This document shows, piece after piece, positions 1 to 64,000 of a DNA stretch of 64,000 bases. A program made the translations under genes and the position numbers. The notes beneath the pieces are model-generated. The model saw only the letters and a program-made list of their open reading frames with translations, was not told the DNA's origin and searched no databases. Each line of letters starts with the position of its first letter. Position 1 is the stretch's first letter. Source of the DNA: Candidatus Tayloriibacteriota bacterium (GTDB taxonomy: Bacteria > Patescibacteriota > Minisyncoccia > Phycocordibacterales > PALSA-1337); the NCBI GenBank assembly GCA_003151615.1, contig PLXZ01000004.1, positions 173,285 to 237,284 of the forward strand, in the 5' to 3' direction.

Positions 1-126
1 TTTTTTTGAGGGATTTTTGCATTTCTTTCGATTTCTTTATCAAAATTTTATTACTTATTCATCTTTTCTTCATCTCGCTTCGATATACTTTCCCATTATC
101 AGAATTAATAGTTAATTTAAAAAAAT

Positions 127-639
127 ATGAATATAAAAAATCATACGAATGTTTCCGGTAAAAATAAGCGGGGGTTCACTTTGATAGAAATCCTCGTCGT
201 CATCGGTATCATCGCCGTTTTGGCGGCAGTGGTGTTGGTGGCGATCAATCCCACCCGCCAGTTCAAATTGGCGCGTGATTCGCAGAGGGTCAGCAATGTC
301 GATTCAATCCTTAACGCCATCGACCAGAATATGGCGGAGCATGGCGGCACATTTATGTGCGGTTCGAACCCGACCCAGATTCCGACGGGGCCGGTTGTCA
401 TGGCGAGTGAGGATCTCAATATCCCGAATGGTGGCTTGGATGGCTTTGACATTGGACAATGCGTTGTTCCTGCCTATATTTCGGCACTGCCGTTTGATCC
501 TTTGGGCGGTCCGGCACTGTATGTCAGTCCGCAGCATTACGATACGGGTTACACCATAGCGCAGGATGCCGACGGTCGAATCACCGTGAGTGCGAACAGT
601 GAAGTAAATCTGGGTGTGCCGATATCGGTGACGCGTTGA
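127..639 (+). CDS. Type IV pilin/pseudopilin-like protein with N-terminal prepilin methylation motif
   Basis: N-terminus KRGFTLIEILVVIGIIAVLAAVVL is the class III signal/N-methylation motif (G|FTLIE) followed by a hydrophobic helix. Full-length ORF. Confidence 0.7.
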   Translation: MNIKNHTNVSGKNKRGFTLIEILVVIGIIAVLAAVVLVAINPTRQFKLARDSQRVSNVDSILNAIDQNMAEHGGTFMCGSNPTQIPTGPVVMASEDLNIPNGGLDGFDIGQCVVPAYISALPFDPLGGPALYVSPQHYDTGYTIAQDADGRITVSANSEVNLGVPISVTR

Positions 640-698
640 CGCCGATTGGATTGGGCGAGGTGTTATATAATGTCCGCATCTAGGGTATTATAGAAGCA

Positions 699-1757
699 AT
701 GAAGTTCAGTCCGCCGACACAACATCAAAAAATATATGTGCTTGGGGCATGTGCGGTTCTTCTGGTCGTCAGTGTGTATGTGCTGAAGAACGGGACATTG
801 CATCGTAATAAGATAACATATTCGGGTTCAGGAATCGCTTCTTCGGAAACGGTTCCTGTTGCCGCATCCGGCAGTAAAAATAAACCTCTTGTTCCGCCAA
901 TAAAACCGGCAAAAGTAACTTCCGCAACTTCGACGACTCCGGCAAAGCCCGCTTCTCCTCTCGATACCATTTCGGCCACCGCATATATTGTCGGCAATGC
1001 CGCGACAGGCCAGATTTATCTTTCTAAAAATCCGACTCTCGAAAATGGCCTCGCGTCCATCAGCAAATTATTCACGGCAATTGTCGCGCAAGGAAATATG
1101 GATCCGAATCAAGTGATACAGATAACGCCGGCCATGCTCGCGGTATATCCGAATTCGTACGGAATCCTGCTCGGCGAGAAATTCAGCCTGAGCGACCTTT
1201 TCTATGGAATGCTCTTGCAATCGAACGATAATATCGCGGAGGGAATCGCCATGGCGTACAGTTCGCCGTCGACATATATTTCGACCCCCGCAGGCACAAG
1301 TCCCTCCGAATCGGCTTTCATGGCGAAAATGAATGCATTGTCGGCGTCACTCGGTCTGACGCAGACGCATTTTGAGGACGCATCCGGATTGGCCGACGGC
1401 AATGTCAGCAACGCAAAAGACCTTTTTTCTTTCGGGCAGTATCTGTATAAAAATCAGCAGGCGCTTTTGGGTATCACGGATACATATTCATATTCCGTTG
1501 CAACGACAACCGCTCATCTGGGTCACGATTTTATCAATATAGACCCGTTCGTCGGCGATCCTCATTACATCGGCGGAAAAACAGGCCGCACCGATTTGGC
1601 CGGGGAGGACATGCTCTCGATTTTCGATTACAAAACAACAAGCGGAGCCGATTACCCCCTGGTCATCGTCGTTTTACATTCCGATCTTTCCGAGCGGCAA
1701 AATGACACGTCGCAACTGTACTTGCAGGCGATAAACATTATCAACAAGCAGAATTAG
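699..1757 (+). CDS. D-alanyl-D-alanine carboxypeptidase (peptidase S11, PBP5-like) with N-terminal TM anchor
   Basis: Active-site SxxK (ASISKLF), SxN (QSNDN) and KTG (GGKTGRTD) motifs in canonical order. N-terminal hydrophobic segment. Confidence 0.7.
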   Translation: MKFSPPTQHQKIYVLGACAVLLVVSVYVLKNGTLHRNKITYSGSGIASSETVPVAASGSKNKPLVPPIKPAKVTSATSTTPAKPASPLDTISATAYIVGNAATGQIYLSKNPTLENGLASISKLFTAIVAQGNMDPNQVIQITPAMLAVYPNSYGILLGEKFSLSDLFYGMLLQSNDNIAEGIAMAYSSPSTYISTPAGTSPSESAFMAKMNALSASLGLTQTHFEDASGLADGNVSNAKDLFSFGQYLYKNQQALLGITDTYSYSVATTTAHLGHDFINIDPFVGDPHYIGGKTGRTDLAGEDMLSIFDYKTTSGADYPLVIVVLHSDLSERQNDTSQLYLQAINIINKQN

Positions 1758-1772
1758 AAAATCCAGGGAATT

Positions 1773-1946
1773 CTAAAAGTATCCGTGGCTGACTTTGTAG
1801 CCGATCCATATGCCGGCAAAACCGCCGACGCCGCTTAAAATAATTGAAGACATTGATAAAACGGATGCGCCCCAGAGATCGGGAATGTAGGCTCCGACCG
1901 TGGTGCCGATGGTGAGACATATCCAGATGAAAGATTTTGAGGACAT
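1773..1946 (-). CDS. Small hydrophobic two-TM protein (~57 aa), possibly GlsB/YeaQ/YmgE-like
   Basis: Unlisted short ORF MSSKSFIWICLTIGTTVGAYIPDLWGASVLSMSSIILSGVGGFAGIWIGYKVSHGYF read by eye. Glycine-zipper-like membrane peptide. Coordinates approximate. Confidence 0.3.
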   Translation of the reverse strand: MSSKSFIWICLTIGTTVGAYIPDLWGASVLSMSSIILSGVGGFAGIWIGYKVSHGYF

Positions 1947-1980
1947 GGAATAAGAAATTGTTTTCGGTTATAATGATAGC

Positions 1981-2259
1981 ATGATACAAATATTCGACAA
2001 TGTCCTGAAGCGCGCAAACGTCAAAATTGGCTGGATTGACGGAGCGCATATTCGCGATTATACGGGCAAGGATCTCGGCTATTTCGGTGACAATAAAATT
2101 TGGAATGTTTCGGGCGACAAGATCGCTTTCATAGAAGGGGAATATATTTATTTGACCGGCAGTTCCAACAAAATTCGCCTCGAGGACAAATTGAAGGAAG
2201 TGATTGGTGGAAACGCATCCGACTTGTGCCGCGTCGCCATTACGTTTCTTCTCGGATAA
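1981..2259 (+). CDS. Hypothetical small protein with internal G-x-I/K repeats
   Basis: Clean 92-aa ORF with repeated GWIDGAHIRDYTGKD / GYFGDNKIWNVSGDKIAFIEGEYIYLTG pattern. Preferred over the overlapping 179-aa minus-strand ORF, which has a junk-like composition. Confidence 0.45.
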   Translation: MIQIFDNVLKRANVKIGWIDGAHIRDYTGKDLGYFGDNKIWNVSGDKIAFIEGEYIYLTGSSNKIRLEDKLKEVIGGNASDLCRVAITFLLG

Positions 2260-2276
2260 AAAACACAACAAGCAAA

Positions 2277-2305
2277 ACAAAAGAGCGGCTCACGCCGCTC
2301 TTTGA
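2277..2305. terminator. Bidirectional rho-independent terminator hairpin
   Basis: agagcggctcacgccgctct inverted repeat flanked by A-run (left) and T-run on the minus strand, between convergent genes 1981..2259(+) and 2358..3281(-). Confidence 0.5.
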
Positions 2306-2357
2306 GTTAGATTAGGTTTTGTTTAAGAGCACACTTATGTCGAGTACTCTCGACGCA

Positions 2358-3281
2358 TTAGAAACCGAAGATGTGCGAGAAGAATCCGCCGATTGCCGCG
2401 AATATGCCGTTTCCTCCGGCATGAGGTCGCGTCGACGAAGCGTTTCCTGTACCCGGAGCTTTCTGGTCAATGACCGACGAAGCGGTGATTGAACTTCCGT
2501 TGACTGCACCCTGAACGATTACATTGTCTCCAACAGAGAGGCTCGATACCGTCACGATATTCTGTCCCTCGACGATTTTCGCGTTTGAAGCGTCAACCGT
2601 GTAGGAAACGTTGCTTTTATTCGTGATGGTCAATGAAGAACCGCTGATCGCGCTTATCGTCCCTGCGACGACAGGCTGTCCGTTGCCAGTAATAGGGGAA
2701 GTTGAAGAAGCGTTGCCGTGGTTGAAGCCAGGACCTCTTTGTCCGGTGGTCGTAGAGCCCATGCCCATGTGCATTCCTCCGCCAAATCCGTCACGGATTG
2801 ATGTGGCCGTAACGTTGGTACCGCTCACCGTACCTTGCACCGCAACCAGGTCACCTACGACGATGCTTGAGACACTGCTCGTCGCATTATTTTTGAAAAT
2901 TGTCGCATTCGTCGCGTCTACCATGAAGGTAGTTGTTGCCGTCGCCGAAGTGGACGAACCAAAAGCCGGATGAGCCGCCTGAGTGACCGTCAGGGAGTCG
3001 CCGTTAATTGCCGCTACTTTGCCAATTATCGCGGGACGATCCATCATTTCGTCAGGCCCCATTCCGGGCTTGCCTTCACCTTTATCGTCCTGTCCCATCC
3101 AAACGCCCAATCCCGGGTGTTGTTGACCCTGCGGACCTTGCTCGCCTTGTCCGTTGCCAAAAGAAGCGCTGATATTGGCAGTCGCCGCATTGGCGAAACT
3201 GCCGGAAAGGGGAATCGCCACTGCCAAAGCCGCAAAAACAGCCGTGGCAACGACACTCGAAACATATTTTGTATATTTCAT
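2358..3281 (-). CDS. Secreted repeat protein with DUF5666-like repeated beta domains and a Gly/Pro-rich linker
   Basis: N-terminal signal peptide (MKYTKYVSSVVATAVFAALAVAIPLSGSFANA). Three repeats of the pattern G.V.AI.GDSLTV...VGD.V.VQG.V.G..VTA.SI. Gly-rich central region. Confidence 0.55.
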   Translation of the reverse strand: MKYTKYVSSVVATAVFAALAVAIPLSGSFANAATANISASFGNGQGEQGPQGQQHPGLGVWMGQDDKGEGKPGMGPDEMMDRPAIIGKVAAINGDSLTVTQAAHPAFGSSTSATATTTFMVDATNATIFKNNATSSVSSIVVGDLVAVQGTVSGTNVTATSIRDGFGGGMHMGMGSTTTGQRGPGFNHGNASSTSPITGNGQPVVAGTISAISGSSLTITNKSNVSYTVDASNAKIVEGQNIVTVSSLSVGDNVIVQGAVNGSSITASSVIDQKAPGTGNASSTRPHAGGNGIFAAIGGFFSHIFGF

Positions 3282-3411
3282 TTTATATCTCTATATTGTG
3301 TTATATATTGAACTAATAATGTGGCCGGTCTTATCGTTGGCCTTCTCAATATCTACTACGTCTTCCATCAGAAAATTATTTCACTTGATATTTTTTGTTG
3401 TTTCGGACGAA

Positions 3412-6360
3412 TTATTTGAACCAGCCTCCGATCGTCGAGAATATTGAATTTAGAAATCCGGATCCGCCTTGTGAAGAAAGGGCGTTGCCGACCAGGAGAC
3501 TATTATCCGTCGTAGTCGCTATGGAAGTGGGGGCACTGGAGCTAGAGACGACAGGTACAACTGTTGGCGCGATGGTTGGTGTGGAGGTTGAAACGGTTGT
3601 TCGCACAGTCGGGGCAGTCGCAGGTTTTCGCTGATCGAATCGCGCTTTGTAGGCATTGATGATGACGAGTTCAGCGGGAGTGAGAGTTTTTGAACTGCCG
3701 CAGACAATGGAATTGATTTCCTTCACCGTTGTAATGTATGTCTGGCCGGAACTTTTGTTCAGACCCCATGGACCCATCACATCGCTCATATGGCTTGCCT
3801 GGAAAGCTTTGACGGCGGCTATTGTGTTTGCGTCAAGAACGCCGTTGACCGCCAGATTCGTGTTGGTGTAGAGATTCAAAAACAGTTGAAGTTGGGCGAC
3901 TGCCGCCGGAGAATTTGTGCGGCCCGGAATGACGTAACTTGTTAAAAATGGACATGAGAGAGTGTTTGCAACTGTCGGAGATGTAGTCGATTGCGTCGTC
4001 ATTGTTGATGAGTTGTCGTCATTTGAAGAACTGCCGCCAAATGCAACGCCACCACCACCTCCACCGCTGAAGCTGATGGCATTAGTCGCCGCAGATACAA
4101 TTGCAGGGTCATTCGTTGTCGTTGTGCTTACGTTAATATTGAATGTCGAGGTCGCAGTGTTTCCGGCCGAATCAGATGCGGAACACATGACGGATGTCGT
4201 CGTGCCGATGGTAAAGAGTGAGCCGGAAGTTGGAATACAGCTTATGCTTGTCGTCGCGATTCCGTTAGTAGTCGTCGCCGTGCTTGTTGCGGTGGGCAAC
4301 GTATAGTTGATTGCTATCGAAGGACTGGTTGAAGAAGTAGTTGTAGCAATATCGGATACAGGGCTGATTGTCAGAGGATTCGTCGAGCTACCGTTTGCCG
4401 TGTAGACGAGTAGACATACATATTGTGTCGCTCCTGCGGCGTTGGGAATACTGCAATCACCGCTTGTGGTTAGATCATAACCTGCGAGAATATTTCCGGT
4501 CGCGTTGAACGAATCACCCGCGTTCACTATGAGAGGATCTACATATGAAGTAGTCGTCGAGATAGCAGTCCCTCCATTGATCGAAACGAGAGCGGCGGAA
4601 CCGATCGGAGCATTAGGAATTCCGATAACGAGCTGAGCCGTGCTTGATGCATTCCATATCGCGCTGCCATTGGTCGTATAGTTTAATGAACAATAGTATG
4701 AAGTTCCTCCGACCGCAATCAAATCACAATCGCCGCTTGCGGAAAGGTTGTAACCGGCAACGACAGGTCCTGTGACGCTAAAATGGTCGCCATTATTTAT
4801 CCTGAGAGGATCAACGTATGAAGTAGTCGTGGAAATCGGAGTCGCGCCGTTGATGGAGATAAGCGCGGCAGAGTTGTAGGGAGCATTCGGAATTCCTATC
4901 TGCAGCGTTGCCGTACTCGTCGCGGTCGGTGGAGTCGTTGTTGCTGTGGTGGTTGCGCTTACAATAATTTTGAAGGTTGATGATGTGGCGTTTCCATTTG
5001 AGTCAGACGCGGAACATATGACGGTGGTCGTACCGAGAGCGAAGAGGGAACCGCTCGATGGCACACAATTGATCGTACTCGTAGCGGACGCATCAGTTTC
5101 GGTTATTGCGGGAGTTGAATATTGTACCGCAGTACTGGTGGCGTTGGTTGTTGTTGAGATAGTAGCTGTCGGATGGATTGACAAGGTATTGATCGTCGAA
5201 GTAGAAGTGCTCGTGCCGTTTGCTGCATAGACTACCCAGCATAGATAATCACTTCCGCCTGCGGCAGTCGTATTACAGTCGCCGCTCAAGCTAACAGTAT
5301 ATCCGGTGACCATAGAAGCCGTCACATCAAACGTACTGCCGTTATTAATGATGAATGGCGCGCCGAGATATTCAGTTGACGTGGCGCTGTTGATGCTCAC
5401 ATATGCGTGCGATCCAACGGGAGCGCCTGGAGTATTCAGAGTAAGCTGTGAGGTGCTCGAAGCGGCCGAAGTCGTAGTGGCTGTCGTGCTTGCAAAGGCG
5501 GCTGAGATCGTATTGTTAGCGCCGACATTGCTGAATGTGAATGCGCTTGATGTCCCGACGGAGAGGCCGTCGACGATGACGCTGGCGATATGGAAGCTTG
5601 AGCTTGCAATGATGGCGAATGACTGGTTGCTTCCGTCATTTACGGAGACCGCGCCTGAAGGACTTATCGATCCTCCTGTGCCGGCCGAAGCAGTGATGGT
5701 GTGGACTATTGGTGTTGTTGTAGCCGTGCTCGTAGCCGCCAAAATAGTACCGCTCGAATTGAAGTTCGTATTATAAGTATAGTTGGAAGCATTTGCTCCG
5801 CCAAGAACGATGTCTGTTACGGTAATACCTTTTGGTCCTCCGACACTCGGATCGGTAAATTGAGCATCGGCGCTCGTGACGGCGACATTATCGTTATTGA
5901 ACACCGTGTTTAACCAGTAGTGGCTTATCGTTGCGGTAGTGGTGCCGTCGTAGACCTTATCGGCTCCGTCGCCGTTGATGGAAAGATTTGCTTTGTTGAT
6001 TGCAAATGACTGTACGGCATTGGGTGCCGCGGCGTAGGTTGAGTCACCTGCCTGTTGTGCGCCGATGCTGCATTCACCGGCCGTGTCGAGATGCACGCTT
6101 GTTCCCGAGACCGTACAATTTCCGAAAGATATGAATGAAACCGGCAGGCCGGAGTCAGAACTTGCGGACACATCAAAATCGCTCGCGCCATAGGTCTGAT
6201 CCGCGAGGGGATTGAAGGTTATGGTCTGGGTAGTGGTGCCTGTATCGGCATCAGCAATCGTAGGAATTATAAAAGCGCTTCCCTGAAGGATAATCGCCAA
6301 CGCGACGATTCCCGCGAGAACTTTTGAAACGAAAACGGGTTGGTTGTGTTTTAATATCAT
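3412..6360 (-). CDS. Large cell-surface protein (982 aa) with tandem HYR/Ig-like repeats and a C-terminal PG_binding_1-like domain
   Basis: Signal/TM N-terminus. Repeated C.P.SGSLF..GTT.V.C.A.D..GN...STF.I.V motifs typical of HYR domains. Tandem ~100-aa repeats are also visible at DNA level (4100-5100). C-terminal LxxYxxxxLAVNGVLDANTIAAVKAFQ resembles a peptidoglycan-binding domain. Gly6 run. Confidence 0.65.
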   Translation of the reverse strand: MILKHNQPVFVSKVLAGIVALAIILQGSAFIIPTIADADTGTTTQTITFNPLADQTYGASDFDVSASSDSGLPVSFISFGNCTVSGTSVHLDTAGECSIGAQQAGDSTYAAAPNAVQSFAINKANLSINGDGADKVYDGTTTATISHYWLNTVFNNDNVAVTSADAQFTDPSVGGPKGITVTDIVLGGANASNYTYNTNFNSSGTILAATSTATTTPIVHTITASAGTGGSISPSGAVSVNDGSNQSFAIIASSSFHIASVIVDGLSVGTSSAFTFSNVGANNTISAAFASTTATTTSAASSTSQLTLNTPGAPVGSHAYVSINSATSTEYLGAPFIINNGSTFDVTASMVTGYTVSLSGDCNTTAAGGSDYLCWVVYAANGTSTSTSTINTLSIHPTATISTTTNATSTAVQYSTPAITETDASATSTINCVPSSGSLFALGTTTVICSASDSNGNATSSTFKIIVSATTTATTTPPTATSTATLQIGIPNAPYNSAALISINGATPISTTTSYVDPLRINNGDHFSVTGPVVAGYNLSASGDCDLIAVGGTSYYCSLNYTTNGSAIWNASSTAQLVIGIPNAPIGSAALVSINGGTAISTTTSYVDPLIVNAGDSFNATGNILAGYDLTTSGDCSIPNAAGATQYVCLLVYTANGSSTNPLTISPVSDIATTTSSTSPSIAINYTLPTATSTATTTNGIATTSISCIPTSGSLFTIGTTTSVMCSASDSAGNTATSTFNINVSTTTTNDPAIVSAATNAISFSGGGGGGVAFGGSSSNDDNSSTMTTQSTTSPTVANTLSCPFLTSYVIPGRTNSPAAVAQLQLFLNLYTNTNLAVNGVLDANTIAAVKAFQASHMSDVMGPWGLNKSSGQTYITTVKEINSIVCGSSKTLTPAELVIINAYKARFDQRKPATAPTVRTTVSTSTPTIAPTVVPVVSSSSAPTSIATTTDNSLLVGNALSSQGGSGFLNSIFSTIGGWFK

Positions 6361-6449
6361 ATTAATTATTGTTAATTAAGGCTTATTTAGTAATGGTTAA
6401 CTAAAGCCAAGCATAGTGCTTTCCTATCTTAAGATTGTGTAGGACAATC

Positions 6450-7205
6450 TCAGGACTTTTTCAAATAGTGCGGATTGATTTTGACGGATTGCGTCGTCAG
6501 AATAAAAAAGTTTTTGATTCCCGTCTCGATGGCGATGTTTTTCCTGATCGCGTCGGCGACATTGTAGAGTTTTTTCCAGTCAAACCGTCCTTGCATGTCC
6601 ATCTGTTCGGAGATCTCGGAAAGCTGCCAGTCTTTTTCCGTGCAGTCAAAATCCTTGAAAATAATGTCGAGCACATAATATTGCTTGCTGAATTTTTTGA
6701 TTTTTATCTCGGCCGCGCCGACGAGAAGCAGCCCGCTGTCAGGATCGAATGAGGCATTGCAGACTTTTCCTCCGCGCATCGGTTGCTCGGATTCTCGCTT
6801 CATGAGGATTTTATTGAGATGCTCCAATTCGTCGACATTCGTGTGGTACGGCGAAACGTCAACCCACGAGCCGATGATTTCGACGGGTTTCTTTTTGGAA
6901 TCTTTGATAAGAGTCGCGCAATCCTTGATATGGTGATAAGTTCCGTCACTATGAAGCCAGCGATAGGTGATATCTATAGAATAGACCTTTCCGTTTTCAA
7001 GCTCTTCCAGTTTTTCGAGCGTCTGCTGGGCGTCGTCGGGGTGAAGACGTTTCATCCAAAATACGCGGTCATATTTAAAATCAGTACGGTCAAACCCGGT
7101 ATTTTTTTTGAAATTATGATCCAGCCAAAAAGTGTTCCAAAGTTGGGTCTTCGGATCGTATTTTTTCTTATACAAAACCGCCGGCATTTTTGTTTCCATT
7201 TGCAT
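6450..7205 (-). CDS. PAS domain-containing protein
   Basis: ITYRWLHSDGTYHHIKDCATLIKDSKKKPVEIIGSWVDVS matches the PAS/PAC core (Y/FR..h.DG....h...). Confidence 0.5.
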   Translation of the reverse strand: MQMETKMPAVLYKKKYDPKTQLWNTFWLDHNFKKNTGFDRTDFKYDRVFWMKRLHPDDAQQTLEKLEELENGKVYSIDITYRWLHSDGTYHHIKDCATLIKDSKKKPVEIIGSWVDVSPYHTNVDELEHLNKILMKRESEQPMRGGKVCNASFDPDSGLLLVGAAEIKIKKFSKQYYVLDIIFKDFDCTEKDWQLSEISEQMDMQGRFDWKKLYNVADAIRKNIAIETGIKNFFILTTQSVKINPHYLKKS

Positions 7206-7451
7206 GTGGTATTACTTGACACTTTAAATCTTGTCAGTGATGACGTGTCGGATCGGCAAGCATTACTGTCATAAACGAAGTCCTGAAATGATTTTGAAGT
7301 TCGAGCGTCTCCATTGAGCACGGGGAAAAACCCCGAAATTAATTAATATAATAAAAACAAAAATGATAACTATTAAAAACGACGAAAAGGAAAACGAAGA
7401 CGATCAGGAGGATGAAGTTGAAGAGCACAATTGGGTTGCCATTTAACAGTA

Positions 7452-7670
7452 CTATTTACTGAAGAGTCTTGAAAACTTTAGTTTCAGGACGGCAAAGAGA
7501 TAGACGATCTCAAGGATGCCCGCCGTGTTCACGATAAGGAGTATGACAAACCACCATGCTTGACCGCGTCGTCCAGAATGCCACAATGCGAGTCCTTTCC
7601 AAAAAATGCTCCAGAGCACAACCAGAAACAGCAATGAGCCATATCCGTGCGTTAGATTTAAATTGATCAT
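7452..7670 (-). CDS. Small two-TM membrane protein (PLD-N-terminal-like, W-rich)
   Basis: 72 aa with two hydrophobic helices and a W...W......W motif followed by GILEIVYLF. Confidence 0.4.
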   Translation of the reverse strand: MINLNLTHGYGSLLFLVVLWSIFWKGLALWHSGRRGQAWWFVILLIVNTAGILEIVYLFAVLKLKFSRLFSK

Positions 7671-7676
7671 ATATTT

Positions 7677-7912
7677 CTAGTATCCGCTGCCGGTCGTGCT
7701 GCCGTTTGCGGGAATTATCGGCGTGCTGATATTGACCGTCGTTGCGCCGCTCGGTGCAGTTTGACTTGTCGACGGGGAACCATGCCAATAATAGCGGGTG
7801 CCGAAAACCAACAATGCTATGACGATGAGTGCCCCGAGAATAATGCCGACAAGAACGCCTGCTGATGAATCTTCAACGGGAACCGTTGGGGGTGTGTTAA
7901 TTATGGTTGTCA
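7677..7912 (-). CDS. Small membrane protein with Ser/Thr-rich extracellular tail
   Basis: The 150-aa ORF's upstream part looks like junk. The internal start MTTIINTPPTVPVEDSSAGVLVGIILGALIVIALLVFG gives a single-TM protein. Confidence 0.35.
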
Positions 7913-8077
7913 TAAATGTATAATGTGTTATTAAAATAATGCCTTTCATCAGTGGAGACGGACAAGAGAGGGTGTGGTTACAGCTATTTTTTATTACAAA
8001 AAGATATGAAGAAATAAAAAAGGCCGGGACAATGTGCGTCCCGGCCTCGCGAATGATGAGGTGAACTCCAAAGAAAG

Positions 8078-8500
8078 TTATTTTTTCGGCAAAAGGCCTT
8101 CGGGGGGAACGGGAGGAGCGTAGTGCCATGAAATAATGTCGTTTCCGTAGAGCGTTACCGACAGAAGTCCCGTGGCGATTGCAATGTCACGCACTCCGAT
8201 GGAGTCGAGGCCTACTGACGCGACGATGCCGCACATATGCAAAAAGAGAAGTGCCGCGACGGGTCGGACCCAGATTCCGAAAACCAGAAGCAAAGCCATG
8301 AGTACTTCAAAAATGCCATTGCACGTCACGAGCGTCAGGGAGGACAAACCCGTTACGTGAACGGCGATGGTGGGGATGTAAGATATCCATGCGCCCGGGT
8401 CGAGTATCTGCGACGCGCCGAACCATACGAATACTCCGGAAAGGCCGAGACGCAGAACGATTGGTGCGAAAAAGGGAAGTTGTTTCATATTTTTATTCAT
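8078..8500 (-). CDS. DoxX family membrane protein
   Basis: APIVLRLGLSGVFVWFGASQILDP... four-TM architecture and the DoxX signature (lLRl.lG..f...G..Kl.dp). Confidence 0.6.
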   Translation of the reverse strand: MNKNMKQLPFFAPIVLRLGLSGVFVWFGASQILDPGAWISYIPTIAVHVTGLSSLTLVTCNGIFEVLMALLLVFGIWVRPVAALLFLHMCGIVASVGLDSIGVRDIAIATGLLSVTLYGNDIISWHYAPPVPPEGLLPKK

Positions 8501-8508
8501 TGCATTAT

Positions 8509-8904
8509 TTACTGAACAAGTGTGCCGATTTTAAAAGTGGCAAGTTCCGCGGCCGGCCGGGCTTGTCCGCCGTGCTGGCCGTTGAATGCCGCTGATCCGT
8601 CCGTGCCGCACAGGCTTAGTATCGCTTGCGGACCGCCGGGATGCTCGTTGATCCATGATGTCACGTCATAAACGTCGCCGTTGATCGCCGTCCAGCAGCT
8701 CGCGCCGTTGTTGTGTTGGGCAACTTGAGCGAGGGTGTAGGTGTCGGGGCCTTGAGTCGTCGAAGTGGAAATCGCGGTTGATGTTGAAGTGGTTGTCGTG
8801 GCCGGCCGGGCCGTTGATGGTCCGTTCTGCACAATTGCCGTAATGCCAGCCGTGGCAACGACGAGAATTCCGAGAGTCAGCGCCAGTTTTTTATTGGTTG
8901 TCAT
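8509..8904 (-). CDS. Cytochrome b5-like heme-binding domain protein with N-terminal TM and Thr/Ser-rich linker
   Basis: YTLAQVAQHNNGASCWTAINGDVYDVTSWINEHPGGPQAILSLCGTDGSAAF contains the HPGG heme-ligand motif and the fold pattern of cyt-b5/steroid-binding domains. Confidence 0.6.
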   Translation of the reverse strand: MTTNKKLALTLGILVVATAGITAIVQNGPSTARPATTTTSTSTAISTSTTQGPDTYTLAQVAQHNNGASCWTAINGDVYDVTSWINEHPGGPQAILSLCGTDGSAAFNGQHGGQARPAAELATFKIGTLVQ

Positions 8905-9222
8905 GGGGTTTGTTACATCAAAGTATGTAACTTTATTTCCGTTGAATCCTACTTGAACGCAAACGATAGAAGCACGATGGTCAAAGCGTTAAGAACCACC
9001 AATGCCAAAACCATTTGCCATTTTACCGGAAATGGATTCTGTAAAATATAGACTGTATAGATTATTGCAACGATCGCCGCACCAATGAAGTTTCCTTTTA
9101 TCATGTTCTCATTATATCACATCAAGTCCTATCTTGCTTCTTATGTTGAACGAAGTTAAAACCAATTTACGCAAATAAAAAAGGGCAAGGACTTTCATCC
9201 TTGCCCTCTTGAAAACGCAAAT

Positions 9223-10050
9223 TCAAACTTCAGTTTTCTTGTATTTGTTGATGATGAGGACTTTTGACGTGCACGTCTCGGGGTTAATCAATTTGACCGC
9301 CAACGAAACACGGTTTTCTTCGTTGAGCGCAAACCAGTATGCCGTTTTGATTTCCTCGATGTCGCCTTGAAGCGGGACAAGGATCGGTTCACCGATAAAC
9401 GACGGCAGGGGATTGCCGTCTCCGGTGTAGGTTGTAACCATGCGGCCAAAACCTGCAGGAATGTCTTCATAGCTGTAAAACAGCCGTTCGCAACTCTCGT
9501 CAGCGTTTGATTTGCGAAGGACTGACATATGGAAACCGGGCTTTTTCCCTGCCTCGGCCGTAATAATTGCACTGATCCGAGGGGTGTAATTTGGTTTGTC
9601 GGGCTCGTATATATGGGTCGAAAGACCCTGGGCAAAACGCGAGAAGTTATCGTGCCCATTTATTTCGGCAATGATCTGGTCAGTCTGTTTGCCGTTGCTC
9701 ACCACATGCTGTCCGAAAATATAATCCATGGCATTGTAGATGATGAGACTCGTGTCTCCGGCTTTCGCGGGGTCTGCCGGTTCGGTGAAGATTCTTGGTC
9801 CCACGGCGCTGAAAATACGATTTCGGCTGTTCGCGCTTCTTCCCATTATCCAGTAAATCTGAACCAAATTTCCAGACTCGTCCCGGCCGATGACGATTCC
9901 GCGTCCCGGATACGGGTTTTCAAAGAGCCGCTTCAGATTTTTCGCGGCTTCCGTCGATTGATCAATTTCCATAATTTCCTCCATTTTCAACGATCGCGCC
10001 ACTGGTTGCTCGGTATATTGAGCGGGTTTATCGCGGATGCAGTGACACAT
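9223..10050 (-). CDS. purO: IMP cyclohydrolase, archaeal type (PurO)
   Basis: YPGRGIVIGRDESGNLVQIYWIMGRSANSRNR, HVVSNGKQTDQI and NYTPRISAIIT align with conserved blocks of Methanocaldococcus PurO (YLGRILAVGR..., VVSNGSHTD, NTPRIAAAI). True start may be an internal Met (9984 or 9972). Confidence 0.6.
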   Translation of the reverse strand: MCHCIRDKPAQYTEQPVARSLKMEEIMEIDQSTEAAKNLKRLFENPYPGRGIVIGRDESGNLVQIYWIMGRSANSRNRIFSAVGPRIFTEPADPAKAGDTSLIIYNAMDYIFGQHVVSNGKQTDQIIAEINGHDNFSRFAQGLSTHIYEPDKPNYTPRISAIITAEAGKKPGFHMSVLRKSNADESCERLFYSYEDIPAGFGRMVTTYTGDGNPLPSFIGEPILVPLQGDIEEIKTAYWFALNEENRVSLAVKLINPETCTSKVLIINKYKKTEV

Positions 10051-10068
10051 CCTTACTTGCTATATCAA

Positions 10069-10100
10069 AATCTATTCTTTTTCAGGGAAAAGTCAATAAG
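10069..10100 (-). promoter_or_regulatory. Sigma70-like promoter TTGACT-N17-TAGATT with TTCC-N8-GAA inverted repeat in the spacer (family D, copy 1)
   Basis: Reverse complement reads cttaTTGACTtttccctgaaaaagaaTAGATT, ~20 nt upstream of the purO ORF. The same element recurs at 12361 and 15420. Confidence 0.5.
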
Positions 10101-10167
10101 GGCCATTGACAACATTAGATAAATACTTTATCTTGCCAACAGATAAACAAAAATTTACGAGGTATTT

Positions 10168-10701
10168 ATGATCACTAAATTCGATGCAGCTCTCATTCAG
10201 TTTTTTGAAAAAATTGCACACGCGTTCCAAAGACTCACCGGAAAGAACAACTTCTGGCTGGGTTGGGCGATGTTTTGGATAGATGTCGTTTACGTCCTGG
10301 TCGGTCGTTATATCGGAAGGACGAAAGATAATAGTGAAATAATTTTTATGGAGATGTCCTTCTATGTTGTGGTTTACATTATCATTCAGATTTTGATCAC
10401 CAGGATACTTCAGAATTTGACATTTATATCAAATTCACGCGTCCGGTCGCGTAATCCGTTGGAGTGGCTCTTGATTGGCAAGTTGTTGAGAATGATTTGC
10501 TGGTTTTCCTTTCTGAAATCCTTGATGTCTAACTGCTTTGGATCAGGATCTTGGGTTAATACGGGGGATGATTTTTGCAATTTGGTCATGTGGTATTTCT
10601 TCTCGTGCACGCCGCTTCCACCCGGGGAGAACAAATTGTCCCGGTTGTTTGATTCGATGCGGTCTCTTTTCACCCGCAGGCATGCCGCCGTCGGCGCCTA
10701 A
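10168..10701 (+). CDS. Hypothetical membrane protein
   Basis: 177-aa ORF with several hydrophobic helices. No recognisable motif. Confidence 0.4.
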   Translation: MITKFDAALIQFFEKIAHAFQRLTGKNNFWLGWAMFWIDVVYVLVGRYIGRTKDNSEIIFMEMSFYVVVYIIIQILITRILQNLTFISNSRVRSRNPLEWLLIGKLLRMICWFSFLKSLMSNCFGSGSWVNTGDDFCNLVMWYFFSCTPLPPGENKLSRLFDSMRSLFTRRHAAVGA

Positions 10702-10719
10702 AATCAGTTCTTGAAATTC

Positions 10720-10750
10720 AAGGCACTACGTTACGTAGTGCCTTTTTATT
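10720..10750 (+). terminator. Rho-independent terminator
   Basis: aaggcactacgt/tacgtagtgcctt perfect palindrome followed by TTTTTATT, just after the 10168..10701 stop. Confidence 0.6.
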
Positions 10751-10820
10751 GACAACTTTCCATTAGGCGGTACTGTAAAGGAAGTTTTGAACCACACATC
10801 TTGAACCTCACAATTAAATT

Positions 10821-11750
10821 ATGAAACACATTCTGCGTTCACAACAGTTCGACAGGCCTGCCTTGGAAAAACTGTTTTCGGCGACCGATGAGCTGAGCGC
10901 CCTCTATGAAACTCCCGCTGGCAAGCGCGATATACGGAAACTCTGCGAAGGGAAGCTGTTGTTTGCCGTTTTCTACGAGCCTTCCACGCGAACCCGTTTT
11001 TCCTTTTGTTCGGCCGCGCAACATCTTGGCATGATGACTCTGCAAACCGAAAATGCCAAGGAATTTTCCTCGGCCATAAAAGGCGAGACTCTTGAAGACA
11101 GCATAAACGCCCTATGCCAGTATGATCCGGACATCATTGTCTTGCGTCATCATGAAACGGGAGGTGCCGATCGCGCCGCGGCCGTTGTTGACCGTTTCGA
11201 TCATAATGTTTCCATCATCAATGCCGGCGACGGCAAAGGCCAGCATCCGACCCAGGCGCTTCTTGATCTCTATACTATCAAGCGCGAGCTCGGCCGGATT
11301 GACGACATTACCGTGACCGTCACCGGCGATTTGGCCAACGGACGGACTGTCAAATCCCTCGTCTATCTGCTCGCAAAATTCAAAGGCGTCAAATTTGTCT
11401 TTCTCTCGCCGGAGAATTTAAAAATGGAGGAGGGAATTATCGGACACCTTCGCGAGCATGAAGTTCCGTTTCGGGAAGCGCGCAACCTCGAAGACGCCCT
11501 GACCGATACCGACGTCGCCTACTGGACCCGTATACAGACCGAACGCGGCAGTTCCAATACGACGCTTGATCTCACGCTCGGCGTGCCGCAGATGAAATTC
11601 ATGAAGGAAGGTTCAATTGTCCTTCACCCGCTTCCAAGGGTCAACGAAATCGCCAAGGAAGTTGACGGCGACAAACGTGCGGCCTATTTTCGGCAAGTCC
11701 GAAACGGCATGCTCATCCGCATGTCGCTTCTGCGGGAACTGTGCGGATAA
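10821..11750 (+). CDS. pyrB: Aspartate carbamoyltransferase catalytic subunit
   Basis: STRTR carbamoyl-phosphate motif, HPTQ, and HPLPRVNEI (ATCase-type HPLPR.DEI) motifs. 309 aa. Confidence 0.85.
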   Translation: MKHILRSQQFDRPALEKLFSATDELSALYETPAGKRDIRKLCEGKLLFAVFYEPSTRTRFSFCSAAQHLGMMTLQTENAKEFSSAIKGETLEDSINALCQYDPDIIVLRHHETGGADRAAAVVDRFDHNVSIINAGDGKGQHPTQALLDLYTIKRELGRIDDITVTVTGDLANGRTVKSLVYLLAKFKGVKFVFLSPENLKMEEGIIGHLREHEVPFREARNLEDALTDTDVAYWTRIQTERGSSNTTLDLTLGVPQMKFMKEGSIVLHPLPRVNEIAKEVDGDKRAAYFRQVRNGMLIRMSLLRELCG

Positions 11751-11765
11751 ATAACCAATCAATCG

Positions 11766-11803
11766 AATCCGGTCGGCATTGCAACCCGACCGGATTTTTT
11801 TAT
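11766..11803 (+). terminator. Rho-independent terminator after pyrB
   Basis: aatccggtcgg...ccgaccggatt stem followed by T7 run. Confidence 0.6.
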
Positions 11804-11827
11804 TAATTTTTACGGTGGTGGGGAATA

Positions 11828-11856
11828 TAAAAAGAGACGAACCGAAGTTCGTCTCG
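11828..11856 (-). terminator. Family-T terminator hairpin (gagacgaaccgaagttcgtctc + A-run on plus = T-run on minus), copy 1
   Basis: Perfect hairpin with loop aaccgaagtt. Near-identical copies at 13206, 14094, 15470, all downstream of minus-strand genes. Confidence 0.6.
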
Positions 11857-11885
11857 TGTAAAATTAAAATATCTTAAAAATGTAA

Positions 11886-12305
11886 TCAATGTGCCGCGGG
11901 TAGCGGTGCACCTTGTTCATCAACGAGGATATGATCCTCCGGAGTCCAGGCTGGTAAAGCCACAACAAGCACTTCGGCTGGAGCACCAACTCCCTCAGCC
12001 CAGTGAGGGGTGAAGGGAACAATTTGATTTATTCCATCTCCGGCCTTGTAGCGGTATGCGGCGCCGGATTTTCCCTGGTAAATGTCCAATTCGCCATTTA
12101 TGACGCAATATATTTCACGGGTGTGCATGTGCACATGAGCCTTCGATTTTCCGATCAATGCCACCGCCGTGCTCCAGCGTCCGTCGGGATCCTTTTCAAG
12201 TTCGCAAACGATTTCTTCGGGATGTTCACGGTTGGGCAGGTAGAAGATTTTTTTGCCGGTGTTGCGACGTTCAAATGCCGCAATCATTTCTTGGGGTATT
12301 TCCAT
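11886..12305 (-). CDS. Cupin domain protein
   Basis: HVHMHTREIYCVINGELDIYQG...AYRYKAGDGINQIVPFTPH matches the two conserved cupin motifs (G.H.H...E..y...G and G....p.g..H). Confidence 0.55.
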   Translation of the reverse strand: MEIPQEMIAAFERRNTGKKIFYLPNREHPEEIVCELEKDPDGRWSTAVALIGKSKAHVHMHTREIYCVINGELDIYQGKSGAAYRYKAGDGINQIVPFTPHWAEGVGAPAEVLVVALPAWTPEDHILVDEQGAPLPAAH

Positions 12306-12360
12306 ACGATGTTCTTTCTTTGTTGTGAACCGCTACGAGCAGTTCGATTTGCTGTCTTAG

Positions 12361-12391
12361 AATCTATTCCTTTTATGGGAAATGTCAATGA
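12361..12391 (-). promoter_or_regulatory. Family-D promoter copy 2 (TTGACA-N17-TAGATT with TTCC-N7-GGAA spacer repeat) upstream of cupin gene
   Basis: Reverse complement reads tcaTTGACAtttcccataaaaggaaTAGATT, ~50 nt upstream of the 12305 start codon. Confidence 0.5.
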
Positions 12392-12455
12392 GGGAAAATA
12401 AAAAACGCCGTACCCGAAGGTCGTGCGTTATTGTAATCAGACTAGCGGTATTTTT

Positions 12456-13013
12456 TTACTGGGCGTCCTTATAGGCGCATTCATTAGTGCAATAAACCGC
12501 GACTTGATTTGGGGGAATGGGTTTACCGCAACCTTCTCTTTCGCACTTGCGGCCCATGGGATGTGTATTTGGGGCGAACCATCCTCTGTTCTCGCACGCG
12601 GAGCACCCATGGCCGCCGCAATTGTCGCATTGGACAGAATCGGTGGGATAATTTTTATCCTTGGGAATATCCATAATGTTTCGTTCAACCACTGCTTGTT
12701 CGCTTGCCTGGCACTCTTCCACATGACGTTTGTAAGCGCGATGATGAATGTTTTTACCACACTTGGGACAGACATTGCAACATGGTGCAAAGTGCATCGT
12801 GTGACTTCCAGGTTCATGGCATGGACAATGACAGATGTCAGGGTCGGAACAACAATCATTGACAAGAGAGGGCGGTTTCATTTTTGGTTTTGCCCGGAAT
12901 TCTGCGTTGACTGCTTCCGAGGATTTTTTCCACGTCTTCGGGTCACCCAAGCCCTTAAAGGCTTCTTTGCGGGAGATGGGCCGACCACCCAGAGGAGTTT
13001 TTGGTGTGCTCAT
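12456..13013 (-). CDS. Cysteine-rich hypothetical protein (multiple CxxC/CxC pairs, probable Zn-binding)
   Basis: 185-aa ORF with >20 Cys in paired motifs (CHCPCH, CNVCPKCG, CDNCGGHGCSAC, CEREGCGK). Chosen over the overlapping ORFs 12423..13103(+) and 12437..12865(-) for protein-like composition. Ambiguous. Confidence 0.4.
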   Translation of the reverse strand: MSTPKTPLGGRPISRKEAFKGLGDPKTWKKSSEAVNAEFRAKPKMKPPSLVNDCCSDPDICHCPCHEPGSHTMHFAPCCNVCPKCGKNIHHRAYKRHVEECQASEQAVVERNIMDIPKDKNYPTDSVQCDNCGGHGCSACENRGWFAPNTHPMGRKCEREGCGKPIPPNQVAVYCTNECAYKDAQ

Positions 13014-13104
13014 GGTCTTTGTTCTGGTTTCGACTCACTACGAGTAAGTCTGTTCGCTGATTCGCATACTACAACTTATCTACTCAATAGTCAATTTTTA
13101 TAAA

Positions 13105-13197
13105 TTAATTTCGATCCCTGTTCGGGTATCCCAAAACCACCTTGATATACAATGCTGAAAAAGTGCTCCGCATGTTGAACGAAGTCAGAGCCTGTAT
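13105..13197. repeat. Composite repeat: family B (tRNA-3'-end-like TTCGATCCCTGTTCGGGTATC...) fused to family C (GCTCCGCATGTTGAACGAAGTCAGAGCCTG)
   Basis: Family B recurs at 18031 and 18942. Family C recurs at 14058 and 28421, the latter being the 3' end of the serine recombinase ORF. Confidence 0.6.
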
Positions 13198-13205
13198 TTA
13201 GATAA

Positions 13206-13235
13206 TAAAAAAGAGGCGAACCGAAGTTCGCCTCA
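13206..13235 (-). terminator. Family-T terminator hairpin copy 2 (gaggcgaaccgaagttcgcctc)
   Basis: Same loop as copy 1 with compensatory stem changes. Downstream of 13252..13626(-). Confidence 0.55.
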
Positions 13236-13251
13236 TTGAATGTTAATGTTG

Positions 13252-13626
13252 TCAGTGAGCAAGGTCAGGCCGACCGATGGGAAGAAACGCACTCCCACCG
13301 AGGATCCGGAGCCATAGGTCGGACTTAAGCGGTCCGATCCATCCCTCCGGAATCACACCGTCTGCGATGATGTCCGCCGATATTGCCTTGGCCAACTCGG
13401 CACGTGCTTCCTGGCGGCATCCGTCTTTGCCCGGCCCGGTATCAATTTCGATGCTGATGATCGAGTAGTTCACGTCGAGCGGTCCGACGTCGTGGACACG
13501 AAGCAGGACGTCTTCCATGTTCATCTTCAGATGAGTGGCGACTGCCTTGTGGGCGCTGTCGCGGATTTTTACCACCGCAGCATTGTCAGCACGACTGCGA
13601 TCTCGCCATATGGTTACGAGGGGCAT
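13252..13626 (-). CDS. Tautomerase-superfamily-like protein (Met-Pro1 N-terminus), paralog 1
   Basis: Starts MPLVTIW... (Pro1 after the initiator Met is the catalytic hallmark of 4-OT/MIF tautomerases). AGGAG RBS 6 nt upstream of this Met. The 150-aa listed ORF extends upstream without an RBS. 92% identical paralog at 15515..15889. Confidence 0.45.
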   Translation of the reverse strand: MPLVTIWRDRSRADNAAVVKIRDSAHKAVATHLKMNMEDVLLRVHDVGPLDVNYSIISIEIDTGPGKDGCRQEARAELAKAISADIIADGVIPEGWIGPLKSDLWLRILGGSAFLPIGRPDLAH

Positions 13627-13657
13627 TTTGGTCTCCTTTCTTTTGGTTGCTGGTTGA

Positions 13658-13897
13658 TTAACTTTTGGTTGACTGTGCTTTTTTGTAAGCTTCGTCATCC
13701 GCAACGGTTTCCTTGATGCCGGCAGTAAGGATGTTTAATCCCATAAGTGTCAGGATTAATCCAGACGTAGTGACTGCTTTGAATAAAACGACTATGTTTC
13801 CTGGGTTTGCTGCGTATTGGGCAATATAGGGTGCCGCAACTCCTAAGCAGTATGATCCGATGATCATCAGTGCTCCGACAACTGTTTTAATTTTCAT
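13658..13897 (-). CDS. Small two-TM membrane protein
   Basis: 79-aa ORF with two hydrophobic helices and a charged C-terminus. Confidence 0.4.
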   Translation of the reverse strand: MKIKTVVGALMIIGSYCLGVAAPYIAQYAANPGNIVVLFKAVTTSGLILTLMGLNILTAGIKETVADDEAYKKAQSTKS

Positions 13898-13937
13898 ATT
13901 TCGATTTATTTTATTGGTTGAGTTTGTTGTAATCTCT

Positions 13938-13989
13938 AGTTAGCCGTTTCCCATAAGACACTTAAATGTCCTCTGGGAAACGGCTAACA
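13938..13989. repeat. Perfect 15-bp inverted repeat hairpin (agttagccgtttccca ...20 nt... tgggaaacggctaac)
   Basis: Read directly. Lies upstream of the 13897 start codon, not in terminator position. Confidence 0.5.
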
Positions 13990-14002
13990 CCAATAGATAT
14001 GT

Positions 14003-14087
14003 CAAAAAACTACTACCATATAATAGTAGCATAATATATAGAATATGTCAAACGTTAGCTCCGTATGCTGAACGAAGTTAGAACCTG
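14003..14087. repeat. Composite repeat: family E (CAAAAAACTACTACC...ATATGTCAAAC) + family C copy 2
   Basis: Family E recurs at 16301..16372. Family C copy 2 (gctccgtatgctgaacgaagttagaacctg) is 25/30 identical to copy 1. Confidence 0.55.
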
Positions 14088-14093
14088 TTTGAA

Positions 14094-14121
14094 ATAAAAA
14101 AGACGAACCGAAGTTCGTCTC
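14094..14121 (-). terminator. Family-T terminator hairpin copy 3 (agacgaaccgaagttcgtct)
   Basis: Identical to copy 1. Downstream of 14141..14821(-). Confidence 0.55.
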
Positions 14122-14140
14122 GTGTAAAGTAATTTACGTT

Positions 14141-14821
14141 TTAACTCACTTCTGGCCATTGTTCGATAAGGGCTTCCAAAAGTTGTTCCATTTCCCACCG
14201 GCCTCCACAGTGAGGGGTAATGATCAATGAATCCAGCACGTTTTGCTCGTTTTTTCTGGATGCTAGCGTATCAAGTTTTCTCTGTTTGTCACAATCACAG
14301 GTGACCCCCACGATGAACGCACGGGGAACATCCTGTCGAAATTGCTGTAGGAATTTCAGGCAGGCATCAAATGCACTGAGGCCCATGTATGACACCAAGA
14401 GAATATTTGTATCTGTGTCAATGTTTCGCGCGATTTTATTTTCAACTTGTGCTTGGGCTTGAGCACCGATTGTTTCTTCGCGCTCAAGATACGTGGCCAT
14501 CATTTCCATGTCTGCGCGAGCCATCGCCGTGGCGCCGAATAAGAGATCAAACGGCGGTCGGTCGTCATGCCGTCCATGTGACAGGGTGATTTGCAGACCC
14601 TGTTTCCCGGGAGTAGCAAGCAGTCCATCTTCATAACTGCCGATGCCGTTGTAGCTCACAAAGATTGCACGCAGTGTTTTTTTATTGCGAATCACATTTG
14701 GCAAGATGTCGCTAATAAATTGGTCAGTGTTTTTTTGTTGGATTAAGGATGTGGTCGGCACGCTGTACCTCCGTAGTTGTTGGTTTTTGTTTAAGGGAGA
14801 AGTAAAATACTTCTCTGACAA
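14141..14821 (-). CDS. Hypothetical protein
   Basis: 226-aa ORF, protein-like composition, no motif recognised. Confidence 0.45.
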   Translation of the reverse strand: MSEKYFTSPLNKNQQLRRYSVPTTSLIQQKNTDQFISDILPNVIRNKKTLRAIFVSYNGIGSYEDGLLATPGKQGLQITLSHGRHDDRPPFDLLFGATAMARADMEMMATYLEREETIGAQAQAQVENKIARNIDTDTNILLVSYMGLSAFDACLKFLQQFRQDVPRAFIVGVTCDCDKQRKLDTLASRKNEQNVLDSLIITPHCGGRWEMEQLLEALIEQWPEVS

Positions 14822-14865
14822 TTTGAGTAAAGACTACAATATATGTTTTACTTTGTAAATAGGTG

Positions 14866-14968
14866 GCTCCCCGAACATGAGATTGTTATAACTATATTTT
14901 CCGACTTTGATTACATGAATCGGTTGTACGGACAGCTGTTGTTTATGAAGGCGATGGGGAAATAAAAA
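14866..14968. repeat. Family A repeat copy 1 (GCTCCCCGAACATGAGATTGTTATAAC...CAGCTGTTGTTTATGAAGGCGATGGGGAAATAAAAA)
   Basis: ~100-bp element, ~85% identical copies at 17208..17310 and 18089..18179, truncated copy at 18997..19020. Confidence 0.6.
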
Positions 14969-15013
14969 TCTCCCCGTAGCTTTCGCTCGTAGGAGAGTTG
15001 TGTTAAAAACAGC

Positions 15014-15361
15014 TTATTTTTTTACGGAAGTGAAAGGTTTCTTATCGGTTGAACCGTTAAGATAATCTATCCACGCGCATTGCCGAAAATAAGTTGAACG
15101 GGCATACATCGTAATGAGTTCCTCGCGCTCGACCGGCGTTTTGGCTTCGTCCAGTTTCTGTCTGGCTTCTGGCGAGAGCGATTCATTATTCATGTGATCT
15201 CGCTCTTCGTCCGTCAACATTGTTAGTCTGCGTTCAAAGTTGAGCCGGTGGAGCAGGTCATCAATACTTTCAATGCGTTCGTCTTTTTTCAATGTGTCAA
15301 GAAATGCGAGCAGCACTTCTTCAGTTTTTTGAAACTCTGCAGTTTTTGTCGGTTCACTCAT
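15014..15361 (-). CDS. Hypothetical acidic protein
   Basis: 115-aa ORF preceded by the family-D promoter. Confidence 0.45.
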   Translation of the reverse strand: MSEPTKTAEFQKTEEVLLAFLDTLKKDERIESIDDLLHRLNFERRLTMLTDEERDHMNNESLSPEARQKLDEAKTPVEREELITMYARSTYFRQCAWIDYLNGSTDKKPFTSVKK

Positions 15362-15419
15362 AAAGGTATCTTTCTTCGAAGTGCCGTTTATGGATTTTTG
15401 GCACGGTTTCCTATCCCAA

Positions 15420-15450
15420 AATCTATTCCTTTTACGGAAAATGTCAATGA
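15420..15450 (-). promoter_or_regulatory. Family-D promoter copy 3 (TTGACA-N17-TAGATT, TTCC-N7-GGAA spacer repeat)
   Basis: Reverse complement reads tcaTTGACAttttccgtaaaaggaaTAGATT, ~55 nt upstream of the 15361 start. Confidence 0.5.
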
Positions 15451-15469
15451 ATACTCATAAATGAGTATA

Positions 15470-15499
15470 AAAAAAGGGGCGAACCGAAGTTCGCCCCAT
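15470..15499 (-). terminator. Family-T terminator hairpin copy 4 (ggggcgaaccgaagttcgcccc)
   Basis: Same loop with compensatory stem. Downstream of 15515..15889(-). Confidence 0.55.
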
Positions 15500-15514
15500 T
15501 GAGTGTTGATATTG

Positions 15515-15889
15515 TCAGTGAGCAAGGTCAGGCCGACCGATGGGAAGAAACGCACTCCCACCGAGAATTCGGAGCCACAGGTCGGACTTAAGCGGTCCGA
15601 TCCATTCCTCCGGAATCACGCCATCGGCGACGATGTCCGCCGATATTGCTTTGGCCAACTCGGCGCGTGCTTCCTGGCGGCATCCGTCTTTGCCCGGGCT
15701 GGTGTCAATCTCGATGCTGATGATCGAGTAGTTAACATCTAGCGGGCCGACGTCGTGGACACGAAGCAGGACGTCGTCCATGTTCATTTTCAGGTGAGTG
15801 GCGACTGCCTTGTGGGCGCTGTCGCGGATTTTTACCACCGCAGCATCGTCAGCACGACTGCGATCTCGCCATATGGTTACGAGGGGCAT
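15515..15889 (-). CDS. Tautomerase-superfamily-like protein, paralog 2
   Basis: MPLVTIWRDRSRADDAAVV..., 124 aa, differs from paralog 1 at ~9 residues. Flanking DNA is also duplicated. Confidence 0.45.
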   Translation of the reverse strand: MPLVTIWRDRSRADDAAVVKIRDSAHKAVATHLKMNMDDVLLRVHDVGPLDVNYSIISIEIDTSPGKDGCRQEARAELAKAISADIVADGVIPEEWIGPLKSDLWLRILGGSAFLPIGRPDLAH

Positions 15890-15929
15890 TTTGGTCTCCT
15901 TTCTTTTGGGTTGTTGGTTGAAGCTTCGT

Positions 15930-16199
15930 CTAATTCAGCAGGGTAATTATACAATCGCCATTTATCATGACGATATTTCCAGTTTTGTCGTCCTGGAAAT
16001 AGTATCCGTTGCTTTGGCTTTCGTTTTCAATCTTGCCCGAGGTGGTCCACTGACCGATGAGTTTGCCTCCTGAATAGAGTTCAACTTTATGTTTTTTGCC
16101 CCAAGCTGAGAAGGCCGCTCGGTTTGCGTTTGAGCAACCGGATAGCATACCCAAACTTAACCCGGCAACCAGTATCATCAGACTAATTTTAAGTTTCAT
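15930..16199 (-). CDS. Lipoprotein
   Basis: Internal start MKLKISLMILVAGLSLGMLSGC gives a signal peptide with lipobox L-S-G-C. Confidence 0.45.
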   Translation of the reverse strand: MKLKISLMILVAGLSLGMLSGCSNANRAAFSAWGKKHKVELYSGGKLIGQWTTSGKIENESQSNGYYFQDDKTGNIVMINGDCIITLLN

Positions 16200-16300
16200 T
16201 TTTTTCCTATTTTTGTAGTTGGTGTGCAAACCAAACTTGGCTGCATCTTTCAAGGCTCGAATAAGCCCTCAAAGACGCAGCCAATTTAATAGGGGAATTT

Positions 16301-16372
16301 CAAAAAACTATTACGTAACTATGATAGCATAAGATATAGTATATGTCAAACACGAGCTTCCCGAACGGGAAT
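16301..16372. repeat. Family E repeat copy 2 followed by GCTTCCCGAACGGG (degenerate GCTCC-core site)
   Basis: caaaaaactattacgtaactatgatagcataagatatagtatatgtcaaac parallels 14003-14057. Confidence 0.5.
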
Positions 16373-16449
16373 AAAAAAGGCCGCGCACTTAAGATGGCAC
16401 GGCCTTGGATATTTTGATTGAGGTTGTTTGACCCGCCTTGAGAAGATTG

Positions 16450-17112
16450 TTAATGGCAACCACCACTGTAGTGATAGACAGCTGCCTTTTCCCCCAACTG
16501 TTCTTGAATGTTACGATCCTCACAGATTGCAATGTCAACAATTTTGCCTTCGTAATGCGCTTTACGATACTCGTTGGCAGGCACGACTTGATATTTATTC
16601 CAAACAATCATTACAAGGTCTGCATTGCCGGTGTATTTATCTTTTTTGCCGAGCCATAGGACCTGATTGAATCCGAGTTTGTTAACCCCCTTTTTTGAAA
16701 GACTATTCTTTTTTGTCATAGTCTTTAGAATCTCTGCGGCAGGTATTTCCTCAGGAAAAAACAAATCCGTCGGGACTGCATTGTCTGGGAGTCGATCCAA
16801 GGTTTTTCCGACAGAAAATTTTTTTTCGCTCGGAACAATCGCATATAGCACAGGAGAGAATGGACTGTCACCATTGTAATCCTCAGGTCGTGACAATGCT
16901 AAGGTTGAATGACCTGCCGCGGGGCCAGTATGATGAATGTTTATCCCGTCGATCACCAGACCGCCGGAAGGTAGTATGAGTCGTTTCACTGGTCCAGATT
17001 GATATGATTTCCGCCAAGATTCAGGGCTTTTAGTTTCGTTTTTCATAAATTCTTTCGAAGTTCTTTGTTTCAAACCCCTAATTAGGTGGTTCAGATTTAC
17101 TGATGTGAACAC
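16450..17112 (-). CDS. Hypothetical protein
   Basis: 220-aa ORF. No motif recognised. Confidence 0.4.
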   Translation of the reverse strand: MFTSVNLNHLIRGLKQRTSKEFMKNETKSPESWRKSYQSGPVKRLILPSGGLVIDGINIHHTGPAAGHSTLALSRPEDYNGDSPFSPVLYAIVPSEKKFSVGKTLDRLPDNAVPTDLFFPEEIPAAEILKTMTKKNSLSKKGVNKLGFNQVLWLGKKDKYTGNADLVMIVWNKYQVVPANEYRKAHYEGKIVDIAICEDRNIQEQLGEKAAVYHYSGGCH

Positions 17113-17207
17113 TACAATATAAATATTAAAGAGTCAATAATTCGTAATGGTTCGAATCCCATTCTGGGTACGAAAAAAGACCCATATAAATGGTTCTTTT
17201 TTCACAT

Positions 17208-17310
17208 GCTCCCCGAACATGAGACTATTATAACCATATTTTCAGACTTAGATTACATGAGTCGGTTGTATAGTCAGCTGTTGTTTATGAAAGCGATGGG
17301 GAAATAAAAA
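17208..17310. repeat. Family A repeat copy 2
   Basis: gctccccgaacatgagactattataaccatattttcagacttagattacatgagtcgg... Preceded at 17140-17168 by a tRNA-3'-end-like fragment ggttcgaatcccattctgggta. Confidence 0.55.
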
Positions 17311-17358
17311 ACCGCCCAACAAAGTGCCGTTGGGTCGGCTTTTGAATATGGACGGGGT

Positions 17359-17598
17359 TTAACTACGCTCGATGACTTTAGCGGTAACGACTGATGTAGG
17401 AGGTCTTTCAAAAACTGAATCAGGCACTTCAAACTCTACCGTCACGACCGCTCGATCTTTGGGTTGAGACAGGTAGCCTTCACCGTAATGTTCTTGATTA
17501 TGTTCTTCAGATTGTTTCAACAACTCATCAATCCATTGTGAAGCCGCAATAGCCTTGTTGTAACCCTTTGAAACTTCGATATGCGCTGTAACTTTCAT
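17359..17598 (-). CDS. Hypothetical small protein
   Basis: 79-aa ORF. Confidence 0.4.
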   Translation of the reverse strand: MKVTAHIEVSKGYNKAIAASQWIDELLKQSEEHNQEHYGEGYLSQPKDRAVVTVEFEVPDSVFERPPTSVVTAKVIERS

Positions 17599-17638
17599 TG
17601 ATAGTATCCTTTCTTTTTGTTTCTAGTTTAAATACTGG

Positions 17639-17971
17639 TTAGCAACAACCGCCACCGCCTGAGCAATGGCCTCCAGTTGCCCGAATGTATCGGCGAAGCG
17701 AGTCAGTGTCATAATCCTCACCGCCGATTGCTCCTGCATATACTTGTATTTTAGCATCAGGGGCTTGCAGATGTTGGACGCTGTGTTTGTAGGGTGTCTG
17801 CTTTATAAGCGACTTCCAGTTATCCAAGAGTTTTTCTTTATCATCAGACCATGTGACAAAGTTTATTTCACCCGTCCCGCATTTACAGGAGAGAGAATGT
17901 TGATATCCACGTAGGTAGGCGTTCACCTCTGGACTCCTTCCACAACGGCAGGGAATTGGTGTCATATTCAT
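17639..17971 (-). CDS. Hypothetical Cys-rich protein ending CSGGGGCC
   Basis: 110-aa ORF with CRCG...CKCG and a C-terminal Cys/Gly cluster. Confidence 0.4.
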   Translation of the reverse strand: MNMTPIPCRCGRSPEVNAYLRGYQHSLSCKCGTGEINFVTWSDDKEKLLDNWKSLIKQTPYKHSVQHLQAPDAKIQVYAGAIGGEDYDTDSLRRYIRATGGHCSGGGGCC

Positions 17972-18030
17972 AATTTTGTTTTCAAGTTGTCTGATTCAAA
18001 GATTACCTCTAACTGATTAAAAGTCAATCA

Positions 18031-18179
18031 ATTTCGATCCCTATTCGGGTATCGCAAAACCACGTTGATATACAAGGCTGAAAAAAGTGCTCCCCGAACA
18101 TGAGATTGTTATAACCATATTCTCGGATGTGGATTACATGAATCGACTGTATGGTCAGCTGTTGTTTATGAAGGCGATG
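18031..18179. repeat. Composite repeat: family B copy 2 + family A copy 3
   Basis: atttcgatccctattcgggtatcgcaaaaccacgttgatatacaaggctgaaaaaagtGCTCCccgaacatgagattgttataacc... Confidence 0.55.
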
Positions 18180-18346
18180 TCAGTATGACTTGCAAGGACT
18201 TGCTTTTATACCATATATGTGATATAATTAAGCCAGTAATCCTTAATCGTATGGTTAAGTCGTTTCGGTACCCTTTGGGTATGTGAAATAAGGGGGTATG
18301 TGTTTTCCTCCACTAAGACACAAGTTCATTGGAAAGAAATTAACGT

Positions 18347-18880
18347 ATGTTAAAAGACTACATCATCATCAACGGCCCTCCGAAGTTCGAACTCATGCTC
18401 GCTTTATTCCATACTGCGAATATTGTGTTCAAAACTGAATGCGGTCAGGTCATCACTGTAATGGTAACCCAGGTCAAAAAACTTAACGACGATGGCCACG
18501 ACGCTTGGAATATCAGGGGCTTCATCATTTTGGATGACGGAGACTATCGGAAAGATAGTCACGAATGCAGAGCCATTTTCTCCAGCAAAAACCGTAAAGG
18601 TAAGCTGACAGACCTCGGTCTGAAAAACATGAAGTTCGAGCCTGAATACCTTGAACGTCTGTCTGATGACCAACTTCGGAAGAGGGTCGCTTCTGACCAG
18701 AAAATTGCAGAACATTTCAAGGCTATACTCGATCAATACATGTGCGGACTCAATCCCCGTGATCGGTTGATTGCGGAAGTTATTGCCGCGCAGGAGTTGG
18801 CCTTGGTGACGATGGATATTCAGTCCAAACACAGCAAATATACTAATGACCGTTCACGTAACACTGCGATTGCAGCGTAA
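18347..18880 (+). CDS. Hypothetical protein
   Basis: 177-aa ORF, the only plus-strand gene in the cassette region. Confidence 0.45.
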   Translation: MLKDYIIINGPPKFELMLALFHTANIVFKTECGQVITVMVTQVKKLNDDGHDAWNIRGFIILDDGDYRKDSHECRAIFSSKNRKGKLTDLGLKNMKFEPEYLERLSDDQLRKRVASDQKIAEHFKAILDQYMCGLNPRDRLIAEVIAAQELALVTMDIQSKHSKYTNDRSRNTAIAA

Positions 18881-18896
18881 GTGCGACAGACATTTG

Positions 18897-18937
18897 TAAT
18901 TAAAACGGCGACCAGAAATGGTTGCCGTTTTTTTATT
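18897..18937 (+). terminator. Rho-independent terminator
   Basis: aaaacggcgaccagaaatggttgccgttttttt hairpin + T7. Confidence 0.6.
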
Positions 18938-18941
18938 ACTT

Positions 18942-19020
18942 GAGTTCGATCCCTGCTCGGGTGCTCGAAAACTGTGTTGATACACAAGGTTGAAAAAAGT
19001 GTTCGCCGAACATGAGAGGA
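18942..19020. repeat. Family B copy 3 + truncated family A (gttcgccgaacatgagagg)
   Basis: gagttcgatccctgctcgggtgctcgaaaactgtgttgatacacaaggttgaaaaaagtgttcgccgaacatgag. Confidence 0.5.
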
Positions 19021-19042
19021 AGATACTCTGACGCATTAGCCT

Positions 19043-19626
19043 TTAACCAACTTGTCTGATCCAATCTCGGATAAACATGCCCACTCGTTCAATATCAGTC
19101 GGTGCTAGTTCACCACTATGCATGATAATATTTCTTGATTTTTCCAAAGTTTCAATTATTTGCTTTGCCCACTCCACTTTACCAACGTGCACTTCAAAAA
19201 ATTTCCAATTTTCAGGCTTAGCCATGATAGAGATGAGGTCTCCAAATTCAGTGTAATAAATCATTGAATCACCCCTAGCGGTAAGCCAGCGAACATCTTT
19301 TTCTGACTTTTTTCTATTCTCTGCATTAGTCCTGATTTCTTTCTTTACACATAAATCCCACCAATTTTCACCTTTTTCTTCAAGAAGTTTTTTAGCAATA
19401 AACTCTCTTACTGAATTTTCAAAGGAACAGATAGCAGTATACACAACTGCCATTCGTCTCGATTTTACAACGAATTCCTCGTCCATAAGCGGAAGACCTA
19501 GTCGTTTAGATGTTTCTGCTTCCCATACTTCGGAGAAATCACCCTTTGACTTTCTACCAGCCTTATCTAAAGCCTCTTCGGTTAAAAGCCCCCTAAAGGT
19601 AAAAGAATATAATCGGTTAGAATCCA
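19043..19626 (-). CDS. HEPN-domain protein (C-terminal Rx4H motif)
   Basis: C-terminus ...EKSRNIIMHSGELAPTDIERV carries the R-x4-H HEPN signature. Internal Met MDSNRLY chosen because the upstream partner ORF ends at 19629 (abutting genes). Confidence 0.45.
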
Positions 19627-19628
19627 TA

Positions 19629-20279
19629 TTAAAACAGATGTTTTTTAAGGCTTTTAAATAGTGCGTCGTATACAGCGGCATCCCTTGATTCCGGTAGGTG
19701 AATTTGGATATTGTAATGCAATTCTGTCTTACGTAGTTTCCCACCGACACTATCCTCGTCTGTGTCTTCCTGTGCGGCAGGTGGAGTCTCTTTTGCGGAC
19801 TCAGGCTTTTGATTGTCATTCTTCTCTTTACCGCCCTGAACTTTTTTTGCTGTATTACTCCACTCAGCATAAGCGGCAAGAGTCACGAATGTATTAGCCA
19901 TTAAATGCAAAACCTTATCTGAAATTTTACCTTGAGTTAATGTTCTAAGTTTGTTTTTGACTTCTGACTGCGTAAGTTCGTTTGCCTTTGTGTTAACAGC
20001 GAATAAATCCCCATATGCTACAGTAATCGCATTTGCCAAGACTTGTTTAGATTGAGATTGATCTAAAAAGTTGAAATATATTTCTGTTGGTACAGCATTG
20101 GCATCTAGAAACCCCAATCCTTTAAGTAGTCCTATGTACAGACGGTCATTTGTACTTTTAAACTCAAGACTTTCTAGGAATTTCTGCGTAAAGGTCTCAG
20201 GCGCTTTCGCCGTAATTAGACTGTTAAAAAATGACTCAAGATTTTTTGTCGTAACCAAATATGAGGGTGTAAGTGCCAT
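19629..20279 (-). CDS. Hypothetical protein, upstream partner of the HEPN gene
   Basis: Start at MALTPSYLVTTKNLESFF..., stop abuts the HEPN start. Two-gene operon. Confidence 0.4.
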   Translation of the reverse strand: MALTPSYLVTTKNLESFFNSLITAKAPETFTQKFLESLEFKSTNDRLYIGLLKGLGFLDANAVPTEIYFNFLDQSQSKQVLANAITVAYGDLFAVNTKANELTQSEVKNKLRTLTQGKISDKVLHLMANTFVTLAAYAEWSNTAKKVQGGKEKNDNQKPESAKETPPAAQEDTDEDSVGGKLRKTELHYNIQIHLPESRDAAVYDALFKSLKKHLF

Positions 20280-20724
20280 AAAAGTATTGTTATTTATATA
20301 GCGGAAATATACCATGTACAAATAAAAAAACAATACGGTAAAATTAAGTCAATTTACCTTATTTTTCGCTTCTATCGCTCAAGAATAAATGGTATAATAC
20401 AGGGTAGAAAGTGAACTATCTGTCGATTTTTCCTTAAATGCCGTTTCTGATAAAAATCAAATAGATTCATTATCAAAGTTTGCTAATCAAAAATTAAAAT
20501 CATCATGAAGAAAACAATCATTCTCAATAGAAGTGCTGTAACAGGAAAAATAGTTACAAAGGCGTATGCGAAGAAGCATCCGCGCACTACCGAACGAGAG
20601 GTCTACAAAGTTAAGAAATAAGTACATAAATGATATCGCTGTCGGAAACGGCATTTAGGGAAAAATAACATAAAGACATACTTTCCATTAGGCTTTTGCA
20701 GAGGAATGCCAGCACGAGCGATTT

Positions 20725-21249
20725 CTACGCGTTGAGCGCAGTATTTGCGTAGTAGTTTAAGTCTTCTAGCGTAATACCTGCTCGCCGTATGATTAGATAC
20801 TTGTCCTCTGATGAAAAATAGGTCTTCCGAAGCATTCTTGAAAACGTCCGTGCCTTGTATGTCGGTGCTTCATATTTCAGTCGGCAACAGACACGACAGA
20901 GGGGTGATTCAAGAGTGCTGTATTCGTAGAGGTGCTTTGCTCGTCTTTCACAACCATTGCAGATAAAGTAAAAAATGAAGCCACGCCTTAGGTTTGAGGG
21001 TACGTAGTCCACTTTTTGTTCGTTCCAATATGGAATGCCGTCATTGAAAACAGCTATTGATTTAAATGTCGTATATCGTGGATTGTTCAATAGCCCTTTC
21101 ATATACGAAACTTCGCCCTCATGGTTTGTGTTGAGTATACGACCTTCTTTTTCTCTGATGTTTATTTTGAAGTTTCTTACATAGTCGCCAATAGTGAAGC
21201 GCAGATATCCGCTACTGTTAAATATTTTTTTGTGTTGAGAGATCCTCAT
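20725..21249 (-). CDS. Hypothetical protein with CxxC...CxxCC cluster
   Basis: 174-aa ORF, FICNGCERR...CRVCCRLKY. Confidence 0.4.
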   Translation of the reverse strand: MRISQHKKIFNSSGYLRFTIGDYVRNFKINIREKEGRILNTNHEGEVSYMKGLLNNPRYTTFKSIAVFNDGIPYWNEQKVDYVPSNLRRGFIFYFICNGCERRAKHLYEYSTLESPLCRVCCRLKYEAPTYKARTFSRMLRKTYFSSEDKYLIIRRAGITLEDLNYYANTALNA

Positions 21250-21316
21250 AATCGTTAATGAACGCTAATGAGTTTAATATTATTCGGATCTGATTTTTTA
21301 CACAACCGACAGGAAG

Positions 21317-22060
21317 TTAGTATATGTTTGAAGGAAAAACACCCGTATACTGATTACCAAAATCATCAACGCAAGTAACCTTAAAATCATATAATGAGCC
21401 AGCTATGTCCACACCTTCACCGTTGGGACTGGTTCCAAAAGTGATAGTATGTTTTTCTGTGGCGGTGTTCGCATAGGTAGTTTGGCTATAAGGCACATCT
21501 GCGCTACCACCAGCCCATGTCCATGTGCATGTTGAGGTGTTTCCGCTCGGTATTGATAGAGAAAAGCCATACTGGCCGTTATAAAATTCCGATACTTGTA
21601 CAGTCGTCGCATTAACTTTTGTATTAGGCTGAACGTCAGTAACAGGATTGTCCGTAGCTGTATTTGAATTCGTAATCGGTGACGGAGAATAATTTTCGGA
21701 GTTAACGATAGAAATTGTTAAAACTATAAGGGCAAATACTCCCCAGAAAATGTATACGGGTCTGAATCTATTTTTCTGTCGGACGACTGTAGCATAAGGT
21801 TTTGATGATTGATTGTCATCATCTGTATCGAAATCTTCTTGCTGTGTAGTGTTAAATGTCTGGTCATAGTGTGTTTTGCTTTTTTCATTAGAAAGTACGC
21901 GGTATGCTTCGTTGACCTCTTTGAATCTTTTTTCGTTACCATTATTTGTGTCAGGGTGATATTGGAGCGCGAGTATCCGATAGGCTCTTTTTATATCTTC
22001 AGTGGAAGCGTCACGAGGAATTCCTAGAATTTCGTAGTAGTCTTTTTTCATGGTTTTCAA
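21317..22060 (-). CDS. J-domain (DnaJ-like) membrane protein
   Basis: [33 protein letters not shown] with the HPD tripeptide. Central TM helix ([15 protein letters not shown]). Confidence 0.6.
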
Positions 22061-23058
22061 TTACCGAACATATATGATAATTGGTACTGATCTGCGATTT
22101 CTCCTGCTGAATTGATTTGTCCCAGAATACACCCGTTTGTTAGTGAAACAGCCGTACTACCTTGCATACCGTTTGGTATTGCTATGTTGGTTGAATCATA
22201 ATATCCTGACGCACTTGTGATATTGCCAGTAAGCATTAGACTGGTTGAATTTGGTGGCCAGCCAACAACCACTACGGAATCACCGACTGAGCCGCGTGTT
22301 GAGCAATAGTTTTGTAGATTTGTCGTAAGGGCATGAGTTGCGAGGTAATTATTTGATGTATCAATCATGATTTGTGCAAAATCAATACCCGCATTACTGA
22401 CGAGATTTATTATTTGACTTTGACCGATGTCAGAACCGACGGTAAAGGTTGATAGGCCTCCTCCATAAAGTGAAGCTCCTGCTGGGAAAGAAACAGTACA
22501 CGAGCCAGGCAGTATTTGATAACCAGCATAAGACGTATTTGTTACTGCTCCTAGAACTGTATTTATAAAGTAATTTCCACCTGTATACTGGCCAAGAAGA
22601 CCATTTCCGCTTTCTGAAAAAAGAACGTTGCCATAACGGTTATAGTAATTGCAAGTAAAGAAAGCGAGTTCTGGGGAGAGTTTGGTAGCGAGTATATTCG
22701 CAGAATAATTATTTTGTGGCTGAACAGAATTTGTTGATGGTAGAATTGCGTTTGTTGTATTTTTAGGAGTATTAACTTGACCAGTTAAATCAGCGTTGAT
22801 TGCGGTGCGTGTTAAAGAGCCGACATATCCCGTTGGCGATATACTATTTGCAGACTGGAAATTTTCTACAGCCTGTTGCGTCAATGAGTAGAAATTTCCT
22901 GTTGCCGAGCCTTGAAGGTATCCGTTACTAATCAAAAACTGTTGAAGTTCAGTTACTTGTTCTCCAGTTGAACCATAGCTTAAATTAGAGTTGATTGAGG
23001 CATATGACACAAGAGGAGCGGCGAGAAATATGACTGTTCCTATTATTATTTTTTTCAT
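22057..23058 (-). CDS. Secreted protein with N-terminal peptidoglycan-binding (PG_binding_1-like) domain
   Basis: Signal peptide. [20 protein letters not shown]...[16 protein letters not shown] matches the PG-binding repeat pattern. 4-nt overlap with the upstream J-domain gene. Confidence 0.5.
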
Positions 23059-23060
23059 AT

Positions 23061-23792
23061 TTATTGCGATATATTCATCGTATTAGTAACTGCACCCAAA
23101 GATTGAAGTTGTCCCTCAAGTGCGTTTCGATACGCTGTTATGGTGCTATGAAGCGTTGATGTTGAAGTCGTTGGTTGTAGGCCAGCGGTAGCTGTTACAT
23201 ACCACTCTCCGAGCGTATTAGGAAAAAGAGGCGTGCCGTCTAATCTCATGGAGCTATTGAGAACAGAAAGAAGTGTTGTGGTTCCGGTGAGGCCATTAAC
23301 TGCAGTATTGTTACCATTAAATTGCAGAGGCGCATTGTCTATATCGAAATCAATCTGTGTGAGGGCGGCTAATTCTTCGTTGATGCCCTGAATCTTTGCG
23401 TTATTTGTTGCGCTTGCCGTGGTAGCTGACTGTGTATTCGTGCTAGCGGAGCTTAATTGCCCTTGGCATAAGGCGTACTGCGTTTGCGCCTTTGCAAGCT
23501 GTTGCGTAAGGCTTGTTATGTCCGCTTCTTCCGTCGGATCCTTAACCGTCTGCGTCGTCGTTTTCGTTATGACTGTAGGAGTTTGCGATGTCGTGCTTGC
23601 AAGTTCGACCTGTAGCTGTGATATTTCAGTGTTCTGCTGATTGATTGTTTCGGTAAGGGCCACTGTTTCCGATGATGAAGCGGTTACTGAAACGGAGCTT
23701 TGACTAAACCATGTCGTTGGATTCCACCAAGCGGCGAAAGCGATTGACGGAATGAATGCTAGGCCTATGGGTGCGATAAAATATTTTTTCAT
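23061..23792 (-). CDS. Secreted coiled-coil protein
   Basis: Signal peptide. Heptad-like Q/T/L-rich region. Confidence 0.45.
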   Translation of the reverse strand: MKKYFIAPIGLAFIPSIAFAAWWNPTTWFSQSSVSVTASSSETVALTETINQQNTEISQLQVELASTTSQTPTVITKTTTQTVKDPTEEADITSLTQQLAKAQTQYALCQGQLSSASTNTQSATTASATNNAKIQGINEELAALTQIDFDIDNAPLQFNGNNTAVNGLTGTTTLLSVLNSSMRLDGTPLFPNTLGEWYVTATAGLQPTTSTSTLHSTITAYRNALEGQLQSLGAVTNTMNISQ

Positions 23793-23863
23793 TTGATTTT
23801 TTATTATTAAATTTCAACCGACGTTATCCTTATATTAAATACTACGCTTCAAAAAATAAACCT

Positions 23864-24472
23864 CTACGTCGGCAAGGTCTTGTTTTTTGAAAGCCAATTT
23901 TCCATACGATTTTCAAATGTCATAAGCTCCCACTGGGCTAAACTCGCGTTCTCATTTTTCGCTTTCTTCTTGCAAATATCCATGGCCTTTATGTACTCTT
24001 TTTCTGTAAATTCACCTTTTGTCCATTTTGGGCCTTCCCAAGCAATTTTATTTAGAATAATTGAATCTATCACGCAGTGCAGAGGTTCATCTTTTTTGAA
24101 ATTAAACACCCATAGGTATTTAAGATAGAGATTGAGAAGTTTTTGTACTCTGCCGAAAGTGATTTTGTTGTTATTCAAAATGTCGATATATACCGATTTG
24201 TTTATTTTTTGTTGAAAGTCATTGAGGAGTTCAATATACTCTTCGTCCGTATTAGGAATTTTTTCTGAAAATTTTTCAAGCTGTTCCGATAAATAATCTC
24301 TAAATTTCATCCGCTTATTTGGGTCGGCGTTCAGTTTGTAAGTGGAGTAGCCTCTTATTAACGCCGCTTGGAAAACCAAAGAAGAGATTTCTTTTTTGGC
24401 GAATTCTATTTTTTTGAATTCTATTGATTGCATACAAAAAGCCCACCACAGGTAGAGGCCTAAGCCTCTCAT
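23864..24472 (-). CDS. Hypothetical protein
   Basis: 202-aa ORF, Lys-rich. Confidence 0.4.
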   Translation of the reverse strand: MRGLGLYLWWAFCMQSIEFKKIEFAKKEISSLVFQAALIRGYSTYKLNADPNKRMKFRDYLSEQLEKFSEKIPNTDEEYIELLNDFQQKINKSVYIDILNNNKITFGRVQKLLNLYLKYLWVFNFKKDEPLHCVIDSIILNKIAWEGPKWTKGEFTEKEYIKAMDICKKKAKNENASLAQWELMTFENRMENWLSKNKTLPT

Positions 24473-24752
24473 ATCAGTTTCCCAATATGGCGAGTTAAGC
24501 GACCCTATGATGGGTTTTTTATGCTTAACTCGACTTTCTTCACCATGCCATTGGATTACTCAAATGGTTTAGGCTACTTCTAACATATTCAGTTGTGGCC
24601 TAATCATACAATAAACGCCAATATCTGCAATGGTGATTAAATCAGAGCAAGCGCAGGACAAAGTTCTTTTTGTGAGGTAGTATATTTCTATGCGGACACA
24701 GGTTTACAGCTGTTAGAGCCGAGTTTTAAGCGAAAGAGCCACCTATAAAGAT

Positions 24753-25343
24753 ATGAAAAAGTTATCAAATAAACCCATTTCGGATCCGTCGCACGACACG
24801 GAGAAAAAAGATAACAAAATTGAAGCGGTGGTTTTAATTGCCTACGTACGTGAGACATATGGGGAACCAAGGCTTGCTCTTTATGTATTAAACTCAATTA
24901 TCGGTAAACGTATTAAGAAATTTACTAAAGAGAAGTGGGGTATAGCGAAATTTATCGCAGAAAGAACTTCCTATATTTCTGTCGAAGAAGATTATGATGT
25001 TGATGTTGAAAAAGGGGATTGGGGTCTTCCAGTAATGATGGGCGCGGCACGACCGATAAATGTTGATATTCTAGATAAAAATAATTTATCATTGCTTAGA
25101 CAGGAAGTTAAGACTTTTTTTGACAACATATCAAATTTTGTTTCAAGCACTAATAGACCAAGATGGGTTTGCCAAAAATGTGGCAGATTTTTAGGAAAAG
25201 AACTTTCGTCTGCTAGCGAAGTGAAAAAATTATTGAGGGATTTTAGTATGGGAAAATATCACAAGTGTCGTTCATGTCCAACAAATAATTACTTCACTTT
25301 CAATTCTGACGGTATCGTTTTCCACAGTAAACCGATTGACTAA
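24753..25343 (+). CDS. Hypothetical protein with C-terminal zinc-ribbon (CQKCG...CRSC)
   Basis: 196-aa ORF. Confidence 0.45.
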   Translation: MKKLSNKPISDPSHDTEKKDNKIEAVVLIAYVRETYGEPRLALYVLNSIIGKRIKKFTKEKWGIAKFIAERTSYISVEEDYDVDVEKGDWGLPVMMGAARPINVDILDKNNLSLLRQEVKTFFDNISNFVSSTNRPRWVCQKCGRFLGKELSSASEVKKLLRDFSMGKYHKCRSCPTNNYFTFNSDGIVFHSKPID

Positions 25344-25723
25344 TACGGTATTTCGTGTATAGTAGCACCAGCTCATTAACGTCTGAAATATCTGAAGGCA
25401 CGGGATGTGTCCGTAGGAAATTGTATCTGTTTTGCAGGTAACTCACAGAGGTGGGCTGTAGAAGCCAGAACAATGAATAGCAGTCTTGACGACTGGTGTT
25501 TATTGTTTTGGCTTTTTTCGTTCCAAAAAACGAATTATCAAAAATAAACTACGGACTTTTCTGAGCTTTAACAGCTTTAGAAAACTACAATTACAAAAGA
25601 AGAAAATAACAAGCCCACCCAAGATGCGGCTCGTCAGTTTGCATCTCTGATAGTGGCACTCATTCAGGAAATTAGCTTCAGCGAAAAAATAGAAAAATCG
25701 GACGTTAGAAATTAAAAAATCCC

Positions 25724-26203
25724 ATGAATCCAACAAACATTGAAAGTAAAATAGAACAGCCTCAAAAATCAAAAATTATAAGTTCTCCACAATTATCGAA
25801 TCAAATGCCAGCCATAAAAGAAAGCGACATCGGTTGGCTTGAACACATGGACATTGACGTCATGCACTTCAGCTTTCTCTCGGGCGTCGGAAGCCATTTC
25901 GGACTTAAAACCCTCGACGTCGCGATTATTTGTTGCATTTGGATTTTTTCCAAACGTAAAGGGTTCTGTTACTTGAGTAAGGAGAGAATGGCCGTCTTAG
26001 TCTGCACGAATCCAGTGAGCCTCTATCAGCATCTTGGAAGTCTTAAAAAAAAGCAATATATTGAGCAATCAGAAAAAACAATGGGCAGAGTCACTTTGTT
26101 ACGCCTATCTCCTGAAGTCCAAGATTACGTAAACCGCACAAAATCGGAAATCGACAAACGAAGAGAACGGAACAAAAAATCGAGCAAAAATAATGGGTAC
26201 TAA
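25724..26203 (+). CDS. Hypothetical protein (possible winged-helix DNA-binding, phage-like)
   Basis: 159-aa ORF with a basic C-terminus. Confidence 0.4.
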   Translation: MNPTNIESKIEQPQKSKIISSPQLSNQMPAIKESDIGWLEHMDIDVMHFSFLSGVGSHFGLKTLDVAIICCIWIFSKRKGFCYLSKERMAVLVCTNPVSLYQHLGSLKKKQYIEQSEKTMGRVTLLRLSPEVQDYVNRTKSEIDKRRERNKKSSKNNGY

Positions 26204-26433
26204 AGAATCCGTGGGAGTAATACTAAAGAATCTTTAGACCATAATGAATCCCATATTGAATTAAATAATAATTATTGTATCAACCCTCAAATGCGGATCC
26301 GAATGCGATAAAAATGCTCCCCTAAATGCATGAATTCAATCACGGATCCGTTCCGTCGGTGCGCATAAGTCTGGTTGATTTACCTCTCGACAGTTTATAA
26401 AATAAAAACATCAATATTATCTACTGTAAAGAG

Positions 26434-26622
26434 ATGTATCAAAAACCCATAGCCAAAATCAACGAGATAAAAGCCTTGCTCAAAGCAGGTCAAATCTCAT
26501 TCGATGAGGCCAAGGCGTTAGCGTCTCCGCTCATTAAGGAAATGGAAGCCTCTGCGGAAAAGGTTGCGAAGAAATTTCGCCGACCTGCTCCAAAGTTCAG
26601 CTTCACTGCTTTAATGAGATGA
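26434..26622 (+). CDS. Small hypothetical protein
   Basis: 62 aa, stop overlaps the next start (ATGA). Confidence 0.35.
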   Translation: MYQKPIAKINEIKALLKAGQISFDEAKALASPLIKEMEASAEKVAKKFRRPAPKFSFTALMR

Positions 26623-26822
26623 AAAAATCTATCAAAAAGTACGAAGTCTCATTAACAGAAATTAAGCACGGACATGTCGTCGTCGAAGCTAAAAGCTACG
26701 ACGAGGCTACCCGAATAGCATTACAAAATTACCACCAAGGCGAAGTAACTATGGGCGATACGCCCGACATTGAAACGAAAGCGGTCAAAGAAATACCGCC
26801 CATAGGATTTTTGCCTCACTAA
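26619..26822 (+). CDS. Small hypothetical protein
   Basis: 67 aa, translationally coupled with the upstream gene and immediately upstream of the recombinase. Confidence 0.35.
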   Translation: MKKSIKKYEVSLTEIKHGHVVVEAKSYDEATRIALQNYHQGEVTMGDTPDIETKAVKEIPPIGFLPH

Positions 26823-26837
26823 AAAATATATAAAATT

Positions 26838-28457
26838 ATGAAAAAGAAGCAAGTAAATGAAAAACCATTAGAAGACATAAAATACGCCGCCAGTTATATC
26901 AGAGTGTCGACCCAAGACCAGCTCAACGGGCTTTCAATTGAGGTTCAAGAAAAACTGTGCCAACGAAGAGCCGAAGAAGCAGGGTACAAAGTATCTGAAG
27001 TCCTTGACGACGGAGGTATTAGCGGACACAACGACAATCGCCCAGGATTGCACCGCTTGAAAGAATTGATTACGACAAAAAAGATAACGGCTATAGTCGC
27101 TCTATCGTCCGAACGCCTTTTCCGCAACACCCGCTCGCATCTCGACTTTATGGAGTGCGTCTTTACTTACGGTGTTCATCTCCTTTACGTCAATGGGGCA
27201 ACACCTGAAAACAACGCAAGTTCAAGGATGCAGGACACAGTTCTTGCAAGTATGAATCAGTTTTATAGAGATCAAATATCTGACAAAGTGAAAGGTGTCC
27301 TCTATGAAAAGGCCAAAATGGGCTATTACCCCTCTCGACCTCCAGCAGGATATATGAATGTTCCAAACCCAGACAAGAATGCAGAACGCATGGCGCAAAA
27401 GCTCGTAGTGCCAGACCCAAACACAGCTCCATTCATCAAAGAAATGTTTACGCTCTACGCCACAGGAAATTTCAACGTCTACGACCTTTGCGACATTATG
27501 TACGAAAAGGGCTTGCGAAGCAGAAAGGATGGCAAAATATCGCCAAGTAGACTTCACGATATGCTGAGAAGCCGTTTTTACATCGGTGAGCTTGTATGGG
27601 GGCCAATCAGCAACATAGAGGGGAAACACGAGCCTATCATTGATGAAGCGGCCTTTAATCAAGTGCAAATGATTTTAACAGCACGCAATCACCACGCCTG
27701 TCGGCGGCGGAAATACCAATGGCTTTTAAACGGCTATCTCTACTGCTACAAGCACGACAACCGTTATACGGCCGAATGGCACACAATCGGAAATAGACGC
27801 ATTGCATATTACCATTGCGCCAACAAAAGCGGTTGCGGCAAGTATTCCGAACAAGTAGACCTAGAAGCTAAAGTTGCCGAAAAATTCAAGGACTTGGAGT
27901 TTAGTCCTGCGTTTATTAAAGAGGTGATCGCCGAAGCAAAGGCGACATTCAACGAACAGCGAAAGGGCTACGACAAAAAGAAACAAGGCCTCATCAATCA
28001 GCGTACCGCTTTCGACCGACGGCGCAAGGTTATGGAAGACAAACTTTTCGACGGCGTAATCGGCGATGACGACTTCAAAAAGAACCGAGCCGAAGTTATG
28101 GCTGAAATACAACGGATTGAGGTGAAGCTATCGGACTTGGAAAAAAGCAGGGAGGTCAGAGTTGATGAAGCGGAGCAGATACTTCGTTTTACGAAGAATA
28201 TTTACGACGCATATCAAAAGGCATCGCCAGATCTCAAGCGGCACTATTTAGGCTTCTTTTGGTCACGCTTTGAGGTAAGTGATAAGGTTATAATAACGTC
28301 TACTCCCTCGCTTCTTTTCGCTGAACTTTTGAAGCTAAAACACGCTATTTTTAGAAGGTCAGAAACGCAAAAACACAAAGGACTGAATAGATCTAACAAA
28401 GTTATATTAGGAGGTCTACGGCTCCGCATGTTGAACGAAGTCAGAACCTGCATTTAG
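26838..28457 (+). CDS. Large serine recombinase (resolvase N-domain + recombinase domain + Zn-ribbon + coiled coil)
   Basis: AASYIRVSTQDQ (catalytic Ser), DGGISGHNDNRPGL, recombinase-domain block, C...C.C...CGK zinc ribbon. 539 aa. The last 30 nt equal repeat family C. Confidence 0.8.
   Translation: MKKKQVNEKPLEDIKYAASYIRVSTQDQLNGLSIEVQEKLCQRRAEEAGYKVSEVLDDGGISGHNDNRPGLHRLKELITTKKITAIVALSSERLFRNTRSHLDFMECVFTYGVHLLYVNGATPENNASSRMQDTVLASMNQFYRDQISDKVKGVLYEKAKMGYYPSRPPAGYMNVPNPDKNAERMAQKLVVPDPNTAPFIKEMFTLYATGNFNVYDLCDIMYEKGLRSRKDGKISPSRLHDMLRSRFYIGELVWGPISNIEGKHEPIIDEAAFNQVQMILTARNHHACRRRKYQWLLNGYLYCYKHDNRYTAEWHTIGNRRIAYYHCANKSGCGKYSEQVDLEAKVAEKFKDLEFSPAFIKEVIAEAKATFNEQRKGYDKKKQGLINQRTAFDRRRKVMEDKLFDGVIGDDDFKKNRAEVMAEIQRIEVKLSDLEKSREVRVDEAEQILRFTKNIYDAYQKASPDLKRHYLGFFWSRFEVSDKVIITSTPSLLFAELLKLKHAIFRRSETQKHKGLNRSNKVILGGLRLRMLNEVRTCI
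28421..28450. repeat. Family C repeat copy 3, coincident with the 3' end of the serine recombinase ORF
   Basis: gctccgcatgttgaacgaagtcagaacctg, 28/30 identical to 13166-13195. Confidence 0.6.
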
Positions 28458-28534
28458 ACCTAAGATCAGCTTTCTAGGAGGCCTTTCCACAGATCCGAGT
28501 ACCGCATATTGGTTATCTCTGTTAAAATACTGGT

Positions 28535-29620
28535 ATGAGCAGTAATGCACTACTATCTTTATCAAAGACAAATAAAGTTTCGGAGCAAAATAAATTTGTG
28601 GCAGCTCAACCGATGCCAACAATTGATATTGAAAACAGGCGATATATCGGTAGCAAAGCAAAACTTTTAGATTGGATTTTTGATCACATAAAAAAAGAAT
28701 GCAAAGGAAATAGCTTCGCTGATATTTTTGCCGGTACAGGCGTTGTTTCCGCTAGGGCAGCGAGATCATTCAACAAGATTATCTTGAACGATATTTTGCA
28801 TTCGAACTTTGCTTCATATCAGGGATTTTTTGCGCAGGAAAAATATGATAGGGAAAAAATATTTAATTTTGTAGCACATTACAATTCTCTAGATGCTAAG
28901 GATATCAAGCATACATTTTTTTCAAAAGCATTTGGCGGAAAGTATTTCAATGTACCTGCGGCAAAACTTATAGGATACATTCGCGAAGACTTAAATAAGA
29001 GAAAATCAGAATTAAATAACAAAGAGTATCATATTTTGTTAACATCTTTGCTATATTCAGCTGACAAAATTGCGAATACCGTAGGACATTACGAGGCATA
29101 TTTTAAGAAAAGTATTTCAGATCGTAAATTTATTTTTAGACTAATCGAACCTTTGATCAAAGCGGGTAGAGTTTCTATTCACAGAGAGGACGCCAATGAA
29201 TTGGCAAAGAGCTTGAAAGCTGACATTGTTTACATTGATCCGCCTTATAATTCAAGACAGTATAGTCGCTTCTACCATGTCCTAGAAACACTCGCTCTTT
29301 GGGACAACCCCAAGCTTTTTGGTGTTGCACTTAAGAGGCCAGAGGAGAATATGAGCGAATATTGCAGAAACAATGCGGTCAATGCATTCGCTGATCTAAT
29401 TGGTAAACTAAATGCTAAGTATATTGTTGTTTCCTACAATAATACCTATAACTCAAAAAGCTCATCGTCGAGAAATAAGATCGAGCTTGAAGATATAAAG
29501 AGCATTTTGACCAGTAAGGGTAAGACAAAGATTTTCAAAAAAAGTCACCAATTCTTTAACGCAGGTAAGACAGACTTCAACGATCATCAGGAATGGCTTT
29601 TTATCACGGAAGTATTATGA
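28535..29620 (+). CDS. DNA N6-adenine methyltransferase, D12/Dam class (first of two)
   Basis: RYIGSKAKLLDWI (D12 class motif I) and VYIDPPYNSRQY (DPPY catalytic motif). Confidence 0.75.
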   Translation: MSSNALLSLSKTNKVSEQNKFVAAQPMPTIDIENRRYIGSKAKLLDWIFDHIKKECKGNSFADIFAGTGVVSARAARSFNKIILNDILHSNFASYQGFFAQEKYDREKIFNFVAHYNSLDAKDIKHTFFSKAFGGKYFNVPAAKLIGYIREDLNKRKSELNNKEYHILLTSLLYSADKIANTVGHYEAYFKKSISDRKFIFRLIEPLIKAGRVSIHREDANELAKSLKADIVYIDPPYNSRQYSRFYHVLETLALWDNPKLFGVALKRPEENMSEYCRNNAVNAFADLIGKLNAKYIVVSYNNTYNSKSSSSRNKIELEDIKSILTSKGKTKIFKKSHQFFNAGKTDFNDHQEWLFITEVL

Positions 29621-30525
29621 AATCAGACACATCGATTAAAAGATCACCGTTTTTTTATGTCGGTGATAAGTTCAAACTAATAAAAGAGATAAAGCAATAT
29701 TTTCCAGAGAAAATAGATTCCTTTGCCGAACCTTTTTTGGGTGGAGGGAGTGTTTTTTTAAATGTGGATGCGAAAAAGCATTTTGTTAATGATATTGATA
29801 TTAATGTTATAAATCTTCACAAGTATTTAGCTAACTCCTCAAAAAAAGAAAAGGAGTTCTTCGGAAAAATTAAGAAAATCGTGCAAAGGTATAATCTCTC
29901 CCGATCATTTTTTGAGGACGTAGTCCCTCTTTCTTTGAGAAAAACATGGCTGAAGACATATTATGCCCACTTCAACAGAGACGGCTATAACAAAATGAAG
30001 AGTGAGTACAACAAGGTAAAAAAAGATACTCTAATTTTGTATCTGTTGCTCATATACGGTTTCAATAGGATGCTGAGGTTCAATAAGAAAGGCGAATTTA
30101 ATATTCCTGTTGGAAACGTTGATTTTAATCGGAATGTCGTGAATGCGCTTCATGATTATTTTGAAGCTATGAAAAGCAAAGATGTTGTTTTTTCTAGCAA
30201 GGATTTTAAGAAATTTATTTTAGACCTAAAGCTAAATAAAAATGACTTTGTGTATGTTGATCCACCATATTTAATCTCTGCAAGTGAGTACAACAAGCTT
30301 TGGAATGAAGATTTAGATCGAGAACTAATGAGTACTTTGGATATGTTGGATAAAAAAGACATAAGATTCGCTCTCTCCAATGTCACGGCATACAATGGTA
30401 AAAAGAACGAAAAATTGATATCTTGGATGAGTAAATACAAGGTTCATCCAATAAAGAGTAATTACATCAGCTATCACAACAATAAGAAAAAGCAAATAAA
30501 CGAAGTCCTGATCACAAATTATTAA
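29593..30525 (+). CDS. DNA N6-adenine methyltransferase, D12/Dam class (second)
   Basis: FFYVGDKFKLIKEI... and VYVDPPYLISASEY. Overlaps the first MTase by 28 nt. True start may be M at 29617. Confidence 0.7.
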   Translation: MAFYHGSIMKSDTSIKRSPFFYVGDKFKLIKEIKQYFPEKIDSFAEPFLGGGSVFLNVDAKKHFVNDIDINVINLHKYLANSSKKEKEFFGKIKKIVQRYNLSRSFFEDVVPLSLRKTWLKTYYAHFNRDGYNKMKSEYNKVKKDTLILYLLLIYGFNRMLRFNKKGEFNIPVGNVDFNRNVVNALHDYFEAMKSKDVVFSSKDFKKFILDLKLNKNDFVYVDPPYLISASEYNKLWNEDLDRELMSTLDMLDKKDIRFALSNVTAYNGKKNEKLISWMSKYKVHPIKSNYISYHNNKKKQINEVLITNY

Positions 30526-30526
30526 C

Positions 30527-32128
30527 ATGCCCACCTCACGAAACAACGAATATAAACCATTACTTTTTACGACGACTGTCAGAAATCCAAGTCGCCTAAA
30601 AGCGTTGTTGAGTGTACTTCACAAATTTAATAGCCAAGAGTTAACGAATGATCTCTCTGTGAAGATAATGGGTGAGTTAATTAGGTATGGATTATACAGA
30701 CCAACAAGAGCCGTGTCGTCAGAAATCGAAAAGAAGTGGGGATCAAAAAGAATAACAGATAACTCAACAATCGGTCTTCAGCTCCTTGCAGATGATGAGG
30801 TCGCCACGTTGCTCGACAAGAACCCACAAGCTCATAAAGAGGCAGGTTTTGATCGAGGTTGGCCATCACGATTTGCGACAGTGTTCGATTTAGCTAAGGA
30901 ACTTGGGTTTGTTTTTTATACAGTTGGTGAGAAGATTGAATTTTCCGAGATCGGGTCAAAGCTTGCAAACTCGATTGAAATAAAGATTCAAGAGGATAAT
31001 ATTTTAGTAGAAGATACTCACCCTGAATTTGAGCAGCAAGCTTTTCTGCATGCACTTGCCAAGTATCAAAGAAAAAATCCTTTCGTACGTGTTTTGAACG
31101 ATAATGCCCCGCTTATACTTTTGCTTGAGGTTATTCAGAAGATAAATGCTGACAACAATTTTAATGCATCTGGTATTTCTAAATTGGAGCTCCCGCTTTT
31201 TATTTACTGGAAGAATAATGATTCCGAAGCGCTTTATCAGAGAATAAAGAAGCTTCGTAATGATTTTGGCTATTCACCTACATGGGAAACGATATGTGAT
31301 ATTTGCAGAAACGAAATAATGCAGGGTGAGGACTCCACTAGGAAAGATAAATCAATCATGCTCGAGTATCCCGATGAATATATAAGGAAGATGCGTCTTA
31401 CCGGACTCATCTCTTTGAGAGGTGGTGGTAGATTCGTTGATATAAATAAAAATGAGCAAGAGAAGGTAGATTATATCCTCAAGGTATATTCAACTTATAA
31501 TAAATATCCCACCGAGCGAGAATATTTTAATTATGTCTCTACGATCGACGAGAACCTTGTCACTGTCGGCGCCAAGGCTGTAACGATTGAAGAGAAAGAT
31601 CGTTATCTTGAGAAATGGGTCAATGAATATTCATGGCCCAAAATTCGCGAGGAAATGACGAATCTTGCTGATAAGAAGCTTACCAAAGACGACGTTCTGA
31701 AATATCTTTCGAATCCAATAAGATTGGAGTTTCTTACTGCAATAGCAATAAAATCAAAGTTTCCGAATATTAAGGTCATCGCAAACTATCCCGTAGATGA
31801 CGAGGGTTTGCCTACATCGACAGCAGCCGGAGTCAACGATATGGGCGACATTGAGTGTTACGAAAATCATAATGGTGTTCTCGTTGAGGTGACAATGTCC
31901 GAGGGCCGATCGCAGACTATGATGGAAGTGTGGCCGATCACGCGTCATCTTGAGAAATTCAGCAAGAAGACAGAGGACGCCATGTGTTATTTTGTTGCCC
32001 CAAGCCTGTACACCGATTCAATAAGGCAAATAGACTATTCAAAACAACAGTACAATATTTCGATTGTACCAAAGACAATAAAAGATTTTTTGAATCACCT
32101 AGAAAGTACTCAAACACTCTATGTTTAA
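30527..32128 (+). CDS. Putative restriction endonuclease, large (533 aa), likely Type IIS (AlwI/MlyI/PleI-family-like) partner of the two MTases
   Basis: Start 2 nt after the second MTase stop. The two-Dam-like-MTase-plus-large-REase arrangement is characteristic of Type IIS systems. C-terminal D..E.YE...VLVEVT resembles a PD-(D/E)xK core. Family assignment is inference. Confidence 0.45.
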   Translation: MPTSRNNEYKPLLFTTTVRNPSRLKALLSVLHKFNSQELTNDLSVKIMGELIRYGLYRPTRAVSSEIEKKWGSKRITDNSTIGLQLLADDEVATLLDKNPQAHKEAGFDRGWPSRFATVFDLAKELGFVFYTVGEKIEFSEIGSKLANSIEIKIQEDNILVEDTHPEFEQQAFLHALAKYQRKNPFVRVLNDNAPLILLLEVIQKINADNNFNASGISKLELPLFIYWKNNDSEALYQRIKKLRNDFGYSPTWETICDICRNEIMQGEDSTRKDKSIMLEYPDEYIRKMRLTGLISLRGGGRFVDINKNEQEKVDYILKVYSTYNKYPTEREYFNYVSTIDENLVTVGAKAVTIEEKDRYLEKWVNEYSWPKIREEMTNLADKKLTKDDVLKYLSNPIRLEFLTAIAIKSKFPNIKVIANYPVDDEGLPTSTAAGVNDMGDIECYENHNGVLVEVTMSEGRSQTMMEVWPITRHLEKFSKKTEDAMCYFVAPSLYTDSIRQIDYSKQQYNISIVPKTIKDFLNHLESTQTLYV

Positions 32129-32207
32129 TCATAAACTCGGATGCTACTTAATTTTATTGACCACATAAACAGGAAGTTCTTGAGCTGGAAGGTATAATAA
32201 TAAAAAA

Positions 32208-32654
32208 ATGACAAAAGCCGCAGACATGCTCGCAAATATGATGAAAGACCAAAACATCCAACCGCTTACACCGGCAATCATTCCTGTAGTTAAGAGTGCG
32301 ATTATTCCGACACAACCGCCAAAGAAGAAAAGAGGACGCCCAACAGCAATTACCCCAGACGTTTGTCGGAAAATAGAGGAGGTAGCAGCACTCGGCGGAA
32401 CTATCGAAGAAATGGCTATATATGGGGATATTCACAGAGATACGCTCTATGCTTACCTCAAACAAAATCCGGAGTTTTCCGACAGAATAGGAGCATTGCG
32501 TCAGAGACCCATTCTCAAGGCTCGTATTACTGTAATAAACAGCTTAAGTGAGCCACATCATGCCCAGTGGTATCTTGAACGCAAGGCACGCAAGGAATTT
32601 TCGCTGAAAGGAGAGGAGGATCCCACGATAAGGGTATTACAAATAGATATTTAA
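32208..32654 (+). CDS. Phage-like HTH protein (terminase small-subunit/homeodomain-like N-terminus)
   Basis: KKKRGRPTAITPDVCRKIEEVAALGGTIEEMAIYGDIHRDTLYAYLKQNPEFSDRI is the classic phage TerS/helix-turn-helix pattern. Confidence 0.4.
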   Translation: MTKAADMLANMMKDQNIQPLTPAIIPVVKSAIIPTQPPKKKRGRPTAITPDVCRKIEEVAALGGTIEEMAIYGDIHRDTLYAYLKQNPEFSDRIGALRQRPILKARITVINSLSEPHHAQWYLERKARKEFSLKGEEDPTIRVLQIDI

Positions 32655-32697
32655 AAAAGAGCTGAACAAATGCAGGACTATATGATATCCTTAGCGC

Positions 32698-33108
32698 ATG
32701 ATAAAAACTGAAAGCGCCGGCGGTGTCGTAAAAAACAAGGAAGGAAAAATCCTAGTTGTCAGCCAAAGGGGGACTTCATGGTCTTTGCCCAAAGGTCATA
32801 TAGAGCCGGGAGAAAATGCTCGAGAGGCTTCAAAAAGAGAAATTGAGGAAGAATCGGGGTTAACGAATATCACTTTCATCAAAGAACTGGGTACCTACTC
32901 CAGATTTAAAATAGCGAAGGACGGGGGTGAAGATACTTCTGAAAAAAAGACGTTGCATATCTTTCTGTATGAGACGGATCAAGATAAACTCAAACCAATT
33001 GATCCTGATAACCCTGAAGCTCGCTGGGTTGAACCAAATAAGGTTGCCGATTTACTGACACATCCGAAAGACAAAGAGTTTTTTATAAAGATTTTACCGA
33101 CCATATGA
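32698..33108 (+). CDS. NUDIX hydrolase
   Basis: Nudix box GHIEPGENAREASKREIEEESG (Gx5Ex7REUxEExGU). Confidence 0.7.
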   Translation: MIKTESAGGVVKNKEGKILVVSQRGTSWSLPKGHIEPGENAREASKREIEEESGLTNITFIKELGTYSRFKIAKDGGEDTSEKKTLHIFLYETDQDKLKPIDPDNPEARWVEPNKVADLLTHPKDKEFFIKILPTI

Positions 33109-33413
33109 ACAAAAAAGTCATAGTCTATGTTCCACTCTCCCACGCTGACAAGGTTCGTGAAGCTATTGCTCAAGTTGGTGGTGGAAGACTTGGTAAATAT
33201 ACCCACTGTTCATTTTCAACGAAAGGAATAGGGCGATTTAGACCCGAAAAAGGTGCGAATCCCCACATCGGTAAAGTAGGGATAATAGAAAGCGTTGAGG
33301 AAGAAAGGATCGAGGTAACATGTGTCGCTAACATTATCAATGCCGTCATTGCAGCTATCAAAAAAGTTCATCCATATGAAGAGATTCCAATTGACGTATA
33401 TAATTTAGAATAA
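33105..33413 (+). CDS. Small hypothetical protein (PII/CutA-like fold suspected)
   Basis: 102 aa. C-terminal HPYEEIPIDVY resembles the CutA/PII-like motif. Weak. Confidence 0.35.
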   Translation: MNKKVIVYVPLSHADKVREAIAQVGGGRLGKYTHCSFSTKGIGRFRPEKGANPHIGKVGIIESVEEERIEVTCVANIINAVIAAIKKVHPYEEIPIDVYNLE

Positions 33414-33628
33414 TTATGTCAGAAACCATTTTTATGACAAATGAAGAGTTGATAGAAAAATATAAAAGTCTACACCGAGAAAAAACAGGTATGGAATTGT
33501 CAGACGAGGAGGCTTTTTCTCAGGCCATGAATCTTGTTGCGTTAGTTAAAGATGTCTATAAACCCATTCCTTCCAATTTTATGAATCTATAAAAAATCTA
33601 ATCCTTTTTTTTGAAAAGTACGAAACAG

Positions 33629-33934
33629 CTAAGGTCTTTGAAACCACGCCACTATCCATCCGATTATGAAACCGATAAGTCCGTAGCAAGCTAAGGTAAT
33701 CCCATACACTGTGCCTGGTTTGTTAAAATCGAAACCTCCTTCGGGTGGCGAATTGTGCCCTGCCCAAGCTAGTCCTGCAATTATCATTATTACAGAAAAG
33801 AAAATAATCCATTTGCCAGTTTTTCGAACAGGGGAGCCGTGTACGGTTATGTGCTTCGTTCCTCCAATGCCAAACCAAGCAACGATAACTGCGACGATAA
33901 TACCCCCTGTGACCGTGATCAATAACTGAGTCAT
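33629..33934 (-). CDS. Hypothetical three-TM membrane protein
   Basis: 101-aa ORF, hydrophobic helices. Confidence 0.4.
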   Translation of the reverse strand: MTQLLITVTGGIIVAVIVAWFGIGGTKHITVHGSPVRKTGKWIIFFSVIMIIAGLAWAGHNSPPEGGFDFNKPGTVYGITLACYGLIGFIIGWIVAWFQRP

Positions 33935-34047
33935 AATAAACTACTCTATTCCTTAATATCAGCAAAGTAAAGTAGGTTACCCGCGTGATAAGTGTTTTCT
34001 CAACTCATCAATAAAATAACGCATTTCCTGACCTCCAAAAGCGCTAA

Positions 34048-37000
34048 ATGTCCATAAATGTTAAAATAGCTTTTCTCATGAACGACGAAACGCCCAATGC
34101 AATACCACCAGATAAATTTAAGTTTGACGATCCCCGTCAGAATACAATTTTCGATTACCTGAAAAGACTGGTCGGTGAGGGTGCGGCATCTTTCTATAAA
34201 GATGCTTGCCGTCACATGGTGACAAAGCCTCCTTTTGAGACTACGACGCATATCATTAGCCATCTTTTGCGCGAAGTCGAAAGCGCCCTTCGAGCCGTAC
34301 TCGAAGGGATAACTGAGCCAGCCCCTACCGGAGAAGGTAGGCACAAAAAGCAGATACAAATAATCCTGAAAGCCCTTGATATTCCTGAAAATGAACTGGT
34401 TGGTAGGGCTTGGTTGGAGTTGCCGGGAGATAACGGTTTCCAAGACACGGCTCACAGAAATAATCTTGATGCCGCGCGTCCAATGGACAACGATTTCAAG
34501 ACCAGATGGGATAATTTCAATTTGATTCTGCTATCCGTCCTAGGAAAATTCGAGACTCAATATACGAAAGTTTTTGTGACACTCAATGAGCTTGCGAAAA
34601 AGACAATGCCCGTGCAAGCAGACGTCAATACTTTAAAATTGCACATCCCAAATAATCGAGCGGCTCACGAACATTTTTTCAAAAAGATAGATTCACCCCT
34701 GTGGTTACCATTACTTAATGACGCGGGATTTTTTGCATCACCGCCCGCGCCCGAAAAAGATATAGAGAATAACAGTGTCCGCTACCCAGCTTGGCCGGTG
34801 CTTATCTATCTCGGAAAAGTCGCCACGGCATCACCAGATTTGGTGACTCAGATTCTGTCAGGTATTCCAGAAACAGAAAATGGTACTGTGAAAGCTGGGT
34901 TGATCGAGATAACGACCCTTTTGCCAAAAGAAAAGAAACTGGAGCTGATTCTGTGTGTAAAAAAATGGATGAATGCTGACAATCAATTCTTCAGCTCAAT
35001 AAAATCCATCGAACTCATAAAATCATTAGCAACTGATAAGGAGATAGATTCAGCCTTTACGTTGTCACGTGAGCTCCTGGAGTTTATTCCTGATCCTACA
35101 GTTCCCAAACCGATCGAGGGAACTGACTGGATACCTTCACGTGAGCCAAGGACAATTATAGATAAATGGCAGTACGCAAGGTTTCTACAAGATGATTTTC
35201 CGGCCATTGCACAGCAAGATCCTTTAAAGGCTCTTGGGCTTCTTTGTGACATGCTTACACGGTTCTACGATCTGAGCCATACCGGAAAGGCGGAGGAACC
35301 TCTTGAGGATTACTCTTACATCAGCCGACCGTTGATTGAGACATCGGATCATCTCCATCGCGATGATATCGATGATTCTTTGATGGAAGCGATACTGAGC
35401 GTATCAATCAATGGGATCAAAGAGGACTCTGCTTTTCTGGAAAAAAGTATCTCCAAACTGAAAAAACAAAAGTGGCCTGTGTTCACTCGCATTATCCTGT
35501 ACCTCTTGAGCAAGCATCCGATCATAAATCCGGACCTCACGATTAACTATGTATTAACTACTGAGTTTTTGGATAATCAAAACTATGGCCATGAGTACCC
35601 CTTACTGCTGAATAATGGCTTCAATTTACTTAGTTCTGAGCAGAAGAAAGTGATATTTGACCTGATTGAAAAAGCAGAGCTGATAAAAGAGCGCATTGAA
35701 ACGCGACCGGACCCAGTATCTGCGGAAAACGCAGACAAGATAGTGAAGGGCTGGCAACGTGACAAACTATCAATCATCGCAACTCATCTTGAGGGTGATC
35801 GAAAGAAGGGTTATGAAACACTGGTCGCTGATATGGGCAAAGCAGAGGATGAAGAAGTTCGACACAAGCGTTCGGGAGTTTTCGTTGGACCTGTAAGTGA
35901 TGTGGATGCTGAACGGATAAGCAAGATGACTCTTAATGAATTTATTGGGCTTCTGAAAACATGGCAACCAAAGAAGGGTGATTTCGGTTTCGGTCCCAGC
36001 AAGGAAGGACTTGGACGGGAGATCAGTGCCGCAGTCAAAAAAGAACCTGCTCAATTTTCCACTTACGCTATATCTCTCGTCGGTTTTGATCCAACATACG
36101 TCCGTAATTATCTTCAGGCATTTTCTGAAATCACACAGAATAATATTCTGTTCGAATGGAAAGCGATAGTCGATCTGGGCGTGTGGATATCAGAGCAACC
36201 TCGTGAGATTCCAGGAAGAATAGTTGGCCACGTATTCGACGAGGATGTTGATTGGGGTTGGACGAGGAGAGCTCTGATAACTTTGATTTCAAATGGCCTG
36301 AACAATAACTCGATTCCGTATGAGCTACACGAAAAAGTGTGGAAAATTATTGAAATCCTTACCGACGATCCTAATCCGACGTCGGAGCAAGAGCTGACCA
36401 GAGAAGGAACACTGACAGAAGATGCCTATGGACTCACGATCAATACCGTCCGTGGTGAGGCAATGACCGCTGTCGTTGAGTACGGATTATGGATCACTCG
36501 GTTGATAGATAAGTTGCCTGAAAACAAGAAGCCGACTCTAAAAGGGTTTGCCCTCCTGCCAAAGATCCAGTCCATTCTCGAAAAGCATTTAACAAACGAT
36601 CCGTCCATAGCTGTCCGCGCCGTATATGGACGCTATTTCCCATGGATTCTATACCTAGGAAACGATTGGACTCTCGCACACGTCAAAGATATTTTCCCGC
36701 CTGGTGGATTTAATACCCCTCTGTATGACGCGGCATGGGAAACGTATGTCACCTATGTCTCCGTCTACAATGATGTATTCGAGGTCCTCCGCGATCAATA
36801 CATGGAAGCGGTAAAAAACATCGGGACAGCAACAAAAAAGAAAAGCCATATAGATAGGGACAATAGTCTTGTTGGGCACCTCATGACCATGTTCTGGAGG
36901 GGTAAATTGGCCATCGGGGACATTCTATTTACCACCTTCTGGAAAACAGCGGATGCTGATACGAGAGGTCATGCAATGGATTTCATCGGTCGCAGTCTAC

Positions 37001-37494
37001 ACAACATGACAGAGCCACTAGAACCTGAGGAAACTGGACTATTGAAATCTCTTTGGAAATATAGAATCGAGGAAGCGGAAGCGGCGCAAGACAGAACGTC
37101 TTATCAAAAAGAGATGGACGCTTTTGGATGGTGGTTCGAAAGTGGAAAGTTTGATGAAGATTGGGCGATCAAAGAGTTTCTGAGGAGTCTCGATATAGCT
37201 AAAGGTATGAGATCAGATTACTTCGTCATCGACCGCTTGGTCATTCTGGTTGAGAGCAGACCGCTGGAGGCTCTTCAGATTCTCGAAAAGTTAATCCAGT
37301 CCGACAGACCCCAGTGGTTTATATTCGGAAATGAAAGCGATATCAGAACGATATTCACTCGAGCTCTTCATTCTCCCGAGGCAACAGCACAGAAAATGGC
37401 AACGGACCTGATCAACAGACTCGTCGCCAAGGGTTATAGTTCTTATAGTGATTTACTGTTACCTCCTCCAATTAGCCAGATTGTTATGGACTAA
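34048..37494 (+). CDS. Large hypothetical protein (1148 aa), mostly alpha-helical/W-rich, no recognised catalytic motif
   Basis: Single uninterrupted ORF. Composition suggests helical repeats. Sits between the R-M/NUDIX genes and a convergent hypothetical gene. Confidence 0.55.
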   Translation: MSINVKIAFLMNDETPNAIPPDKFKFDDPRQNTIFDYLKRLVGEGAASFYKDACRHMVTKPPFETTTHIISHLLREVESALRAVLEGITEPAPTGEGRHKKQIQIILKALDIPENELVGRAWLELPGDNGFQDTAHRNNLDAARPMDNDFKTRWDNFNLILLSVLGKFETQYTKVFVTLNELAKKTMPVQADVNTLKLHIPNNRAAHEHFFKKIDSPLWLPLLNDAGFFASPPAPEKDIENNSVRYPAWPVLIYLGKVATASPDLVTQILSGIPETENGTVKAGLIEITTLLPKEKKLELILCVKKWMNADNQFFSSIKSIELIKSLATDKEIDSAFTLSRELLEFIPDPTVPKPIEGTDWIPSREPRTIIDKWQYARFLQDDFPAIAQQDPLKALGLLCDMLTRFYDLSHTGKAEEPLEDYSYISRPLIETSDHLHRDDIDDSLMEAILSVSINGIKEDSAFLEKSISKLKKQKWPVFTRIILYLLSKHPIINPDLTINYVLTTEFLDNQNYGHEYPLLLNNGFNLLSSEQKKVIFDLIEKAELIKERIETRPDPVSAENADKIVKGWQRDKLSIIATHLEGDRKKGYETLVADMGKAEDEEVRHKRSGVFVGPVSDVDAERISKMTLNEFIGLLKTWQPKKGDFGFGPSKEGLGREISAAVKKEPAQFSTYAISLVGFDPTYVRNYLQAFSEITQNNILFEWKAIVDLGVWISEQPREIPGRIVGHVFDEDVDWGWTRRALITLISNGLNNNSIPYELHEKVWKIIEILTDDPNPTSEQELTREGTLTEDAYGLTINTVRGEAMTAVVEYGLWITRLIDKLPENKKPTLKGFALLPKIQSILEKHLTNDPSIAVRAVYGRYFPWILYLGNDWTLAHVKDIFPPGGFNTPLYDAAWETYVTYVSVYNDVFEVLRDQYMEAVKNIGTATKKKSHIDRDNSLVGHLMTMFWRGKLAIGDILFTTFWKTADADTRGHAMDFIGRSLHNMTEPLEPEETGLLKSLWKYRIEEAEAAQDRTSYQKEMDAFGWWFESGKFDEDWAIKEFLRSLDIAKGMRSDYFVIDRLVILVESRPLEALQILEKLIQSDRPQWFIFGNESDIRTIFTRALHSPEATAQKMATDLINRLVAKGYSSYSDLLLPPPISQIVMD

Positions 37495-38308
37495 TTCCTA
37501 CGGATATATCAGTGATCAGTTTATTCTTGAAGTTAGAGAAGCAGTTGAAAAAGTGCGATGCAGTAAGGAAATATAGAGTAAAGTAGGCTTTCGTCTGACT
37601 GGCGGGCATGTTATCAATAAAATCAAAATTGCTATAATTCAGCCGTAACCGCATTTGATAAAAAAAGTCGAAAATTGAAACCGTCAGCGACTGTTTAAAG
37701 CTTTCCACCCGTTGTCGATTTCTGATTGTCCTTACTTCTGTGATGCCATGGGACAATTTCCAACTAGCAATCTTCTCGTTGGCAACCTTCTTCATTATCA
37801 ATTTGTAAACTACATCGTCCTCGGTGTTTCCTCTCAAGTTTGCGCCGGAGGTACTCCGAAAATTAAGGATAGACTTATCGAATACTTGATTAAAGAGAGG
37901 TTGGCTAAATTGAAGCGATCCGCTTGATAGTAATCCAGTGAAATGTTTTACGCAGTCTACGTGTTTTGCTCTGAGCTGCGATGTCTTGCCTGTCATGAGA
38001 CAGTCAATGACGCATAGCAGGTGATAGGCAAGGTAATAGGATTTGATAGGCAACCACAAAACGGCTGCGGTCGAGTATTCTTCATCCATTTGTACGATAC
38101 CACACTCGTCGTCGATTGATTTTTTCGTCAGCTCAATTAAACGTACCTTGTCTCTGATTGCAGGAAGCTCTGTTGGTGTGAGTAGTGCATTTGATGTAGA
38201 TGAAATTGATACGCCACGTGCAAGTTTTGCGAGGAGGGATATATATTTCAGATGCGTAGAAAAGTCCGGTCTGTTTAAGGGGGAGAATGGAGATTGTGTG
38301 AATAGCAT
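37484..38308 (-). CDS. Hypothetical protein
   Basis: 274-aa ORF convergent with, and overlapping by 11 nt, the 1148-aa gene. Confidence 0.4.
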   Translation of the reverse strand: MLFTQSPFSPLNRPDFSTHLKYISLLAKLARGVSISSTSNALLTPTELPAIRDKVRLIELTKKSIDDECGIVQMDEEYSTAAVLWLPIKSYYLAYHLLCVIDCLMTGKTSQLRAKHVDCVKHFTGLLSSGSLQFSQPLFNQVFDKSILNFRSTSGANLRGNTEDDVVYKLIMKKVANEKIASWKLSHGITEVRTIRNRQRVESFKQSLTVSIFDFFYQMRLRLNYSNFDFIDNMPASQTKAYFTLYFLTASHFFNCFSNFKNKLITDISVGISP

Positions 38309-38615
38309 ATACCCACTTTATTCCTCGTTAAGAAGAAAGTAAAGAAAGAAAGCGAGTAACAATACACTCTTTTGAGTGTATGTGGACTGATTTCAAATAG
38401 ATGGTATCATGTTGGTTACAATTGAATATTAAAGTAGCCTAAACCCTCGAGTAATCGGTGGCATGGTGAAAAGTCCCGTCGGAGCCAAAGAACCCATCAT
38501 ATGGGGTCGCTCTGACGGGCCGTATCGGGAAACTGATATGAGCAACTTCGGTTGCTACCCATGTGGTGGGCTTTTTGCTACCACTCATGGAATATTTACG
38601 CCCTAAAATATTCGC

Positions 38616-39614
38616 ATGAAAATCCTAATTACGTTCGCACTTGGAATCTTTAGCTTTTTCCATCAATCAATAACTCCTACCATTGCCATCTCAACAACCA
38701 CAGAGACGGCGACAACCTCTGTCTTTTCATCAGAAGCTACCACATCAGTGGCAGATTCTAATACTCAAAATGTAAACATATGCGAGAAAGAATATGGCAC
38801 GAATAGTTTAAACTCCGGTGGTGCTCCTGCCTGTGAATGCGCGCATGGATACGCCTGGAATAATGAATATACCAAATGCGTGACGCCAACGGTTGCTTGT
38901 TCAGAAATTAATGCCAATTGGGATGGTAAAATTACCAACAGTGAAGCTGAGTGCAATAGCTGCATGCCTGGATACGTTCCCAATAGTGCCGGGACAGCTT
39001 GCCAAATATCTAACGTATCAAATCCCCCAGAGACTACAACTAATTTAGAACAAGACTGTTTGAATAATGTCATGCAAAACGAGGCGCAAATGCTCCAAAA
39101 ATCTAACGCAGCACAAAAAACGTCAATACTATCAATAAATGACCAGCTCCAATTAAATAACGAGGCCATGTATGAGGAAAATCAGATTATGGCCATAGGA
39201 ATCAACGCATGCAAAGCTATGGCCGGGCAACCGACAACACCAATTCAATCTACTCCTGATCAACAGTACAGCGAGACAAACTCCTCTTACCAGCCAACCA
39301 TTCAAGACACAACAGGTCAAAATAACACTAACATTTATGGGGTGATCTACGCCCTCGACGGATCAACCGTTTCTGGAAATAGTGGAAATTATTCTCGAGT
39401 GGGCGACACGATTTATACCCCCGGGGGTGCAACTTACAGTGTTGTTGGTGACACCATATACGGACCGGGTGGGGTGACCTACAGTTTGGTCGGTAACACA
39501 CTTTATGGTCCCGGCGGTACGACCTACAACCTCACCGGCAATAAGATACAAAGTAGTGACGGTTCATCTGCCTCAAAGGTCGGCGACACCATCTACATCC
39601 AGCCGGGCAATTAA
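38616..39614 (+). CDS. Secreted Cys-rich protein with C-terminal 12-aa tandem repeats (VGDTIYxPGGxTYS)
   Basis: Signal peptide. Six+ repeats of GDTIYTPGGATYSVVGDTIYGPGGVTYSLVGNTLYGPGGTTYNL. Confidence 0.5.
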   Translation: MKILITFALGIFSFFHQSITPTIAISTTTETATTSVFSSEATTSVADSNTQNVNICEKEYGTNSLNSGGAPACECAHGYAWNNEYTKCVTPTVACSEINANWDGKITNSEAECNSCMPGYVPNSAGTACQISNVSNPPETTTNLEQDCLNNVMQNEAQMLQKSNAAQKTSILSINDQLQLNNEAMYEENQIMAIGINACKAMAGQPTTPIQSTPDQQYSETNSSYQPTIQDTTGQNNTNIYGVIYALDGSTVSGNSGNYSRVGDTIYTPGGATYSVVGDTIYGPGGVTYSLVGNTLYGPGGTTYNLTGNKIQSSDGSSASKVGDTIYIQPGN

Positions 39615-39710
39615 ACATATGATCATACTTCTAATCGTACTCCTGATAATTATTGGAATCGCTTGGTATATTCATGTGTTTGTGGACAAGTATAACGAAC
39701 GAGATAGACT

Positions 39711-40439
39711 ATGAAAAACAAGAAAAAAATAATCATATACGGAATCCTACTGGTCATCGCTATCCTAGCCGTCATTGTTCTCAAGTTCTCAGTGCAGGTA
39801 TATGAGCAAGAACAGATTAATACTGCAACCCCCGGCACAGACGATGATATAGATATGTCATGGCTCTATGGCACAGCCACCTCGACCATCCCCGGCATGG
39901 ATGATAGCGACAGTTATGTACTGCTCCAAAGTGACAGCGCCGTCCCTACCTACAAGGATTTCTTAAATAATGATCTTCAAAAAGTATGTCCTTTTTACAA
40001 GCCAGATGGTATTACCTATCGAGACTGTCTTGGTAATCTCTTGGCAGATAGAGAAAAAGCAGTGGAGCAAATGTATAGCGACCTTGTACGTGATACGCAA
40101 ATTGTTAGCAATGAAGCTATGGCGGAGGGACCGATAGGTGGAGGTCTTGTCGCTCGAACAAACGAATACTTTCTCACAAATCTAGCCATGCTCGAAAAAA
40201 CATGGAAACCGTACCGGGATGCACTCTGTAGTGCTGAACTTTCTGATACCTACAGTGGTAGTAATCAGTACGGCTATTTAACAACCTGCCAAATCTACGA
40301 GACTACTGCATACGAAACACGACTTATTGGATTTCGATATGAATATGTTGGTCAAGCTGTAGAGTGGCGCATACAGCAAAATGTTACTCCTAAACTTGAA
40401 ACGTTTAAAGAGTTGATGAGCAGGGAATCTAATCTATAG
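39711..40439 (+). CDS. Membrane-anchored protein with LprI-like (DUF1311) pattern
   Basis: N-terminal TM. C...C...W..YRDALCSAE...SGS....C....T..R.. spacing resembles the lysozyme-inhibitor LprI family. Confidence 0.4.
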   Translation: MKNKKKIIIYGILLVIAILAVIVLKFSVQVYEQEQINTATPGTDDDIDMSWLYGTATSTIPGMDDSDSYVLLQSDSAVPTYKDFLNNDLQKVCPFYKPDGITYRDCLGNLLADREKAVEQMYSDLVRDTQIVSNEAMAEGPIGGGLVARTNEYFLTNLAMLEKTWKPYRDALCSAELSDTYSGSNQYGYLTTCQIYETTAYETRLIGFRYEYVGQAVEWRIQQNVTPKLETFKELMSRESNL

Positions 40440-40534
40440 AAAGCTGTGGGGCTTTGTGTCGATATGGGTGAAAACATTAAACTGTAGCAGCTTAACTTGA
40501 AAAAGAAATATTCTCGGAGCATACTTGTCGTAAC

Positions 40535-41422
40535 ATGAGTGAAAAGAGTGATTCTACAAAAAATACAAGAGTCGTTTCTAAAATATATCAAGAAAACCTA
40601 GGACTCATGATAGCAGTGAGTGACTGGCTTTTTAGACATCACAGAAAAATAGTGACTGATTTCGATGAGAAATATAAGCTTTTTAATTCTGCTGAAATCC
40701 AAAAAGAAAAACCGTTCAAATGGACTCTCGATGAAGATCTGATGTTAGATTCAGGATTTTTAGACAAATATGATGAGGGTACACGATGGAACATGAATTA
40801 TATAAGAGAAAGAATGGCTAAAGATTTCAAAGATAGCATTCTCTCTAAAATAAAACTACCTCTCCATTTTCATTCACATCTTTGGAATCTAATAGCTTAC
40901 GGAGATGTAGGTGCACCAGGAGTTAATTTCTCTATTACTTTCCAGCAAATAGATCCAAAGTCCGATATCCGAAAGGCCACAGTTGGTGGTATGCAGTACG
41001 CCAGTCTTAATGTCTACAAGCCTCTTTCTACAGCAGAAAAGGTATTAGCCGATAAATTACTAAATGGACTCAACTCTATCGCACTTCATAAATCGGTAAG
41101 TGAAAAAAACAATTTTAATAATGTCGTCCTGACCCTCAAGATATTAGACGATACGATAAATCAGGGCCGATCAAAAAGAACGAAGAAATACACTGGCTAC
41201 TTAGCAGCTCTTGCTAAGGCTGTTGATAGAGGCGATCACCCTATTAAGGCACTTAGAAAATTGGAAAAACAACACCCAGATGATGTTGTCATCGAGAAAG
41301 GGACACAGATTACGAGTGACAAGATTTCCAAAAAATTGAGAGTTAGTAGTGGTGAAAATGTAAGGACTATTATCAAAAGACATAAGAAAAAAATGAACTC
41401 ATATTTCGAGAAATTGTTGTGA
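40535..41422 (+). CDS. Hypothetical protein
   Basis: 295-aa ORF, Lys-rich. Confidence 0.45.
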   Translation: MSEKSDSTKNTRVVSKIYQENLGLMIAVSDWLFRHHRKIVTDFDEKYKLFNSAEIQKEKPFKWTLDEDLMLDSGFLDKYDEGTRWNMNYIRERMAKDFKDSILSKIKLPLHFHSHLWNLIAYGDVGAPGVNFSITFQQIDPKSDIRKATVGGMQYASLNVYKPLSTAEKVLADKLLNGLNSIALHKSVSEKNNFNNVVLTLKILDDTINQGRSKRTKKYTGYLAALAKAVDRGDHPIKALRKLEKQHPDDVVIEKGTQITSDKISKKLRVSSGENVRTIIKRHKKKMNSYFEKLL

Positions 41423-42056
41423 CAATTTTCTAGTATAAAACTGTCACGGTAAAAATAAATGTGATGATATCTTGCTGCTAGAGCCTTTATTGGCTCAGAG
41501 TGGCGCTACTAAAACACTAGCCCCTGGCATCACTCCCAGGGGCTTTTGTTATGCATTTAAAAGAGAAAGCAACCCAAAAACTAATGGAAATCATCAGCAA
41601 AGATTATGGTGTTTCCCTTACTCATCAGGAAGCTGAAGAGTTTGGCCTTTCTTTAATACGCATTACAAAAATTGGACAGAATGTTTTTAATCGCAAAGAG
41701 CAAATACCAGCAGACTAGATCTGCCTCTTCAAGCCCTGGGCGAACCTATGTGGGGCTTGTAAAAATAAAACAGACATAGGACTTGATGGATTCCGTGATC
41801 TCGCGGTACAGAGATGGCTTATACGTTCAACGGAAAACCAGCAAGACCTCTGATTACGTTTCGCTAAAAGCATCTGATCGTAATCATGTTCGCTCTCGGT
41901 GGAACCATAGCCGAGTAGACAGCGGATGCGAAGTGCTCTCCGGGCTAAAGCGGATAAAAGAGCATAGCGATATCTCCTTTGTTGGGGGTAGGGGGGCTTT
42001 TGGACACTCTGGGCTTTCCGTTCAACAGATTAATCATTAAACTCGGTTTTATTCAA

Positions 42057-42668
42057 ATGAAAAAATCTTTACCAGAAAATAAGATCGGACAATATACACC
42101 CGAGGATGCTCGCAAGCTCGTCGAGTTTATCTTTCTTGAGAATAGTGATCCGCAGAACATTTACAGTGAGCTTGCTGAAAAAGTAATGCCAAAGTTTATG
42201 AAAGGAACCGATGAGGAGAAAGAGTGGGCGAGACGTCAACTTCTTGGAAGATCCAGTGAAGCTGTTATGACTGTTGGTCTTATAAATCACTATCAGATCA
42301 TTTATACAGCAGAGAAACAGTATGCATCGTTAATTCTGGAGATAACACGAAAAATCGAAAAGGAACATGAATGCACAACAGCAGTCGAGAAGATTTTGGC
42401 TGAGCAAATAGCTATGGCTCACATAAAAATCATTGATTATTCTCGGAGATTTGAAGAATGGTGTAGTAGTCCTCAATCAAGTAAGGTAGAGATAACAAAA
42501 TTTCTAGAGATGCTCGGCCGGCAAATAGACAAAGCAAATCGGCAATTGCATACAGCCATAATCGTATTGAGACAGATCAAGCAGCCGGCGCTATCTGTGA
42601 ATATCAATACAAAGAATATCTTTACTGCACAAAACCAACAAATCAATGATAACTCGCAAAAAACATGA
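42057..42668 (+). CDS. Hypothetical protein
   Basis: Internal Met MKKSLPENKIGQY chosen. The upstream part of the listed ORF has junk composition. Confidence 0.4.
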   Translation: MKKSLPENKIGQYTPEDARKLVEFIFLENSDPQNIYSELAEKVMPKFMKGTDEEKEWARRQLLGRSSEAVMTVGLINHYQIIYTAEKQYASLILEITRKIEKEHECTTAVEKILAEQIAMAHIKIIDYSRRFEEWCSSPQSSKVEITKFLEMLGRQIDKANRQLHTAIIVLRQIKQPALSVNINTKNIFTAQNQQINDNSQKT

Positions 42669-42997
42669 AATCATATAATCCGAATGATTCAGGAAAAAAG
42701 TTTCTGGTTGATGAATGTCAAAAAATAAGTATAACAACCTATATTCGACAAGCTAAAGCAAAGCTCAAGAATGCACTACTCATGAGCACACTTGAGATGG
42801 ATAGCAAGGCCATAGAATTGACCCCCTCAAAGACCTCATTCCATGGCGAAAGATATTGGTTCAAATGCCCTAAATGCAGTAAGCGCGCCGGCACATTATT
42901 CGTACATCCACTGAATCATGAAATTGGATGTAGAAAATGCCTTAACCTTGAGTACAGAAGCAGAAGATATAAAGGCATGATTGAGGAGTCATTTTAA
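42665..42997 (+). CDS. Hypothetical zinc-ribbon protein
   Basis: CPKCSKR...CRKC, 110 aa. Start overlaps the upstream stop (ATGA). Confidence 0.4.
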   Translation: MKSYNPNDSGKKFLVDECQKISITTYIRQAKAKLKNALLMSTLEMDSKAIELTPSKTSFHGERYWFKCPKCSKRAGTLFVHPLNHEIGCRKCLNLEYRSRRYKGMIEESF

Positions 42998-43056
42998 GCC
43001 CGTAGACTTATCTTGTATTAGCGGTATTGTATGTGTTAAGACAACTAACAAAAATA

Positions 43057-44759
43057 AAATGAAAAACGAAGCGCAAATAATAAATTACGATGTGTATCTC
43101 CGTAAATCGAGTGAGGCGGAAGATAAACAGATTCAGTCCATCGATGACCAGAGGCGAGAACTGAATGAATATGCAAATAAGAATAATCTTCACATAGTAG
43201 GTGAGTTTGAGGAATCGCAGAGTGCACATCATCCAGGGCGGCCGATTTTTAACAAAGTCATGAAAAGGATCGAGAAGGGAATATCGACTGGATTACTAGT
43301 TTGGCACGCCAACAGAACCTCGAGAAATCCAGTTGATAGTGGAACAATAATAAACCTTATCGATGAAAAGAAACTGATACATGTTAGGACGCCGTCACAT
43401 ATTTACGGTAATACTTCCACGGAGAAAATGATGCTTGCACTTGAGTGTATGATGGCTAAAAAAGATTCGGACGATAAAAGCGAAGCGGTAAAGAGAGGTC
43501 TACGCGGCAGATATAGAAAGGGACTTCCAAATGGCGTGGCACCTATCGGATTCCTAAATGATATGTCAGTTGAAAAAGGTAATCGGGGATGGCTTGTGGA
43601 CGCCGAAAAGCTCCCTCTTATTGGCCAACTTCTTCAGCTCTGTCTTACCGGAAGATATTCAACCAGAGATCTCCTAAATATCGCAAATGAGGATATGGGA
43701 CTCCGCACCCAACTCCGCAAAAAACAGGGAGGTAAAAAACTTGTGCTCTCATATCTGACAGATGTCATCCTTAAGGGAGAGGTATACGCCGGATTTTTCT
43801 ACACCGCTGATGGTGAGAGACATGATTTGGCTGAAAGCATCCCAAGACTAATTACAGAAGAACAACACTGGCAAATTAGAAAGATATTAGGTGATAGAAA
43901 CAGGCCTCGAGCGTCAAAAAATAAAATGACCTTCGCGTATACGGGACCGACAAAGTGTGGAGGGTGCGAGGGATCAATCACTGCTGAACACAAGTACCAG
44001 CTTATTTGCGCCTGTAAATTAAAGTTTGTTTATCTTAATAAGACACATTGTCCGGGGTGCGGAGTTTCAATAAAAAACATAGAAAAGCCCACCTATCTTC
44101 ATTACATTTATTACCACTGCACTAGGAAGAAAGATTTACTTTGCCGTGAGGGTAGTGTGCAGGAATTATACATAGATAATCATCTAGCAACATACTTCAA
44201 AGAAAATTTCAAAATCTCGAAAGCGCTCCATGAATGGTGTATCGAAAATATCGAAGCCCTTGATGCTGGCGATGCTAAAAACGGATCCGAAAAGAAAATA
44301 TCTTTGGAAGCGACCATCGCTAAAAAGCAAAATGAATACAAAGAGCTTGTTCTCATGAAGACCCGCGGACTTATCAGTGATAGCGATTTTGTAGAGCTTA
44401 AGACGAGCCAAAAAGCCGAAATTGAGGCCTTACAGCGGACTTTGAGCAATACGCCAAATAAGGACCAAACATCAAGCGTTAAAGCGCGTAGAGCCTTTAC
44501 GCTCGCATTAGGAATTGAAGAAGTATTCAAGAACGGAACACCTCAAGAGAAAAAAGAGGTGTTATCAGAGATTGGTTCGAACCTAACTTTAAAAGACAAA
44601 AAGCTCAATGTTTACAACACAGGAATCTATGAACGGATCATAAACGGACTACTTAGGGCGAAAGCAGAAAATCCTCGGTTCGAACCTGAATATATCTTAG
44701 ATACATCAAGTCAGAATAAAGATTTTATGCTCGCACGACCAACTCTGCTCCGGGAGTAG
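43057..44759 (+). CDS. Large serine recombinase (second copy, distinct sequence)
   Basis: YDVYLRKSSEAEDKQIQSIDDQRRELNEY (resolvase catalytic domain with Ser), recombinase domain, CGGCEGS...C zinc ribbon. Stop codon lies inside the 3' end of the adjacent tRNA gene. Confidence 0.75.
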
Positions 44760-45091
44760 GGATCGAACCTACGACCAATCGCTTACATCGCTCCTCTTGT
44801 TGCCAAAAGGGATGGACTATATCATTTCCATACATTGTCAATCTGATTTGACGAATGATTAGGGACGAGGGGCTTCGCGGGCTGTTTTGAAATTTTTGTA
44901 TTTCATAACGCCAGCTACTCTTTAAAAAGATAGTCTCTACACCTTCCCATTTTTTGAATGGGCTCGGCTCGGGATTGCCCGCAGTTTTGTGCTGCGGGTT
45001 TCCCCGATTTCTCCTCGTTATTCGACCAGGCTTTTACCTGGAAGCTGCAAGTTGTTTACAGGCGACTGCTCTACCGCTGAGCTATCCCGGA
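44748..45091 (-). tRNA. tRNA gene (probably tRNA-Asn GUU) interrupted by a group I intron in the anticodon loop
   Basis: 5' exon TCCGGGATAGCTCAGCGGTAGAGCAGTCGCCTGT (acceptor, D-arm GCTC/GAGC, anticodon stem GTCGC). 3' exon TAAGCGATTGGTCGTAGGTTCGATCCCTACTCCCGGAG (anticodon stem GCGAT, T-arm GTAGG-TTCGATC-CCTAC, 7-bp acceptor complement). Exons are separated by ~270 nt. Confidence 0.6.
44786..45057 (-). ncRNA. Group I self-splicing intron within the tRNA
   Basis: P-like ACTGCGGGCAA, Q-like AACCCGCAGC, R-like GTAGAGACTAT and S-like GATATAGTCC elements in order. P1 possible between exon CTGT and GCAG (terminal U.G). Omega-G precedes the 3' exon. Confidence 0.55.
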
Positions 45092-45255
45092 ATGTTTTTG
45101 CTGATGCTTGTGGAAAGAACGGGCGTCGAAAGATATTCGACAAAAAACGACTGCGGTCTATAGTACCCAAATTTACCCTAAAAATCAAACTTGACCCCGC
45201 CGCAAGCCTGGCGCATCCTGAAATTTTTATATATAATGTCTGTATATAATTTCAT

Positions 45256-45633
45256 ATGAACATACAAATAAAAACAAAAGGGGGGATGACGGTGACTGAC
45301 GCGATCAACGATTATGTGAACAAGCGCTGCGAGAGCCTGCAGAAATTCACGGCGAATGATCCGACTGTTTTCGTGGTTGTCGAAATCGGCCGCACAACCG
45401 AACATCACAAGCACGGCGACATATTTCGGGCTGAAATCCATATTACCGGAAAAAATGTCGGTAAAAACGGGGACGTCTATGTCAGCGCCGAGCGCGAGGA
45501 TTTGTACGCGGCCATTGACGCGGTTCGCGACGAGGCGTTGCGCGAGCTTGCATCGGCAAAGTCAAAACGCACGACTCTCGTGCGCCGCGGCGGGGCGAAG
45601 GTTAAAAACATGATCAAGGGTTTTTTTAATTAG
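45256..45633 (+). CDS. hpf: Ribosome hibernation-promoting factor / RaiA (S30Ae family)
   Basis: MNIQIKTKG..VTDAI.DYV..K...L.KF...FVVVEI......HKHGDIFRAEIHI pattern typical of HPF short form. Confidence 0.7.
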   Translation: MNIQIKTKGGMTVTDAINDYVNKRCESLQKFTANDPTVFVVVEIGRTTEHHKHGDIFRAEIHITGKNVGKNGDVYVSAEREDLYAAIDAVRDEALRELASAKSKRTTLVRRGGAKVKNMIKGFFN

Positions 45634-45842
45634 ATTAAGAACTTTAAAAACAAGAACATGAAACAGGGGACAATCAACACATTTATACATCAAAAAGTAA
45701 ATGCGTATTTGTGTTTCGCGCTGTTGGGGCTCATGACTTTTTGGACGGTGCTTTTTTATGCGACGCACAAGGCGACGGTTTTTGCCGATAACTATAATCA
45801 GAGCGCAAACAGTTTGGATTCCGGGTATTAATTTTTGCTAGT

Positions 45843-46712
45843 TTATTGCCGAGTGGCCGGCAAATAAGGTTTCGCGTCCGTTTCGCCTTTTCCTTCGGGA
45901 ATGACTTTTTCTATGATCAGTTTGCCGCTCTCCCAGCGGGCTTCGGTTATTTTAACCCGGATTTTCGCGCCGTTTTTCTCGGCAAAAAAATATGCCGTCG
46001 GCCATTCCCGGTAGGCCTGAATTTTTCGAAAATTGAGATAAGGATCGTCGGCGAAATTTACCAGTCCGTCGTTTTTTAAAATTTTTTTGGTCAGGGTCGC
46101 CGCGGCATGGTCCTGCGGTTTTTCGACTATCCGGCCATCTATCCAACCGGGCAGAGTTTCAGCAAGAAGTTTTCCGCCTTCGCGTGCAATGGTCTCTTCG
46201 AATACTCCGTACGCCGGCCATTCGTCGACGGTTATTTCCTTTTGCACCACAATCGGGCCGTGGTCCATCAGTTCATCGATGCGCATGATGGTGACGCCGG
46301 TTTTTTTTGCGTCGTCAAGCATGGCCGACTGAAGAGGGGATGCGCCTCGATAGAGGGGAAGAAGGGACGGATGAACGTTGAGGGTTTTGTGTTTCGGAAT
46401 ATCCAAAATTGCCTGCGGAATTATTTTTCCGTATGCCGCGACGACAAAAGTTTCGATGTTTCCGCCGGCGTTTTTTGTCGCACACGTTTCCTTCAATTTT
46501 TCCGCAAAATCCGCATCGAGCTTTGCCGGATCAAGTACTGGAATGCCGCGTTTCATTCCCCAGGCTTTAACCGGCGTCGGAGTCAATACCAGCCCGCGAC
46601 CGACTGGTTTGTCGGGAGTGGTGACTATGAGCGACGGCGGCATGCCGGCTTTTTCAAGCTCGTCGAGAACATAGATTGAAAATTGCGCGCTGCCGAAAAA
46701 AGCATAATTCAT
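45843..46712 (-). CDS. fmt: Methionyl-tRNA formyltransferase
   Basis: N-terminal FFGSAQFSIYVLDEL, HPSLLPLYRGASPLQSAML (formyl-transferase SLLP motif). Start taken at MNYAFFG, overlapping the def stop. Confidence 0.8.
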   Translation of the reverse strand: MNYAFFGSAQFSIYVLDELEKAGMPPSLIVTTPDKPVGRGLVLTPTPVKAWGMKRGIPVLDPAKLDADFAEKLKETCATKNAGGNIETFVVAAYGKIIPQAILDIPKHKTLNVHPSLLPLYRGASPLQSAMLDDAKKTGVTIMRIDELMDHGPIVVQKEITVDEWPAYGVFEETIAREGGKLLAETLPGWIDGRIVEKPQDHAAATLTKKILKNDGLVNFADDPYLNFRKIQAYREWPTAYFFAEKNGAKIRVKITEARWESGKLIIEKVIPEGKGETDAKPYLPATRQ

Positions 46713-46713
46713 T

Positions 46714-47283
46714 TTATTTTTCATGCGATTTTTCATTTTGATTCTCGTCTTCCGGCGGCATATCACGGACGTCATGGGCCTTGTCAATGAAGAGAATGCC
46801 GTCGAGATGGTCGGTTTCGTGCTGGAAAACCTGGGCGAGCAGGCCGCTTGCTCCGCGCAGGACGCGCTTGCCGTTTTCGTCATAGCCGCGAATGGTTGTT
46901 TTTTGCGATCGTTTTACCTTTCCGTAAAGCCATCGCACGGACAGGCAACCCTCTTCGACATCGTGTTTTTCGCGCGACAATTTTGTGATTTCAGGATTGA
47001 TGAATACGATGTCGCCTCCGGCGTATTTTTCATCCGCAGCGGAAAGCACCGCGCCCGACACTGCAAAAATACGCAACGGTTGGCCAATCTGGGGAGCCGC
47101 GATGGCCACGCCGTCGCTCTGTCCAGCCAATGCGCTTTTCATGTCCGCGATAATTTTTTTTATTTTCGGCGAAGCGATGTCGGCCACCGGCACGGTCTGG
47201 GCAAGCTCGCGCAGAACAGGGTCGCCGTTCTGGACGATAAGGACTTCGGGGGGTTTTGCTTCTTTTTTTGCAGGCATGATCAC
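46714..47283 (-). CDS. def: Peptide deformylase
   Basis: GVAIAAPQIG, EGCLSV, HETDHLDG motifs (the three Def signature motifs). Confidence 0.85.
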   Translation of the reverse strand: MIMPAKKEAKPPEVLIVQNGDPVLRELAQTVPVADIASPKIKKIIADMKSALAGQSDGVAIAAPQIGQPLRIFAVSGAVLSAADEKYAGGDIVFINPEITKLSREKHDVEEGCLSVRWLYGKVKRSQKTTIRGYDENGKRVLRGASGLLAQVFQHETDHLDGILFIDKAHDVRDMPPEDENQNEKSHEK

Positions 47284-47289
47284 ACTATA

Positions 47290-49365
47290 TTATAGAAGAG
47301 TGTCCGGATCAATGTTGACTGTGACCGACGGAGGCAATGCGCGCAATGCGGCGGACAATTGCGCGTCGGGCCAATTCGGACGGGAAACAGTCGCGGAAAC
47401 GCGGGGAATCCGGATCAGTCCGTGAAGGACGAAATTGCCGCGGACGGTATGGGTGAAAGCCGGAAAAATGTCCACGGCGTAGGGCGCGCCGGTGTGCGAG
47501 GTCGAGATTTCCTCGAGCGTCTTTTTGATTGAAGTCATTTCCGCGACAATTTCGTCCTTTTTTCCTTCAAGCGTCAGCTTGATGAGCGTGCTGAACGGCG
47601 GATAGCTGAACGTCTTGCGTTCGGCCAGCGCCGCGCGGAAAAATTCGTTCAGGTTGCCTTTCATCGCATAGTCGAAAATTGCTTCGTCGCCTTTGCGGGT
47701 CTGGATTATGACTTCACTGCGGGCCAGGGCGCGGACGGACAAAAGGACATGCAGAATTTTTTCATGGATGCGAAAATCGGGAATGGAAAGAAGGGAATCG
47801 AGCGACACAATGACGGCATTCTCCACTTTTTCATGAAGATACGACAGCATCATTTCGGTGCCGAGAAGTATCGCGCTGGGCTGCGCGCGAAACGCGGCCA
47901 CGACGGCGTGCGCCTGTTTGTCGTTCGGCGTCGAGTCGGAGTCGATCTGAAACAGCTTCATATCGGGAAATTTGTCGCGGATTTTTTCGGCGACAAGGTC
48001 GATGCCGATGCCCACGGTCGCCAGTTTCCAGCTGCCGCAGTTTTTGCACGTTTCCTCGCTCGGCCGACGAGCGCCGCAGCGGTGACAGAGGAAGAAACTG
48101 CGGGCTTCGGTTGCGGGCGTGCCAGTTTTCCCGGCTTTTCCTGCAGCCGCCGCTTTGGCCGGAGCGCGGTGTAATACGACCGGTTTCGAACATTCGTTGC
48201 AGGTCACGATGGTTTGGCAGTCGGTGCACACGACCGAAGGCGAAACTCCGCGGCGCAAGGCGAACATGATCATGTGTTCATTATTTGCTTTGTTCTTTTT
48301 GATGAGCTCTTCCGCCGCCCCGGAAAATATTTTAAATTGGCCGCCGTTGGTTCCACCCGCGTTTCCGCTCGTTTTCCCCATTTCTTTTTTATGCGTGCGC
48401 ATGTCGACGAGAGTGTCGCGCGACGTGGCGAGCGTGCGGAATTTGAAGGGCGCGCCGGCAATGATTTCGTCTTCCGACTGGCGCCAGAGCGTTTCGACTG
48501 ACAAAAACATGTCGCCAAAAAACAGCGGGATGTTGCGTTCTTTTGCGTAGGTTTCAGCGACGCGCCGGATGTCAGCAAACGGACGGCGGAGTTGCTTCCA
48601 GCCGCGGCTGTTTTCCTTTTCGACAATGATGACGCCGATGTCCCTGCGCGGAATTGAAAGAAACGATCCGGTGGCCACCACAACGACGGGATGTTCCTCT
48701 TCCACGATTTTATTCCAGCTGTCGACGAGTCTTTTTTTGGAAAGGCCGGAATGGAGAATGTGCGCGTAGCCCTCGATGCCTTTTTCGATCAGTTCATAGG
48801 CGTGTTCAGCTTCCTCGGCGCTCGGCACCAGAAACAGGACTGATGATTTTCGGGCGAATTCCTGGCGGATCAGTCCGCGATAGCTGCCGTATCGTTCCTC
48901 GTCGTCGCCCTGAATGGCATGAACCTCGAAAAAGTTTTTCCGGTTTTTTGTCGCATCTTTTTCCTTGGCGGGCATGTCCGGCAAGACCAGTGTCGAAGTG
49001 GGCTCGGTCTTCAATTCCGACGATTTCGCCAGGATAATTTCCGGGACAAGCGCCGCGAGGGTGCTGCCGACGGTCGCGGCATAATATTCGGCGGTCTGCC
49101 GCGCGGTCGCCATGAATTCCTTCGTGAAAAACGGCCGGGCTTTTTTCGCTGATTCCGCCGGAATTTTTTTAAGCGAAAACGAAGCCTGCCTGAGGTCGCT
49201 TTTCAATTCTACCGCTTCGCGAACGGCAACAACCACGCCCTGAATGATTTTTTTGCGAACCGGCACGTCGATGACCGCGCCCAGCGCTATCGGCGCAGGA
49301 CAAAAATACGAGAGCGTTTCGGCTCCGGTTCCTCGCGCGATAGGGATGACTTCGATGATATACAT
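47290..49365 (-). CDS. priA: Primosomal protein N' (PriA) with degenerate ATPase motifs
   Basis: Overall PriA architecture with CxxC...CxxC...CxxC...CxxC zinc-binding domain (CTDCQTIVTCNECS...CHRCG...CKNCGS). Walker A replaced by HAIQGDDEERYGSY and DEEH box by VEKEN. def-fmt-priA synteny. Confidence 0.65.
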   Translation of the reverse strand: MYIIEVIPIARGTGAETLSYFCPAPIALGAVIDVPVRKKIIQGVVVAVREAVELKSDLRQASFSLKKIPAESAKKARPFFTKEFMATARQTAEYYAATVGSTLAALVPEIILAKSSELKTEPTSTLVLPDMPAKEKDATKNRKNFFEVHAIQGDDEERYGSYRGLIRQEFARKSSVLFLVPSAEEAEHAYELIEKGIEGYAHILHSGLSKKRLVDSWNKIVEEEHPVVVVATGSFLSIPRRDIGVIIVEKENSRGWKQLRRPFADIRRVAETYAKERNIPLFFGDMFLSVETLWRQSEDEIIAGAPFKFRTLATSRDTLVDMRTHKKEMGKTSGNAGGTNGGQFKIFSGAAEELIKKNKANNEHMIMFALRRGVSPSVVCTDCQTIVTCNECSKPVVLHRAPAKAAAAGKAGKTGTPATEARSFFLCHRCGARRPSEETCKNCGSWKLATVGIGIDLVAEKIRDKFPDMKLFQIDSDSTPNDKQAHAVVAAFRAQPSAILLGTEMMLSYLHEKVENAVIVSLDSLLSIPDFRIHEKILHVLLSVRALARSEVIIQTRKGDEAIFDYAMKGNLNEFFRAALAERKTFSYPPFSTLIKLTLEGKKDEIVAEMTSIKKTLEEISTSHTGAPYAVDIFPAFTHTVRGNFVLHGLIRIPRVSATVSRPNWPDAQLSAALRALPPSVTVNIDPDTLL

Positions 49366-49459
49366 ATATATGTGTGAATGCGCCCTGCTTCAAGCCGTCG
49401 CGCCGTTACATATACATTACAGGAAATGGAGGGTTTTACAAATGGTATAATAATTTCCG

Positions 49460-52400
49460 ATGCCATCGATTGAATCAGTGCCGGAAAGTCAGATCAAGCA
49501 CGTTGAGAAGGTGCCCGATTTTGACGCGCTTCAAACCGAAAAGGAAAAATTGTTTCGTGAGGCCGAAGAGGAGTCGATGCAATTTTCTGAAGATGAAAAA
49601 ATGGACGCTGTTTCCACGGTTTCTAATTATTCCGTAAAAGATGGATTTGAGCTTGCCCGAAGGCTTGGTTTGGATGGCAATCGTACGTTCCATGCCATGA
49701 CCTATGGAACCGTGGTCTATAAAAATAAGCCATTTTTTACGGCTTTCGATAATTATCTTGCCGCAAACGAAGGATATGCCGATAACAGCAATCATGAGAA
49801 ATCTGTCATGAGTGATGGGGTTGGGAGAATTCAGCGTGGGCTCGACAGCCAACTCGATGACGTCAAATTGTATATTGATCATTCAAAGAGACAGACTGGT
49901 TCACTCGGACCGAAAATCGATGAATATTACTCACATTTCATCCGCAATCGTCGCGTAAAAAGTCCCGAATTGCCGAACGACGGTCGCACACAAATCGAAC
50001 GGGTCGCCGAAGAGCATCTTCTGAGCGCGCAGGCGATACTCGAAGAAAGTTACTACACTGGGCCGGTGAGGGAATTTTTAGGTCTCGATGAAAAAGTTCT
50101 TGGTTGGGAAGAAAATGGAATACATGAAGGATATGGAGATAAAGGCGCGCAATTCAAACGAGATCTTCAGGTTGATGATTTATGGAAATTGAGAGGAAAT
50201 GTCATAGACAGACAATCGCTGGATGCCCTTTTCGAAACTAAAATAATGGGTGGATTGGACAAGAACGACCCGCGGCTTGAAAGTGTTTTAAAAAATGCCC
50301 GATACGCTCCTTCAAAAGTGGTCTTTGAAGAGCGCAAGCGTGGTGCCGAAAAGGGCTTGATAAAGCAAATTGAAGATTCCATGGTTGCACGCGGATTTAA
50401 AAAGGATGATTTTGAAATTACCTTGAATCAAGAAAAAGGGGAATATGAAGTGGTGAAGAAGGAAAAAGAGCAAGAGGAGGAAACAATAGAAGAAGTAGAG
50501 AACAAAGAAAATATGAAGCTGGTAAAAGAAATACCACGCGATATTAGTCTCAGTAAAGTAGATGCGAATTATCAAACTTACAGGACAATGGAAGACGAGG
50601 AAGATCCTCGATTCAATCAATTTCGTATAGATCAAGGTTCTTTTGGAGATTCCGGAGTGATCATGATTGATGGCGAACTGCATACACTATATAAGAGCCA
50701 TTACCTGTCTTCATTTTTCGTACGACCCGATGGGTCAAAATCCCGTATGTATTATCATGCTCATTCACCCCGCGAGGTTAATGGTAAGCTCGGATTTGAT
50801 TTTGCTCCAGATGCAACAATGCAGTCGTATCGAATGATGTTTGATAGTGAAGTTTTCGGAGATAAATATTGGCAACCTCGAGGTTATGATGCCGTCGAAC
50901 ATGAAGGCAAGCTATTTTACGTTGCGGAAGAAAAGGCAAGTGATTCAAGTCATAGTCATGCCTTGTTTAAGGGCGCATCTTGTTTGCGTGATTTTGGTCC
51001 GGGAGTGGCGATAGATGATTTTTTTGTTGGTCAGAAGGATATAGCTTGTGTTACTCGATCGTTAAGTGATAATAAGAAGAGAGAGGTTCAATTTATTACT
51101 CATAATGAGAAACTCGGACCTTATGACAACATAGAACTTTGTAAAAATTCAAAGGATGAATTGATTTTCTATGCCAAGAAAGGTGACGAACATTTTGTAT
51201 ACGTGGATGGAGTTGATGAGAAGATCGAATACAGTGGAGGTGCTATAAGTCAGATCTTATTGTGTAACGAGGAAATTTATTTACTTTGTAATGATGCTGA
51301 GAATGAAGAATTGGGTACTTCTGAATCATACCTTGGTGCAGGCATACATTTGGTAAAAGGGAAAAATTCCATATCTAATTTTATGGAAATTAATGGTGGT
51401 ATCTTTTATCTAAGATATTTTAAGGGGCGCGGTTTCCATGGGTATCCCGATAAAGTGAAGCAGTTTAGTTGGCAAAAAAACGGCGATGATCGTAGTTCAG
51501 ATTATTACCTAAAGAAAATAAATCTAACGGGAGTATATAACCAAGCTGTTGGTTTTCATGATACGTTATTTATTACTGACGATAAGAAAATTTTATCTCT
51601 CAAATATGGCGAAGAAAAATTTAAAGAAGTAACTTTTGACGGATACGTTAGACTGTCTCAGTCAGGCGGAAAGCTTTTTATACTTGAATCTTTGGAGGAT
51701 AAGGAGCGTGTTTGGGAATATTCTGAGGCAGGCGAAATTGAATTAAAAGAAAACGAAAAGCGTGATCTCGACCTCGCAAATGCTGTCGCCAAAGAAGACC
51801 TTGACACGATAAAAGAGTATTTTGCAAAATATTATCCGGAAGAGGCGGAAAAATCTCCGGCGGAACAGATTAAAGCAGGTTTGAAAGGAATGTTGGAACA
51901 GTCGGGCCGTTTTGTATCCGCAGTCAATCAAACGATCAAAGAAATGCCTGAATTGTTCATGGATACGTTTCGAGCGAAGGATGACAAGCCGACGGAGTAT
52001 CTCATGACCCAAATGTTCAATTATATGTTTCCGGAAACGCGGGCGAACAAGGAAAAAGCCCTGAAACAGGAAAACAAGAACAATCCGAATCGCCCGAATA
52101 TTTTTGGCGGAAGTAGAAAAGACGCCGCAGTTAATTATGATCCGGGTGTCGACCGCTTGGCTTCGGTTGATGAATCGGGTTATTACGAGATGATTAATGC
52201 GAACCGGGAAGTGCTGAAACTGCGCGAGCCATTGCCGGATTCGACTTTTATCGTCAGCGGCATATTCGGCAATCATACTGAAGGCGGCTGGGCTAAAGTC
52301 AACGTACCTATTTCACAGGAAATACAGGAACCGGCAAAAGAGACAACGTTTGAATTTGTCGATGAAAAATCAAGCCAGACCATCAATCTCCCGAGAATTG

Positions 52401-53635
52401 CCGGTTCTAAAATTATCACCGAACGTTTGAAAGGCGTGAATGCCAAGGATGCCGAAGTTCCGGTCAAGGTCATCGAGGAAAACAACCTTGGCGAAGTGCG
52501 CGTCGATAAGGGCAAAGATGCAAGACGCCTGGCATATTCGCAGTCGTTCAGTGAGGTGCCAAAAACAATGGCGGAAATTACCGAGAAAGATTATGAAAAA
52601 TTCAAAAAAGATTTTGAACGGAGTTTTGGCGACGTCATGACAAAGCCGATCGGTGACCTGGGCGACGAGCTTGACGTATTTGTCCGTGGTTTGAGGGATA
52701 AAAGCCCCCGCGAACAGGTGATAGCAATTCAGGAATTTTGCTATGAGTATGGATATTATAATGTTGATAAGCAAGTTCGTGACACTGACAGTTTCGAGGA
52801 ACGCTTGAGCATCATGGAGGGACGCATGGAGGAACTCAAAGAAAAAGATCCGAAACTTGCGCGTAAACTTTATGCCGGTATCTGCACTGACTTTGCCACA
52901 TTGACGACTGCGCTTTTGCGTAAGGCGGGTTTTGTTTCGGGTATTTCAACCGGCTATGTGCCTGAATCGGGAAGTACTGTTATTAAAAGCGACCGCGCGC
53001 ATGCCGTTTCATATGTTCTTTGGCCAAATCCCGAAAACAAGGACCGGAAACCCGATATGATTATTGTGGACGGTACACCGTCATCCATGACGCCCAAAAT
53101 AGTCGAACAGGAAAAAATTGCAAAAGAAGTTCATGGTGAGTCGGGCATCAATGCCGAAAAAGAAATGGCGGAACTGGAACGAATTTTGAAGACTATGGAC
53201 AGCGAGACGATTAAAAAAATGGAAAATGGCGTCCTAGAAAAAACATTGAATCAAATTCTGTACGGAGTGAAGCAGTCGCATGTTGATGTCATGGAGCGCG
53301 TTTTGAATGCTTCGCGATACGCAGGTTTTGATATCATTGAGATGACCAGAGGGAACGTCCAGGACCAAATTGAATTTAGGAAGTTCCTTGAAGAGGAAAT
53401 CTACAAGGAAAAAGGCGCCACCCATGAAAACAGGGAACGACGCGGCGAGGAGCTCTTTGAACTTATGCTCGACTTCACTAAAAGGTTTGAAAAAGACAAA
53501 GACGTGAAAAATAAAGCGGAAGTATTTGATATTTTGGAGAAAGTCTTTGATGTATCGGAGAAATATCTTGATCCTATCGAAGCGAGGAGTGCGGCTGCAA
53601 TCGTGACTTATTTGAGGGCGAAGAAAATGAGATAA
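49460..53635 (+). CDS. Giant protein (1391 aa) with C-terminal transglutaminase-like cysteine-protease domain
   Basis: LYAGICTDFATLTTALLRKAGF (Cys), AHAVSYV (His), IIVDGTP (Asp) in transglutaminase-core spacing. Long acidic/coiled N-terminal region. Confidence 0.55.
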   Translation: MPSIESVPESQIKHVEKVPDFDALQTEKEKLFREAEEESMQFSEDEKMDAVSTVSNYSVKDGFELARRLGLDGNRTFHAMTYGTVVYKNKPFFTAFDNYLAANEGYADNSNHEKSVMSDGVGRIQRGLDSQLDDVKLYIDHSKRQTGSLGPKIDEYYSHFIRNRRVKSPELPNDGRTQIERVAEEHLLSAQAILEESYYTGPVREFLGLDEKVLGWEENGIHEGYGDKGAQFKRDLQVDDLWKLRGNVIDRQSLDALFETKIMGGLDKNDPRLESVLKNARYAPSKVVFEERKRGAEKGLIKQIEDSMVARGFKKDDFEITLNQEKGEYEVVKKEKEQEEETIEEVENKENMKLVKEIPRDISLSKVDANYQTYRTMEDEEDPRFNQFRIDQGSFGDSGVIMIDGELHTLYKSHYLSSFFVRPDGSKSRMYYHAHSPREVNGKLGFDFAPDATMQSYRMMFDSEVFGDKYWQPRGYDAVEHEGKLFYVAEEKASDSSHSHALFKGASCLRDFGPGVAIDDFFVGQKDIACVTRSLSDNKKREVQFITHNEKLGPYDNIELCKNSKDELIFYAKKGDEHFVYVDGVDEKIEYSGGAISQILLCNEEIYLLCNDAENEELGTSESYLGAGIHLVKGKNSISNFMEINGGIFYLRYFKGRGFHGYPDKVKQFSWQKNGDDRSSDYYLKKINLTGVYNQAVGFHDTLFITDDKKILSLKYGEEKFKEVTFDGYVRLSQSGGKLFILESLEDKERVWEYSEAGEIELKENEKRDLDLANAVAKEDLDTIKEYFAKYYPEEAEKSPAEQIKAGLKGMLEQSGRFVSAVNQTIKEMPELFMDTFRAKDDKPTEYLMTQMFNYMFPETRANKEKALKQENKNNPNRPNIFGGSRKDAAVNYDPGVDRLASVDESGYYEMINANREVLKLREPLPDSTFIVSGIFGNHTEGGWAKVNVPISQEIQEPAKETTFEFVDEKSSQTINLPRIAGSKIITERLKGVNAKDAEVPVKVIEENNLGEVRVDKGKDARRLAYSQSFSEVPKTMAEITEKDYEKFKKDFERSFGDVMTKPIGDLGDELDVFVRGLRDKSPREQVIAIQEFCYEYGYYNVDKQVRDTDSFEERLSIMEGRMEELKEKDPKLARKLYAGICTDFATLTTALLRKAGFVSGISTGYVPESGSTVIKSDRAHAVSYVLWPNPENKDRKPDMIIVDGTPSSMTPKIVEQEKIAKEVHGESGINAEKEMAELERILKTMDSETIKKMENGVLEKTLNQILYGVKQSHVDVMERVLNASRYAGFDIIEMTRGNVQDQIEFRKFLEEEIYKEKGATHENRERRGEELFELMLDFTKRFEKDKDVKNKAEVFDILEKVFDVSEKYLDPIEARSAAAIVTYLRAKKMR

Positions 53636-53736
53636 TAAAAAGGTCCTACAAATTCCACTCGATTTTACAAATGGCGAGAAGACTTGTCCAAAGTTTTATT
53701 TTTGATTATTTATAATAAATGAAATTATAAGGTATA

Positions 53737-54786
53737 GTGTATGAATCTATGGAAAACATGCCCGAATTTAGAATGGTCGGCACCGATGACAAGGAAGCCA
53801 AGGCTGAAGCCAAGAAAGAGTCCGAAGATTATTTGGAGCGTCATGTAAGCTCGCTTTCCCCGGAAGAAAGGCAATTTTTTGAGAAATATGAAATTCCAAA
53901 AACGGAAGAGCAGAAATCCCTCATAGATTTTGCCAATGAGGAAACCAACAGATTACGCCAGGAAGGCGGATTGCCGCCCTATGTCGTGCCGACTGAAAAT
54001 TATCATATTCTCCCCACTGAAAAATATCGTGAAATGAACGGGCATGAAACCTCCGGGATAACAAGCTATATGAGCCAATCAGTCTGTTTCGATGCCGAAA
54101 AATTAGGTAAAAACATTCTTATGTTCGGTTCCACGGCTTTCCATGAGACTTTGCACCTCAAGGGACACACCTCGTTTGAAGTTGAAATCGAAGAAGATCC
54201 AAAGGAAAAAACGGAACATAGAATGAAATCAAATTATCGTGTGGGAGTTTCCGTAATTTCGTCCCAAAAAAAGATTCGCGATGAAGGGGAACAGCACCGT
54301 CATTTCAATGGTCTCAATGAGGCGATCATCGCGACTGAAGAAAAGAAATTACTTCCGAAACTTCTGGAACGTCCCGAAATTAAGAGTCGAGAGGAACTGC
54401 CGACATCTATTGAAAGAACGGCTATTCTTGAAAAATTTTGCGAGGCGGAAAAAATCTCCGTGGAGGAAATAATGGATTTTAAAATAGATGAAGAGGAAAA
54501 AGTCAGAAGCTATGTCGTTTTCCCTTATCTCCCCCAAAGAAAGGTTCTTTTGTATGTTTGCGCGGAAATCGCAAAGGATTTTCCGGAACAATATGGCGAT
54601 GCAGAGGCTGTGCGCAAAGAATTTACCAAAGCCCATTTTACCGGCCGGCTTTTGCCGCTGGCCCGTCTTACGGAAAGTGCGTTTGGAAAAGGAAGTTTTC
54701 GCATCCTTGGCGATATTGGAATTGATGAAAATAGTGGAATGTTGGGGTTAGAGGCGATGCAAAAGCTGAGAAATAAAAAATCTTAG
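53737..54786 (+). CDS. Hypothetical protein with HExxH zinc-metallopeptidase-like motif
   Basis: MFGSTAFHETLHLKGH. Immediately downstream of the transglutaminase giant gene. Confidence 0.4.
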   Translation: MYESMENMPEFRMVGTDDKEAKAEAKKESEDYLERHVSSLSPEERQFFEKYEIPKTEEQKSLIDFANEETNRLRQEGGLPPYVVPTENYHILPTEKYREMNGHETSGITSYMSQSVCFDAEKLGKNILMFGSTAFHETLHLKGHTSFEVEIEEDPKEKTEHRMKSNYRVGVSVISSQKKIRDEGEQHRHFNGLNEAIIATEEKKLLPKLLERPEIKSREELPTSIERTAILEKFCEAEKISVEEIMDFKIDEEEKVRSYVVFPYLPQRKVLLYVCAEIAKDFPEQYGDAEAVRKEFTKAHFTGRLLPLARLTESAFGKGSFRILGDIGIDENSGMLGLEAMQKLRNKKS

Positions 54787-54833
54787 TCTTTAGCCGTACT
54801 GTTCAGTGTCGTCTTTTCATTTTCGTAATGAGT

Positions 54834-56444
54834 TTACAAATCCCTGAACGTCTCTATTTTCGCGCCAATTTTATTGAGGCGTTCGGCAAGATCTTCGTAG
54901 CCGCGGTTGATGTTGTAGACGTTGCGCAAAACGGAAACGCCTTCGGCGGCGAGCATGGCGATCAGGATGATGACGGATGGGCGGAGGGCAGGAGGGCAGA
55001 CAACTTCGGTCGCCTTTAATTTCGTGGGGCCGGTGACATAAAAACGGTGCGGATCGGCGAGGATGGTTTCGGCGCGGAGTTTGTCCAGTTCCTTGTAATA
55101 AATAGCGCGCTCTTCGTAGGTCCAGTCGTGGATAAAGGTCTGACCTTCGGCCTGTGTTCCGATGACGGCGAAAAAAGGAAGATTGTCCATATTAATGCCG
55201 GGATATGGTTGCGCGTGAATTTTTTCTTCGAGCGCGACAAGTTTCGACGGTTTTGTGCGGATGTCGACGAGATTTGTTTCCCCATTTTCAGCCTTGTATC
55301 GCTTGACGATGGAATATTTGAAGCCCATTTTTTCGAGTTTCAAAAGTTCAAGTTCCAGAAAATCAATCGGACAGCGCTCGACGGTGATTTCCGATTTCGT
55401 GACGATGGCTGCGGCGAGGAGTGACATGGCTTCAATAGGATCCTCGGACAGGAAATATTCGACTGGCATGTTTATATCCGCGACGCCGTGGACCGTTAGT
55501 CGTGATGTTCCGATACCTTCGATTTTGACGCCGAGCTTTTGTAAGTAAAAACAAACGTCCTGTACCTGATAATTGGCAGATGCGAATTTTATCACCGTTG
55601 TTCCGGGTACGCCCGCTGCGGCAATGAGAACCGTTTCGGTGACGGTGTCGCCGGCTTCATAGAGGATGATTTCGTTTGGTCGCGAATCGCCGAAAATTTT
55701 CCCGAACGCATTTGCGCGGGAAGTTGATCTCGAGACTTCGTAATATTTCGAAGTCGTTTCAATGCCGATGCCGAGCTTTTCCAGTGCATAGAAGTAAGGC
55801 TTTACCGTCCGCGAACCGAGACGGCAACCGCCAGCCTGCGGAAATTTGAATGAATTGAGCTGATGGACAAGTCCGCCGATCATGATGATGCAACTTCGCG
55901 TTTTAGCCGCGGATTCATAATTGATTTTGTTGAGAGTGAATTTTGCAGGAGGTTTAATTTCGAGGTCAAAACGGTCCTTGCCCGCGCCGCTTTTGTCGGT
56001 GCTTTCTTTCCATGAAATTTTAACGCCGATAGATTCGAGAACTTCGATGAGGCGGTTTACTTCTTCGATTCGCGGCACATTTCGCACGGTCGTCACTCCT
56101 TTGTTCAAAAGGGAAGCGCAGAGAATACCGACGGCACCGTTTTTAGAGGTGCGCACCGCGATTCTGCCGGAAAGCTTCCGTCCGCCGGTGATTCTGAAAT
56201 TGACCGTGCCTCCGCGCGCGATCGAAACAATCTCATGATCGAGGGCCGCGCTGATTTTCGATAGTGTTTCCGTCGACAGGTTCTGCTCGCCCTTTTCGAT
56301 GCGCGCCACGACCGACTGCGTCGTGCCGATTTTTTTCGCCAACGCCTCCTGGCTCATGCCGCGGTCCTCCCGCAGCCGCGTGATCAGATTGCCGATGTGA
56401 GTCAGTGCCTTGTCTGCGGTATGCGCGGTGTCTGTCATGTTCAT
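54834..56444 (-). CDS. murA: UDP-N-acetylglucosamine 1-carboxyvinyltransferase fused to an N-terminal XRE-type HTH domain
   Basis: HTH: LITRLREDRGMSQEALAKKIGTTQSVVARIEKGEQNLSTETL. MurA/EPSP-synthase fold blocks follow (RITGGRKLSGRIAVRTSKNGAVGILCASLL..., C-terminal LRPSVIILIAMLAAEGVSVLRNVYNINRGYE). Start may be 56528. Confidence 0.65.
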   Translation of the reverse strand: MNMTDTAHTADKALTHIGNLITRLREDRGMSQEALAKKIGTTQSVVARIEKGEQNLSTETLSKISAALDHEIVSIARGGTVNFRITGGRKLSGRIAVRTSKNGAVGILCASLLNKGVTTVRNVPRIEEVNRLIEVLESIGVKISWKESTDKSGAGKDRFDLEIKPPAKFTLNKINYESAAKTRSCIIMIGGLVHQLNSFKFPQAGGCRLGSRTVKPYFYALEKLGIGIETTSKYYEVSRSTSRANAFGKIFGDSRPNEIILYEAGDTVTETVLIAAAGVPGTTVIKFASANYQVQDVCFYLQKLGVKIEGIGTSRLTVHGVADINMPVEYFLSEDPIEAMSLLAAAIVTKSEITVERCPIDFLELELLKLEKMGFKYSIVKRYKAENGETNLVDIRTKPSKLVALEEKIHAQPYPGINMDNLPFFAVIGTQAEGQTFIHDWTYEERAIYYKELDKLRAETILADPHRFYVTGPTKLKATEVVCPPALRPSVIILIAMLAAEGVSVLRNVYNINRGYEDLAERLNKIGAKIETFRDL

Positions 56445-56591
56445 GTTGGATAATATAGCATATACGCTATATATGTAAAATTTCAAAATTGTGGATAACT
56501 GGCGGTGGAATCTCTCAATAGGCGGCATTTTTTATTCTTTCTTTAGAACATTTTGAATGTTTCTCTATCGCCGCTTTGCTATGGTTGGCGG

Positions 56592-57005
56592 ATGAAACGA
56601 AAAAGTGAATTAAAACAAATTAACTCTCTGATTGCCTATTATTTTGGCCTTCCGAAAGGCCATCGTATTTCGCATCCAAACATAAAAATGTTTATAGATG
56701 ATGCCGTTCGCATCTCCCGACGGGCGATCAAGCATATTGTCGAGGAAAGAAGAGACGATACATACACCATTGCCCAAATACAGGGTATGTTTACAAAAAT
56801 TTTAGAGACAGTTCACAATCCCGATTTTTCAATCTCCAACAACAATAAAAAATATCCCGGCAGTTTTATGACGGTAAAATCATATCAAAAATTAAATAAT
56901 ATGCTCGTGGTCGTTCAAAACAAGAACTCTTCCGGAGTCGCAATCATTACGGTCTTTTTCAGACAATACCGGCATTACAAAAAAATGAAAGCTAAATCTC
57001 AATAA
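56592..57005 (+). CDS. Hypothetical protein
   Basis: ORF 56553..57005. Internal Met MKRKSELKQ preferred. Confidence 0.35.
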   Translation: MKRKSELKQINSLIAYYFGLPKGHRISHPNIKMFIDDAVRISRRAIKHIVEERRDDTYTIAQIQGMFTKILETVHNPDFSISNNNKKYPGSFMTVKSYQKLNNMLVVVQNKNSSGVAIITVFFRQYRHYKKMKAKSQ

Positions 57006-57213
57006 TCTGTTTCTGGAAGGTCGGCATCCCGTTTCCAGGTATCCTTCATCTATCATCTACCGAAGTAGAAGTCCGCAGTAGTCGCCTTTCTGCTGTCAGA
57101 AACAGGTTATTAGTATCTAGCTTTTCAAGCCTCACTGGGTTTAAGTATAAAGGAGAATTTTCGAAAGTCAAGAAATTGTTGAGCATACGCTTTTTATTTG
57201 TTACACTTTTGCC

Positions 57214-57601
57214 ATGAATCCGGAATTTCCAAAAGAAAGCATGTTCGGCGATGCGCATACACTTACGATGGGAGGCGTTGAGTATGATGTCTACAAATTA
57301 ATTGATATTGCCAAACACATGGAAACTGTAGAAATCAAAGTGGCCGATATTAAAAATCAGGTGTTGGAAGAACAATGTTGGACTGACAGCGATGCAAATA
57401 AATTTTCCCGAATGGATTGACCACATCAACAAAACAAAAAATGCCGACTATAGTTATCCGATTCTCATGCTCAAAAATGAAGTAATTGACGGAATGCATC
57501 GACTCATTAAGGCGATTACGGACAAGGTTGATACTATACTCGCAAAAGTCATGGACGAACTGCCGAAAGAGGTGATTTATATTTCGAAAAAGCAGGGGTG
57601 A
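57214..57601 (+). pseudogene. Possible frameshifted gene (two overlapping ORFs 57214..57420 and 57392..57601) encoding a ParB/Srx-like DGxHR protein
   Basis: The two ORFs overlap by 29 nt in different frames. The second contains IDGMHRLIKA, reminiscent of the ParB-like nuclease motif. Could be a frameshift, a sequencing error or genuine overlap. Confidence 0.3.
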
Positions 57602-57615
57602 AAAAACTCTTTAAA

Positions 57616-57716
57616 CATCACCATCGTGCAAATGCGAATGCGAAAATTCGAACCTAGGTTTTAAGCCATATTTTGGAAATCAAAATACACTTTTTCGCAT
57701 TTGCACGATGGTGATG
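57616..57716. repeat. Perfect 23-bp inverted repeat (catcaccatcgtgcaaatgcgaa ... ttcgcatttgcacgatggtgatg) with ~55-nt loop
   Basis: Read directly. Lies between the frameshifted gene and mreB. Confidence 0.6.
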
Positions 57717-57793
57717 TATTTTACATGTGGTTTTGTCCAGCTTCTCACGCCCAAGATCCATAAAACATTGTAAAAAGGCCGAATCTGAGTATA

Positions 57794-58819
57794 ATGGCTT
57801 TACTTATGAGCATTTTCTCGCCAAAACTCGGCATCGACCTCGGCACCGCGAATACGCTGGTGTTTCTTCCAGGTAAGGGAATTGTGCTCAATGAACCCTC
57901 TGTTGTCGCTGTTTCGGAACAGGACAAAAAAGTTCTCGCGGTTGGAAATGAAGCGAAAGCCATGATTGGCCGAACGCCGGATTCAATCATTGCGTACCGT
58001 CCAATGAAGGACGGCGTCATCGCGGATTATCGCGTGACCGAGGCCATGCTCCGCTACTTCATCAACAAAGCCCTCGGCAAATGGAATATTTTCAAACCGG
58101 AAGTAATGGTGTCGGTTCCGGCCGGAATTACTTCAACGGAACGCCGCGCGGTCATCGAGGCGACAATCAAAGCCGGCGCGAAAAATGCGTACGTCGTGAA
58201 GGAACCGATCCTCGCCGCCATCGGCGCGGGCATTCCGATTCAGGAAGCGAAGGGCCACATGGTTGTTGACATCGGCGGAGGCACGACCGACGTCGCTGTT
58301 ATTTCTCTCGGCGGCATTGTGTCATCGACTTCCGTAAAATGCGCCGGGAATAAAATCGACGCGTCGATTGCCGACTATATAAAGAAAACTTTTAATCTCG
58401 CAATCGGAGACAAAACGGCCGAAGACATTAAAATCCAAATTGGTTCGGCTATCCCTCTCGAAGAAGAACTTTCAATGATTGTGAAAGGCCGCGATTTCAT
58501 TACAGGTCTGCCGCGTTCAACAGAAATAAAAACAAATGAAATTGTGAAAGCCGTCAGTCGTGATCTCCGTGACATGATTAAAGCCATGAAGGACGTGTTG
58601 CAGGAAACACCGCCGGAATTGGCTGCGGACATCATCGACCAGGGAATCATCATGACCGGTGGCACGTCAATGCTCCGAAATCTTCCGGAACTCGTTCTCC
58701 GTCGCACCGGAGTGAAGGCCGTTTTGGCCGAAGACGCTTTATTCTGCGTGGCGAAGGGAACGGGGATTGCCCTTGAACACCTCGATACCTATAAAAAATC
58801 CATAATTACAAAGCGTTAA
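57794..58819 (+). CDS. mreB: Rod shape-determining protein MreB (actin-like ATPase)
   Basis: LGIDLGTANTLVF, DIGGGTTDVAVISLGGIV, actin-fold phosphate and adenosine motifs. Confidence 0.85.
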   Translation: MALLMSIFSPKLGIDLGTANTLVFLPGKGIVLNEPSVVAVSEQDKKVLAVGNEAKAMIGRTPDSIIAYRPMKDGVIADYRVTEAMLRYFINKALGKWNIFKPEVMVSVPAGITSTERRAVIEATIKAGAKNAYVVKEPILAAIGAGIPIQEAKGHMVVDIGGGTTDVAVISLGGIVSSTSVKCAGNKIDASIADYIKKTFNLAIGDKTAEDIKIQIGSAIPLEEELSMIVKGRDFITGLPRSTEIKTNEIVKAVSRDLRDMIKAMKDVLQETPPELAADIIDQGIIMTGGTSMLRNLPELVLRRTGVKAVLAEDALFCVAKGTGIALEHLDTYKKSIITKR

Positions 58820-58879
58820 TTTGCATTAGTTATCAACAGACGGTTGAGCGGGATTTTGCACATTTGCTATAATTTCCGC

Positions 58880-59125
58880 ATGAATCCGGCACATAAACAC
58901 AAGACGATAGTTTACATAATTCTAGGCATTATCATAGTCGTTCTTCTCGGTGCATACATATATACGGTTCTCGAGAACAGCATGTCGAATCAGCAATCCG
59001 CGGTTTCGTCTCAGACGGCTGCCCAGATCACGGCCCAGAGGCAAGCCGCGCTGGAACCGTTCACGCCAACGCGCTTTACCGCCGCGGAAATAAAGGCACA
59101 GCAGGCAATGCTGATAAAGCATTAA
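58880..59125 (+). CDS. Small single-TM membrane protein
   Basis: Internal Met MNPAHKHKTIVYIILGIIIVVLLGAYIY. Confidence 0.35.
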   Translation: MNPAHKHKTIVYIILGIIIVVLLGAYIYTVLENSMSNQQSAVSSQTAAQITAQRQAALEPFTPTRFTAAEIKAQQAMLIKH

Positions 59126-59153
59126 TTACGTCAATTATTTTTTTAAATATCAT

Positions 59154-59792
59154 ATGAAAAAAAATATCATAAATTCAACAAAGACTCTCGTGCTTGCCGT
59201 TATCCTCGCCACCGGAGTCAGCTACCTCTTCGCATGGACTGGACCGACAGCAACACCTCCAGGCAACAACACAGCAGCGCCACTCTCCGTCGCAACTTCT
59301 TCACAAACCAAGATGGGCCCGCTTATTCTCAACTACGCAAACCTAGTCACTCCAGGTCTCGAAGTTCTCGGCGGAATTCAAATCGTTGACGGTACGCAGG
59401 GCGTGGGCAAAGTGCTCCGTTCCGATGCCAACGGCGTTTCAAGCTGGGTTGCGACGAGTTCACTCGGTATTTCAGGAGGAAGCTCGGGTGTTTCTCAGAT
59501 AACTGCCGGTACCCGAGTTACCGTTACCCCTTCAGGGGGCACTGGAAATGTGACAGTCAACAGCTCTGCGACAGGAACAATCGGTGGAGGATGCTATGAA
59601 ACCTCTTCAGACCAAACTATTGATACTAATCCGCCTGCCCGTGGATGGGGAAACGGAACCCCGACTGGCGCAACTACGCAATATGCCGGCTGCAGCTGTT
59701 CTGCTGGTTATACTTCGCAGATGGTATATGGTCAGGCCAATAACGGCATCAGCGCCAGTGGAAATTACGCTTTCCTCTGTGTTGCGAATTAA
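59154..59792 (+). CDS. Secreted hypothetical protein
   Basis: Signal peptide/TM, Gly/Thr-rich, C-terminal Cys pairs. Confidence 0.45.
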   Translation: MKKNIINSTKTLVLAVILATGVSYLFAWTGPTATPPGNNTAAPLSVATSSQTKMGPLILNYANLVTPGLEVLGGIQIVDGTQGVGKVLRSDANGVSSWVATSSLGISGGSSGVSQITAGTRVTVTPSGGTGNVTVNSSATGTIGGGCYETSSDQTIDTNPPARGWGNGTPTGATTQYAGCSCSAGYTSQMVYGQANNGISASGNYAFLCVAN

Positions 59793-59814
59793 ATAAGCAG
59801 TTCATAAGACAATT

Positions 59815-60525
59815 ATGGCGACGCAACAGAGCATAAAAAACCACCATGCGTACGCTATTGAAGGCGGCGCGGGAAAGGTTTCAGTACTCAAAAAAAACAT
59901 CGCGGATATTTTTGGATTTTCAATCTTGCCGTCCAATCCTGATTTTTTTCACGAGAAATTCGAGACTTTGACGATCGAAGACAGCCGCAGAATCCGTGAA
60001 ATTCATTCAAGCAAGGCTTTTTCGGCAGACAGCCCGAGAATTTTTATAATTGAAATGTATGGAGCGACCCGCGAGGCTCAGAACGCTCTTCTGAAAATAA
60101 TCGAGGAACCTCAGCCCGGCAATTATTTTTTCTTTGTCGTTCCGTCGGTCAGCATTCTTTTGCCGACGGTGCTTTCGCGATTGCAGATTATGGATGTCGG
60201 AGGTTTGCCGGCGGTTGAAAACTTCGCAACTGACGCTACCGAAAATCACGCCACTAATTTTATTCGCATGCCGCTCGCGAAGAAAATCGCCTTTGTTGAC
60301 GAGCTCGCCGCATCAATCAGCGACGACAAAGTGCCGAAACACGAAGCGGTCGCTTTTCTCAACGGGCTTGAAAAAACACTTTATGATTCGTGGAAAAAAG
60401 ACCGGACTGCCGGCGTTGTTTCGGCGCGGAAACAATTCGAGACAATCGCCCGCGCCCGGGATTACATCAACGACCGCGCTCCGTCGGTAAAAATGTTGCT
60501 GGAATATGTCGCACTTTCTCTTTGA
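59815..60525 (+). CDS. holB: DNA polymerase III delta-prime-like subunit (AAA+ clamp-loader, degenerate)
   Basis: HAYAIEG, ALLKIIEEPQP (cf. ALLKTLEEPP) and VLSRLQ (cf. IRSRC) blocks. Confidence 0.6.
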   Translation: MATQQSIKNHHAYAIEGGAGKVSVLKKNIADIFGFSILPSNPDFFHEKFETLTIEDSRRIREIHSSKAFSADSPRIFIIEMYGATREAQNALLKIIEEPQPGNYFFFVVPSVSILLPTVLSRLQIMDVGGLPAVENFATDATENHATNFIRMPLAKKIAFVDELAASISDDKVPKHEAVAFLNGLEKTLYDSWKKDRTAGVVSARKQFETIARARDYINDRAPSVKMLLEYVALSL

Positions 60526-60537
60526 TGTCGGAGGATT

Positions 60538-61107
60538 TTGCTGTATAATGACTGCATGACATACGACTTTTCAAAATTTAAAAAACACGTTTCCGCGGGC
60601 GAGGAATGGCTGAAGAAGGAATATTCGAGTTTGCGTACCGGCCAGGCAAACCCGGCCCTCCTGGACTCGGTTAAGGTTGATTCTTACGGCGCTCCCGTCC
60701 CCATTTCTCAGATCGGAAGCATTACGACCGAAGGTGCGCGGACTCTCCGCATTACTCCATGGGACGCGTCGCAGATAAAAGAAATAGAGAAGGCAATCAT
60801 CGTCGCTTCTCTTGGCGTATCTGTTGTAGTGGACGATAAAGGTTTGCGCGTGAATGTGCCTGATTTGACCGCAGAACGCCGCACTCAGATTTTGAAAATT
60901 GCGAAGGAAAAATTGGAGGACGCTCGAAAAACCATGCGCGCCCATCGCGACGACGTCATGAAGGATCTCCAGGCGCAGGAAAAAGGAGGCGGACTCGGAA
61001 AGGATGATGTTTTTCGCCTGAAGGCCGAAGCGCAGAAAATCATCGACGATTCCAATAAAAAGATGGAGGAGATTTACGCGAAGAAGGAAAAGGAGATTCA
61101 AAGCTAA
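60538..61107 (+). CDS. frr: Ribosome recycling factor
   Basis: LRTGQANPALLDSVKVDSYG, RTLRITPWD, AEAQK..D blocks. 189 aa. Confidence 0.85.
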   Translation: MLYNDCMTYDFSKFKKHVSAGEEWLKKEYSSLRTGQANPALLDSVKVDSYGAPVPISQIGSITTEGARTLRITPWDASQIKEIEKAIIVASLGVSVVVDDKGLRVNVPDLTAERRTQILKIAKEKLEDARKTMRAHRDDVMKDLQAQEKGGGLGKDDVFRLKAEAQKIIDDSNKKMEEIYAKKEKEIQS

Positions 61108-61143
61108 TCATTCAGGAGAGCGATAGTCGCAGGAAATTTTTAC

Positions 61144-62244
61144 ATGATCATAATCACCGTTGCCATTTTTCTCATAGTTCTCGGTGTGCTTGTTTTTGTG
61201 CATGAACTGGGGCATTTTCTGATGGCTCGGGCTTTTGGAACACGTGTGGACGAATTCGCAATTGGTTTCGGCCCGAAAATCTGGAGCAGGCTCGGCACGG
61301 AAAAAAACGGCATTCGCATTTTGTATTCATTACGCGCCATTCCATTTGGAGGTTATGTAAAAATCTATGGTGAGAATGGCGAAGACGGCCCTGTGTCCGC
61401 CGATTCATTTGTCAATAAAAATCGCTTCAAACAGGTAGTTGTCCTGGCGGCGGGAATTTTCTTTAATTTTATTTTTGCTTGGTTTGTTATCAGTTTCGTC
61501 TTTATGATTGGTGCACCCGTCTCGCCGGATAGCTACACACAATATGCATCACGTATTCAGAACCAGCACGTCATTGTCGATGATGTTGTCATCGGTTCAC
61601 CTGCGGAGAAGGCAGGATTAAAAGCCGAAACAGTCATCACTTCTGTCGGGCCTGTTGGCGGAAATCAGATCGAACATCCTTCGGTTCAACAAATACAAAA
61701 TACTGTTAACACAGGCGCCGGCAAACCCGTTTTGATAAATGGAATTTCGGTAACCCCAGTGACGGGAATTGTTCCGGGAGCTTCTTCAACCTATGCGATC
61801 GGCATTGATATGGAAGATGCCGGAACGCTTCGACTGCCGCCGCTTAATGCAATCTGGGAAGGCGCCAAGTTCACGGTATTTATAATGCAAGAAACGATAC
61901 AGGGAGTTTGGGGCCTGATCGTCGGATTATTTCATCACGATACAGCGACATTGTCCCAAGTTTCTGGAGTCGTCGGCATTTACGGGTATGTCAGGGATGC
62001 CGTGCAAGTCGGTTTTATACATTTGCTCATGCTCGTCGCTGTTATTTCAGTTAATCTGGGTGTGCTGAACCTAGTTCCGTTTCCAGGTCTCGACGGCAGT
62101 CGCATTTTGGTTGTCGGTATAGAGGCGGTCATCCGTCGTCCACTCAAAGCCAGTGTTATGAGTGTTATTTATACCGGAGGTTTCTGCGCGCTGATACTTT
62201 TGAGTCTATTCATCGCGTACCACGACATTGCGACCAGATTATAG
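61144..62244 (+). CDS. rseP: RIP zinc metalloprotease (site-2 protease) RseP
   Basis: HELGHFLMARAFG (HExxH in TM1), PDZ-like middle, C-terminal LVPFPGLDGSRIL (LDG motif). Confidence 0.8.
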   Translation: MIIITVAIFLIVLGVLVFVHELGHFLMARAFGTRVDEFAIGFGPKIWSRLGTEKNGIRILYSLRAIPFGGYVKIYGENGEDGPVSADSFVNKNRFKQVVVLAAGIFFNFIFAWFVISFVFMIGAPVSPDSYTQYASRIQNQHVIVDDVVIGSPAEKAGLKAETVITSVGPVGGNQIEHPSVQQIQNTVNTGAGKPVLINGISVTPVTGIVPGASSTYAIGIDMEDAGTLRLPPLNAIWEGAKFTVFIMQETIQGVWGLIVGLFHHDTATLSQVSGVVGIYGYVRDAVQVGFIHLLMLVAVISVNLGVLNLVPFPGLDGSRILVVGIEAVIRRPLKASVMSVIYTGGFCALILLSLFIAYHDIATRL

Positions 62245-62276
62245 TATACTTTTCGAATACTCATTTTGAATCACAT

Positions 62277-63554
62277 TTGAATAACAGCCATATGCGCCAA
62301 TCCCAACTTTTCACAAAAACACGCAAAGAAGCCCCAAAAGACGAGGTTTCAAAGAACGCCCAGCTTTTGATTCGTGCCGGATATATTCACAAGGAAATGG
62401 CCGGTGTCTATTCGTTTTTACCGCTCGGTTTGCGCGTGATGGAAAAAATCACCGGAATCATTCGCGAAGAAATGAATGTGGTAGGTGGGCAGGAACTTTC
62501 ATTGACGGCTTTGCAGGATAAATCTCTCTGGGAAAAAACGGATCGATGGGATGATGCAAAGGTAGACAATTGGTTCAAAACAAAATTGAAAAATGGCACG
62601 GAAGTCGGACTCGGCATGACTCATGAGGAACCTCTGACTGCCATCATGGCTGAATATGTTTCTTCATACCGAGATTTGCCGATTGCCGCATATCAATTCC
62701 AGACAAAATTCCGAAACGAGACGCGTGCGAAAAGCGGTATCATGCGCGGCCGCGAATTCTTGATGAAGGATATGTATACTTTTTCTAAGGATGAAAAGGA
62801 ACACGCTGCATATTACGCGAAAATCCACGATGCATACATCAAAATATTCAAACGATTGGGAATCGGCGATACGACACATGCAACATTCGCGGCAGGAGGA
62901 ATCTTCAGCAAATATTCCGAAGAATTTCAGACCGAAAGCGAAGCAGGCGAAGACCTCATTTACGTGGATCCGAAAAGCGGCAAGGCCCTGAATAAAGAAG
63001 TTCTCACTGATGAAGTATTGGCTGATCTTGGTCTTTCTCGAGCTGATCTCGTCGAGAAAAAGTCCATCGAAGTTGGAAATATTTTCAATCTCGGCACGAA
63101 ATTTTCAGAACCTCTTGGCCTGACTTATTTGAATGAAAAGGGCGAGAAACAGCCGGTCATCATGGGATGCTATGGTCTCGGTCCTTCTCGAGCGATGGGG
63201 ACGATTGTTGAAGTTCTTTCCGACGAAAATGGAATTGTCTGGCCGAAATCCGTCGCACCTTTTGCGATTCATCTTGTCGTGTTGCATGACAAAGAGGGAA
63301 AAGACGGAACCGTAGGGAAAGCTGCCGAGGAATTATATTCTGATTTGACAAAACAAGGCTATGAAGTTTTGTTCGACGACCGTGAATTGCGTCCCGGCGA
63401 AAAATTTGCTGACAGCGATTTGATCGGTATACCATTGCGCATCGTTGTGTCTGAAAAAAATCTCGCTGAAGGGAAGTTGGAACTGAAACACCGCGCTTCT
63501 GGAAAAGTGGAGAAAATTACGGAGGCTGAACTTTCGGCAGTTTTGGCGAAATAG
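62277..63554 (+). CDS. proS: Prolyl-tRNA synthetase (short bacterial form without editing insertion)
   Basis: Class II motifs: FRNETRAKSGIMRGREFLMKDMYTF (motif 2), GCYGLGPSRAMG (motif 3), C-terminal anticodon-binding domain. Confidence 0.85.
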   Translation: MNNSHMRQSQLFTKTRKEAPKDEVSKNAQLLIRAGYIHKEMAGVYSFLPLGLRVMEKITGIIREEMNVVGGQELSLTALQDKSLWEKTDRWDDAKVDNWFKTKLKNGTEVGLGMTHEEPLTAIMAEYVSSYRDLPIAAYQFQTKFRNETRAKSGIMRGREFLMKDMYTFSKDEKEHAAYYAKIHDAYIKIFKRLGIGDTTHATFAAGGIFSKYSEEFQTESEAGEDLIYVDPKSGKALNKEVLTDEVLADLGLSRADLVEKKSIEVGNIFNLGTKFSEPLGLTYLNEKGEKQPVIMGCYGLGPSRAMGTIVEVLSDENGIVWPKSVAPFAIHLVVLHDKEGKDGTVGKAAEELYSDLTKQGYEVLFDDRELRPGEKFADSDLIGIPLRIVVSEKNLAEGKLELKHRASGKVEKITEAELSAVLAK

Positions 63555-63563
63555 GTTTTCACA

Positions 63564-64000
63564 ATGAAAACACTTCTTATTGATAACGGATCGACCTTAT
63601 TGACTAAGCTCGAGAAACTTATTCCGGGTGAAAAAATAGTTGCAAGTTTGGAGGATATAAGTTCTTTGTCCGATAACAATTATAATTTAATTGTTCTGTC
63701 CGGAGGGGGCAGATATATAGTTACCGGTAATGAGAATATTTTGAGGCCGGAAATGGGTCTGGTCCAATCAACCCAAGTGCCGATTATTGGTATTTGTTAT
63801 GGATGTGAAGTAATTGTCGATACGTTCGGGGGAACACTTGAAGAAATGCCAAGAAAAGAGAAAGGAATTATTGAGGTGGAAATTATATATCCGGATCCCA
63901 TTTTTGATGGAAAAAATATAGTGCGGGTGTACGAAAGTCACCAGTGGAGAATCAAATCGCTGCCAAAAGATTTTATAGTCTTGGCAAAATCATCTCACGG
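63564..64000 (+). CDS. Class I glutamine amidotransferase domain protein (partial, runs off window)
   Basis: MKTLLIDNGSTLL...LIVLSGGG...VPIIGICYGCEVIV... (Cys in GICYG nucleophile elbow). 3' end not in window. Confidence 0.5.
   Translation, partial: MKTLLIDNGSTLLTKLEKLIPGEKIVASLEDISSLSDNNYNLIVLSGGGRYIVTGNENILRPEMGLVQSTQVPIIGICYGCEVIVDTFGGTLEEMPRKEKGIIEVEIIYPDPIFDGKNIVRVYESHQWRIKSLPKDFIVLAKSSH

Follow-up and report, generated by a model that had tools for sequence, protein, structure and literature searches.

The described systems to which the present locus can best be compared are the transglutaminase-like superfamily (PF01841 and PF04473, of the Peptidase_CA clan), represented in the PDB by, for example, 3ISR, an entry labelled 'transglutaminase-like enzymes, putative cysteine protease', and the thermolysin-like gluzincins, in which HExxH is joined by a downstream glutamate on a following helix. 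The transglutaminase-like superfamily includes catalytically inactive families (PMC10318531) and, in CPR bacteria, a conserved cysteine protease, CPR-C4, has been found to be structurally related to the vasohibins, which are transglutaminase-like proteases (PMC9108980). Within the window, that is, the whole stretch of 64,000 nucleotides that was analysed, two neighbouring genes encode a giant protein and a smaller HExxH protein (Table 1), and searches of the literature turned up no account of either of the corresponding families. The two open reading frames and all of the motifs quoted in an earlier, sequence-only reading of this DNA are present, and the CPR-type origin that it proposed agrees with the Patescibacteria and Nomurabacteria labels on related records. 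The giant protein is identical to a database protein (P0001) encoded on a 562,931-bp contig. For the HExxH gene, the database call (P0010) and the alignment of homologs indicate that the internal ATG is probably the true start, giving a protein that begins MENMPEF. The molecular basis of the Patescibacteria lifestyle is mostly unexplained and, because the genomes of these organisms are tiny, a gene of 4.2 kb represents a large investment.

Table 1. Positions within the window of the two genes, their spacer and the features of their products.
Feature	Position	Strand	Basis or remark
Giant-protein gene, 1391 aa, ATG start	49460..53635	+	ORF list
Conserved N-terminal domain, residues 1-340 (~330 aa)	49460..50479	+	Motifs YYSHFIRNRR, ESYYTGP, ARYAPS
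Hypervariable middle, residues 341-735, strand-rich	50480..51664	+	Lowest GC: 37%, GC3 30%
Conserved C-terminal module, residues 736-1391 (~650 aa)	51665..53632	+	HMMER family; low-confidence model
Predicted transglutaminase-like (papain-fold) core, residues 1060-1225	52637..53134	+	Pfam, triad conservation
Motif GICTDFATLTTALLRKAGF in giant-protein gene	52877-52933		
Cys1142 codon, giant protein	52883-52885	+	Codon check
His1181 codon (AHAVSYV), giant protein	53000-53002	+	Codon check
Asp1204 codon (IVDGT), giant protein	53069-53071	+	Codon check
Intergenic spacer, 101-113 nt	53636..53748	+	Promoter-like TTTATA-18-TATAGT just 5' of the HExxH gene
HExxH gene, 349 aa, GTG start	53737..54786	+	ORF list; 345 aa from ATG 53749
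HETLH, HExxH protein	54142-54156	+	Sequence check
Glu195 codon, HExxH protein, invariant	54319-54321	+	Homolog alignment

The C-terminal part of the giant protein is, by its sequence, a transglutaminase-like domain with an intact predicted Cys-His-Asp triad, and the core claimed by the sequence-only reading is real by curated Pfam thresholds. The Transglut_core model scored 23.1 bits against the full protein and 29.1 bits against the isolated domain (cutoff 23), and the DUF553 model scored 25.5 bits against the isolated domain (cutoff 20.5). When diverse core domains of the family were compared with Pfam at E<=0.01, 60 of 61 matched Transglut_core (best E 3.2e-11) and 54 of 61 matched DUF553, and all five distant full-length relatives (5/5) lay above the Transglut_core cutoff. 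Searches of the PDB sequences with single sequences and profiles of the family gave only 3ISR, matched at the AGvCxDFA motif (AGVCRDFA in 3ISR) with an E-value of about 0.005-0.009. The AF2 model of residues 736-1391, made from an eight-sequence alignment, has a pLDDT of 49.4 and a pTM of 0.29; it places the cysteine in a helix, the histidine in a following strand and the aspartate in a further strand, an order that is the expected one although the model is unreliable, and a Foldseek search with this low-confidence model (pLDDT 49) of the C-terminal module found no match. Since this is not a confident three-dimensional model, the assignment of a putative papain-like fold is drawn from the sequence profiles and the order of secondary-structure elements. 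The core is evidently divergent, because the family profile retrieves just its own 284 clusters and does not extend to most of the classical transglutaminase-like proteins.

The sequence-only reading had named loss of the triad in homologs as one finding that would count against its assignment, and the triad proved to be conserved; this bears on whether the domain is likely to be an enzyme. The domain could instead be a non-catalytic binding or scaffold module of the Rad4/XPC type, in which case the giant protein would be structural, for example a cytoskeletal or envelope-associated scaffold; the inactive families of the superfamily provide a precedent, and the greater part of the giant protein lies outside any enzymatic domain, with extensive helical stretches in the low-confidence model. 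However, inactive homologs typically lose the catalytic Cys, His and Asp, whereas across approximately 150 representatives (50% clustering) the cysteine at position 1142 was retained in 153/153, the histidine at 1181 in 153/153 and the aspartate at 1204 in 147/152 (with Glu in a further four). This is far above chance and is found amid surrounding positions that vary freely: the position of R1179, for example, near the triad histidine, is occupied by N, D, H, R, Q or E. We consider a purely structural role quite unlikely on these grounds, and take the domain to be a predicted enzyme.

An exhaustive HMMER search with the C-terminal module defined the family, which is unannotated and comprises 284 clusters at 50% identity: a threshold of E<=1e-3 gave 284 representatives and one of E<=1e-30 gave 165, and almost all of these are proteins of 1200-2400 aa in which the module is C-terminal. 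Conservation is highest in the core, where close relatives share 78% identity and distant ones 37%. The first 340 residues are also conserved; their profile matches the N-termini of 82 family representatives, with invariant columns in the alignment, but gave no match in Pfam or the PDB, and the giant protein as a whole gave none in NCBIfam. Between these ends, the profile of residues 341-735 retrieves only 17 relatives, and residues 341-545 show 16% identity among the same close relatives that share 78% in the core. A weak motif, GG(K)-L/I-F-Y/I-L/V, recurs near residues 484, 646 and 737, and it was all that the search of the middle region for internal repeats yielded (best hhalign E 9e-4, probability 23%). 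In the low-confidence model, the C-terminal module runs from a helical region through a Gly-rich linker, a beta-rich region (approximately residues 901-1030) and a helical bundle to the core and a helical tail. Secondary profile matches had suggested an internal duplication linking the N-terminal domain and the C-terminal tail, but neither BLASTP nor hhalign found significant similarity and the idea was rejected. The more than 1000 residues upstream of the core had been described as acidic and coiled-coil-like; the protein is indeed acidic (pI 5.1 from its composition), but this region is not just acidic coiled coil: it consists of a conserved segment (1-340), a strand-rich hypervariable segment (341-735) and a conserved helical and beta segment (736-1040).

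By analogy with what is established for the superfamily, the likely chemistry of the giant protein would begin with Cys1142, activated by His1181 (itself oriented by Asp1204), attacking a carbonyl group in a protein substrate, either that of a peptide or that of an isopeptide/amide bond, and a thioester would result. Resolution of the thioester by water would make the enzyme a protease, amidase or deamidase, and resolution by an amine would lead to cross-linking. The conserved N-terminal domain, together with the C-terminal helical and beta regions, may serve as a constant scaffold, and the hypervariable middle, as the part that differs between lineages, is plausibly a target-binding module.

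The sequence-only reading had suggested a role in host interaction or cell-surface remodelling. Neither protein contains a hydrophobic segment (the maximum 19-residue Kyte-Doolittle mean is 0.97-0.98), both N-termini are hydrophilic and, on this hydropathy basis, no signal peptide, transmembrane anchor or known sorting signal was found in either; both are taken to be soluble, and a localisation at the surface or in host interaction is left without support. As there is no export signal, the giant protein most likely acts in the cytoplasm, barring exit by an unrecognised route.

The HExxH protein falls into a different family, made up of 79 homolog clusters, some of them labelled Patescibacteria or Nomurabacteria. 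The HExxH motif picked out by the sequence-only reading proved to be invariant family-wide, as did a downstream glutamate: an alignment of 38 sequences, with identities as low as 23%, shows no substitution at H136, E137, H140 or E195, and the invariant positions of the family further include F190, G303, G317 and R322. The HExxH sequence by itself is a short motif, which counts against a zincin assignment, and searches of Pfam, NCBIfam and the PDB sequences gave no significant match and no recognised peptidase family; the Pfam matches of the family to zincin families were scattered and all sub-threshold. The AF2 model is confident (pLDDT 94.2, pTM 0.92) and places the motif in a helix (residues 127-142) that follows strands 89-92, 107-110 and 115-119, with Glu195 in the next long helix (191-210). 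This order of strands, HExxH helix and Glu195 helix is that of the zincins, and we count it in favour of the zincin reading. In Foldseek searches with the model nothing was significant (best E 0.19 in the PDB and 0.13 in BFVD), the only high-probability local structural matches being phage entries named 'Peptidase' or 'Zn-dependent protease'. A match of the C-terminal helices of the family to Integrator subunit 3 (E 0.002) was judged to be chance helical similarity.

Taking the model and the conservation together, the protein is most likely a gluzincin-type zinc metallohydrolase, and its modelled overall architecture is without a solved counterpart. The candidate metal ligands are His136 and His140 of the HExxH motif and Glu195, within G-L-x-E-A-I, with Glu137 as the putative general base. 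We take the G-L-x-E-A-I segment to resemble the N-E-A-I-S-D segment of thermolysin, a likeness that serves as a lead rather than as a test.

The sequence-only reading had joined the two genes into one system, and a functional pair of giant cysteine protease or transglutaminase and metallopeptidase, engaged in host interaction or cell-surface remodelling, perhaps with one protein processing or activating the other, has some features of the locus in its favour. The genes lie on the same strand, only 101-113 nt apart, with no terminator-like site called in a scan of the spacer; the catalytic motifs are conserved in both proteins; and both genes are equally atypical in composition, with a GC content of 42-43% compared with 51-55% in the housekeeping flanks and a GC3 that is likewise low. 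The shared low GC and common strand may reflect joint acquisition or a lineage-specific functional link in this one genome. However, a promoter-like TTTATA-18-TATAGT lies directly 5' of the HExxH gene (from a consensus scan, and weak evidence), neither product has a signal peptide or transmembrane segment, and the families are very unlike in size (284 clusters for the giant family, about 80 for the HExxH family) and in neighbourhood. Moreover, no HExxH relative was present in any of six independent giant-family loci (0/6; P0004, P0007, P0003, P0006, P0090 in L011 and P0094), nor a giant relative in any of four independent HExxH-family loci (0/4; P0015, P0066, P0046 and P0012). Two synteny candidates were discarded, the gene after P0006 in L015, which encodes a phosphohexomutase-like protein rather than an HExxH relative, and a fragment before P0012 in L013/L014, which has no match to the C-terminus of the giant protein. 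Because the genes are never neighbours in the other loci examined, adjacency being 0/10 over the independent loci of the two families, we conclude that the giant protein and the HExxH protein are not a system, and regard the functional pair as very unlikely.

The same window contains, at approximately 20-44 kb, a low-GC island with recombinases and a restriction-modification (R-M) system. The two genes might themselves be a block from a mobile element, a phage remnant or a defence island, with the giant protein as a defence or toxin effector carrying a variable sensor. This would suit their GC content, below that of the flanking core genes, the conserved ends and variable middle of the giant protein, a distribution that is both rare and patchy, with 3 loci found in 185,579 species genomes, and the presence of the island. 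On the other side, the PADLOC and PHROGs models gave no match for either protein and neither family occurs on IMG/VR viral contigs; flanking direct or inverted repeats, as insertion scars, were not found; no integrase or recombinase adjoins the block; typical sensor or switch domains, such as an NTPase, are absent; and in other genomes the surrounding genes are of an ordinary housekeeping kind. A mobile or defence origin is accordingly rather improbable. It seems probable that these are two independent accessory genes, a transglutaminase-like giant and a gluzincin-type HExxH protein, lying side by side by chance.

The analysis thus defines an unannotated giant family, with an intact predicted transglutaminase-like active site and a layout of conserved ends and variable middle, and, distinct from it, a small family of HExxH proteins whose confidently predicted structure has no match among solved ones. 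Each family offers a concrete target for biochemical and structural work, and correcting the unsupported idea of a host-interaction 'system' guards annotation against being misled. A bolder reading, in which the giant family is a modular enzyme specific to Patescibacteria and, independently, the HExxH protein is a zinc hydrolase of an architecture without a solved counterpart, we hold to be unlikely as a whole. If it were true, a constant transglutaminase-like catalytic module would be aimed by the hypervariable middle at lineage-specific targets, for example to cross-link or cleave proteins of the host cell or of the organism's own envelope during episymbiotic attachment, following export by an unrecognised route.

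In comparison with the known systems, the giant family shares with the transglutaminase-like superfamily the Cys-His-Asp order and the local motifs AG-x-C-x-D-F-A ... LLR-x-x-G, H-A and D-G-T-P, but differs in having a divergent core at the C-terminal end of proteins of 1200-2400 aa. Its N-terminal domain, hypervariable middle and helical tail of approximately 180 aa have no Pfam, NCBIfam or PDB counterpart and, unlike many bacterial transglutaminase-like members, the giant protein has no membrane anchor. The HExxH protein matches the gluzincins in its predicted sequence of strands, HExxH helix and glutamate-bearing helix, but has a spacing of 55 residues from HExxH to Glu, with a beta-hairpin insertion, and a conserved C-terminal helical domain (HFTGRLL...FGKGSFRILG, with R322 invariant) that has no counterpart. 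CPR-C4, which was not retrieved by the PDB sequence searches with giant-family profiles, and the giant family are both predicted or known papain/transglutaminase-related cysteine hydrolases of CPR bacteria, neither with an assigned cellular role; CPR-C4, however, consists of one small domain and has a non-canonical Cys-His-Leu(carbonyl) triad, whereas the giant family is multidomain and has the canonical Cys-His-Asp.

The full-length giant protein reaches the relevant Pfam models only narrowly, with Transglut_core scoring 23.1 bits, barely above the cutoff of 23, and DUF553 scoring 22.1 bits against 20.5. Despite this, the signal is robust, because the isolated core (residues 1060-1225) scored 29.1 and 25.5 bits, respectively, because Transglut_core matched 60 and DUF553 54 of 61 mutually diverse core domains of relatives (<55% identical; best Transglut_core E 3.2e-11), because five of five distant full-length relatives lay above the Pfam cutoff, and because the family profile, searched against PDB sequences, matched 3ISR best, with AGvCxDFA...LLR aligned. 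The title of this entry is 'transglutaminase-like enzymes, putative cysteine protease', and the alignment covers the Cys motif. The motifs quoted for both proteins in the sequence-only reading were all found at the codon level, and that observation is confirmed. Cys1142 and His1181 are each present in 153/153 covered family sequences and Asp1204 in 147/152, the remainder having Glu (four) or Ala (one); positions beside the triad residues vary among family representatives. The near-invariance of the triad is therefore clearly the opposite of the refuting outcome named in the sequence-only reading, a triad not conserved in homologs. An AlphaFold model of the C-terminal module, built on an alignment of only eight close sequences, had a pLDDT of 49, so that its order of elements (Cys helix, then His and Asp strands), although as expected, carries little weight, and a Foldseek search with it was uninformative. 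Judged by its Pfam matches and triad conservation, the core is a divergent member of the known transglutaminase-like superfamily, and the enzymatic reading of the C-terminus is supported at sequence level; PF01841 and PF04473 between them contain 6/7 families of that superfamily as defined in 1999 (PMC10318531). With Cys1142, His1181 and Asp1204 as its active site, the protein would act by acyl transfer or hydrolysis through a thiol, probably on a protein or peptide, and the outcome could be proteolysis, deamidation/amidase activity or cross-linking, none of which the sequence favours.

An exhaustive HMMER search of 50%-cluster representatives with the C-terminal 656 residues returned 284 representatives at E<=1e-3, of which 165 also passed E<=1e-30; nearly all are proteins of 1200-2400 aa that end in the complete module. 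Reference genomes seldom contain the family: only three loci were found when 185,579 species representatives were searched, under the labels Saccharibacteria, Parcubacteria and 'uncultured bacterium'. The region upstream of the core had been described as acidic, coiled-coil-like sequence, but it is more than that and includes conserved regions; the giant protein as a whole is acidic (pI 5.1). Among nine close relatives, identity is 16% over residues 341-545 versus 78% in the core. The hypervariable region is encoded by the DNA with the lowest GC (37%, GC3 30%), has a weak GG(K)LFY-like motif as its sole recurring element, and is the obvious candidate for the part that would select targets. None of the four regions outside the core matched Pfam, NCBIfam or PDB. 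Some relatives (P0090, P0092 and P0093) are split or truncated: at locus L011 (457-3113), tblastn segments lie in different frames, and P0093, a 527-aa protein from a contig of 205 kb, stops just upstream of the catalytic Cys; these reflect either assembly frameshifts or gene decay.

Features of the two genes, their products and the low-GC stretch
Feature	Position	Strand	Detail
Giant gene	49460..53635	+	ATG start, 1391 aa, ORF call
GICTDFATLTTALLRKAGF motif, giant protein	52877-52933		codons checked
Cys1142 codon	52883-52885		within GICTDFATLTTALLRKAGF
His1181 codon	53000-53002		in AHAVSYV
Asp1204 codon	53069-53071		in IVDGT
Conserved N-terminal domain	residues 1-340		family profile matches N-termini of 82 representatives
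Hypervariable region	residues 341-735		region profile reaches only 17 relatives
Conserved helical and beta-rich regions	residues 736-1040		conservation; secondary structure from low-confidence model
Conserved helical tail	residues 1216-1391		conservation; secondary structure from low-confidence model
HExxH gene	53737..54786	+	GTG start, 349 aa, ORF call
HETLH codons (FHETLH)	54142-54156		HExxH protein
Large serine recombinases (two)	26838-28457 and 42981-44759
D12-class adenine methyltransferases (two)	28535-30525
AlwI-type restriction endonuclease	30527-32128
1148-aa protein	34048-37494		without Pfam match

The HExxH ORF follows the giant ORF after 101 nt, and ATG 53749 is its more likely start (345 aa, MENMPEF...), as shown by gene calls in the database and by the alignment of homologs. 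Its family comprises 79 homolog clusters, nearly all of 330-360 aa, the few that have a name carrying the label Patescibacteria group, Nomurabacteria or simply 'bacterium'. Across 38 aligned sequences, with identity down to 23%, H136, E137, H140, F190, E195, G303, G317 and R322 are invariant. The AlphaFold model made with this alignment (pLDDT 94.2, pTM 0.92) places the motif in helix 127-142, preceded by three short strands and followed by a beta hairpin (145-169), with Glu195 (G-L-x-E-A-I) in helix 191-210, the same order of elements as in gluzincins. A Foldseek search gave no significant match in PDB (best E 0.19, TM 0.14) or in BFVD (best E 0.13), where the sole high-probability local match was a phage 'Peptidase' aligned over 52 columns at an rmsd of 1.3 Å (probability 0.93, E 0.89), and profiles of the whole protein and of its core matched no peptidase in PDB or Pfam, giving only scattered sub-threshold zincin matches. 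The protein is therefore not assigned to any known peptidase family; we regard it as a putative metallohydrolase that is gluzincin-like and belongs to an undescribed family, and it would perform metal-dependent hydrolysis with H136, H140 and E195 as ligands and E137 as base. Pfam HIND, the 25-residue Hub1-interaction motif of Snu66, matches 8/38 members (best E 1.5e-6) at the conserved helix FANEETNRL..GL.PY (residues 68-81), probably through chance resemblance of a short helix, although the match is a recurrent one.

The proposal that the two genes form a host-interaction or surface-remodelling system was not supported. By tblastn, the partner gene was absent from all six independent giant-family loci (P0004 at L001/L002/L010, P0007 at L003-5/L009, P0003 at L012, P0006 at L015, P0090 at L011 and P0094 at L017) and all four independent HExxH-family loci (P0015 at L006, P0066 at L007, P0046 at L008 and P0012 at L013/L014), giving adjacency at 0 of 10. 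Giant relatives are followed by small unrelated ORFs, an NYN/Peptidase_S51 protein, a phosphohexomutase-like protein or NusG, and HExxH relatives have unrelated neighbours at every locus. A consensus scan gave weak evidence of a promoter-like site directly 5' of the HExxH gene. At L006 (7793-9026), only 10 nt separate the HExxH gene from the end of a preceding gene for a 65-aa XRE-type HTH protein, an arrangement resembling ImmR/ImmA-type repressor-metalloprotease pairs that was seen neither at the other three HExxH loci nor in the window. The surface reading likewise found no support, both proteins (the HExxH protein also acidic, pI 5.3) being devoid of a signal peptide or TM-capable hydrophobic stretch (maximum 19-residue Kyte-Doolittle mean <1.0); because it has no export signal, the giant protein would by default be cytoplasmic. 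A better surface or adhesion candidate in the window than the gene examined here is a 982-aa protein (3412-6360, minus strand), which matches YDG and HYR domains and, weakly, a peptidoglycan-binding domain.

Both genes look like accessory DNA of this genome, because their GC (42-43%) and GC3 (41-43%) lie below those of the flanking priA, def, fmt, HTH-murA and mreB (51-55% and 56-66%), and they may have been acquired jointly. Neither protein matched a PADLOC or PHROGs family, neither family was found in IMG/VR contigs, and there were no repeats flanking the two-gene block and no paralogs within the window, whose DNA is part of a 562,931-bp metagenome contig (ENA ERZ27254241). A short low-GC patch between murA and mreB (56553-57700), holding small ORFs and a 150-aa ORF (37% GC) without a Pfam match, suggests that accessory DNA is scattered among the core genes. 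The adjoining murA (54834-56528, minus strand) encodes a 564-aa protein in which an XRE-type HTH_3 domain at the N-terminus is fused to a MurA/EPSP-synthase-fold enolpyruvyl transferase, an unusual pairing for a cell-wall enzyme. Farther away, the low-GC stretch at 20000-44800 (37-44%) resembles an island of integrated mobile or accessory DNA that includes a restriction-modification system.

The libraries and literature searched held no prior description of the giant protein's conserved-ends/variable-middle architecture or of the HExxH family; the superfamily of the core is already known. The outcome is two well-defined uncharacterised families, without sign of an unusual mechanism. The closest published CPR cysteine protease is CPR-C4 (PMC9108980), which differs from the giant family in belonging to a small family of its own with a non-canonical triad.
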